From Trichosphaerium sp. ATCC 40318 (Eukaryota > Protista > Tubulinea), in assembly GCA_038496445.1 (NCBI GenBank), contig JALMLS010000021.1:1-52998 (forward strand): DNA of 52,998 nucleotides, given 5' to 3'. Shown one piece after another: positions 1 through 52,998 of this stretch (positions are counted from its first letter, which is position 1; each line of letters starts with the position of its first letter). The position numbers and the translations under genes are program-made. The notes below the pieces were generated by a model. It had not been told where the DNA came from, made no database searches, and worked only from the letters and a program-made list of their open reading frames with translations.

Positions 1-3000
1 GTGTTTGGTAGTTTGGCACCAAATATAGCCTCAACTGGACCTCCCAAGTTTGTGAAATTGACCTGTACAAAAAGTTAATTACTTCAAATCAACAACACTC
101 CACAGAAAAACATCTCGTACAATGCGAATATAAGGACTAGCACTGCTATAGTTGGTATAACGCGTATTGAAAACCACTTAAGGTACGTCTTGAAATCATT
201 CTTAAACCGCGTGTTATTCTTCGCTGTATAACAGACATTAACAAAGAAAAAAGGAAGAAAGAATGATGTACCCGAAATAAGCTCGATAATCTTGGATTCT
301 GCACGTGACGATAGTAGTGGAATTGTTATCAAAGGTATTATTACAAAAATTAACCATAATATCTGTAGTCCAGATAGCGGTTGTGGTAATAGAATAACGT
401 TGCTTACAAGCAAGAAAAAATGGAGTGATAACAAAACTGATAAGAAAAAAAGCACAGCCTATAATTTACAGCGGTAAGACTTATCAACTTATTAACAAGA
501 ATTGACGTGCCTGTTTAGTATTACGTGATACACGCCTACCTTCCCATAACAGATTCAATAACCGTTCGAACTTTGGCTGTCCGAAAACAAGATCACAAGC
601 AAGGCAATTCAAGTCAACACCAAAATTGGATGTTGTACCTTGTGCTTTAAAATGCCTTGAAGAAATCTCGCCAGTCTTATAAAACAAAAAAGTTAGTAAA
701 TGGTTGGCACGTTTCTTTTTCGTTCTTTGACGTACAAAATATTGTGTTCTTGGTGTCATTCCAATAGCTAGATGCGCTTGACTGAAAGATGGTACATTTT
801 TGTGCGTAAGGGAGCTTCCAGCAACCATTACAACCTCTCCATTTTCACGCAAGATTTTTATCTACAACGTTTGAGTTTAGGATACTAATTTGGTACAATA
901 CGTACCATCTCCGAAGCCGATGATGCATCTACGTCACAAAATAACTTTACCAAGAGCGGTACATTATCAACATTTTTAATGTGATCACGAATAGACGAGA
1001 TACCAACTGGTAATTTTTCTGCAAACAAAATGGTCAGGGTCAGAGCCAACTACAATCCTTCATGTGGACGTACGTATTTCTGATTCTGTTTCTGGTTTCT
1101 TAGACTTTGGCGGATCTCTCAAAGTTACACAACAATTCCAGTCCTATTAAAACGAAGTTTAAAAAAAAAGGCAAAAAATTAAAGTTGATTCGTACTGTTT
1201 CTATTCCAAGTTTTTCACCAAAACTCTTGATAACGGATTCTGAGTTTGGAGAGAAATACATGAATCGTATACTTGCTGAATTTAGAGCGTGCTAGATGGT
1301 GTTAAAAGGTGAACAAAAAACTTAATTTTATTTACCAAGGCAGCTACAGCTGTTGCTTTTGGAAGTAACCGTAGGGCTGCCATACCTAAAATAATATTAA
1401 AAATAGCTCAGTATTAGATATAAGTACCAATGAAAATTTGTTTGTGTGTCAAGGACTCGAATTCTTCAGCAACAGAACCATCTAAATGAAGACTAGTATT
1501 TTAAAATGCAGTACAACTAAATACCTTGTTCTTCACTTTCATCCAAATCCTCTGTATCACTATCTTCTGTAGTCCCTTGATGAACTACTTTGGAATATTT
1601 CTTATCTATAGATTTAAAGCTTTGAATGAGTTAAAGAAAGGTCGTTTTGTAATCCGATGAAAAAAACAAAAGACGTGGATACGAGAATCCCAACAACTTG
1701 TAATCAGTAAGGTTCCAGTCGCTCACTACCTTTTTTAGAGTTTTCCTATCTGATTTACGAAGCTTTTTAATACTCTTGCCATCCCAAAACTCTAATCAAG
1801 TTATGACTAAGTGTGCTTGAATGTACTTACCAGAGCAAGACTTTAGAATATCAAGCGGAGGACCAACAGCCAACAATTGCATGTTGCCACTGTTCTTATC
1901 TTTAACAACTAAGCTTACACCATCATTGTGAGGTATCCATCTAGGTTAAACTGTAAGTAATTGACCATAGCAAGAAAAGCAATACCGTATTGGTACAAAG
2001 TTATATTTTATATCTGATTTAAATCCAATTACTGTTGCTAGATCATCTAAAGCTCCATGGTAATGCTTGACACCAAGGAGCGTTGTAAGTTCGCCATAAT
2101 ACCCTGTTAGAATGCAATTCAAGCCAAGAGGCTTAAGTGCTCTTAAAGTCGTTAGTCGAACAGAAAACGCCGTTATCAGTCAGCATACGGAATAAGAGCT
2201 TGCCATTCTTGCATTTTAAACGACAGTACACCATCATCAGCCTCTAAACTGAGTAGCTTCGGCGTTCGTTTTTCATCCATAACACAAATAGACTCAACAA
2301 AAGGTCTTGCCTAAAACTACTTTAGAAAAAAAATTGGGACAGTGTATCACGTGCCTTAGTGAGTATACCCTTCTTATCAATGAACACAATAGTTGTTACA
2401 TTACCTTTCGTACACGTAAGTATCTAAGAGAACATGACAAAGCTGTACCAAGTATATCAGCGATATATTGGGAGCATTGAAGTGAAGTCCCCGTTGCTAC
2501 TGAAAGGAAATAATACCAAATGCTAACTAGTTTAACATTAATTTTTCTCAAGATTTGTGCAACCCATTTATCTAAACGTACAGAATTTACCACCAAGATC
2601 ACCGGTTTGCATCTCTACAATATTACCAATGTCAGTAGATTCCATATTACTTGGTTTGAACTTCTTCAATTCCTAAACAATAGTTGAGAGTCAAGGTGCA
2701 CAAAGACGTTTTTACCTGCATATGGAAGAAAGATAGCAGCTTTGCTGTTTGTAAAGTACGAAGCATGAACAGAACAAATGGGAAAGAGAATGGTACTATG
2801 ACAGGAAGTATAAGGTATGCTTGGCGAAGTAACAACAAGTCTGGCCAAATTTCTCTCATTTTGGAGTCTGTAGCAACTCTACTCATTAATTTAGACAAAT
2901 AATTGACGTCCCGAACAAGTCGCACATGCATACCTTATAATCGAAGCAATAACTGCTATAACTGCTGAAACAATTGGTACCCAGAATAAAGACTTTTTTA

Positions 3001-4065
3001 AGAACGCAATGAGCCTTTGTATAGGTGTGACAACGTATCTTCCTCCGCCTATAAACTTCAGTTAAGAAAATGCTCAACAACTTATAACATTCTTTGTACT
3101 CACTTCTCAAAGCCTCTTTAACAATGGAGATAGCTATAGTTTCCCTACAGCGAAAAAGAAGACCACTATTAAGGTTTTTTACATTAGTTGAATCCACACC
3201 AAGCTTCTTAAGAGTTATTTTATCATTTGTATTATACTCCTTCCCTAAAACAAACATTAACCTTTTGACCTACGTTGTCCTACTCTTCCAACGTACCATT
3301 GTGAAGTGACTGCATTCGACCCGGAGATTTACATCCTTAACTACGTTGAGCAATATAGTAAGTCAATGTTCAAGGTACCTGGAGCAATAGCTACAATATC
3401 ACCTTCAACAATTTTTGATGCAAATTCAGGCTTCCATTGTCCACTTCTGAATACGTAATAATTACTGAGATAAGCAGTATCATCGTCTTTATCTTTTATA
3501 CCACGTGTATTAACAAAATTAACCACGTGAGCAAGGATCCTATCCCGTGTACAAAAAATCTAGGGCAAGATTGTAAAAAACAAAGATTTTCCTATTTTGC
3601 GTTTTATTGCCACTTTATGGGCTGCCTAAAATCTAAGTAGAATTCTATACGCGTACGTCTGTGCGTTTTTGGTGCAAATAGAGCAATAATAGTAATACAC
3701 CAGCAATTGTAAGCAAAACTGCTTCTGAGATAACGTGCGCTTTGGCTAGTGTTAGGTTTACGTGCGTTAAAAGCGCTGAGCGTACCTTGATGGAAATCTA
3801 CAAATCCTGCTGCCAATATAACAAGTAATAACGCTGCAAAGTACCCTAACGCGTTGACAACCCATCTCAGTATTATCAAAAAGTAATAAATCTTTGGTCC
3901 ACATATTTGTAATGTAGCGCGTATATCACGGACCAGAGACCTACAGTACCACTAAGAGAGTAATCATAAAGAAAATAATCACTTTTTGGCTTTTTTATCC
4001 GATAATCCTTTTTCCGGTGGCTGTGCCAGTGGGATGGGAAATTCTCCACCTGTTTCACTCTCCAT
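1..4065 (-). CDS. TMEM94: TMEM94-like (P-type ATPase-related ER membrane protein), multi-exon, 3' end runs off the window
   Basis: Spliced translation gives N-term MESETGGEF...GLSDKKAK, a P-domain variant TTIVFIDKKGILT, KLPVGISSIRDHIKNVDNVPLLVKLF, ENGEVVMVAGSS, LNCLACDL, EGRR..N..Q and LSGLQILWL. These match TMEM94/KIAA0195 motifs from memory. Short GT/GC-AG introns throughout. Confidence 0.85.
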
Positions 4066-4150
4066 ATGGCCAAAAAAATGGTGAACGGCGATTTTGACAC
4101 TCAAATATTGAGTTTTTACAAAATAGTTTTAAACATTTCACTAATCGAGA
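4066..4150. promoter_or_regulatory. Probable compact bidirectional promoter between TMEM94-like and cobT
   Basis: Divergent start codons at 4065 (-) and 4151 (+) are only 85 bp apart. Confidence 0.5.
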
Positions 4151-5442
4151 ATGGCCGCCACAAATCAAACTTGGGAAGAGAAAGCACAAAACGAGCTAAA
4201 TATCAAAACAAAGCCAGTAGGTTCTTTAGGACAACTAGAAACATGGAGCAAGCAGTTATGCGCACTACAGCGTACGCTGAAGCCTTCGTACGTGTCGTAC
4301 TGTAACATTTGACACTAAGTCATGTAAGCGTGCAAGGCACTATGCTACTGTTTTGTGGGGACCACGGTGTTGCTGAAGAGAACGTAAGCAAGTTTCCAAA
4401 AGCTGTCACAAGAGAAATGATAAAGAACATCTCTAAAGAAGGCGCTGCAGTAAAGTACGCTATCACTAAACGCATAATCTTCACTTCATACAGCGATTCT
4501 CGACCGTTGCCACGGAAAAACTAACTTCCATCATGTGCTTATGGTTTGTAGCGTACTGTGCAAAGCAGCTGGTATCACATTGAAGACAATAGACGTTGGT
4601 GTTGATGCAGGAGACCTCCCAACGCTCCCTAGTATTGAAACTAAAAAGATAATGAACACAGGGACAAACAACTTTGTAAAAGAACCTGCCATGAACACTG
4701 AACAGTTCGACTACGCCTTGAATGTTGGAAAAGAAGCTGTTGAAGCAGCAATCAAAAGCGGATCTAATGTGATCTGCCTTGGAGAACTAGGCATTGCTAA
4801 CACCACAAGTGCCTCAGCCCTCGTCCGTTTAATGTGTCCTGATGATATATCAAGCAAAGACATCGTAGGACGAGGTACTGGAGTTGATGATGCTGGTGTA
4901 GCTAGAAAAGCTGCCGTAGTTGAGAAAGCCTTCCAAAAATATAAAGACTTGCCTAAAGTCCAAGAAAAAATCGCAGCTGTAGCTGGTGTACGTCATTGAC
5001 TTTACGGCACGTGATGTAACTTTTTTTTTAGTGCGAGATGGTTGCTATGATAGGTGCTTCGTTAGCTTGTATGGAGAAATCCATTGCCATCCTTGTTGAT
5101 GGTTTTATTACAATGTCATCAGTTTACGCTGCCTTGTCTATTGCCAAGGAGAGGAAAGATGATTTGAATTCGAACTGCTTCTTTTTCTCACATCAATCCG
5201 CTGAACAGGGTACAGTGCTTCTTGTGTCAAAGATAAAGGCGCTTTTAGGCCACTGTAAGCCAGCTTTGTCGCTTGGATTCCGTCTAGGTAAAACGATGTT
5301 TTTTGTTTACATTTTTGACTCATAACTTCTTGCAGGTGAAGGTTCTGGTGCTGCTACATGCTTTCCTTTATTGAGAGCTGCTGCTGCTATTATGGAAATG
5401 GCAACGTTTGGTCAAGCAAATGTGTCCGGTCCAAATGAATAG
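4151..5442 (+). CDS. cobT: Nicotinate-nucleotide:dimethylbenzimidazole phosphoribosyltransferase (CobT), 5 exons
   Basis: Motifs TKPVGSLGQLE, FCGDHGV, AAVNVL, DVGV, GTNNF, GELGIANTTSASA, GRGTG, DGFI, SHQSAEQG and RLGEGSGA, plus C-terminal MATF. GT-AG introns at 4288-4328, 4455-4551, 4988-5031 and 5288-5335 restore the frame. Confidence 0.93.
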
Positions 5443-5669
5443 ATTTTAATAATAAATTCTTCATTTACGCTGCCGGGCAAGGCTGCGCTTTTTTAAACTA
5501 ATCTGACTCGTTTTCTACCTTTTGAAAACAAAAATACCGTTTCTAGAACATTGTAACAGTTTGTTGTTTTTGATACTCAAATCTGTTCGCTATTTATGGT
5601 CAAGTGCAGTGTCAAGTTGAAACCATGTCATCTATACCTTAGTAGCTTTTATTCGTATTTTCTTCAATC

Positions 5670-8600
5670 ATGAGTTATTTGAGCGACTCGCAGGTACATT
5701 CTAATAAAAAAACTAGTGTTTGGTAAAACTAAACAATGGAAAGGGTAGTTTGACCGATCTCCTAACTCTTTCTGGCCAATGTACGTTATGATACGATTGT
5801 TTTTTATAATTTGTTCAAACCCACGGAAACTGAAATTGAACGAAGCGAGCGACAGCGATGTGATGTCTCCAAGCAGGAGAACTCATAAAAAGCGATCTTG
5901 GTCAGCTAGCAGAAAGGATAGTGTAGGAGGTACGACTCATTAACGTGTAGCATGATACAACCTGTATCTGCGTAGTGTACCGCACCAAAAAAGTCTATGC
6001 GCCTTTTTATGACTACAACGTTCAAAACGTATCGCGCCTGCGCTATTTTCATAAAAATCTTGTTCAGTACACCATACATAGTGTTAATAAATTTTAAGGT
6101 GTACCTCTTTCATACAGCTCAATATCTCCTGGATCGTCACCACTAGCATCACCAACGTACGTACACAGCGTTTGAATTTAGCTCGCTGTAAAACCGCTCC
6201 GCATAGCGTCAACAGATAATCTCCGTTTTACCAGCGTGAAAAACAGCGAAACAATCTCACAACGCTTAAAAAGAGCAAAAAAAAATACTGCACGAGTTTA
6301 TGAAAATCAAAAAGCCTAATTCCCTTGTCTGACAGTGTTTTAATTACATTTTTAGACTATATGGTCCTCGTCTAGGAGATCCAGTACGAGGTGGCCATGT
6401 CACAGCTACAGCTGACATGATCAGCGATGAAATAAAAAAGATTGTCCATAGAGGCCGTACAAAGTCTTTAGGAAGGCGTAGACGAAATTCTGAGCGAGAT
6501 GGCACACGTATGCAGCAAAGAAGTTGCTTTTTTTATGATTTTTTTATGAATAATTCGTTTTGCACTGTACTCACGTCACATGTAGTGAATATGCTTGAGT
6601 TTAGCGCAAATAGCCAAAGAGGTTATAATAGAGTACATTCTAAGCAGCGATCATATAGTTTATTCGCTCTGACGTCTGTAAACCTTGTAATGTCTTCTGA
6701 AGGTGATTGGTTGGGTACGTTTTATCTTTGTTAATTTATACTAATTTACTACAGCTCCTGAGGCTGTAAAACAGCTCGCTACAGATAATCTAGATGATTT
6801 ACACACCATGGCGTGTAATTTAATCAAGCGATTTAGTGATGGCATGTGTCATGCGCTTGAAGCTTCTAGAGGCCTTACAATGGTATATGTAAGGCAAATC
6901 CGCCTTATACTCACCACTGTAATTGCTGAACTACCACCAGCACCTTGTAAATACTGCTTCTTGCTCGCTGGTGATATTAGGTATGAGATTCTTTTTTAAT
7001 CATGATTTATTTTCCTATTTATGGATTTCTCTTGTTTTAGCTTGTTTGTTTGGTATTTATTAATTCTATTTCTAGTTACGGTCATACAGGACCATATTCA
7101 AAAGCTTTATTAATCATATTGATTGAAAATGATACCCCAGCGATAAGAAAGTATTTTCAAAAATTAATGAAGAATATCAAGTCTTTCAATGTTGATCGAT
7201 TTGTATATTGTTGTCTTGATAGTAAACAAGTAAGAAAAAGACATATTAAAACTGCAGCACAAATGGCAGAGTACTTGGATGAGTTAGCAAGCGAAACAGA
7301 TAAAGGTACAAACTTTTATTTCACTATTTCTTCGTTTCTTCATTTTCAGACTTCCTTTGCGTTTACTTAGTTTCTCAACAACTTTTACTTACTTTTTTAT
7401 CTCTAGGAGATATCCAGCTATATATACGATGCAGAGATGCCGTGTTTCTTATGGGTCATCGGCCTATTTTCATCGATTTTCAAGCATACTTTTATGATCG
7501 TCTTAATCAACGTGATCCAATATCTAATTTTACACAACGAGAAGAAAGAAGTAGACGTCTTATGACAAAGAGATTTGGTTTGCCTTTAGCAAACTTAAAG
7601 TCAAGTAATGCAATACATGTATTCGGTCATTTACAACTACCTTTGGCGTTAATGTTAAGACAACTTGGAATCTTTCATGAATTTCCAGAACGTGATATTC
7701 TTGAACTCTGTTCTATCCTTTTTGATGGTGTTCAAAAGATTGAAGAGAGCGTCAGAGTTGCTATGGTACGTAATAAAATACCACCATGATAGATTTATTT
7801 CTTGATTTTATGTTGATATCAAAAACTCTAAAACTTCTTCTAGGACAAAGCTATGGAGCTCCGATTTAGGTCTCACTTGTATTATAAGACAAATAATAAT
7901 ATTGTCAGATTAAAACGTGATGATGTCAAAGATGTAGCAGGACAAGAGAATTACATGCAACTAAGCACAAATGACTCTAAAGAAGTAATTAATATTATTG
8001 TAAATGTGCTTCAACCATTTTATGATGCAACACCAAAGTTCTGTGCATTACCACTTTATGATGCTGCATTGGAGTATACAATGTTAGTAGTCAAACGATC
8101 AGCTGATAAGACTCTACGAGAGTTAAAGAGAGACTTTAGACGAACTGTAAAGAGGTACGCACTAACTTCTAAGTTTTTCAAAATTTTGTGAAACATGATA
8201 TTAACAAAACAACCTTTAGGCTTATTGGTACTGATGGAAGCCAACCTAAGTTAACAGGTGGTGAAGCTGGACAATTTTCAATTACTAAAGATCTTGCTGA
8301 AAAGTGGAAAGATCCATCTAACCTTACTATTGATGGTAATGGTATTATAATAAAACGGCAACCACATCTTGCAGGTACGTTCTTATTTTATTTTATCCAA
8401 GTTCGTCATTGTTTGCTACGAACTTTTCGTACAGTTTTATCAATAGTGGCATAGCCTCATTTGTTTCTAGGCTACCAGCATGCTGCTTCTCTTCTCTACT
8501 GGCTCATCTTGGGCTATGGAGCACCTTACAATGAACTATGTAAACTTGAAGGCAAAGGAGGTCAACATGTGCCTGTATTGCTTACTAGGAGGATTCTTGG

Positions 8601-11600
8601 TATACCAGTACCTTATGCTGATACTAGAAATCGTAAGCTCGATCATGCTGATCTCACAAACTTTATGATAATGAGTATGCTTCTTAATATGACGAGTTGT
8701 GCTCCTACAAACTTTATTTTGGAAAGATCTCCTACGGTACACTTTTATATGTAATACCAAATCTTAACAGTGTTCTAGAACCCTTCACAATATCGTTTGT
8801 GTAATGTTGATGCTGAATATGGATTCTTATCAGAAAGTGTTACTCTTACAGACACTGGAGAAGAAGTACGTCTTCTACAGTTTTCTTTTAAAATTGTGGG
8901 TTTTTTTAACTTTTTGTAGGTGAAGGAACTCAAGATTCTGAATATTCTTTATTGTATGCCACAGATGACTGCTGTCATTCCTATGGGTATATTACTGGAT
9001 TTTAGTATCATTCAACCTCGTGCTGATGTTTTTTTTCAATATTAGAAACCAGAGCAATTTTTATGCAGATTGATCCTAAAGACATTGTCCATTCATGGGC
9101 TACGTATTTGGTAGAACAAGAGGAGCGATACCGTACATTATTCACAAACAAAGAGATGGAAAAATGGTGTAAAGAAGGTACAGATATTACAAATTGTTGG
9201 TGTATTTCTGAGTGCTCTTGTAGGAAGTGTCTTGCCAATGATGTTCCAGCCTGACTGTCTACCTTTAATATACGACCGTCTTCGTCGTATAACGAAAGCG
9301 TACGCATCAGTGCGACTGTACAGGTTGTATTCATGATGTATTAGGTTCGAGAGTGATCCAAGAGGTTATAGTTTAACGCCAATCAAACTTCTTTGCCTTC
9401 TTGAGTCAGCAATGGGTAAATAGTTTCGCGTTGGATTTCTTTTAATGTTAATTGTATTCTTTAGGTTCTATCTATGAAGCACAACTAGAATTTAAACAGC
9501 AGACTCCACAAGACCGTTATAAGACTATTGCGCGACAGTATATGAGAAAATCAAGTCGAACAAATCCTTTCAAGTTTATTCCAAAGAGCATTAAAGCAGG
9601 TACGCAGTTTTTTTTTCTTTACTTTTTAAACAGTAGCTTGTTTGTGACACCTTTAGCCGATATGTCAAAGCATGGTCTTGCAACGCCATCTATAATGTTG
9701 ATGCAAGCAAAAGAGATTGCACAGCATGGTGATATGGTTAGAAATGCTTGCAATGAGATGATGAAAGGACAAACCACTTTGTTCTCTGAATTTAAAGTAC
9801 GCTTTTTATTTTCGTCACTTAAGTGACTGTTGTATTGTTCTTCTTTCCTAAACTATTTGTGTAGTCAGTTACTCTCAGAGAAGAGGCATTAGAATGGTGT
9901 ACATTTGGACCAAAGAAGTATAATGATGGTGAAGAGCGTGTCATTAAACTTCTAAAGAACGGAAAACGTATAAGTCTTCATCGACTCTCTCTTGAGAATT
10001 ATAAACTTCTAAGCAACGAGAAGCTTCTAGCTATTATCCGTAATAGTCCACAGTTAACAGAACTTAATGTACGGACACTTTCAAACAAGTCAAAAGCAGT
10101 TTGATGCCAAAACAGTCTGAAACTAAATATTTCCAAATAGGTTTCTGGATGTCCTGTTGATGAAAAGACAGTTCACCAAATTTCGAAGACATGCAACTTT
10201 CTTCAACGATTAGTTATAAAAGACACTGCAGTTACTGTCTGGGATCAATACTTTCCAAACTTGCGGTCATTGGCTATTCATAATTGTCAAATATTGAAAT
10301 TGCATTGTCCAAAGTTAGAGAGATTAGAACTATGTGGTAATATTAATGCACAAGATACTGAGAAGCTTGACTGTCCGAAACTACTAAGTATTGATTTTAC
10401 TGCTTGTGATCACTTCCCATTTTTGGGTATTCTACGTCTAGGAGGTTATAAAGAAGGTAAAGTTAACTTTTTTTGAGTTAGATTTTTTTTGTTCAAGTCT
10501 TTCTTTTTGCGCTTTTTTGTCCGCTTCAGAGAAGTTTCCTTAGATCCCTGAACACGAATTTCTAATACTGGTATTGTTGCAAGCATGTACTCATATTTTT
10601 GTTAGGTTTCAGAGCTAGTGGGTTACCAGGAGAAACAAAAACAATGCTTCTTGAGCATTTTAAAACTCATGATATTCTCAATGGAATGAATTGTACAGAG
10701 TTTTATGCAAAGTTCATTGATAAGCTACCTCTCGGTCGTGCTAATATCACAGATAAAAACCTATTGTCCACCCTTAACAGACTCGAAAACGTGAACCATG
10801 TAGATCTTCGCGGGTGCCCACTAATCACTGAATACGGTATTCAAGAGTTGAAGAAAAAATCGACTATCAAGACAATACAGCAATGGGGAGTTTTGGCTAA
10901 TTATGAAGGATGTGATGGACGTGTACCTGGTATTATTGTCGTTAGACATATAGGTAAGTTCGGGTGTAACAAAACGCACCAGAGAAGAAAAATTGCTTCG
11001 TTCTTATTTTTTCCTTTTTTTGTAGGTATCAATCTAGCTGCAACTGGAAGTACTCATAACTCTGTTGCTATATGGGATTTAAAAGAGATGAAGCTATTGC
11101 TATCTTGGAAAGCTCATAGTGGCCATGTTAGAGATATATGCGGTAAGCTTTATGTGTAAGTCCTTTTTTGCTAAACTCTTCTACAGGACTTCCTGATGGA
11201 AGGTTTGCCACTTGCTCTGATGATAAAACTATAAAATTATGGCATTACAATCGTGCTAAGAACACAAAAGAGCATTTATGCACTTTTGAAGGTACTACTT
11301 CTTCGGACAAACAGTTTTATGTTTTTCTGGATTGTATGTTGCTTCTTTATGTGACTTTTATTCTAGGTCATACTGGAAAGGTTGTGCGTATGTGTTTTAG
11401 ACATAACGGACAGATTATATCAGCTTCACATGATAATACCATTCGGATATGGGATATCTTTACAGGAGCTTGTATAAGTACTCTGACAGGTCATTCTACA
11501 TCTGTTCACTGTGTTGTTCTTGTATACACTGATATGTTGGCATCATGTGCTAGCAGGTACGGAAAGAGAAGGAAATTAAGACCTTGAGTTTGACAAATGC

Positions 11601-12285
11601 GTGACTTTGAGTTGATTTTTCTTTTTTTCAGATATTCGAGTGATACTATCGGTGAGGTCAAGATTTGGGACTTAAATTCGAAAACTTGTAAGCATACGAT
11701 TAAAGCGCCTGGTATAATGGACTTGCGTCGGTTCCCAGGTGGAAAAGTTGGTGGTATGTTTTCAAAACTAGTTCAAATGTCAAATCGATCTTTCACTTGC
11801 TTTGGTTTTGTTTTGCTTTAGTTTGACTGTATTGATCTCGGTTTAGGTTGTAGTTGGCCTGGTGGTGAACAAGGTATGGTCACTATTTGGAGCGTAAGAG
11901 ATCCTAAGAGAGGCTGTACTGCAACAGCTGTTCAGGTAAAGCCTTGTCGTCTATTTTACAAAAAAGCTATTTTATTGTCTTCGTCATGCTGATTGTATTT
12001 TTTTCTAGCCTAATCCAGCCTTTATTTTACTCCTTCCTAATGGCAACTTGGCCTGTGGATCTTATGGTTTCATTAAGCTTTGGTACGTCAATATATGATC
12101 TCGAAGGAAGAGTATCTTAATCATTTTTTGTTAGGGACTTAAAGGAAGAAGAGTGCCAATCTACTTTGATGGGATCTTTCGTTGGCGCTGAATTATTAGA
12201 TGAAGGCCGTTTATTAACAGCCAGTAAGAACACTGTTATTGTGTTTAATTTTCTAGAGGATCGTCTTGAACGTAAATCAACATAG
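5670..12285 (+). CDS. Large multi-exon protein: DUF294-like nucleotidyltransferase fold, PI3K/PI4K-like (pseudo)kinase region, LRRs and C-terminal WD40 repeats (start approximate)
   Basis: PPAPCKYCFLLAGDI-SYGHTGPYSKALLIILIEND resembles the DUF294 family. IKRQPHLAGYQHAASLL...MLLNMTSCAPTNFIL...YRLCNVDAEYGF is kinase-like. LRRs: CPKLERLELCG, VDLRGCPLIT. WD40: AHSGHVRDI, TCSDDKTIKLW, SASHDNTIRIWD. Stop TAG at 12283-12285. Confidence 0.7.
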
Positions 12286-12757
12286 AAAGAAAAAAACAAG
12301 AAACGAAAAAAAAAAAGAAGCAACATTATCTTCATTCGCCCCTTGCTTTCAAAAAAGGAAATGAAGTTTTTGTTGCCGTTATTTTAACGCTAAAAGGAAG
12401 AAAAGAAGCGGTTGTACTATACTAAAACGAAGAAGAAAAAACAAACTAAAAAGCAATAAAACTAGTCCTAAACAGACGTGTTGTGTTATATTGCCAAATG
12501 ATTCATCTATAAACGTGACAATTATTTAATATAATGTTCTGTTTATATTCACAGGCAAGTAACAGCATAGCGTCGACATATTTTTGAGGAACGTAAAAGT
12601 GTACAAAAACTAGTAATGGCAAAATACTAATTATTTCTCACACTGTAGCTATTTTTCTAAGATCCTTTCAACTATGTCACATATGGATCTTTTTTTCTGC
12701 AAGTACACCGTTCTCGCCAGATAACCAATCACTAGCAAGAAGTATCCTTTTCATCAC

Positions 12758-12901
12758 TGAGATATGTACCTGTATCATCTATCACAATACCTGCACGTAT
12801 AAAACCTGTTTCTATCTTCATCAGCTGGCGTCAATATTGCCATTAATTGACATTGATACAACTTCATTGTGTCCATATTGTGCTAGTAGAGTGAGATGTA
12901 C
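12758..12901 (-). pseudogene. Isolated degenerate copy of one ankyrin exon plus flanking intron sequence from the 23.6-27.4 kb array
   Basis: Reverse strand reads catctcactctactagcacaatatggacacaatgaagttgtatcaat...aatattgacgccagctgatgaagatagaaacaggttttatacgtgcag|gtattgtgatagatgatacaggtacatatctca. This is clearly homologous to the array unit, with indels. Confidence 0.85.
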
Positions 12902-12965
12902 TGTGAGAATGCTAAAGATAATTCGATTGCCCTCAGTAAAAATGACTTCAACTTTGTTAATTTTA

Positions 12966-14168
12966 TTATTGTCTGCACTGTGCTAGCACCTTGATGCCGT
13001 TGTTTGATTTACAATACGATAGATTAATAGATTGGGAACCCATCAATGCCTCTATAGCCTCGTCTGTAATCGATTTACAATAAGATAGATCAATAAAGTG
13101 GGCACCCACAAGCGCCTTTATGCCCGCATCTGTAATGGCTTGGCAATTGGACAGATCAATTCTGTGTACTCCTGTCAATGCCTTGACACCTTCATCTGTT
13201 ATAGATTGGCAATTAGATAGCTTGATAGTGTGTGCTCCAGCCAACGCCTTCACAGCTTTATCGGTTACCGTTGTAGATGATAAAGTGATATTGTGAACAC
13301 CTGCCAAAGCCATTACACCCTCATCAGTCATTGATTTACAATTACGCAGTTTGATAGTGTGTACACCTCTCAATGCCTTCAAACCCTCATCTGTTACTAG
13401 TGTGAATGATAAATTAATAGCGTGTGCACCTGCCAACGCCTTGATACCTTTGTCTGTTATTGATTGGCAATTAGATAGATCAATATTGTGTACACCAGCC
13501 AAAGCCTTGACACCCTCATCAGTTATTAATTTACAATTACGCAGTTTGATAGTGTGTACACCTCTCAATGCCTTCAAACCCTCATCTGTTACTAGTGTGA
13601 ATGATAAATTAATAGCGTGTGCACCTGCCAACGCCTTGATACCTTCATCTGATATTGTATGACAATTCCTTAGCTTGATAGTGTGTACACCTGTCATTGC
13701 CTTTACGCCTTCATCTGTAATTGATTTCCAATAAGATAGATCAATAGTGTGTACTCCTGCCAATGCCTTGATACTCTCATCTGTCAATGTTTGGCAATTA
13801 GATAGGTTGATATTGTGTACTCCAGCCAACGCCTTGATACCTTCGTCTGTTATTGATTTGCATCCCATTAGGTTGATAGTGTGTACTCCAGCAAGTAATT
13901 GCAGATGACAATTCATCACATCACTGAATTCGTACAAAGAAAGGGCGGTATTCTTCAGTAAAGGACTTCCTGAAAGGGTTTTCACTTCGGATTCTGTTTT
14001 AACAACTATTTCATTGTATCCGACATGGTTGTGGACGATATCTCGTAATAAGCGGCATGTTTGGGCTGATCGGAGAGTAAATGTCCCTTGTTTGAGAATA
14101 TGAGCTATTACTTCAACTGGAAGTGCTACAAGCTCAGTTTTCGTCGTTTTTGTGTGTTGTTCAGCCAT
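12966..14168 (-). CDS. Intronless F-box-like + leucine-rich repeat protein (~13 repeats of 23-24 aa)
   Basis: 400-aa ORF. N-term LVALPVEVIAHIL...SAQTCRLLRDIV is F-box-like. Repeats follow VHTIxLSNCxxITDEGIKALAG. Confidence 0.9.
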   Translation of the reverse strand: MAEQHTKTTKTELVALPVEVIAHILKQGTFTLRSAQTCRLLRDIVHNHVGYNEIVVKTESEVKTLSGSPLLKNTALSLYEFSDVMNCHLQLLAGVHTINLMGCKSITDEGIKALAGVHNINLSNCQTLTDESIKALAGVHTIDLSYWKSITDEGVKAMTGVHTIKLRNCHTISDEGIKALAGAHAINLSFTLVTDEGLKALRGVHTIKLRNCKLITDEGVKALAGVHNIDLSNCQSITDKGIKALAGAHAINLSFTLVTDEGLKALRGVHTIKLRNCKSMTDEGVMALAGVHNITLSSTTVTDKAVKALAGAHTIKLSNCQSITDEGVKALTGVHRIDLSNCQAITDAGIKALVGAHFIDLSYCKSITDEAIEALMGSQSINLSYCKSNNGIKVLAQCRQ

Positions 14169-14452
14169 TTCGTTAAAGATATTGCGTACAGAACCGTAGA
14201 GAGAGTTTGCTACTGCTATGAATGGTTGTAGACTATTCAGTTGTAGCCAGACAAATTAACCTTTGAAATCTGACGAAATTCGTATTAAGTTTACTTCAGT
14301 GCACTTAAGTTGTGAAACAAGTGTCACACTTTCTGCGATTTTCAAGTGTATTCATACAACGACAGGGAAGCTCTTGGAAAGATTGTATTAAGCCCAGACT
14401 GGTATCTACAATGACAGAGAAAATGGAAGGTTAAAGTCATCTGTTATGGGAT

Positions 14453-16617
14453 TAGTGATGTTAAACGACTGAAGTCAAGTCGAGTCGAGTCGACTGACTC
14501 GCCAAGTCTACTCAAAATTTTTGGTATCGGCTGACTTGGCGACTTGGAAATGCCTCAATTTCAGAAAAAATTAAGAAAAATACAGCACCTAAGCACTTTG
14601 GTGGCATCACATTGGTGTGTCACGTTACCGCTTGCTCTATGTTGGTGCTGTGGCGCTTGTAGCGTATTCTCACAAAAAACTCATTTTTGTTTTCAAATAG
14701 AATTTTGAAAAGCTCAAAGGCAGTACCCTTTGAAGTTCAAGTCGCCAAGTCAGTCGTAAGTCGATTTTTTTGGGCGATGAGTATCCCTCATAAAGGGTGA
14801 GTCGCACTCAGATCTATTTTTAACCCTGACAGAAGCTAATTCAACCTGACTCACCATGCACAATCAACCACAATGAGCCCCAAAGTCAGTGTTGTCAAGT
14901 GTTGTAGATTGAAAGTGTGAAAATAAACTAATACATCTGGTGACTCATGACTCAACGTTGATTTTAACCCCGACTCGGGCATGTGACTGAACTAGAGTTG
15001 ACTCACCCACAGTACACCTAACACTGTATGAGTACAACCGGTGCACTGAGTCGCACTGGACACATGTTTTAACCCTGTAATTTGAAAGTGTGAAAATAAA
15101 CTAAAACATCTGGTGACTCATGACTCAACACATGTTTTAACCCCGACTCAACACATGTTTTTACCCCGAATCAGGCGTGTGACTGAACTAGAGTTGACTC
15201 ACCACAGTGAACCTAGTGCTGTATGAGTACCATCGGTGCACTGAGTCGTACTGGACACATGTTTTAACCCTGTAATTTGAAAGTGTGAAAATAAACTAAA
15301 ACATGTGTTGACTCATGACTCGACATTGATTTTAACCCTGACTTGGGCATATGACTGAACTAGAGTTGACTCACCACAGTGAACCCAACACTTTATGAGT
15401 ATAACCGGTGCACTGAGTCGCACTGGACACAAGTTTTAACCCCATAACAAAGTCGAGTGAACAAAAAGGTACTTTCGCTTGTGACTCGCAAAAAAATGGG
15501 AAGGTGGGCCTTACAGTGGCCATTCTGCGCCTTCTTATAACCTCGAGAGTTGCTGAGTCGACGTTCTGTGCGAGTGACCTCCGGTCGGGGTTAAAATTGC
15601 TCCTGAGTCCTACTCACACGCTCAATAGTGACTTGACGCTCGGATCACGCTGTTGACTCGACACATTCAAAAAAAAAAAATTGATATTCACCACAAAACA
15701 CGTGATTTACAATTCTTTGTTCTGTTTACTTACTATGTGTTTTTAGCGCGGTTGTTGTAAAAAAACACATGCTTTTATTAATGACAACTCGGGCATGTGA
15801 CTCAAGTTTTGTCATACAGGGATGGTGATAATATGACTTGAGGGTTCTGTCGGGGCTAAAAAGGTGCTCGAGTCGTGAGTGGTTTTTTTTTGTTCATTTA
15901 ACATTATGACTCCATGTCTGCCGGGGGTAAAAGTGGTGCCGAGTCAGACTCAACTATTTGAGTTGTAGCTGACTAAGGTTAAAGAGCGGGATCTCGTCAC
16001 AAAGGAGGTGTTTTTTTTTATAACACGTGACTAGTGTACATTTTACACTTGTGTCAGTCTTCACTATGACTAGGGCTTGGTGTCGAGTCATGAGTCAGTA
16101 CGCTTATTACTCCATGTATGTCAGGGGTAAAACCATGCTCAAGTCCTGAGTCAGTATGCACTATGACTCGGGTAAAAATGGTGCCGAGTCGTACTCAACT
16201 GTTCAAGGGGGTAAAAATGGTGCCGACTATTTGAGTTGTAACTGACTAAGGTTAAGAGTGGGATCAAGTCACAAAGGAGGTTTTTTGTTAACATGAGTGT
16301 ACACTTAACACTTTGGGACACTTGCGTCAGGTAAAAACATGCTCAAGTCACGAGTCAGTACGCGTTATGACTCCATGTCTGTTGGGGTAAAAATGGTGCT
16401 GAGTCGTACTCAGCAATTTGAGTTGGAACAGTGATAAGGTTAAAGAACAGGATAAAGTTGCAAGTGGGTTTTTATTAGGTGTACTTTTCACATGGTGACT
16501 AATGTGTGTCAGGGGTAAAAATGGGTGTTAGTCGTTACTCAACAATATTTACAATGGTACTATTTTTTTTGGGCGACTGAGTCGAGTCAGTCGAAAGTCG
16601 ACTCTTTAACACCACTA
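14453..16617. mobile_element. Non-autonomous hAT-like DNA transposon, 2165 bp
   Basis: 13-bp TIRs TAGTGATGTTAAA (14453-14465) and TTTAACACCACTA (16605-16617), one mismatch. Perfect 8-bp direct repeat TATGGGAT at 14445-14452 and 16618-16625. Dense subterminal GACTC/GAGTC motifs and no transposase ORF. Confidence 0.9.
14910..15445 (+). repeat. Internal ~173-195 bp tandem repeat (3 copies) within the hAT-like element
   Basis: tgaaagtgtgaaaataaactaa at 14910, 15083 and 15278, each followed by gactcatgactc...ttttaaccc...gactgaactagagttgactcacc...ggtgcactgagtcg. Confidence 0.9.
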
Positions 16618-16727
16618 TATGGGATGCTTTGTTGGCAGTGTAAAGTAAAAAAAAAGAGTGGACCTATTCAAATAAAACCCTTGCACGAAAGTGATTATGT
16701 ACACAGTTTTTTTATTTTTGAGTATAT

Positions 16728-17496
16728 TTACAAGATACGACACTTTTTATATTTCTTGCTCTTTTTTTTCTTTGAAAGTAAAACGCTCATCGCTATGCCT
16801 TTAAAAATATCTTCTACACTGTTAAAGTCATTTTTTGCTGAACATTCCATGTGTGCTACTGCGCCCAGCTTTTTAGCAACTGATTGTGCTTCTTGTGTAG
16901 ATACTCCATCAGGCGTAATATGTTTCAAGTCTGACTTTGTTCCTACTAAGATAAAAGGAACATCAGGAGCATGATGTGTAATTTCTGGAATCCATTTTGT
17001 TTTAACATTTGATAATGACTTCTTATTATCACACGAATAACAAACTAGGAAAATCCCAGCATCGGCATATGAAAGTGGTCTTAGTTTATCATATTTTTCT
17101 TGCCTAAAAAACACTGGTTAGCTCAACAATCATTGAACAACAATGTTTTTTTTTTTTGGTGCAGAATTTAAAACATGTCACATACCCCGTTGTATCCCAA
17201 AGTGTCAAAGTTATTTTCTTTCCAGTCGATGTTTCAAAAGTACATGCAAAATTATCACTAAAGAAAATATAAGTAATTGCTTCATGCTTCATAACACGTG
17301 GTCAAAAGGATGAGTAAAAGTGAAGCACTTACAATACTGTCTCTGTGGCTTCAAGGTAATTTCCATTTGTGTATGTTTGTAGCAAAGCCCTTCAAAAAGA
17401 AGTGAGAAAAAGCGCCTGTCGCTAGTACTTTGGATCTTACCTTTTCCCTACAGCTCTGTCTCCAACTACAACTACTTTAGCTTCTATTGCTGTCAT
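16728..17496 (-). CDS. Rho/Rac-family small GTPase, atypical, 4 exons, CAAX terminus
   Basis: MTAIEAKVVVVGDRAVGK|R ALLQTYTNG..ETVF|DNF..LTLWDTTG|QEKYDKLRPLSY..LVGTKSD..ECSAK..KKKKSKKYKKCRIL*. Confidence 0.92.
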
Positions 17497-18412
17497 GTTA
17501 TTCTTGTTGGTGTTTGTTTATTTTGATTTCTTTTTTGTATTGCTTTTTATCTTAACGCTTTCAGTTTCGCAAACACAAAACCGAAACGGTTCGAATTGGC
17601 TTCAGTGAAAAACCCCAAAATACTCCTTGAAACCCGACTTGTATTACCAGCATGACAAAATATGATGAGGTAACCTATGCTGCCAAGAGCACTTTAATAT
17701 TATTTTAGAACGAATAAATTTGGTACAAAGGTGTCCAAAAAGTTCGAACAAGTTCGAAAAAAACAGTTCGAAAAAATTACAGACTACCTAACAGGCGGTT
17801 CACTTTCTACCAGGACCCGCTTGAGGACTCGCTCCAGTTCGCAAGAACCCTGTATTGATTCACAAATTGTTAGCTGTGTACAAGAACAATTTCTGAATTT
17901 AGGCTTATTCTAGAAAACACGTGATTTTTGCAGTTCGAACGACGAGTACGAAAACTGTTCGAAAAATTCAGACAGCATTCGTTTTCACCCTCTAGTTGTC
18001 AATCATTGTTTTGACCAAAAAGAAAAAGATTGGAGTTTTTTTTGAAAACCATCGCAAGCACATAAACACGTGATCAATGAAACAAGCACCAGGACGGTTC
18101 TGTTGTACTCATCAGTCATTTAATAGTTATTTTCACTGATAAACATAAGTCAGATCCTCAGGCGTGTCATTTCTGTTAAAGAAATTGGTTAAATTAAGTC
18201 AGAGGTACACTAAGTGTACCTCTGACCACCATAATTAGCGGGTTTATAGCTGTTAACGTATATATCTGGTATGTACATCAAATAAGCTACAATTGCGAGC
18301 GAATTCATTGTAATAATTTAGTAATGTTCTCTAGGCGTACTGCACAGTGTGAAAAAGCCCAAAAACGCATTGTTGTAGTAAATGGTGTAATTTCCATTGA
18401 AACTAGTAAACA

Positions 18413-21400
18413 ATGTTCAACGACACAGCGAAGCACTTCTACGGAAGTACTACTGCGTATACGCTTATTTGGTTCATTTTGCTCTTTGGAAGGCTTCAAT
18501 GTCAAGAAAATGACCCCGCAGGTGGTTTTACCGCGTATGATAACTCTTTTGCGCATTTATCCGCTTGTAGTAGTTTACTTTCACAGAAACTTACTGTTGG
18601 GTACATACGATTTCACCTAACAACTCTCTCAATGCGTACAACACAAATTACTGACTTTTTTTTCTTCGGTGTTACAGGTTTTTCAATGATTCGGATTCTC
18701 ATTCTTCTGTTTCTCTCACGTGTAATGCAACCGCACCAATACGTGATATAGCAGTATATGGATCACAAGTATTTATGATCCAAGATTCACGTGATATAGC
18801 TGTATACACGTTCAACACTACGCACGTGTCTAAAACAGCTACTTTGTTTATTTACCCAGTATGTTGTTTTTTTCTTATTTCTTTCCGTTCCGCTTTCTGT
18901 ACTACGAAAAAAGTGGTATTTGTGTAGTACTACGTTATGTTATCAGTCTTTTTGGACACTACGTATTGATTGTTCTTTTTAAAGGTGCATGGCCAGTTAA
19001 GAAATAAAATTGCTGCAAAGTACTCTACACTTGTCGTAAGCACTGAGAATGAAATGATTGTTTATAATACTACAGACTTAACTGCTATGCCATTAAGAAA
19101 CGTTTTTATGAAAACTTCACAGTTTGTAAAAACAGAACCTATCATATGGCACATAGGACTCGATGGTAAAAGAATAATGGTACTTCCAAGTTCTGGAAAA
19201 AAAACAAAAAAAGAAATTATTAGCCAAGCAAGTTTCCTCTGTACCAAATGACATAACAGAGACAGACATCGGCAGTTTTTTATCGCATTGCCAAAGGTTT
19301 GATTCTCATCTTTTCTCAGAATGGGATCTAATCAAGATCTTTTGAAGCGAAGGAACAAAGAGTCCTCAAAACTACTTCTTTTCTTATTAGTTGTCTTCAA
19401 TCATAACTTACTCTATTTGCAGGCTGTATGGCCCGATGGTGTTTTAACATCGTTGGTATTTAATGATACATTAACAGTTAGTGTTATTGGGGAAGAAGAA
19501 GGTAGAATCCTAGATTGTATCGTTGATAAACCTTATCAAGTAAGGTGGTTTACAAAACGTGAAGGTGCAGTGTATCTAGAACAATTGTATATTGGGTTTG
19601 ATTTAGCAGTGCAAGGTGAACATGGCGGTTATGTTTTAGGTAATTGTGGTAGCAATAAAACACGCAAGTGTTTGTATGTCTTAACAAAGGATAAAAATGG
19701 GTTTGTGTACTTAAAGAAGGTATTTGTTATGTACTTGTTTTTTTTTAATTTCTTTGTTAGATAGACAATGGAACAGTTCGTATTGTTGCTCCAACTGTTT
19801 ATTATGATAGTATAGAGGTTATTTACAGGAAAAAATTTTTGAGGATTTTTCACGCCAAAGATGGGTTACATGTTTATACAGAAAATAATTTTAGTGTTGT
19901 TCAAAATCACCTTTGGAAAGTGCCTGTGCCAAAAGGACATCAACACACACCTCTAAATCTTATTCCGTGTAATCCTGGTACTTATAAAGATACAACAGAT
20001 ATTGGACCATGTATTTTATGCCCTTATGGAACTCATCAGCCTAACCATGGTACAACAAACAAATCTTTTCTTTTTTGGATTTTAAACTTACCTTCGTTAG
20101 GTTCTGAGTCATGTATACCCTGTAAATATCCTGATGAATGTAGAGGGGGAGCAAGAATACCATCAAAGCTCTCCAAGGGCAACCCATCGTCGTTTTATCC
20201 TTTCAAACCAACGTTTCAAGCATCTTCCCAACAGCAATTTCTGAGGATTATTGGACACCCAGATTCTGTTGTGTTCTTCTCATTAACAATCACTCTCGTA
20301 ATTGCTTTGCTTGCTATTGGTATTACTTCATCTATACTAATTTTATGCGGTTGCGAAAACTTTTTTGCTGTAAGACTATTATGTGCTATTGATATATCAA
20401 AGCAACTCGTTCTTCATACCTCACCTGTTTGGAAAGGTGATATTTTTGGCGGATTGGTTACTCTTGCCATAGTAGGCATGTGCTTGCTTGCTATTAGTGC
20501 TGAGACACACATTTATTATACATACAAAGCAACGCCTTTTGATATGAATAGTACAATTCACAAAGGAGTAAATGCAAAAAGATCAAGAACACTTAGAAAC
20601 CCTCAAGCGGGATTTATTGATGATACAACAATGGAACACTATGAAAACCTACAACAGTAAGAGTGTTGTTTGATAAATACTAAATTCTACATCATGGCTT
20701 ATTCCTCTATTTTAGAACAACACTATTTTTAAATATCACGTGGTACGTTTAATTCCAACAATCTTTCTCATCTCTTGCCTTCTAGGAGTGACTTGTTTAT
20801 TTTTGTTCCTGGTTGCGCTATTCAAGTGTTTAGTACTGATGACTTACTCAATGTCAAAACGTATTCACTTAACAACACACAAAGGTATTACCAAATTCTA
20901 TTGTTTATCCTATTTTTAGTTTTAACTACTTTGTTAGTGTAGTTATCGAAGCAAAACTTCAAACGTCCTATGTAATTCAGTTGATAGCATGTCCAGCATC
21001 ATATAATGCAATTTCACTTAGAGCGTATACAAACTTGACTCACCGTACTTGTTTTTTTTGACCAGATTTGTTTTTGGTTCTAATAATGGGTTTTCTTAGC
21101 AACATCTGTCGAAGTACATATGCCTTCAAAAGGCCAATACCTTCCTTACCAAGATCACTCTATTGATATTATAACGACAGCAGTAATTAGAAATACACAA
21201 GGATATACTGCATCACGTGTAGATGGTGAGCATGAAAACTTTAAAAGAAATTTTGATGTTTTTTACTAGTTTTGATTGACGTTCTCGTAGAGTATTTAGG
21301 ATTGATTGCAAAGCGTTTTAAGTCACAAGGAAAGAGAATGGAATGTTGCAACGATACAGAAATTTATGCTTTTAACAATAATATAATGGAGTCTCAGTAA

Positions 21401-21718
21401 GTTTTTGTTTGTGATGTTTTTTTCTCTTCTTTCTCTTGTTCTTAACTCTTGTTGTTAGTTTGACAATTAATATTGTTGGTAACAGCGCTCTTTATGATGA
21501 ACAAGATAGTGTATACTTTACACGTGTTGGACTATTATCAGCTATACTTGTCATATTTACTGTTGTATTCAACACAGGCATAGTATTGAACATGGTAGAG
21601 AAGAAAATTAAGTTTCTTACTTGCCAGTGTATAAAAAACAAAAGAAAACAGGTATAGGAGAACATGTACGTTCAAGAGATATTTCTCATTTGCAACATAG
21701 TATGAACAAGTGAATTGA
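18413..21718 (+). CDS. Multi-exon signal-peptide membrane protein with Cys-rich (GCC2/GCC3, ephrin-receptor-like) module and several TM helices
   Basis: Hydrophobic N-term AYTLIWFILLFGRLQC and CNPGTYKDTTDIGPCILCPYGTHQPNHG-SESCIPC. TM segments at ~20270-20350, ~20440-20500 and ~21525-21590. Confidence 0.65.
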
Positions 21719-21917
21719 TTGATGAAAAATCTAAGCTAACTGGCCAGTCATCCTTAAACATGCAATGACTGCTAGACTGTAGGTTTTTGAGGTATTATGC
21801 TCACTACGCTATATGTTGGTATAGCCTATGTTTTATTACATGGTCCTTGAACACACGAAATAAACAACTTTAAAACAATATTAGTGGTTTTTTTTTACAG
21901 TCCGTATTTGAAGAGTC

Positions 21918-22289
21918 TTAAAATGTCAACCAACCTTCCATGAATGCCTCACTCAATAAAGTGCATAGTTCTTGAATATCAGATATCAAACAGGCTTTAA
22001 TGATACGAAATCTTGTTCGTGCTAGCAAGTCATTGTTCCTAAACCAAGTTGGTATTGCTTTGATGAATTGATTACGTGCTCGCACAGTTTTTTCTCCACT
22101 ATGTTCTATGAATTTCATGACCTCTTCAGGTTTGATTGGTGTGTTCCACGATGCATTATAGTTCGGATTGGTTGTTTGGAATTGTGCAACAAGTTGTTTC
22201 CGCTTTTCTTCACATGGTAAAACACGTGATTCCAAATGTTTTTTTTTTTTACAAAACCGTACATAGACTTGTTTTGTAGGTGAGCACAC
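21918..22289 (-). CDS. Hypothetical coding exon, gene structure unresolved
   Basis: 123-aa ORF with protein-like composition (..NASWNTPIKPEEVMKFIEH..). No recognised domain. Confidence 0.35.
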   Translation of the reverse strand: MCSPTKQVYVRFCKKKKHLESRVLPCEEKRKQLVAQFQTTNPNYNASWNTPIKPEEVMKFIEHSGEKTVRARNQFIKAIPTWFRNNDLLARTRFRIIKACLISDIQELCTLLSEAFMEGWLTF

Positions 22290-23466
22290 TGTTAGATTGA
22301 ATGCGTGGCACTGCGTTTTGGAGTCGTAGCCATCCCCAGAAGCTCTTTAGGATCCAAACCGTTTTTTGGAGTTTAACTCCAGGTTTTTTTGTGGACGTTA
22401 GATCAGACCTGTGCCAATCAATCAGCGGAGACGATCTTGGGAGGAGAGGAACACATCTGTCCCTGACAGATAGCTCTAGCGCAGAGCGAGCGTGTGTGGT
22501 TTATTTACAAAAAATACACGGTCGCGAAATGTAAAATACAGTTTTCGAAAATAAATTTAGTTTTGAGAAAAGTTCTCCAAATTATTAAGGGTGCGGTGGG
22601 AGGGTGATTTCTGCTTGCTATCCTGAGTTGGTCTTGTTGGTCACAATTTGATAGTCAAGTTCGTTCTGACCAAACGTCTGAAATGTCTTTCATGTTCAGT
22701 CATTTAGGCATTTCCTGGTGCTCAAGCTCCACAGATGACGTCTCAGCCTACGATTGCGACCTGTAGAGACAGATTTCGGCGTGTATCCGTACCATGGAGC
22801 ATGAAACGGACGGAAAACCATCATCCCAGATCTTTGCGTTGTTATTAGGAAGAACCGCAAAAAGGTGCATCATCTCTTCCCTGCGAGTTGCTCATTGTAT
22901 GATAGCGAATACGTAACATCTAAAAGCAGCAGGTGAAACCAGCATAGATAGAAAAACAAAATAAAGCGAATAATCTCCACGTGGAATAAACAACAACATG
23001 TTTTTACAACCGAAAAGATACGACAGCACAACATTCTTTTATTTTGGCGTACGGTTCTCGTTATAATGATAATTCTGTCTGGTTACAATAACGACATTAT
23101 GAATATCCTTTGTGCTTGCTATCGGGGTAAAAAATAGCCCGCAAAAGAGTATTCGCCACTTTCAAGCAACAAAGTTGAGCGAGGGTATTCGCTACTATTT
23201 GGTGAAAACCCGTGTTTAGATGATGGTACCTGGCCTGTTTTGTCACCAGGTTGTAACTCCGATTACTTAAATAAATGAAGGTCTCCAAGTGGTTAAAAAA
23301 ACTATTGTACAGGCAATCGCGTTCTTGTAGCGAATCAGATAATAAAAAAAACCACAAAACCAGAACCGCAACACAAATTACAATAACACTTCACTGAAAA
23401 ATCTCATGTATCAAGTAACACCGACTTAATACTGCTTTGTGATAACCTCAAGAGTGACAACACGTC

Positions 23467-26400
23467 ATGACAGAATCGCAGAATGACAAAAACCAACATT
23501 TAGAACAGGAAGAACCAACCAACAACATCCATCTCCCCGTAATTGAAAGTGTGTTTGCTGCTGCAGGTTTGTAATGCTTGCTAAGCAAATAGTTGACAAA
23601 GTACAGCAACAAATGGCTACAATGAAGTTGTTTCAGTATTACCCAATGCCAACACCAATATTGATGCTGTTGATAAAAATGGAAAGACAGCTTTGATATA
23701 TGCAGGTAACATGATATGATGAGATACAACATGTAAATATCTCACTATACTATTTAGCACAAAAAGGACACAATGAAGTTGTATCAACCATACTCAAAGC
23801 CAACGCCAATATTGATTTTGTTGATAAATATAGAAGGACAGCATTAATATATGCAGGTAACATGATATGATGAGATACACATCTCACTATACTATTTAGC
23901 ACAAAAAGGCCACAATGAAGTTGTATCAATCTTACTCAACGCCAACGCCAATATTGATTTTGTTGATAAATATAGAATGACAGCATTAATATATGCAGGT
24001 AACATGATATGATGAGATACAACATGTACATATCTCACTCTACTATTTAGTACAAAAAGGAGACAATGAAGTTGTTTCAACATTACTCAACGCCAATGCT
24101 AATGTTGATGTTGTTGATACATATGGAAGGACAGCATTAATATGTGCAGGTAACATGATATGATGAGATACAACATGTAATTATCTCACTATACTATTTA
24201 GTACAAAAAGGACACAACGAAGTTGTTTCAATATTACTCAATGCCAATGCCAATGTTGATTCTGTTAATAAATATGGAAAGACAGCTTTAATATATGCAG
24301 GTAACATGATATGATGAGATACACATCTCACTATACTATTTAGCACAAAAAGGCCACAATGAAGTTGTATCAATCTTACTCAATGCCAATGCTAATATTG
24401 ATGTTGTTGATAAAAATGAAAAGACAACTTTAATATATGCAGGTAACATGATATGATGAGATACAACATGTAATTATCTCACTCTACTATTTAGCACAAG
24501 AAGGACACAATGAAGTTGTTTCAATCTTACTCAAAGCCAACGCCAATATTGATTCTGTTGATGACGATAGAAGGACAGCTTTAATATATGCAGGTAACAT
24601 GATATGATAATACAACATGTACACATCTCACTCTACTATTTAGCATGGAATGGACACAATGAAGTTGTATCAACCCTACTCAAAGCCAACGCCAATGTTG
24701 ATTCTGTTGATGAATATAGAAAGACAGGTTTAATATATGCAGGTAACATGATATGATGAGATACAACATGTACACAGCTCACTCTACTATTTAGCACAAA
24801 AAGGCCACAATGAAGTTGTATCAATCTTACTCAATGCCAACGCCAATATTGATTTTGTTGATGAAGATAAAAGGACAGCTTTAATATATGCAGGTAACAT
24901 GATATGATAATACAACATGTACACATCTCACTCTACTATTTAGCATGGAATGGAGACAATGAAGTTGTATCAATCTTACTCAAAGCCAACGCCAATGTTG
25001 ATTCTGTTGATGAAGATAGAAAGACAGGTTTAATGCATGCAGGTAACATGATATGATGAGATACAACGTGTACATATCTCACTCTACTATTTAGCACAAA
25101 AAGGCCACAATGAAGTTGTATCAACCTTACTCAAAGCCAACGCCAATATTGATTCTGTTGATGTATGCAAAATGACAGCATTAATATATGCAGGTAACAT
25201 GATATGATGAGATACAACATGTACATATCTCACTCTACTATTTAGCATGGAATGGACACAATGAAGTTGTATCAACATTACTCAAAGCCAATGCTAATGT
25301 TGATGTTGTTAATAAATATGGAAGGACAGCATTAATACGTGCAGGTAACATGATATGATGAGATACAACATGTACATATCTCACTCTACTATTTAGCACA
25401 AAAAGGACACAATGAAGTTGTATCAATCTTACTCAATGCCAACGCCAATATTGATTTTGTTGATGAAGATAAAAGGACAGCTTTAATATATGCAGGTAAC
25501 ATGATATGATGAGATACAACATGTAAATATCTCACTCTACTATTTAGCATGGAATGGACACAATGAAGTTGTATCAACATTACTCAATGCCAATGCTAAT
25601 GTTGATGTTGTTAATACATATGGAAGGACAGCATTAATATGTGCAGGTAACATGATATGATGAGATACAACATGTACATATCTCACTATACTATTTAGCA
25701 CAAAAAGGAGACAATGAAGTTGTATCAACCCTACTCAAAGCCAACGCCAATATTGATTCTGTTGATGAAGATAGAATGACAGCTTTAATGTGTGCAGGTA
25801 ACATGATATGATGAGATACAACATGTAAATATCTCACTCTACTATTTAGCACGGAATGGACACAATGAAGTTGTATCAACCTTACTCAAAGCCAACGCCA
25901 ATGTTGATTCTGTTGATAAATATAAAATGACAGCATTGATATATGCAGGTAACATGTAAGATACAACATGTACATATCTCACTCTACTATTTAGCACAGA
26001 ATGGAGACAATGAAGTTGTTTCAACATTACTCAATGCCAATGCTAATGTTGATGTTGTTGATACATATGGAAGGACAGCATTAATATATGCAGGTAACAT
26101 GATATGATGAGATACAACATGTAATTATCTCACTCTACTATTTAGCACAAGAAGGAGACAATGAAGTTGTATCAACCCTACTCAAAGCCAACGCCAATGT
26201 TGATTCTGTTGATAAATATGGAAATACAGCTTTGATATGTGCAGGTAACATGATATGATGAGATACAACATGTACATATCTCACTCTACTATTTAGCACA
26301 GAAAGGAGACAATAAAGTTGTTTCAACATTACTCAACGCCAATGCCAATGTTGATGAAGGTGGAATGACAGCATTGATATATGCAGGTAACATGTAAGAT

Positions 26401-29400
26401 ACAACATGTACATATCTCACTCTACTATTTAGCACAAGAAGGACACAATGAAGTTGTTTCAACATTACTCAATGCCAATGTTAATGTTGATGTTGTTGAT
26501 ACATATGGAAAGACAGCATTAATATATGCAGGTAACATGATATGATGAGATACAACATGTAATTATCTCACTCTACTATTTAGCACAAGAAGGACACAAT
26601 GAAGTTGTATCAATCTTACTCAACGCCAATGCCAATGTTGATGTTAATACATATGGAAGGACAGCATTAATATATGCAGGTAACATGATATGATGAGATA
26701 CAACATGTAATTATCTCACTCTACTATTTAGCACAAGAAGGACACAATGAAGTTGTATCAACCCTACTCAAAGCCAACGCCAATGTTGATTCTGTTGATA
26801 AATATGGAAGGACAGCTTTGATATATGCAGGTAACATGATATGATGAGATACAACATGTACATATCTCACTCTACTATTTAGCACAAGAAGGACACAATG
26901 AAGTTGTATCAACCCTACTCAAAGCCAACGCCAATGTTGATTCTGTTGATGAAGATAGAAAGACAGGTTTAATATATGCAGGTAACATGATATGATGAGA
27001 TACAACATGTACACAGCTCACTCTACTATTTAGCATGGAATGGACACAATGAAGTTGTATCAACCCTACTCAAAGCCAACGCCAATGTTGATTCTGTTGA
27101 TGAAGATAGAAAGACAGGTTTAATATATGCAGGTAACATGATATGATGAGATACAACATGTACATATCTCACTCTACTATTTAGCACAAAAAGGCCACAA
27201 TGAAGTTGTATCAATCTTACTCAACGCCAATGCTAATATTGATGTTGTTGATAAAAATAGAAAGACAGCTTTGATATATGCAGGTAACATGATATGATGA
27301 GATACAACATGTAATTATCTGACTCTACTATTTAGCACAAAAAGGACACAATGAAGTTGTTTCAATCTTACTCAAAGCCAACGCCAATATTGAAGTTGTT
27401 GATAAAGCTGGAAATACAGCTTTGATTTATACTACAGGTAATATCACTAGTGAGATAAAAATATGTTTATTTACTATCATTCGAGATTTTGACAAAATAT
27501 CAATGCTAGTGTTGAAATTAATCAAACCTAACGCAAATAATATTGATACTATTGATGAAAGTGAAACCAACAAGGATTCAGGTATTAGCACATTACAAAA
27601 AAATTTGGTGAAATAATAGCTAACGCTGTAAGTAGTAGTAACTCCGTGCCAAAGAAAGTGGCAAGACTTTATGTTCATTTTAATTAGAGAAGTGGTATCA
27701 AATACACCCTCAGCTGTTGAAAAATTCATAACTTTCTTAAAATACTGTCCAAGTGGTAAACAATGCCATCCACTGTGGAGATCCTGTAAAAAGCACTATT
27801 CACGCAACATATGGGGGAGAAACCAGCTTGAAGAATGGCTTCACCGTTTGGTACACTTTGTTGAATACCAATACCTTAAACTAACCATACAACGTTTAGC
27901 CAACACAGTATTATTTCAAACTGGCAATGGAAAAAGGTATTCGTCATTTAATTTGTTCTGCATGCAATCCCAAAGTTGTATTGCCTCCAGTACGATATCT
28001 TCACTGTTAACATCTACAAACAACATTCTTTTTCTACAGGAATTCTGGAAACAAGATGGGCAATCAATGCAAGGTTTTCTGCATGATATGCCCAATGATG
28101 CTTGGGTTAATAACAGTCAAGATGATTCCTTGAAAGAAGAGTGTACTGAAGGTAAGAAGCGTGTGGTGAAAATACTAAAAACAGTTTTCAAAAGGATTAA
28201 AAGGTGAAAACGCATGGAGTCTAAATCCGCGATTGTATTTTGCAAATAATTGGGATAGCTCTAACACGTGCGTTCAATTACTTTATTAGTTCTTATATTA
28301 CAAAAAGAGGCATTGTTGCAAAGGCGACACACTACAAAACACTGAATCTGCTTGATGACAACGACAAAGTGGCAGTCAGAGAATTCAACATCCTCAAACA
28401 GGAGATGTCAAAACTACATGGCTGTAACAATTACAATATCATTGAAGCGACTCTCGTTTATAATGACATCTTGACAGAAAACTTTGGTTGCGTCAACGAA
28501 ATACTGACGCACAGACATCAGTACGGTTACTCCACACTTCATAGGCATTTTGTGATTCTAAACATGCATCTATTAGAGAACTGCCCAAGTTGTTTAAAAA
28601 ACAAAATTGGAAACAAAGTATCTACAAGGAACACAAAGAGACTGTGCACCAAAAGTACAACACCCTCACTGCTTTTAATGATTGTTATACTGAAAAAAAG
28701 GATAAGGTAATGTTCTCGGTACTCTTGCACTACAAACATTTTATTTAGTTACCAGTGATATTGATGGTCCATGGAACAAGCGAAGAAGCAGCTTACAGTA
28801 TTGTAAAGGCTGGTTTTGGAACTGTGAGTTCTTTAGATGCTGGTTACTATGGTCAAGGGATATACTTCACTGTACGTTATTACTCAATTTTTTCAGGTGG
28901 TCAATATTCATTTTCGGCAATAGAGAAGCATAAAGTATGCAGCTTCATATGATTTAAAAGGAAGAACTGTAAAAACACTGGTTTTAAGTCTTGTTACTCC
29001 TGGGAACGTTTATCCGGTAAGCAAACAATAATATTGATGTGGATATTCTTTACTTACTTGATAAAAAGCATGATCCTCTCATAGCAGGCAAAGATGGTAC
29101 CAAAAACAGCAATGAAAGCTTACGTGGAAAGCCAATAAAACCAGGGTATCAAAGTCACTATGCCTTGGTAGACCGCACTGGTAAACTCCTACCAGCAGAT
29201 AAACTTGAAGATGCAGTATACGATGAGCTGGTAGTGGCACAAGGTACACTCAGCAATACAATTGAAAAATGTGATTAAATTCTCAAACACTTTTTTAGAT
29301 ACTCAAGCTGTTGCTCGGTACATCATCAAAGTTGAACGCAAAAAACGTCAAACTACAAAAGGCAAGAAAGTTGATAAAAAGACAAAGAAAGAGAAAGGCG

Positions 29401-29783
29401 ATAATGAACAAACTGCAGCTCAAGCTTCAGAAGTAGATACTGAAGGTTCAGCTGGCGAGCTATCTGATGATGAACTATCTGATTCTGACGACACTTTTAT
29501 TTCTAACAGGTACAATTTTATAGTATCGTTTAAACTTAAGTTTTGTACTAGAAAACTATGGGCTGCCCATGATGATTCAACTGATGATGAACAATCAAGC
29601 TATAATTATGGGAATCAGCAACAACACATTATCGAATTGACAAAAGCCAATGCAAATAAAGAACAGCACATTACTGAATTGACTGAAAGCATCAACAACC
29701 TAAAGCAAGACAACACTAGCCTAAAGAAGAGGAACGCCATTCTTCTGGCAAAAATAGCTCTCCTTGAAAGTACAGCAAAGTAA
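23467..29783 (+). CDS. Ankyrin-repeat (26 single-repeat exons) + helical linker + PARP-like ADP-ribosyltransferase + coiled-coil protein
   Basis: ATG at 23467. Exons decode A[QWR][KNE]G[HD]NEVVS[IT]LL[KN]ANAN[IV]DxVDxxxxT[AG]LIxA with no in-frame stops seen. ART motifs MVHGTS, DAGYYGQGIYFT, KYAASY, VTPGNVYP, GYQSHY and YDELVV. C-terminal heptads end at 29783. Confidence 0.9.
23607..27437 (+). repeat. Tandem array of ~151-bp exon+intron units (typically 99-nt ankyrin exon + 52-nt intron), 26 exons and 25 introns
   Basis: Intron consensus gtaacatgatatgatgagatacaacatgtacatatctcactctactatttag is repeated between exons. All are phase 1 (GCA G|CA). Confidence 0.95.
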
Positions 29784-30095
29784 TTCTAATGCGTCTGTTG
29801 TAAACACACAACATTTATCAATAAACAACCACAGCTTAGTTTTTCATAAATTGTACTTGTTTCAAATTCATGGCAAATAAGTTGTTTTGGCGCACTGAAG
29901 ATAAAGGGTACTTATAAGTGCAACATTCAATTGTAATTTGTTCAACTTTGGGAGGTAAGAGATGTATGTTGTAGATAAAATAACAAGATGCCATTGTGTG
30001 TATTGTTGAAATTTTATTGATGCCACTCAGGCCAATAATGTTGTAATTTATGACTTACTGCATAAATTTAAGCCCAATTTTTTTCCACAATACAC

Positions 30096-30638
30096 TAAGG
30101 CATCGGTTGAGTCTTTTTACTTGCTGAAATGAACGTGAGATTGTTGTGGCTCAAAAAAACCAGAAACAAGTCATAGTTTCTGGCTTACCAATCCAACTTC
30201 GACTCTGATTCTTTACACACATATCCAACATGTATGTGCACATATAAACGTACCAAAAATATTTTTTCGCTCTAGTTTTATGAAACACGTGCGTTTATCT
30301 CGCGGCAGAAAATACAGAAAAAAATAGGAATTGTAACATTTATGGCAAACACGGTCAAGATCAGTTCTGATTTTTTCCATAACAGATCTACATGTCAATA
30401 CACGTATTTTGTATTTTCAAACTGAACAAGATTTGTAAACATTCCTCGTTTTTGGCGCAAAAAAACCAGAAAGAAGTCAAAATATCTGGCTTGAAAAATC
30501 GATTTTTGACCTGATTCTTTGCACACTAATGCGACATGTATATGTGCACATAAAACTGCGATAACAATATTTTCTCCATGGTTTTCATTGAAACGTGTTT
30601 AAAAAAAAAGTGCTGAGCCGACTTTCGCTGATGCCTTA
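30096..30638. mobile_element. Probable MITE (~543 bp)
   Basis: 9-bp perfect TIR TAAGGCATC...GATGCCTTA (10/11 if extended) flanked by CAC on both sides. Internal imperfect direct repeat aaaaaaccagaaa..aagtca..tctggctt..ctgattcttt.cacac..acatgta..tgtgcacata at ~30153 and ~30460. Confidence 0.6.
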
Positions 30639-31229
30639 CACTGACCCAGCAACTTGGTACATATGTAACTGGGTTAAAAAAATGTCTTCCTTGACACTAA
30701 CACAAGATGCTACGAGTCTGAGAATTGTTTGTGAATTTTGGTTTTCGAGTATTTAGTCAGATCTGACAGATCTTGCACGTTCTGTTAGTTCTTAAAGAAC
30801 TGACAATTATGCTACAACTAGCATAACCAACGTTTGAAATGTGATTCATGTTATTGGAGGCTTGCTGGGTGGAAAAATTGTGTCTTTACACTGTACCACG
30901 TGATAAGGTTGTATTGTAGCGACTGATAAAGTTAAAAAGAGAGAAAAGAGAGGAAAAAAAAGAAGGAACCAAGCACAATAAGACCAGCCATTCGCCAATT
31001 GAAATATCATATTTGGTAAACAAGGAAAACATAAAATAGAAAAAAAGAAAAGAAAGCGAGAGGGATGGAAAGATTATAAAAGCAAGACCATACTATCCTA
31101 CCACACACTATAGACCTAGTATGCTTTTATGTTATTCTCAGCGAGAGCAAAAATACGTGATCCCATGTAGGTATTAATATACTTCTTATGCTTGATATCC
31201 AACTTGCACCTAACAATGTATCTTTTATA

Positions 31230-31385
31230 TAAAAGTGTAATATAGATGATATTGATGCGCTTTGCCATACTTCAGGCAAAATTCGTGCTACGTTAAACAT
31301 TGAAACTATTTTAGCAACCAATTCATCCGTAATCCAACCTTGCGTGTCTCTGAATGCCTGTTCCTGAGGAGAATCACCAGAAATC
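31230..31385 (-). mobile_element. Non-LTR retrotransposon reverse-transcriptase relic (N-terminal RT region)
   Basis: DELVAKIVSMFNVARILPEVWQSASISSI resembles the LINE RT motif L..LFN.....P..W..A.I..I. Confidence 0.45.
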
Positions 31386-31559
31386 TACATTCTTCAATAA
31401 ACTGGTTTACTACCTACCTTGCACACTAATGCGACATGTATTAGTGCATGGAACCCTACAAAAATAATCTCCACGCAGGTTTTCATAATGTGTTTTTCGA
31501 AATCAATTTTACTACTATCCCCGTAGATGGCGTGAATTAACGAGCACGCTTAATTGAAC

Positions 31560-32232
31560 TTGTGATTGCTTTCACAGGTTTGTATTGGTTGGTGCGTAAA
31601 TAGCTAACCAACCATAGCAACAAATGGCCATGCTGAAAATATACCAAAGTTAATCGAATCGAATGGCAATATTGATGCTGTTGATAGATAGCTATGGACA
31701 GGTTTGATATGTGCAACAGGTAATGACAAAGGGAGAGATACAATACAAGTCGTTCACACCATATTTATTACAATACATGCCAATGTTGAGGCTGCTAATG
31801 AAGGTGGATACAGCTTTATTATGAGCGGTTAATCTTGGTTGATGAGATAAGAATATGTTCCTCACATTGTTATTTAGCAGGGGAAGGATAGAACCAAATA
31901 GTATCAGTGCCAATGCCAGGCCAATATTGACGCCAGTACTAAATATTGAATAAGGAAATACAGCTTTAATTTGTGCAGGTAACATGATATGATGAGATAC
32001 AACATGTACATATCTCAAAATACTATTTAACATACAAAGGACACAATGAAGGTATCAATGTTAACTAATGCCAACGCCCATATTGATGCTGTTGATCAAA
32101 GTGGAAACACAGCTTTGGTTAATGCAGGTAATATCAGCAGATCATACATTATGGGGTTCAATAAAATCGATCAATATTTGTCAAGCCAATACCGATATTG
32201 AGGCTGTTGATAAAGCTGGAAACACATTTTTA
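31560..32232 (+). pseudogene. Decayed paralog of the ankyrin-exon gene (about 5 degenerate ankyrin exons)
   Basis: Contains homologs of the first intron (cag|gtttgta...ag|caacaaatggc), one array intron at ~31979 with the acceptor AG mutated to AA, and the last intron start (gcag|gtaatatca). Exons have frameshifts and stops. Confidence 0.85.
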
Positions 32233-32509
32233 ACAGTCTTGACAGAACTTACACGAACTAAGCGAAAGTGACAAGGTCTGGTGCTGCAAATTTTTCTTTA
32301 ATTTATAACACGACCTCTTGGCTTTTGCTAAAAATTCAAACAAGCTTACTTTTTGACTATTTAGTCAGCGTAGGCATTCATGGATGGTAATAAAACTACT
32401 TCGCTAGAGATTTGTATGTAGCAGCTGCCGCTTTAGCTGCTGTTTTTTCTTGTCATTTTGAGAGTGTTACAATAAAATGGGAGATTCAGATTATGTACTG
32501 TATCTCTAT

Positions 32510-32630
32510 CTCAATATAGCCTGAAGTTCAGAACCGTTTGAGTCAGTATGAAATACTGTCTTAAATATCATCCAACGACTGCGCCAGTAGCTACTCCGTC
32601 TTTAACACTGCCGTCATAGTAAGTACTGAG
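32510..32630 (-). mobile_element. RNase H-like relic of a non-LTR retrotransposon
   Basis: STYYDGSVKDGVATGAVVG* followed (frameshifted) by DSNGSELQAIL, resembling RNase H motifs YTDGS...G.G and S..AEL.AI. Confidence 0.5.
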
Positions 32631-33008
32631 ACTCCTGTGAGGTTGTGTTCCAGAGATGTACTCTCTTGGGCGTGTTAGACGTCTACGGTCTTTGACTGCA
32701 ACAACAGAAACTACTATAGTGTATGACGTCACATTGAAAGTGACTTGGGGGACAAAAAGCTTAGTCGCTTAATTCTGTACATTATTTGACACGAACGCGA
32801 TACGATACACCACGTGGAGACCAAAAGCCCTTCTGTTGTGAATGAATACGCATATTCACCAGTATTCATGACTAAAGCTCATTCATCATTTGCCTTTGCC
32901 TGACCAATGTTTGGGTTAAATTAGAAAAGACGCTATGCTTGAGTTCGCACTAAAAGGGCAATTCTTTGGCGGCTTACAGGTTTTTTAGGGAGCATAACAG
33001 TGGGTACA

Positions 33009-33134
33009 CTAGCAACCGCCACGAAGTCGAAGTACGAGATGGAGAGTGGATTTGGATATTGTAATCACTCAACTGCTACCATCCTCAAGCTGCTTACCAG
33101 CGAAGATAAGGCGTTGTTGATCTGGAGGAATGGC
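33009..33134 (-). pseudogene. Ubiquitin pseudogene fragment (residues ~36-76 + Cys + stop)
   Basis: IPPDQQRLIFAGKQLEDG / (-1 nt) LSDYNIQ / (-5 nt) STLHLVLRLRGG C *. Confidence 0.95.
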
Positions 33135-35203
33135 ATTAAAAGTATAACCTACCAGAAGTTTCGCTTGCTCAAAACAACAGTGCAAAAACTTTATTTTTGG
33201 CATCGCTGCGCGTAGATGATGCTACGGTAGCACTATTTTGACTATTTGCAACAAAGAGAGCAAGGGATAACAATACGGACTATATAGTCATGTCACAGTC
33301 GATGTAAACAATACAGCTTTTGATCTCTGTGCAACTCAAGTACATACCTTGTTTTTCCAAGTAAAACCGCACAATCCGTATTATGATAATACCTAACGCA
33401 ATGTGCACATACTTGCAACTGAACGAAACCTAGCATAAAAATGAATGTTTTTAAAAAAAATAACTACCTGCTAAAGAAAAGTCATGACTTTGCTTCTTGT
33501 GGAGGAAGACCTAAAGCTGCAACAACACAGGAGTATTGGCTTGAACTCTGTTTGGCTTTTATTGTAGAGGTATCCCATTCGTAGGTGATAAGGGTTTACT
33601 GTACCTCGTGCAGCTCCGTTGTGGTTTTTAGTCTTTTCTCCATTGCCCATACTCTACCTGGCGTCTATACAACAAAGGTAACGTTAATTTAATTTCTTGC
33701 AACTTCTCATCTTTGTCAGTAGCACAGCTCATAACTAGACAGCACCGAGTGATCCTTCTTTTAAAACTCGCTCAAAACCACTTGTTACTAGTCCTATTTT
33801 GTTTTGAGGTTACAACGCTCACGGTGCGCGCATATACAGTGCTGAGATTGCGTTTAGCGTTATTGCAGAACAGTTGGTTTTTTTTGTGTAATAGTCACAC
33901 ACGCGTGCTGAGGGTTGCTACGTGAGCAAAAAAAAAGCGAACGGTGCTTTAAACGCGCAACTGTCACGTAACCGAAACCAACTACGGTACTACTTCATTC
34001 AGGCATTGCTTGTTTCACTGTCGGCTTTATTTATGTTTATATGCATACCACAGCCTCGGTTAAAAACCAAGTGTTAAATGCAAATAAAACCAGTCCAATA
34101 GCCACTACTACGCACCATTGCGCGAAAGTGCTTGTGTATTACTTAAAAATTGTGAGTCCTCATGGCGAAAAGATATGAACAATAGTGGTTCTCGTTATAA
34201 TAATTACATTTCCGTTCTCGTTACAATTGGTGTCTGCAAGGTATTTCGTTATTTTCAAGCTTCTGTGCGTACAGCAGATGTTGTTACAGACTTAGTCGTT
34301 AGTTCTGTCTATTTCACAGATCTTTTTTTAGCGTCGTTAGGTTGGAATGAATACACCTTAAAGAAGTTATACAGGCAAAGATGCAAACTAATTGAAAGCG
34401 CGTGGAGGCCGATACGAACCGAACCAGAACGCGACGAGCATAACCCACCAATTACGTAGCAGGCTTGACACTTGCAGACTAGCCTGCGTCCCTGGTCAGA
34501 AACAAACCCGCCCAGACACCGTCCGTGAGCGGCACTGACTTTATGTGAGATCCTACTGTAAAAGGACTTTGTTGACTGTACCAGAATAAACTGAACTGAA
34601 CTGATACGAAAAAATAGAAACAACTTACTTGTAGGCAAGAGAAGCAGGTCGATCTTAACCTCCTCCCTTACCTTTGCCGCATTTTGAACGTCCTTTCAAT
34701 AAACAAGCTACCCCATGCGCTTCGCCAGAGCACCTCTTTCTTTGCTCTTTGAGCCTTTTGTTTCCTTTTGGCGCTCTGGTAGGCTGACATTTGCATGTGC
34801 TTTTATCGCCAATCACGTTCCTGTTCAATCACTATCAGTTTTCTTTGCTATAGTCAACAATCTTTTCTCGACCAATCTTCTAGCCATTGCAATTGGTAAT
34901 TTAATACAAGTAGTGCGTCAATGAACCTCAACCAACTTTTGCAGAGGATTATCCTTAATATGGTTTACGTCCATTACTTGTTCGTAACCCAGTTGTTGCT
35001 TGGATTCTGTATGATTGAATTTACAAGAACTTTCATAGCTTTTTTGGCCTTGCGTATATCCCTTTTGGGTGTAGTTTTTGCCACCACTGATCCCTTTGTT
35101 GACTTGCAATAAAAAGGTCTAAAATGGTAAACAAGTTTAAGCACTATTGCACTAAAAGTCATACTTTAGCTGTTAGACGAAGTTAGTTTGAATTTTCGGT
35201 ACA

Positions 35204-36772
35204 ATGTTGGAAATGGTGGAGATGGTTCTTCACCACAACCCATTATCTGATGATCAGAAATTTCTTATACTATGGGTAATGTCAGTAACTTCCACTGTGT
35301 CTATGATAGGTGCTGCATGGATGGCATGCTGTATAATACGATACGGTACTAATAAACCTTGTTTTCATTTAAAATGACGCTTTACGCTTCAAAATCGTTT
35401 CAAATCACGTGAAAACGATCAACAGTCTTTTTTTGAACGAATTGTCATTAAAAAACTTATAGGTCGATTGAGCATGTTATCGAACCGTTTATTGCTTTAT
35501 TTGGCACTGAATGATATTATGTTCAACGTTAGCGATTTATTAATGCTCGTGACAAATTACACTACAAATGAAGGTGAGTTTTCTTTGGATTTATTAAACC
35601 GTTTTTCCTCCTCTTTGTGACATTGTGCAAAGGGATATGTATAGCTCATGGCGTGTTTTATTCGTTTGCTCAGATGACGATACCGTTATTGACGTTTGTC
35701 ATTGCTTTTAATCTTTTTTCTGTTGTTGTTATGAAGAGGTATGCGTAACACTCCAACGTTCTTGTTTTCTTTTTGTGTACCAACAACAGTTGAAGGGAAA
35801 ATATGGCACGACGAGAAAAGTATTATTTGTTATTTGTATATGGACTATCAGCATTCTTAGCGTTACTGCCTTTAACTACACAGGGTTATGGAAAGGCAAA
35901 CTCTCAGTATAGGTATGTTTTACACGTGACATCTTCACTTTATTTTTCAGTCACACCTGACTACCTCTTAAGGTGTTGGATACGTATATCACAAAATCAA
36001 ACAGATAAAGAGATAAGTATAGCCCACATGTACGTTAACTATTGCACAAAACAAGACGTGAAATGAACAGAGGTTTTAACACTTGAAACAGGTGGCGTTC
36101 TATTAGTGTTTTTATCATACCTCTTCTTTGTATGTTTGGTATCATATTCTGCTACACGTGTATTTATCTTCGCGTAAAGAAACTGACAAGACTAGCTGTA
36201 CGTCCGATTAAAATACCTTTCAAGATAACGAACTGAGATCTATTTTTAGAATGCTTCCAACAGAGAAGAAACTTCTCTTCAAACGCATATTCGTAAGGAA
36301 CAAAGAAAGAGACAAGGATCTCTCTTAAAGAGACTTTTTTGGTATCCAGTAATATTTGTTTGTTTGTGGATAACTCCTATAATACGTCGACTGTACAACT
36401 TTAATAACGGTCACGAGGTAAGGAGTTTAGTTTTAAAAGGAGACAATAAATTATTTTTAGGTAATCGCACTCATTGTTCTTCAATACGGAACGTACACAC
36501 TTACTGGGTTACTTAACGCTATAGTATGGGGTATTCTAAACCCCGAGCTTGTGATTTGCGTAAAGAAGATCCCAGGCACGTGTACTAAGTTTATAACTCA
36601 AAAAAAAACGAAGACAATATTTTTCTCTAAGTTATCTAAAACAATTAATGTAGCTTCTGAGCCTTCATACGATAGTTCTACTATCTCAAACTTTTCAAAA
36701 GAATCGATGGATACAAATAATTCAATAACACAGACCGATAAACCAAACTATCAATCTCTGGATGTTGCATGA
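35204..36772 (+). CDS. cAMP-receptor-like (CAR/Crl/GCR1 class) 7TM GPCR, multi-exon
   Basis: STVSMIGAAWM, NRLLLYLALND, ICIAHG, VIAFNLF, EKYYLLFVYG, YGKA..CWI, RLFWYPVIFVCLW, GLLNAIVWG. Confidence 0.85.
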
Positions 36773-36919
36773 CACTTGTTAAAAATGCTGTAACTTGTTT
36801 TTGTTGCTGAAAAAATAAATGTAAAATAATTCCTATAGTCTTACAACGGAAACTAAGTATTATTTCTTGGTAATGGACATGTATGTACATTTTTATTTAC
36901 ACGTGGTATGGTTTGTTTT

Positions 36920-38156
36920 CACTTTTAAAATACAATTTTTTTTTTTTCTCCTCGTGTGAACCCTGTAAGGAACATAGACAAGATGAGACGCTCAAATAGT
37001 GGTTCTCTGGACCTTCTTTTTCTTCCACTTTAAACGGAAGTATACTTTACGGTTATGTTGTTCAAACTGCCCTTTTGGTGATACTTTAACATGAACAACG
37101 TCTATACACTTCTTATAGAGCTTCAAACAATCCGGCATGTCGAGGTCAAAAGAGAAAGTATTTAACCCCTATTTATCGAATAAGTTTATAACCTTACGAC
37201 CAAACAAAAGGATGTGGCGGACTGAAATTTCCAAAAAACCTGCACGCAGCAAAATCGCGTCATTTGTTTTTTGATTGAATTTTTTTTTTTTTTTATCTCT
37301 TCAAAAAGTACTCCTAGCGTACCTCTGATATCAAGGATATTGTTCCTTCTGATCCTTTGCGCCAAAACACGTTTTGAAATATTACGCGAAGGTTTTTATC
37401 CGCAAGTTGCTTACCAGTGTAACTCTTTCCTAAGACGTGTAAGAATTGCGTAGGAGAAGTTTTTAAGAGGGTTTAATATCATTTTATTCTCTTAATGTGT
37501 GGTGACGTACCATCAACGCAGAGCTCATATCTGGTTAGGCCTTGGGCGTGGAACCCCTTTTCTTTAGTTATAGTTATATCGAAGAGACGCAGCATAAGTA
37601 ATGTAACAATTCTAAAAAACCTAGCCCAAAACAGATTTTGGCAGGCAAACTCAACAAAGCAATCTATGAAGTTTTGTATAACTCCTTACGCACGGCTATC
37701 GCCAAGGTTACTTTGGAGTTTTATTAGGAACCTGCCAAGTACTTTTCACTTGTTTACGGTCCATTTGGCTTCTCTGAACATGTTTTCGAACTCGGCTTCT
37801 TAAACGCTACGTTTAAACAACACGTGATATATTACGGCGTTTGGAGATTTTTTGGCTTTGCGCAAAAAATATAAGTCCGAAGCTAAAAAAACTACTAAAA
37901 GCGTACAGCGCTAGTGTAGTAGTGTCGTTTTAAAACGTGGTAGCGTGTAATGCACCATGACTGCCTAAACGGCAAAAAGGTTTAAGTTTAAGGCCTACAG
38001 TAGCGCTATGTGTAGTAAGGGGACGAAAAACTAAACAACACAAAAAAAGGTAAGCACGAAAATACGCGAAGAAGTTAGGAACGTCACACAAGTACACTAA
38101 GATGTGAAGTGTAAGAACACTGAATATCTCATTAGGATTTAATACACTCACTGCAT
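36920..38156 (-). CDS. Hypothetical multi-exon protein (boundaries approximate)
   Basis: A chain of short open exons bounded by GTACG/GTAAG and YAG (e.g. GKSYTGKQLADKNLRVIFQNVFWRKG, GLNTFSFDLDMPDCLKLYKKCIDVVH). No recognised domain. Confidence 0.45.
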
Positions 38157-38217
38157 TTTGAACCTCCAGAAAAGTAAGATGAATCTTTGTTTGAAAAAAA
38201 GTTCGTTTAGTTTTTTA

Positions 38218-40759
38218 TTACAGCTCATTTCTTGTGTAATCCTCTTCATCTTCGCTCTCTTCTACTATCTCAATATCTTGTAGAGTTTTTTGAGAACCTC
38301 CATTAGTATTTTGTTCCTTTAATCTCCTTTGTGGTGTTTCTTCTTCTACAGGAGGTGTAGGAGGCGCCTCGACATTCTTTTCACTGGGAGCAATCTCCTG
38401 CTGAAGAAATTACTAACACTCACTCTTTTGTGTTCCTACCTCAAATACTTCCGAAATAAACGCTAAGAGTGGCTTTGCATACTGTTCTTCATCGTACCTA
38501 ACGGCAAGATTAAACTCTTTAACTTTAACTGAAACTAACCATAGCATTCGAAAATCTGCGCGCATGTGCCACTCCTTCAGTTTCTTAGGCCTGGCGTCTT
38601 TACCAGTTTTATAGTACCGAACTACTGGATGTAAATACTTGGAGTCTTCGTTCTCACCACTGAGATCCACTGACGGTAGTTAGCGAAGTATTTCACAATC
38701 TCCTACTATCGCACGTTCGGATACATCCACGATACCATCGTAAGACTCTCTTGCTTCGTGATTGTACTGAAAGTGTAAAGAAAACCAATGCGTTCCTTCT
38801 TCAGCTTGTTGATCATACAGCCCTAAAAACAAGAAAAATTTAATCACGTGATAGTCACGTGAACCGAAAAAAAAATACCTTTCAGAGTCAATTCTTCAAT
38901 ATATTGTCCTACATCATCGCCATCAAACAATACAAAAACATCAGATAATATCTCAAAAGCGTTGTAAAGTCCTGAAAGAGAAAGTAAGCTAACACTAAGT
39001 TTTCTTTGAGTTTACCATCTGATGTTCGAATGCGACTCATGATTTTATTTGATAGCGCATCTGGTGTAGGTTCAAGGTGTTCGCTACCATAAGGAAGAGA
39101 TTCAACTATAAACAGAAGGGTCCTCACAGCGTAGCGGATCAAATAGCGAAAAGTTCTTATATTACCTAGGTACATGTGATTGACTTTTCTACTGGTTCGC
39201 TAATTTCGTTTCAAAAAGCCGTACTTGTGGATGTCTCTCTTACACCCTTTCGCTTCATCAAATCGCCAAGAAGGTACATGTTAGGTCTGTTCTTACTCTC
39301 ATAGGATCTACAACAAACCTCTGTAAGCTCTTAAACTCTATTTTTAAGCAAAAACAGTTGTACGATGTTACAATTGGATAGTGTGATAGTTTATCCATTT
39401 GTGGTGCGCTATCCTTAAATATAGATGTATTCATACGCCATCCGAGACATGAGATAACAATATCATAAGGATCTTTAAATACTGAAGGTACACTAGCAGC
39501 ATCTGCTGAAGGTTTAAAGAAAATACCATCCTCAGTTTTTTCCAGAGATGCTACCACTTGTTACACATTAATTTGTACTTATTCTGCCGTACCTTCTTTC
39601 ATATCAATGCCTTGTACGACTGTATCCAATGTGAGTGTTGACTCAAATTCAGATTTGCGAGCTATCCTAACGCTGTAAGCGAAAATAGCCGTTCCAAACA
39701 ATGAAATACGCACAGTAGATTTCGTTGTCAGTATGTTTGAGGCCTACCATGTGTACGTAAGCTGCTCTTTGAGATATAAACTAATTCCAGTCACTATAGG
39801 CTAATGTTTTTTATTACAATAGACGTACCTGAGCTGATTCAAACGCAGACGTTCCTAGCCCTAATATGAGAACTTTTTTATTTTCGTAGTCATCCAAACT
39901 TGTTGATTGCTCAGAATACATTACAGCGTTCTCAATGCCTTTCATTTTAGGCTTATACTCCTAAGATACGTCACCGACAAGGATTACCTTTATATTGCGT
40001 ACCATAGGCATTGAAGTTGCAATGAGTACGGCATGACAAACACTTATTTTGTGAGAAGCATCTTCAAGCAAGAAGGTATTACTTACGTAATTTTCTATTA
40101 TAGTTATTTCTCTGTTAAACTCAATATTGAGATCATGTTTCTTTGCGAATGCTTTAAGATATGCTGAGTAATCTTCACGAGAAGGAAACAAATCGCTCGA
40201 AAAGTCCTGAACTTTTGGAGCGTCTGTCAAGTTCGAAAGTAATCCGTAGCTATCAAAACGCATATTAAACGCATCATCACTTCCAGTGAACCTCTTGTTC
40301 CTCGACAATAATCTACCTAACTTATGTTTAGCGTAAAGAGAAGTTTATAACATGTTATGCCACGTCACGTGTTAGAAAAGTCGAAGAGAAGAAAATGTAC
40401 CATGAACAGGAAACTTATCAAAAAAAGAACCAACCTACGCGTATAAATACGTGGTGCGATGATATCACGTGTCAAAATGTTACCTCTGCTTCCTTTTCAA
40501 TTATTTTATACCGTGATCCTTGTTGTGCTAGTAGAGCGCCCGCTTGAAGCCCAGAAGGTCCTATTCGTCAATCGTTTAATTAGAATCAAAAGAAAAGCTG
40601 TATTACGCTTACCTGCGCCTATAATAATAAAGTCCCAGTGGTCTCCCTGCGCTGAAACACTTGATAGTAGTATAAACGCTAAAAGTATGCCTAGTACACT
40701 TTTTTTGGATTAGTGTGTAAAAACAACATTTGCTTTGCTTACCACGTGTTGCGAAGCAT
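38218..40759 (-). CDS. FOXRED2: FOXRED2/ERFAD-like FAD-dependent oxidoreductase with ER-retention signal
   Basis: Signal peptide, IIIGAG-PSGLQAG, GSFFDKFPVH-RLLSRNKRFTG..FNMRFD..LLS, VLILGLGTSAFE, YDIVISCLGWR, IRTFRYLIR, YLHPVVRYY and C-terminal RNEL*. Confidence 0.88.
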
Positions 40760-41117
40760 TTTCGTCAAAGTAACAAACAAACTAAAGAAAGAAAGAGGCT
40801 TAAATCGACGTGCTTAGACTAGGCGATTTGGTCCCATACTCGCAAGTGGAAATAACACTAGTACTCTAAAAACTCAAAGCCAAGTAACCCACCTATCTGG
40901 ATAAAACCAAGAGATAAAATCCTGCTAATGCTCGTGGTTATGAAGAATTGTTCAAGTTTGTGAACTGACTGTATTTGTTGAAAGAGGGCAGGAACAAAAT
41001 GTAAGACAATTTCTTTCAATTATCTGTATTATTGCAGCGTTTGCCGTTTTATAAAAGCAATCACTCTTGAGAGATTTACCACCAGGTACAATGCGTACCT
41101 AGAAGGAGCTCCTCTTA

Positions 41118-41919
41118 TGCAATTAAGGGAAGCGTGCAGAACAGAAACTCCAATAGTACTACAAAACTACAAATAACAAGTCAAAGTGTTGTAATTGTCT
41201 CAATATGTGTGGGAAGGCGAGTGGAGAGATTACATGTAATATGTTTTAAGTGTAGTTTAAGTTATTCTCGTGATATCCTATTTGCTGGTACCTCCTTTCG
41301 CGAACCTTTTCAAAACAATGTCTTTGCTGCTTCACCGCAAAAAAGATGTAAAGAGGTACAACAGAACTGATGAACCTGAAATTATACAGGAGGTTTTTAA
41401 ATATGAAAGAAGCACGTGACAAACTGACCCAATACCTAAATAACACCTGGTTAGACTACGTAAATACAAACGGAACAATTGTACGACATGGTTCAGGAGC
41501 GAACAAAGCTGGTTGCATGCAGTTGAAGGTTGTTGGCCTAGCATTATTTGTCGCTGTTGTGATTGTTGGTACGAACTTGGAAGTTGTTGGCTAGTGACTT
41601 TTTTTTAGCAGTGCTCGTTGGCGTGGGTTACAAATATAACAACCACAAGATAAGCACCATGAAAGGTAAATTTGAAGAGTTTACGATGAAAATTAGCAAG
41701 TTGGAAGCTGAGTTATTAAGACAAAAGAATTTACAAGGATATACGGCAAAAAAAGCATGTGAAAAAATGGAACCACTTAAATTCATGGTCAATAGATTAG
41801 CGAAACTGGGTGCTACTTTGAAAGCGCAAAGAGAGAAGCATAAAGAAGTGGAGAAAGAAATAGCCAGCTTTAAGCGAGAAATACATCAAATTGAAAGAGA
41901 GCGGCAAGAAATTTGCTGA
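41118..41919 (+). other. Fragmentary ORFs (hydrophobic segment + coiled coil); gene or decayed element, unresolved
   Basis: Overlapping ORFs 41370-41594 and 41563-41919 have no clear intron joining them. The C-terminus is heptad-rich. Confidence 0.3.
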
Positions 41920-42026
41920 GGGCTCGAAAATAGTCATTTATCCTAGTAATAAAAACTCTTAACTGTCGACTGTGAACGGTTCTTTCTCTTCTAAAGATCT
42001 AATCATGTACTTTTATCTATCAAGTC

Positions 42027-45000
42027 CTAGCCATGTAACATCTTCCTTTTAGGAGGGAGGTCGCAAGGTACATCAATGTCAGAAGTTTTATTCATCGTTG
42101 TGATACTACATAGTTTAAAGTAGGATCAATGCCGCAAATATGGCACATAAGGTTGATTTCACAATCACTGTTGCAATGCTCGCTGCCTATTGAGTATTTA
42201 GTAAGCTTGATTATATCTTGTTTCTTACCTCAGTTGGTGCCCTGGTAACTTGAGAAGAACACGTGTTTTGTCCGTTAGTTTCAAGACTTGGGCCTGCAAA
42301 GATACTACTCCAAAATGTGTCTACAGGATAGTAGTTAGAACCTTTTTAAATCACGTGTATCAACTTACCCAATTTCAACTCATTTGTTGAACTTTTTACG
42401 ACATTAATTCGTAGCATGTACTCTACACCTACAAGGAATTAATACAAAAAGGTCATATCATAAGTATAACGTACCATCTGATAAGTCATGTCCAATAGAC
42501 ACTGGCATATCTATATGCCCTTCACCATCAATTACAACCTGGCTTGCACCTCCTCGCCATAGAGTATTACTTTCCTTGAGAACATCCAAGTCAAGAATTA
42601 AAGGCTCATTTACTCTATACGCCACAATCAGATCGAATGTCTGACCTCCTAACACAATCTTTAGCACTTCTGTTTATACAAACCATGAGCCATTTACATA
42701 CGTTTGCTAGGAATCTATGTGACATTCATCTCTAGACATAAAGCAATCGCAGGTACAGGTTCTACTTAAAGTATACTTAACAACGTATAATACATGAAGT
42801 GAACTGTACCAGCACTAGGGGCTGAAGGCGCAGTTGGAGCTTTTGGAGCCGTAGGAGTATTTGATGGTGGATCTGTTGTTGGAGTATGCGTTGAGGCAGC
42901 CGTTGTAGGAGGAGGCGTAGGTGGTACTACACGTTGCATACTACAAGGATTGTCACTTTCAAAAGCGTTCGTGCCTGCTTGTAAAGTGAAAGAAGGTGCA
43001 GGTAGCCATGGCTCCTAGTTTTAAGTTTGTTAGAACAGGACCTATTTTTAAGTGTAGTACTTGTGAAGATAATTTGTTGTACAGGTACACAATGCCAAAG
43101 TTGTTGTTAGCATAGGATACACTCTGAACAGTAATATGTTGTGATACTTCTAGTGTCAATACATGCTTCATTACACCATCTCTCAATACTGTTGTAACAT
43201 TAGCTACAGGTATATGACTAATGTTGAGTTAATGTGGCTTTGTTCTTTGTAGCTGTTAAAGCGAGATAGAAATTGTAATAGAAAACACGCACACTACGTT
43301 GTTAATATCAACAACCTCAAACCTTATAAAACAGTCAGAAAATATTACTAGCATGTACCCAGCACACTGAGATGTAAGAGGACTAGTCCACTCAGGACAT
43401 ACAGCTGACATATTCAAGTACAGTCCATCAGCTACTGTATCATCATAAAAGAACACTGTGACAACAGTAGGCGTAGCAGGTATGACCTAAAAGGAAAAAT
43501 AATAAGTATGATGTTCATTGTTTCAAGTAAGCTGTACAGGTGTTGCTTCAAAGTAGTGCGCTACAGGTCCATATGCATTTTCTGAAGTGTTATATATCAT
43601 TCGAGATATCACACGTTCCATACGTTCACCTACTTGTAACGAGGGTGAATAGCACCTTCCTGGGCTGAAAAGATCATAAAGATCAAGACCACTTGCAAAC
43701 CTTATCATAAAGTAAGTTCATTTTAGTGTCTTCATTTACTTACCCAACATCATCCAATTCACATGCTTCACGTTGTGCTATTCGCATAGAAGATATGGAT
43801 AATTCTGGTTCCACTGGGTATGGTACTAGGTTCATGAAGACGAAAGGGAATGAAGCTCCAGTTGCTGAACCAGCATCCCATTTTAGACGCCACTCCTTTA
43901 TCATTTCTTTGACCAAGCACCCATACTGAACAGCAAATCCAGTAATAACATTCGTTTCTCCTTGGTACCATAAAGCACCAGTGATGGTCATCTACAACAG
44001 AATGTAAGATATTCTTCAAAAGTTCAACTATTCATCCTTTGTAAGCGGAAACATCATAGCGCCCCAATTACGAGTTTTGCTTCCATCAGCCTCAGTGTGG
44101 GGACATTTACTTAGTACTGAGGCACTCGACCATGACTACAGTAAGTTAGCATTGAATGAGAATAGGCCTTGAAGAATAAAGTGTTCACGTGCCTCAATTG
44201 AAGACCCGCCAAATGCACTTGTTATCAAACCAACAGGTATGCCTGTACGTCTATGTAAAGCTCTTCCAAAGTACCAACAAACACCACTGAATCCTAGATC
44301 GTCAAATCTATCAACAGAGTCTGGTGACGAAGGAACCCAGCCTTGCCAAATAGTATTGAATTCTTGGAGTTCCTTAGCAATCAATGTCAGTTTTACCACC
44401 TTCTTTTTGTTTACTTACAATGTTGCTTCCAGTAAGTCTACCAACAGTAAATAACCGGATTCCTGGGATCCCTGCTTGTGGACGTAGAGCCATAAAGTCA
44501 CTTGTCTCGGAGAATAACCACTCCATGTTACTGGAAAGTATACAAATTACACCCAAGAATGCTATTTTTTTTTTACCTTTGTCCACTACAAACGAACACA
44601 TCTCCAAACGTTACATCCTTTGTATAACTATTCAATACTCTCTTACGAAAATATACAAGTACTACTTACTGTAATTTCATCCTCAACAGCCAGAGTATCA
44701 TTGATGCCAGGTAATGAGAAGATTACTTTTGCACGTATTCTAAATGTTGTAAACAATTACATGTCAAATAAAAAAAACCGCTTGACACGCACGTGTGGGT
44801 ACCACCAGCAGGTTGAGGAGGCAGTCTAACATTCCACCTACCCTGAAAGAGTTATGTAAATGTTATATTTATGTGTAGTTATTACCAGTTCATCTGCGGT
44901 AGTAGTGTATTCAACGAGTCCAAAAGTCACACAATTACCTATGTTTACAAATTTAAAAAATGCACTCAACACCTCTTCAAATACATACTTCATCCCCTGA

Positions 45001-45572
45001 AACTGCTTTACCCCATATATTAGCTTGCTTGGGTGCTCTATGAAGTACCATATGACTTCCCATAGCGTTCGAAAACAGATCCTTGCAAGTAGAGTTAACT
45101 CGAAGCTTCAAACAACAACACGTACACAGCCTTTGCAACTGTAGGCGTGAGTCACTGCAGTTGTACATTCTCCAGGGGTTGTAGAGCAAATTTGGTACAA
45201 AGGTTTAGCTGGACCACAATAATCTGCACCAGACTCTATTTTTGCAGCGTATACGCGCCCAGATGGCGCAGGAGGGCATTTGCCGCAGTTGCTAAAGATT
45301 TTGTGCGCTTGTACTTCTTCGTTGGTGCACGGAGCGATTGGGAATTCATTTACGCTGCAAGTTCTTGGTGCTGTCCATGTACAAGGCTTTTGGATACCGT
45401 CAACTGTTTGAAATCCTCTATTGCAACAATTACGCGTAAAACTTCCGCTACCGTCGTTACAAACGGAAAACTGGACTTGAAACGCAGTATTGCATCTGTA
45501 CAGAAGATTATGCTGAGATTTCACTGTACTGGTTACTAGTAGAAGCAGTACGCTAACACAGAACCAGTGCAT
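42027..45572 (-). CDS. Secreted sialate O-acetylesterase-like (SGNH/SASA) protein with Cys-rich N-term and P/T-rich linker; carries lesions, possibly a pseudogene
   Basis: Signal MHWFCVSVLLLLV, FSNAMGSHMVL..AP..ANIWG, GDVFVCSGQ-SNME, FSGVCWYFGR..GIPVGLI.SAFGGSSIE.W, GALWYQGETN and LPAPSF. The IHPRYK motif is out of frame and one intron donor is non-canonical. Confidence 0.82.
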
Positions 45573-46009
45573 AGCTCTTGGTTGTTTTTTATAATTAGTA
45601 AGAGCAGCAGATTTGGAAAATGTTGCATTAAACGAAATCTTTGGCAAGTGGCTAGAAGTTGGTCGTCCGCTACAAAAATCTGTAGACAGAAAGGCAAGGT
45701 GGGAATTAAGTAGACGGCTCGACCCAGTACGACTTATTCGCTAAATCTAGATTGATCGCGTCTTAATTCCAGCAAAACCCATACGTTGCCGTATCTTAGC
45801 TCTTCGCAAGCAAAGTAATCGCTTGTATAAGTTCTTGGTCACAATTTCACGCCTAACGCTTCGACAGTACATCTCAAGGGTATCACAACAAGACTTTTGC
45901 TTTGTGGGGAGGCGTTCCAGTAAAAGGAGACGATGCGATATGTACCATTTATTTGCGCAGGTATCACGTTTTTTTAAGCCGTTACAAACGAGTTTTTAAT
46001 TAGAAATAG

Positions 46010-46431
46010 TGAATGGGTAAGGGACCTTACTCTTTGTGGAATCCAAAACCTATTTTTCAAGGTTCAAATGGAGTAGAAGTTGTACCCATTGAAGATCCTT
46101 ATATGTGGAAGGATAACGTTGGATACCATATGCTTGTACACGCTGAACGCAATACTCCATACGTAGGAGGGTAAGCTATTTGAATATAGATGAGTACAAC
46201 AGTAATGTTATCAAACAAGGTATGGCTATTCTGAAGATGCTTATAATTGGGTATACTCTCCAGCAGCATACGCTAGAAGTCACATTTGAAGGAGGACTAT
46301 TGAAGAAATACAAAAGACGTGAGCGACCACAAATATATGTCGAGCAAGGGGAACCACCTTACCTTTTTAATGGTGTAGAATTACCTGATGCTGGTGCTGC
46401 ATCTTATACTGCTGTACAGCAATTCAAATAA
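46010..46431 (+). pseudogene. 5'-truncated, frameshifted fragment of a five-bladed beta-propeller glycoside-hydrolase-like gene
   Basis: IEDPYMWKDNVGYHMLVH..GG|YGYSEDAYNWVYSPAAY, then a frameshift at ~46270 to TLEVTFEGG..RRERPQI..GEP.YLFNGV..SYTAVQ. No upstream exons or start found. Confidence 0.6.
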
Positions 46432-46945
46432 ACTCATTCTCATGCCACATCTACAATAGATTGCATTATTTACAGGCAGGCATAGAAGAGGAAAGCTCGT
46501 TGCTGGTAATTTCTGTTTGTTCGTTGAACTAGCATATCAAACTATCACTTGTTGCCCAGTGCTGTTCAATGGTAATTTCCATACTTACACGTGCTGTTGA
46601 AAAATGTAAATTGCAGCAGTTTTAACTTATTTGTACTTTATTTTTTCTTTTTTGATATATTTTCATTTTTGCGAATGCTATTGTAGAGCAGGTGTATTGT
46701 CGTGCATTGCTCTCTTTAGCTATGTACGGTGGAGCAGGCTCTATATATCTTGTCTGATACAAATCATGGCTTATGTGATCTTTGCGAATATCTACAAAAA
46801 GAAACAAAGTTGAGACATCAAGTCGTGATGAACAGATATTTCAACCTTTACTTTACATAAACATGTAACAGAATTTTCAGTAGCCAATTACAACCAATAA
46901 TACATGTTCAATTAAATTTTGATTACTTCCAGATGAGTCCATCTC

Positions 46946-48376
46946 TTATTTCCCTATTCTTGGCTTAAGCATTCGGTTTAAAGATCCATCTTCATTCCAT
47001 TCCTTGTACAGACCTTTCTCTAAACCATTGATAAACTCACATTCAACATGTTGCTGTCCATTTCTATGCCATTGTTTAAAAACACCATCCTTTTTACCAT
47101 CATTAAATGTACAATGAATATGGAGTTGTCCATTATCATAATACTGTTTGAAATCCCCGTTCCTTTCATCATCAGTGTAAATACACTCCAACTCAATCAC
47201 ACCATTCTCATGCCATTGCTTACTCTCACCTAATTTTTTACCATTTACATACATACACTGCATAGTAAGTTGTCCATTCTCATACCACTGCTTAAACATA
47301 CCATTTTCCTTACCATCAACATACGTACTTTGTATTTGTAGTTGTCCATCCTCGTACCACTCTTTATACTCGCCATTCTCTTTACCATCAACAAACATAC
47401 TCTGTATAATAATATTACCATTTTCATACCATTCTCTATGCATACCATTTTCTTTACCACCAGAAAAAGTACACTGGATATTAAGTTGTCCATTGTCATA
47501 CCATTCTTTGTACTCACCATCTATTTCACCACCAACATAAGTACACTCTATTCCTAGTGTACCATTATCATGCCATTGCTTGAAATGTCCATTTTCTTTG
47601 TTGTTAACATAAACAATTTGGATACTAAGTTGTCCATTCTTATGCCATTCTTCGAATAATCCTTCTTTTTTATCATCAACAAACATCCACTTGCATTTAA
47701 GTTGTCCACTCTTAAACCACTTGAAATACTCTCCTTGTTTTTTACCATTAACAAACATACATTGTCCAAGCAACTGGCCACATTCATAATACTGCTTGAA
47801 CTCACCATGCTTCTTACCATCAACAAAAGTAAACTCAGTCCTCAGTTGTCCACCCAAATACCAACTTCTATAATCACTATTTTCTTTACCATTTACATAA
47901 GTAAAGTTTCTCTGTAGTTGCCCATTCTTGAACCACTGTTTAAACTCACCATCTTTTTTATCATTAACATACATATACTCTGTCTCAAGCTGTCCGTCCT
48001 CACACCATTGTTTGAATTCACCATTTTTTCTCCCATTGGCATACATACACTTTATATTAATCTGTCCATTCTTATACCACGTCTTGTAATACCCATTCAA
48101 CTTCCCATTGATAACATTGAATTGTTGCTCTATTTTTCCGTCTGGGAACCATTTTAACCAAATACCATTGGGTACAAGCTCATTATTGTAGTGAGTATTG
48201 ATTGCAGCTCTTTTTGATAGCACGTGATACTTATTAAACACTTCTGCATTGAAAGTACATAAATATACTTGAATATCACTTGGTAGGTCTAATATACTGC
48301 TACAAGTAGTATCTTGTACAAGACATAGACCTCTCTTTGGCAGCACGTCAATTTCTGAGTTATCTAAGGTAACCAT
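46946..48376 (-). CDS. Intronless MORN-variant (MORN_2/YwqK-like) repeat protein with F-box-like N-terminus
   Basis: About 16 24-aa repeats G.KNGEFKQWYENGQL...C.YV. N-term SILDLPSDIQVYLC..F...LSK. First ATG at 48376. Confidence 0.9.
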   Translation of the reverse strand: MVTLDNSEIDVLPKRGLCLVQDTTCSSILDLPSDIQVYLCTFNAEVFNKYHVLSKRAAINTHYNNELVPNGIWLKWFPDGKIEQQFNVINGKLNGYYKTWYKNGQINIKCMYANGRKNGEFKQWCEDGQLETEYMYVNDKKDGEFKQWFKNGQLQRNFTYVNGKENSDYRSWYLGGQLRTEFTFVDGKKHGEFKQYYECGQLLGQCMFVNGKKQGEYFKWFKSGQLKCKWMFVDDKKEGLFEEWHKNGQLSIQIVYVNNKENGHFKQWHDNGTLGIECTYVGGEIDGEYKEWYDNGQLNIQCTFSGGKENGMHREWYENGNIIIQSMFVDGKENGEYKEWYEDGQLQIQSTYVDGKENGMFKQWYENGQLTMQCMYVNGKKLGESKQWHENGVIELECIYTDDERNGDFKQYYDNGQLHIHCTFNDGKKDGVFKQWHRNGQQHVECEFINGLEKGLYKEWNEDGSLNRMLKPRIGK

Positions 48377-49140
48377 CAATAAATTAGATTACAACATGAA
48401 AACAAACTAATCAACAAACGTTTCTAGCGCTATATTGGAGTTTTAGAGCATTAAAAAATACCCTCATTGCATGTAACAAGCTAGGTATACTACTTATGCT
48501 AATCTCCGATGAGAACGGAAATGTATAGCTGTGAAAAATATGATGCAAGGGTTTTTTTCAAAAAGTAATTGGTTTCACACTTGTACAACATTGATGTGGT
48601 TTTTGTGTTAGGCCGTAAAAGGAGATGATTTATAAGGCGAGGATGTCTTATCTAGGGTTGCTGGGAGCTATGTAACGAAGATTTTGTACCGCTATCATAA
48701 AGGAAAAAAAAAATCACGTGGACTAATTACGCGACTCTTTATCATCTCTTTTTACGGTCTAACAGTTGCCCTCATAAATAGACGGTTCATATTCATTTTG
48801 TTGTGGGTTTTCGTTAAAACTGAAGTAGACGTAAAAAAGTGTGGTATTTGCGCGTATTAAATAGCGGTAACGATGTTTTTGCTTTAAACGAGTAAAAAAC
48901 AATTGGGTTTTGTTTTTCATGAGAAGCTCTTTTCTGCGATGTATTTTGTCTTTTGCGTACGTGAACTCATCTTTGTCGACTGAATTGCGTCTGATGGACT
49001 AATAAAGCCTATTGGTTAGTTTTATAGTATTTTAAACAAATAATAAACTAGAGCATACCGAAGCTATACTGCCTTGTTTGTGCGAACTTCAATCTATTAA
49101 CTAGAGGTACACTACCTCCTCAATTTAGTTCAGGAGCCAA

Positions 49141-51259
49141 ATGATTGTGGGAACAAATAAAAGTCAACTCAGGTAACGAATTGGTGTCAAAAAATAAAGT
49201 TAAAACGATGATTCACACTTTCAGTTTAAAACGTGTTTCCTATGACGGCACTCTTGAACTTAGGTAAGAAGCAGATGAACCCATTTTAACCGTTTTTTTT
49301 TAATGGTTACGTTGTTTTTGATGCCATCCCTTGTTCCGCGCGTTTATTGTCTTTAGCGAAGGAAAACACGTGATTGGGAGAAATAAACTTGGAGTCACAT
49401 CCAAAACAGTATCGAGGAAAGTATTCGCGCTTATAGTTACTCCCTCAGACGTGACAATCTATGTTGAGGTACGTTCACAACAATAACGTACTTTTCTCCC
49501 TTGTTCTTTCTTTTTCCTTTACCTTGGATAAAGTAGAGCACAAGTGGTGATTGCGAATTAGTCTATGTTTATTTTTTTTGTTGTTGTTGAGTGTTTTTTA
49601 TCTACTGTGTAGCCTGAATCCAAAAACGATATGTTTATTCGTGGAGTAAAACTAGAGAAAGGAACCCAAGTGCGTGACTCCATCTATTAAAAACAAACAT
49701 AATTAAAGTAACTTTTGTTCGATAGCTCGTTGCTCCTTTAGATGAGTATATTCAAGTTGATTCCAAAGGATGTGGTACAACTTATGTAATCTCTATAGTA
49801 TCTTCTGAGGCAGTTAAACCGCCTGAGCCGCCACCACCTGTGCCTCAACTGAAGTACTTGCGCCAACAAAAAAGTTTATAGTAAACTCTCTAACGAAGCG
49901 TTCTTAGACTTGTTGTGGCATCTGATTATACTGACATACCTGAACTACCAGCTCCTCAAAAGTACATTGATCTCATTTATACTTTACACTCTAACAACAA
50001 CGCAATTCGTACAAAAAGAAAGAGCAGTAGAGTCAGAGGAAGACATTTTTGTTGATTCTCAAAAAGAAACTGACGCAGAAAACCAACCTGACTCGTACGT
50101 CTACACGTCATACAAAAACCTCCTTACTCCGGGTTTTCCAGGCAAGCTGAAACTCAAATTCATTCCCAAAACTTTCTTGATATAGACGAATTGCTTGGTA
50201 TAACCAATGAACACCAACAAGTTGAAATAAAACAAGAACTTGAGGCAGTCACTAAAAAAGTGGAAACACCTTCTAAAAAAAGAAAAAAACGCTATGCACG
50301 TGCTTCTTATACAATGATATTTTTTGAATGACGTGATTGCTTCCTTAGATTGAATACGAAGACCTTGAAAGCGACAATGACCTATCATACATGAACTATA
50401 CTCCGAACCGTACAAAGCCGCAAGGGCATCCAAATGATGAACCAATAGATGTTGATGATATCGAGCCCCAAAGGAAAAGAGATCCACCGAAAAAAACGGG
50501 TTCTATTCGGAAAACAAAGGCTACTGGGAAGAAAGTTAAACCGTCCTTCATTCCATATCAGTGCGCTAAGAAATCAGGTTACAGTCCAAAAAAAGGATCG
50601 TTCAAGCGGGCACTAGCTAGAGGAGGAATGATTGTCGTGGATTCTAACGAAAGTCTTTCATTGTCAGAAAGCTCTGATGATTATAGCGCTGATTCATTCG
50701 TACCCTACAACAAGAAAAACACACCAATTTCTCTATCCATATCTGGTGCGGTTAAAAAAGATGTGGAAAAAAAGTCATTTTGACAGTACTAACCTACAAC
50801 AACTAGAAAGTGAAGAGGAAGAAGACAAAGAATTTGATTTCGAAGATAATGAGATTTCTCAAAACAGCATTGGCAAATTAAATAAGCCCAAAGAACTTGA
50901 AAACGAGGAATCTCTTAGAGATATATTAAGGGTAAGATACCAACAAAACAAACAAAAGAAAGAAAAACCAAGAAAAAACTTTCCACGCACCACTGCAATT
51001 ATCTATCGCTATTCAAACTTACCTCTTCATATCTTATATTATTTTAGCATTACCATTATTCATGAGCGAATCAAATTCTTCCTCAAATGAATCTGATGGA
51101 GATTTCGTTTTAGATTTCGAAGAAGATGATATCATTTTTCCTCCACGCAAAAAGTTTAGAGAGTGCAAGAACGAAGCAGTGAAAAAAGGATTCAGCCCAC
51201 AAAAGAGATTAGCGTATGTTATTCGCGAGAAAAGAAGGAAAAGGAAACAGCAAACATGA
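49141..51259 (+). CDS. FHA-domain (PNKP/aprataxin/APLF-like) protein with long charged low-complexity tail, multi-exon
   Basis: LELSEGKHVIGRNKLGVTSKTVSRK..IYVE-PESKNDMFIRG fits FHA GR/SR/N motifs. Followed by acidic/basic tracts with NLS-like KRRKRK. Confidence 0.65.
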
Positions 51260-51306
51260 AATAAAACTTAGCACACACAACTCTCCGACTTTATCAACCA
51301 CATACT

Positions 51307-52998
51307 ACTCAGTGATCGAGTCCTCAGAGTTCGTTCTCGGTAGATGATCAGTAAACTGCGCATTCATCAACTGGTAGTAGCAAAGATAAGTGCTAAGACC
51401 ATTATCTTTGTTAAAGGCTGTTCTATTGAAGTTCAGTTCAGACAGTATTATGGCGAGCAGCAAGCTACAAATTACATCACTATTAGAAACAAAGCCAACA
51501 TACTAACTTACTACAACTACAAAGCCTGTAATGAACTAAAAGAAAAAAAAAGCAAACTTGCAAGAGCAAGCCGTTTTTCACAAAGTTTGTTCTTTTTTTT
51601 ATTGTTTAATATGATACAAGACTACCAAGACCTAGTCCACCTGTTTCTTCTTCCTCTTCTTCTTTTTTCTTTACAACTGCACTTTTTTTCTTGATAATAA
51701 ACTTTGGTTTCTTTGATTTCCTTTCAGGCTTCTTTCTGATAATGAAAGAATGTTTTTTGGATATGAGCTCTCTTTTTTTGGATCTTCCATAATCGAAACA
51801 ATTTCAGCTGCAGCTGCTTTTTTTATCCTTAGGCATACGTGGTCCAGGTTTTTTAAAACCATCTTCACTTAGACGTTGCTTTTTTCTAGGCTTTAATAGT
51901 TCCTAAGAAGTAACGTAAGCCAAAAAGGAAACAGCATTGTGATGAGTAAAACATAAAAATAAAAAGCTTATTTCTTTTTTGTTTCCGAGTGTTTTTGTAA
52001 ATTAAAACTCTCAAGCAAAATATGAATTGTCATTAATCAAGGACATGATAAATAATCCGCTCGAGTTTGAACCATAATAATAGTTTTGATCACCAAAAAA
52101 AAAAAAAAAGAAAGAAATGTCACAAAAAAAATTTAAATGTTTGTTTCTCTTCATGCTTACCGCTTCCCAATTATCGTTATCAGAAACTCTTTTTTTCTTT
52201 GCTTGAGCTTGTAAGAAATTAGAGAATTTTGCAGATTCTCTTCTGTTAAGCGGTCTGCCTCTTGAGCTTGTTTCATTAAATTTTCTTGAATGACAGCTTC
52301 AATATCGACATTTTCATTTCTTGCATTTTCTGTTCGTATCTCATCTAATGCATCAAGAATATCCATCTCCTGCTTAGAATCTATTTTATATTATTAATAC
52401 ACATTCATTTTAATAAACAAAGAAACAAAGTCGCCTACAGAGGCGTACAAAACAGAATGAAAAGAAAATTAGTTCTTTACCTAATGTTTTTGTTTCCAAC
52501 TTTGTCATTGCGTCTCCTTCTTCAACTTGTTTCTTATCATCTCTGTGTTCCTATTATATAACGTATAAGTAAAGAGATGATACTCAGGTAGCGTTAAAAG
52601 ACTTCAGAAGGGCGTTAACTGATTAATTTGAACATACCTCCAATGCCTTTTCTTTTTACGCCATTCTTCGACTAGACGTTGTCCGCCGGCTTCTACAATA
52701 TAATCTGAATTCTTTGGGTCGGTTCTAAGCGTTAGTTCGCTAGCACAACGCGTGCATTTTAAATAAAAACGGTAAATCCTAATGCCAAGGTATTCTGCGC
52801 CTTCCACAGTTTCCTAGACGGTTTTAGAATATAATTAAAACGATTATTACCAATTTACCTTGCGAGCATTAAATTTACGTCCTCTACCCATATATTCGCC
52901 GCACGTAAAACATCTAAATACTGTGTAAACAAAATAATGGATTTCGCAATGCAATGTACCTTATACTGAACGGTATCATAGTCCTGACTTTATATTGA
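51307..52998 (-). CDS. YJU2: Splicing factor YJU2 (CCDC94/Cwc16 family), 5' end off the window, 3' end uncertain
   Basis: VRTMIPFSI, CFTCGEYMGRGRKFNARK, EYLGIRIYRFYLKCTRCASELTLRTDPKNSDY.VEAG, DAMTKLETKT, EMDILDALDEIR..NAR. Confidence 0.92.

Follow-up and report, generated by a model that had tools for sequence, protein, structure and literature searches.

Locus organization

The window (the whole stretch of DNA analysed, 52,998 nt) encodes an intact 39-exon gene on the forward strand (23467-29783; start ATG at 23467, stop codon 29781-29783), based on the gene model and its translation. The introns are canonical GT..AG, and all 39 exons join in frame to give a single open frame of 1476 codons (4431 nt). 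The product, 1476 aa long and cytosolic or nuclear, consists of an ankyrin solenoid of 26-27 repeats followed by a Cys-rich linker, a PARP-fold domain with an H-Y-E triad, a charged linker and, last, a coiled coil (Table 1). A signal-peptide-like hydrophobic stretch is not visible in the leader encoded by exon 1.

Table 1. Features of the ankyrin-PARP gene and of decayed copies in the window.
Feature	Position (nt)	Strand	Basis
Solo ankyrin cassette, decayed, flanked by intron-like sequence	12760..12900	-	blastn, tblastn, sequence
Exon 1: start codon and 33-aa N-terminal leader, ends in phase 1	23467..23566	+	gene model, translation
Intron 1, 40 nt, unique sequence, non-array type	23567..23606	+	gene model
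Ankyrin cassette array, 26 exons and 25 near-identical introns	23607..27437	+	TRF, intron parse, exon translations
Intron 3' of last cassette, 48 nt, diverged relative of the array intron	27438..27485	+	splice inferred from frame and homology
Degenerate ankyrin-like cap exon (27th), 96 nt, phase 1-1	27486..27581	+	translation DFDKISMLVLKLIKPNANNIDTIDESETNKDS
Cys-rich linker region, four exons, aa 921-1084	27633..28267	+	translation, conservation in P0001
PARP-type ADP-ribosyltransferase catalytic domain, five exons, ~aa 1085-1329	28308..29243	+	Pfam, profiles, homologue model
Low-complexity linker, Lys-rich then acidic	29299..29509	+	translation, alignment with P0001 and P0002
Coiled-coil C-terminal tail and stop codon	29552..29783	+	weak family matches, P0001 conservation
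Decayed partial paralogue, about four ankyrin cassettes and a last-exon-like piece	31560..32260	+	blastn, tblastn, sequence

Tandem Repeats Finder reports a single array at 23619-27430 (period 151, 25.5 copies, 87% matches, score 5310), with a unit made up of a 99-nt phase 1-1 exon and a 52-nt intron. A regular-expression parse recovered 25 array introns of 43-52 nt, each of the form GTAACATG...TATTTAG, and the intervening exons measure 99 nt, apart from two that measure 90 and 96 nt. With the outermost exons included (23607-23705 and 27336-27437, the latter 102 nt), 23 of the 26 ankyrin exons are 99 nt and the other three are 90, 96 and 102 nt. All 26 are in phase 1 at both ends and have lengths that are multiples of 3, so any cassette could be skipped, duplicated or swapped without loss of frame. 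The cassette consensus is A-x-x-G-H-N-E-V-V-S-x-L-L-x-A-N-A-N-x-D-x-V-D-x-x-x-x-T-A-L-I-Y-A and, because the exons read in this way, the array intron falls between L-I-Y-A and A-x-x-G. The ankyrin identity is backed by these translations and by a homologous array in the relative L003, which matches the Pfam Ank family (E ~1e-37). A preliminary description of this DNA had proposed 26 phase 1-1 ankyrin exons, near-identical introns splitting LxxA from AxxG, and frame-neutral rearrangement; all of this agrees with the repeat analysis, intron parse and translations.

Domains of the predicted protein

The PARP-like domain described as following the array is also present. Exon 35 by itself matches Pfam PF00644 (E=2.5e-4), and the catalytic triad comprises H in MVHGT, Y in GIYFT and E in YDELVV. 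The Pfam threshold and the PARP fold were assessed on homologues in place of the window's protein. P0001 and P0002, which share about two-thirds of their residues with it (71% and 69% over exon 33), score above the gathering cut-off, as does P0012. The P0001 domain as modelled by AlphaFold (pLDDT 85.8) matches PARP3, tankyrase, PARP1 and PARP12, among others (E ~1e-11), with the best 50 of 379 structural matches (E <= 0.001) all to PARP catalytic domains. Sequence profiles compared with the PDB place the domain nearest PARP12 (4e-8), with further matches to PARP10, ZAP, PARP4 and PARP15. The catalytic Glu is invariant in one alignment (A1) and present in at least 90% of a second, 19-row alignment (A2). 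The triad His is replaced by Gln in some relatives, and thus ADP-ribosyltransferase activity is uncertain across the family.

Neither a WGR nor a PARP regulatory domain was detected by Pfam searches in the window's protein or its homologues. NACHT and NB-ARC domains are absent from the gene, which is therefore not NLR-like in architecture, and we rejected an NLR identity. Identity as a tankyrase was also rejected. No Pfam family was found for the Cys-rich linker, although its CPSGKxC...LWxxC motif is kept in P0001. The Lys-rich part of the second linker may resemble a nuclear localisation signal. The tail has weak Pfam-type matches to coiled-coil families (CENP-H, GIT_CC, bZIP_2), and its ...RNAILLAKIAxLES sequence is kept in P0001.

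Relatives and decayed copies

Relatives were identified in the MMETSP0405 Trichosphaerium and Logan transcriptomes, so the proposed gene family does exist. The closest are Trichosphaerium transcripts. Two homologous transcripts, P0001 and P0002, can be aligned with the spliced protein over its full length. The taxonomic range is very narrow (2 real matches in 1.84 billion representatives). The family is multi-copy and undergoes turnover, as decayed copies occur within the window; those reported earlier, at 12.76-12.90 kb (reverse strand) and 31.56-32.25 kb (forward strand), were both recovered. The solo cassette lies directly downstream of an F-box/LRR gene. The partial paralogue includes an intron-1-like sequence, an in-frame stop, a lost acceptor (TTTAAC) and a stretch identical to the array intron at 39 of 39 positions (31979-32017), and is without the PARP part; the C-terminal module was found nowhere else in the 52,998-nt window. 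A relative of intron 1 is located at 31578-31616, ahead of this copy.

Sequence variation within the array

All 23 full-length cassettes differ in nucleotide sequence and 22 of the 23 encode distinct peptides, with a near-invariant framework. Repeat identity is 75% within the array versus 48% against the repeats of L003. Six positions chosen a priori from DARPin libraries carry 40% of the total positional entropy (permutation p=0.002). With repeats of one array as non-independent samples, pN is 0.27 versus pS 0.19 at these six positions and 0.09 versus 0.18 at the other 27 codons (permutation p=0.005), and omega at the a-priori sites is modest (~1.4). At contact codons, pN (0.27-0.30) exceeds both pS (0.13-0.19) and the mean pairwise intron distance (0.048).

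All four gametes are present in 308 of 465 site pairs, and r2 declines from 0.17 at <=30 nt to chance level by 61-100 nt. Linkage between variants is thus lost within ~60-100 nt, indicating that the array is a recombination mosaic. Given that this decay occurs inside a single exon, the exon is not the shuffled unit, contrary to what had been suggested.

We somewhat favor the interpretation that this is an intact, expressed and lineage-restricted member of an ankyrin-PARP family in a marine amoebozoan that is probably Trichosphaerium or closely related to it, with an array diversified in the germline and a plausible role in conflict. Alternatively, the gene could encode a regulatory or scaffold PARP of the ordinary kind, with a housekeeping function like that of tankyrase and no conflict role; its array would then have expanded recently in tandem, with neutral drift at unconstrained surface residues and no selection for diversity. 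Ankyrin-PARP fusions have arisen repeatedly with housekeeping roles (PMC2964712), and surface positions are the least constrained part of the repeat in any ankyrin protein. The modest omega from non-independent repeats is consistent with such drift, as are the proportions of variable synonymous and intron sites, which are not significantly different (5/14 versus 10/43; Fisher p=0.49). However, the excess of pN at contact codons over both pS and intron distance, and the peptide diversity on a near-invariant framework, argue against it, and a multi-copy family that turns over and is taxonomically so restricted is unlike a conserved housekeeping gene. We consider a housekeeping function unlikely.

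Transcription and splicing

RNA contigs from two runs show removal at GT..AG of seven introns in the C-terminal part of the gene and of one in the array (27284-27335). The former include introns of the linker (27990-28039, 28152-28194 and 28268-28307) and of the PARP domain (28521-28576 and 28707-28748), as well as 29510-29551, which is removed in both runs. Eighteen contigs of run X1 match the window at >=99% identity. Many others match it at no more than 95-99% identity and thus derive from paralogues.

These contigs bear on the earlier suggestion of Dscam-like combinatorial splicing. Under such a model, stochastic skipping or back-splicing of cassettes, possibly aided by intron pairing, would let one gene yield many ankyrin surfaces, as in Dscam or the alternatively spliced LRR exons of Ectocarpus ROCO genes. 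Skips would be in frame, splice sites are identical in every cassette, and one-repeat exons are alternatively spliced in brown-algal genes (PMC11378527). Some contigs contain non-adjacent joints (24591>26431, 24591>27334 and 26244>27340), and the intron 3' of the last cassette is complementary to the array intron across ~36 nt (-23.2 kcal/mol by RNAduplex, equalled by 1 of 500 dinucleotide shuffles). The apparent skips, however, rest on only 21-22 nt on one side that fit several near-identical exons, and two joints are reversed in order (26979>23898 and 26828>25395), which is impossible by cis exon skipping and points to paralogues. The contigs yielded no isoform evidence for Dscam-type cassette choice. 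Apart from the one weak complementarity, nothing significant indicates a docking or selector architecture: array intron self-pairing is equalled by 67 of 500 shuffles and the hairpin is not significant. Retention of an array intron leads to an immediate stop codon. Introns as short as ~50 nt are spliced through intron definition, a mode under which exon skipping is rare. Linkage decay inside exons also implies that cassettes are not discrete modules, and we regard a splicing-based repertoire as improbable.

A mis-assembled or collapsed array, or a pseudogene, is very unlikely. Assemblers often err in tandem arrays, there is a decayed copy 2 kb downstream, and an 11-aa insertion relative to homologues, adjoining intron 29017-29068, lies outside RNA coverage, but the 39-exon frame with canonical introns is intact, RNA contigs at >=99% identity confirm splice junctions, the nucleotide differences among all 23 full-length cassettes exclude copy-paste collapse, the array is only 3.8 kb, and the published Trichosphaerium assembly, of which the window is not proven to be part, is from Nanopore and PacBio reads (PMC10521059).

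Comparison with known systems

The analogies drawn in the preliminary description to fungal and brown-algal repeats are apt. In Podospora and other fungi, NLRs carry ankyrin, TPR and WD repeats with high internal conservation (Dyrka et al. 2014; PMC4986451). Shared with these are near-identical tandem ankyrin repeats in one gene of a multi-gene family, variability focused on the concave face formed by inner helices and beta-hairpins, and inter-repeat recombination as a source of diversity. Unlike the fungal genes, the ankyrin-PARP gene is without NACHT or NB-ARC and has a C-terminal PARP domain as effector, its repeats are split by introns into one per exon rather than being continuous coding sequence, and the mean amino-acid identity of its cassettes (75%) is under the 85% criterion of that study. 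Brown-algal ROCO-LRR and NB-ARC-TPR genes, including those of Ectocarpus, likewise place each repeat on its own exon (Zambounis et al. 2012, PMC3341825; Teng et al. 2024, PMC11378527). Also in common are constant-length, phase-symmetric exons, inactivated cassettes dispersed in the vicinity, on the opposite strand too, binding-face variability and a proposed role as diversifying receptors. Those genes, however, are from Stramenopiles rather than Amoebozoa, and combine LRR (72 nt) or TPR repeats, instead of 99-nt phase 1 ankyrin exons, with Roc-COR GTPase or NB-ARC effectors instead of PARP. Their one-repeat exons are alternatively spliced, whereas skip joints here are ambiguous, and they lack the ~50-nt, nearly identical introns of the ankyrin-PARP gene.

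Tankyrase 1/2 (PARP5a/b; clade 4 of PMC2964712) also has a long N-terminal ankyrin region (substrate-recruiting in tankyrase), a multimerisation element and a C-terminal H-Y-E PARP domain without WGR or regulatory domain, and its catalytic domains are among the best structural matches of the P0001 model. It differs in having a SAM domain where the ankyrin-PARP gene has a C-terminal coiled coil, in lacking the Cys-rich linker, in repeats that are not near-identical, and in catalytic domain, since that of the ankyrin-PARP gene is nearest PARP12, PARP10 and ZAP by sequence profile. Ankyrin repeats also precede PARP in the clade 1A proteins that occur in Dictyostelium, fungi and Paramecium (PMC2964712), and hence in protists including Amoebozoa, but these carry WGR and PRD domains, neither of which was detected here. 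The gene seems to represent one more ankyrin-PARP fusion of independent origin.

As in DARPins, a fixed ankyrin framework carries variation at repeat positions 2, 3, 5, 13 and 14. Among the seven most variable cassette positions are five of the six that DARPin libraries randomise; the DARPin position 33 is invariant, whereas its neighbour, position 32, is variable, as is the turn glycine at position 4. DARPins are designed and have 2-3 internal repeats, whereas this gene is natural and has 26. Dscam-type arrays likewise consist of tandem, homologous and frame-compatible exons from which a binding surface is built, but Dscam cassettes are mutually exclusive and the ankyrin-PARP cassettes would be used additively.

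Inferred function and evolution

For the favored germline-diversified family member, the pattern of variation suggests that the array arose by tandem duplication and that similarity among cassettes is maintained through unequal crossing-over and short-tract gene conversion, with amino-acid differences probably retained or favored at ligand-contacting beta-hairpin and inner-helix positions. Such a pattern points to diversity that would be generated in the germline over evolutionary time, among cassettes and among paralogues, by analogy with fungal NLR repeats and brown-algal LRR/TPR exon arrays. From domain logic, the variable ankyrin surface would recruit protein ligands, the coiled coil would multimerise the protein, as SAM does in tankyrase, and the PARP domain would ADP-ribosylate the bound ligand, itself or a neighbour. 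The earlier idea of a diversifying recognition module on an ADP-ribosyltransferase fits the concentration of variation at ligand-contact positions, and the protein may serve in immunity or allorecognition and may ADP-ribosylate captured targets. The gene looks like a fast-evolving recognition enzyme that may plausibly act in conflict or in the recognition of non-self.

Structure of the gene and its ankyrin array

The gene model comprises 39 exons and 38 introns (40-56 nt), and its open frame of 1476 codons starts with the ATG at 23467 and continues unbroken up to the stop codon (29781-29783). RNA contigs from two public runs, X1 and X2, were aligned to 23800-29799 for GT..AG joints; other introns were placed by frame logic. 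Contig ends carry adapter and template-switch oligo remnants, which indicate that both runs are cDNA. In run X1, 18 of the 38 contigs match the window with an identity of 99% or more. The remainder are 95-99% identical with many substitutions, and thus derive from paralogues or another strain. The C-terminal 588 spliced residues align in frame to two transcript-derived database relatives, P0001 (590 aa) and P0002 (450 aa). The sole exception is an 11-residue insertion beside intron 29017-29068, where there is no RNA contig coverage.

Tandem Repeats Finder identified a single strong tandem array at 23619-27430 (period 151, 25.5 copies, 87% matches, score 5310). A regular-expression parse of the sequence recovered 25 array introns of 43-52 nt with the pattern GTAACATGATATGATGAGATACAACATGTACATATCTCACTCTACTATTTAG; substitutions in it are few, and there are four variants with small deletions. 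The intervening exons measure 99 nt, with the exceptions of one of 90 nt and one of 96 nt. In total there are 26 ankyrin exons, every one of them in phase 1 at both ends. The codon split by the array introns is G|CA (G|TA for two exons), so the intron interrupts L-I-Y-A|A-x-x-G. The parse and the gene model thus confirm the preliminary description, in which 26 symmetric phase 1-1 ankyrin exons were separated by near-identical introns that split LxxA|AxxG. Its claim that any cassette (one ankyrin exon) could be skipped, duplicated or swapped in frame is borne out as well by the exon phases and lengths.

Assignment to ankyrin follows Pfam clan CL0465, for which we required the tandem 33-residue motif T-A/P-L-H/I-x-A-A-x-x-G-H-x-x-V-V-x-L-L-x-x-G/N-A-x-x-D. 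The motif is present in 26 of 26 exon translations. Matches to Pfam Ank and Ank_2 (E ~1e-37) were scored on the related array of L003, the contig that encodes P0001; the repeats of this array are 48% identical to the window cassettes.

Coordinates of exons, introns and decayed copies of the ankyrin-PARP gene
Feature	Position	Strand	Basis or description
Single decayed cassette	12.76-12.90 kb	-	intron-like flanks; directly after F-box/LRR gene
First array exon	23607-23705	+	preceded by unique 40-nt intron
Array intron	27284-27335	+	joint in RNA contigs
Last array exon	27336-27437	+	102 nt
Intron	27438-27485	+	reading frame
Degenerate ankyrin-like cap exon	27486-27581	+	96 nt, phase 1-1
Intron	~27582-27632	+	joint in RNA contigs, borders approximate
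Intron	27851-27899	+	reading frame
Intron	27990-28039	+	GT..AG joint in RNA contigs
Intron	28152-28194	+	GT..AG joint in RNA contigs
Intron	28268-28307	+	GT..AG joint in RNA contigs
Intron	28521-28576	+	GT..AG joint in RNA contigs
Intron	28707-28748	+	GT..AG joint in RNA contigs
Intron	28872-28923	+	reading frame
Intron	29017-29068	+	reading frame
Intron	29244-29298	+	reading frame
Intron	29510-29551	+	GT..AG joint in RNA contigs
Decayed partial copy	31.56-32.25 kb	+	intron-1-like sequence, ~4 cassettes with in-frame stop, lost acceptor (TTTAAC), last-exon-like piece

The PARP effector domain

The ankyrin and PARP parts are joined by a 230-residue linker with a conserved Cys motif. The linker exons have no Pfam match, and the ESM Atlas gave only sub-threshold PARP-associated leads for them. 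Exon 35 alone (41 aa, LPVILMVHGTSEEAAYSIVKAGFGTVSSLDAGYYGQGIYFT) matches Pfam PARP (PF00644) with 21.1 bits (E=2.5e-4), relative to a gathering cut-off of 26.7 bits. Above this cut-off are P0001 (30.9 bits), P0002 (36.5 bits) and P0012 (52.7 bits), the last a more distant ankyrin-PARP protein. The window protein aligns with P0001 (71%) and P0002 (69%) over the whole PARP domain, the identities being those over exon 33. The full-domain Pfam scores and the fold come from homologues that share about two-thirds of their residues with the window protein.

A profile built from seven family members and searched against the PDB found the PARP12 catalytic domain as the best match (E=4e-8), followed by PARP10, ZAP, PARP4 and PARP15. 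Single-exon searches of the PDB returned spurious TALE-repeat matches and one weak PARP10 match, and were set aside. An H-Y-E triad is present, with His in MVHGT, Tyr in GQGIYFT and Glu in YDELVV. The Glu corresponds to the third triad residue in PARP12; all 7 sequences of alignment A1 have it, and in alignment A2 (19 rows) its conservation is at least 90%. The His is replaced by Gln in several relatives, so that some family members are probably inactive or altered in activity. An AlphaFold model of the domain alone (P0001:165-415, 19-sequence alignment) reached a pLDDT of 85.8 and a pTM of 0.85. Among the Foldseek matches listed for this model, all are PARP catalytic domains (PARP3, tankyrase 1/2, PARP1/2, PARP12, PARP4), the top ones with E ~1e-11, probability 1.00 and target-normalised TM of 0.64-0.74. 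A model of linker plus PARP built from the 7-sequence alignment (pLDDT 46.5) was discarded.

The region 3' of the PARP domain is Lys-rich, then acidic, and ends in a conserved coiled-coil tail. Pfam searches of the exon pieces, P0001 and P0002 detected no SAM, WGR, PARP regulatory, NACHT or NB-ARC domain. On the best reading, the effector is an active-looking PARP-type ADP-ribosyltransferase. The PARP-like domain previously noted after the array is therefore upheld by the exon 35 match, the homologue scores and the homologue model.

Sequence variation among the cassettes

Among the 23 full-length cassettes, 22 are distinct as peptides and all are distinct as nucleotides, while 14 of the 33 cassette positions are invariant. 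Variability is highest at exon positions 24, 26, 27, 21, 25, 3 and 2. Alignment with the consensus of designed ankyrins places exon positions 2, 3, 22, 24, 25 and 27 at DARPin library positions 13, 14, 33, 2, 3 and 5, respectively. These six putative ligand contacts, chosen a priori, carry 40% of the total positional entropy (permutation p=0.002). Their codons have pN of 0.27 and pS of 0.19, compared with pN of 0.09 and pS of 0.18 for the other 27 codons. The pN excess at the six codons is modest, with a permutation p of 0.005 calculated on cassettes that are not independent samples. This pattern fits selection for diversity at a ligand-contact surface over a conserved framework.

The array introns differ on average by 0.048 per site, versus ~0.18 at silent exon sites (pairwise distance). 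Counts of variable sites (5 of 14 silent exon sites versus 10 of 43 intron sites) do not differ significantly (Fisher p=0.49). By pairwise distance, introns thus exceed silent exon sites in conservation by a wide margin, but by variable-site counts they do not, and the statement that introns are much more conserved than exons mostly concerns non-synonymous change.

The four-gamete test found all four allele combinations in 308 of 465 site pairs, even at sites 1 nt apart. Linkage (r2) is 0.17 at up to 30 nt and 0.10 at 31-60 nt, and at 61-100 nt it has decayed to chance (0.05). The decay is alike within exons and across the intron, which rules out breakpoints confined to introns. A simple higher-order repeat is also ruled out, as nearest-neighbour cassettes are dispersed over the array and there is no higher-order period. 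We infer from the four-gamete pairs, the linkage decay and the scattered neighbours that short-tract conversion or recurrent change shuffles variants. The whole exon is not the unit of shuffling.

Pairs of cassettes share on average 75% amino-acid and 86% nucleotide identity, with nearest neighbours at 92-99% (nucleotide). L003 repeats are 63% identical among themselves, versus 48% to the window cassettes. These identities indicate that each array has been homogenised internally or has expanded independently.

Unusual RNA joints and intron pairing

Three joints in the short assembled RNA contigs appear to skip cassettes (24591>26431, 24591>27334 and 26244>27340), each with one side of 21-22 nt that is common to several cassettes. 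Two further joints run backward, 26979>23898 in X1 and 26828>25395 in X2, both precisely at exon borders. Exon skipping cannot produce the backward joints; the simplest single explanation for all odd joints together is that they come from transcribed paralogous or allelic arrays in which the cassettes are ordered differently. For the backward joints, the alternative is circular RNA.

A further idea is that the array acts as a repertoire generator in this multinucleate amoeba. Cassettes would be looped out of the pre-mRNA when the quasi-palindromic, near-identical introns, among them the complementary one that follows the last cassette, pair with one another, or repeat recombination would differ among nuclei. 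In both cases a single locus would supply a cell or clone with many ankyrin-PARP variants, and the skip and backward joints would be real products. We consider this very improbable. Introns of ~50 nt are recognised by intron definition, under which exon skipping is uncommon, and retention of an array intron leads to a stop after four codons. Intron 27438-27485 (+) is complementary to the array intron over ~36 nt (-23.2 kcal/mol), a value equalled by 1 of 500 dinucleotide shuffles; the gene's other introns reach -6 to -14 kcal/mol against the array intron. The complementarity may reflect leftover homology between quasi-palindromes, or it may act as a looping element; as a splicing aid it is a weak lead. 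We found no Dscam-like pairing in intron 1 or the 5' region. Self-pairing of the quasi-palindromic array intron is no better than that of shuffles (67 of 500), and its hairpin is no more stable than shuffles (z 0.13 to -1.1). We treat a combinatorial-splicing repertoire, like an immune role of the ankyrin-PARP gene, as a hypothesis.

Decayed copies and neighbouring loci

Decayed cassettes had been suggested to lie nearby, and two such loci were found, one on each strand (see table). The larger, 31.56-32.25 kb copy lacks the PARP part, and its exons are ~82% identical to the live array. Within it, 31979-32017 (+) is identical to the live array's intron at 39 of 39 positions, which suggests that gene conversion recently carried live-array sequence into the dead copy. 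No second PARP module occurs elsewhere within the window.

Next to the single decayed cassette, and neighbouring the ankyrin locus, is another repeat-cassette gene, a 400-aa ORF (12966-14168, -) that is F-box-like at its start and rich in LRR_6 repeats (Pfam E=4e-40). Its building block is a 66-nt tandem unit (TRF 13063-13886, 12.6 copies, 68% matches). Also present is a 477-aa MORN_2-repeat ORF at 46946-48379 (-; Pfam E=1e-53) with 72/144-nt tandem periodicity at 47202-47577. A 195-nt tandem repeat in 2 copies (89% matches) occurs at 14962-15343 (+) and contains a 23-nt repeat at 15122-15173. Other ORFs include an exon-sized one at 4535-4999 (+) with a strong match to DBI_PRT (CobT-type phosphoribosyltransferase, E=4e-36), an ephrin-receptor-like Cys-rich ORF at 19839-20660 (+; E=1.4e-5) and a WD40 ORF at 11168-11587 (+; E=1.6e-16).

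The window is 34-42% GC and contains MORN and F-box/LRR genes. The long-read assembled Trichosphaerium genome is 70.8 Mb with 37.7% GC, 8.7 introns per gene and a mean intron of 75 bp; MORN and F-box genes are reported to be enriched in it and partly virus-derived (PMC10521059). The window fits these genome features. Ankyrin and PARP genes go unmentioned in the genome paper (PMC10521059).

The gene family

When exon 33 was compared by a full HMMER scan with 1.84 billion representative proteins, the real relatives numbered just two, P0001 (71% identity) and P0002 (69%). At E<=1e-5 there are 18 database relatives, all from metatranscriptome, MMETSP or Logan assemblies. The closest named relatives, P0017 and P0019, are 72% and 67% identical to P0001 and about as close to the window protein; both come from MMETSP0405, which is Trichosphaerium sp. 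ATCC 40318. Some relatives (P0008, P0013) have a tandem pair of the family's PARP-like modules.

The P0001-encoding contig L003 has ankyrin repeats upstream. An N run at L003:730-745 separates the ankyrin part from the PARP part of this MMETSP-derived contig, so the apparent two-ORF structure is a scaffolding gap and not biology. Queried against protein databases, the L003 ankyrin part matched generic ankyrin proteins only and no transcript of the window's array. Metagenome scans gave no match to the array intron motif or to a conserved exon motif.

Comparison with known systems

Ankyrin repeats and PARP domains have been joined at least twice before, in the tankyrases and in clade 1A with WGR and PRD (PMC2964712). 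Tankyrases (clade 4) have a SAM domain between ankyrin and PARP, whereas the window gene lacks SAM and has a coiled coil after PARP instead. The family's catalytic profile is nearest to PARP12, PARP10 and ZAP and not to tankyrase, although Foldseek ranks tankyrase, PARP3, PARP1 and PARP12 about equal. Neither the WGR nor the PRD of clade 1A was found in the window gene (no WGR or PARP_reg match). In the absence of SAM, WGR and PRD, the protein is neither a tankyrase nor a member of clade 1A, and the gene looks like another independent ankyrin-PARP fusion. By analogy, it may still follow a tankyrase-like logic, with ankyrins as substrate recruiter combined with a multimeriser and an H-Y-E PARP.

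The central NACHT/NB-ARC P-loop NTPase of NLR/STAND proteins is absent from the window gene. In fungal NLRs, ankyrin repeats show high internal conservation with the concave face under positive selection (PMC4986451). The window array is similar in evolutionary behaviour, but its mean amino-acid identity of 75% is below the fungal high-internal-conservation threshold (>=85% over >=100 aa). Brown-algal LRR/TPR genes have a single repeat per exon and scattered dead cassettes (PMC3341825, PMC11378527). Like these Ectocarpus-type genes, the window gene has symmetric repeat exons of constant length (26 exons, 99 nt with in-frame indels, phase 1-1), and inactivated cassettes lie near the gene on both strands. 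That gene type is further marked by positive selection at binding-face residues and by alternative splicing of repeat exons, beside which stand here the modest pN excess at the six contact codons and the ambiguous odd joints. In the literature we found no description of an ankyrin version of one-repeat-per-exon arrays, nor of this ankyrin-PARP family.

In summary, the locus is best read as a germline-diversifying ankyrin recognition array joined to a PARP-type ADP-ribosyltransferase, within a multi-copy, lineage-restricted family. Known diversification of repeat-based receptors outside animals and plants comprises fungal NLRs that recombine near-identical repeats and brown-algal LRR/TPR arrays with one repeat per exon. 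At this locus both features come together in Amoebozoa, a third lineage, with ankyrin as a third repeat type, and the output differs in being a PARP-type ADP-ribosyltransferase. Should the variable surface of the ankyrins pick the targets of ADP-ribosylation, the family would be nature's counterpart of an enzyme-wired DARPin library, and would offer a way into non-self recognition by free-living amoebae, which live with bacteria and giant viruses.
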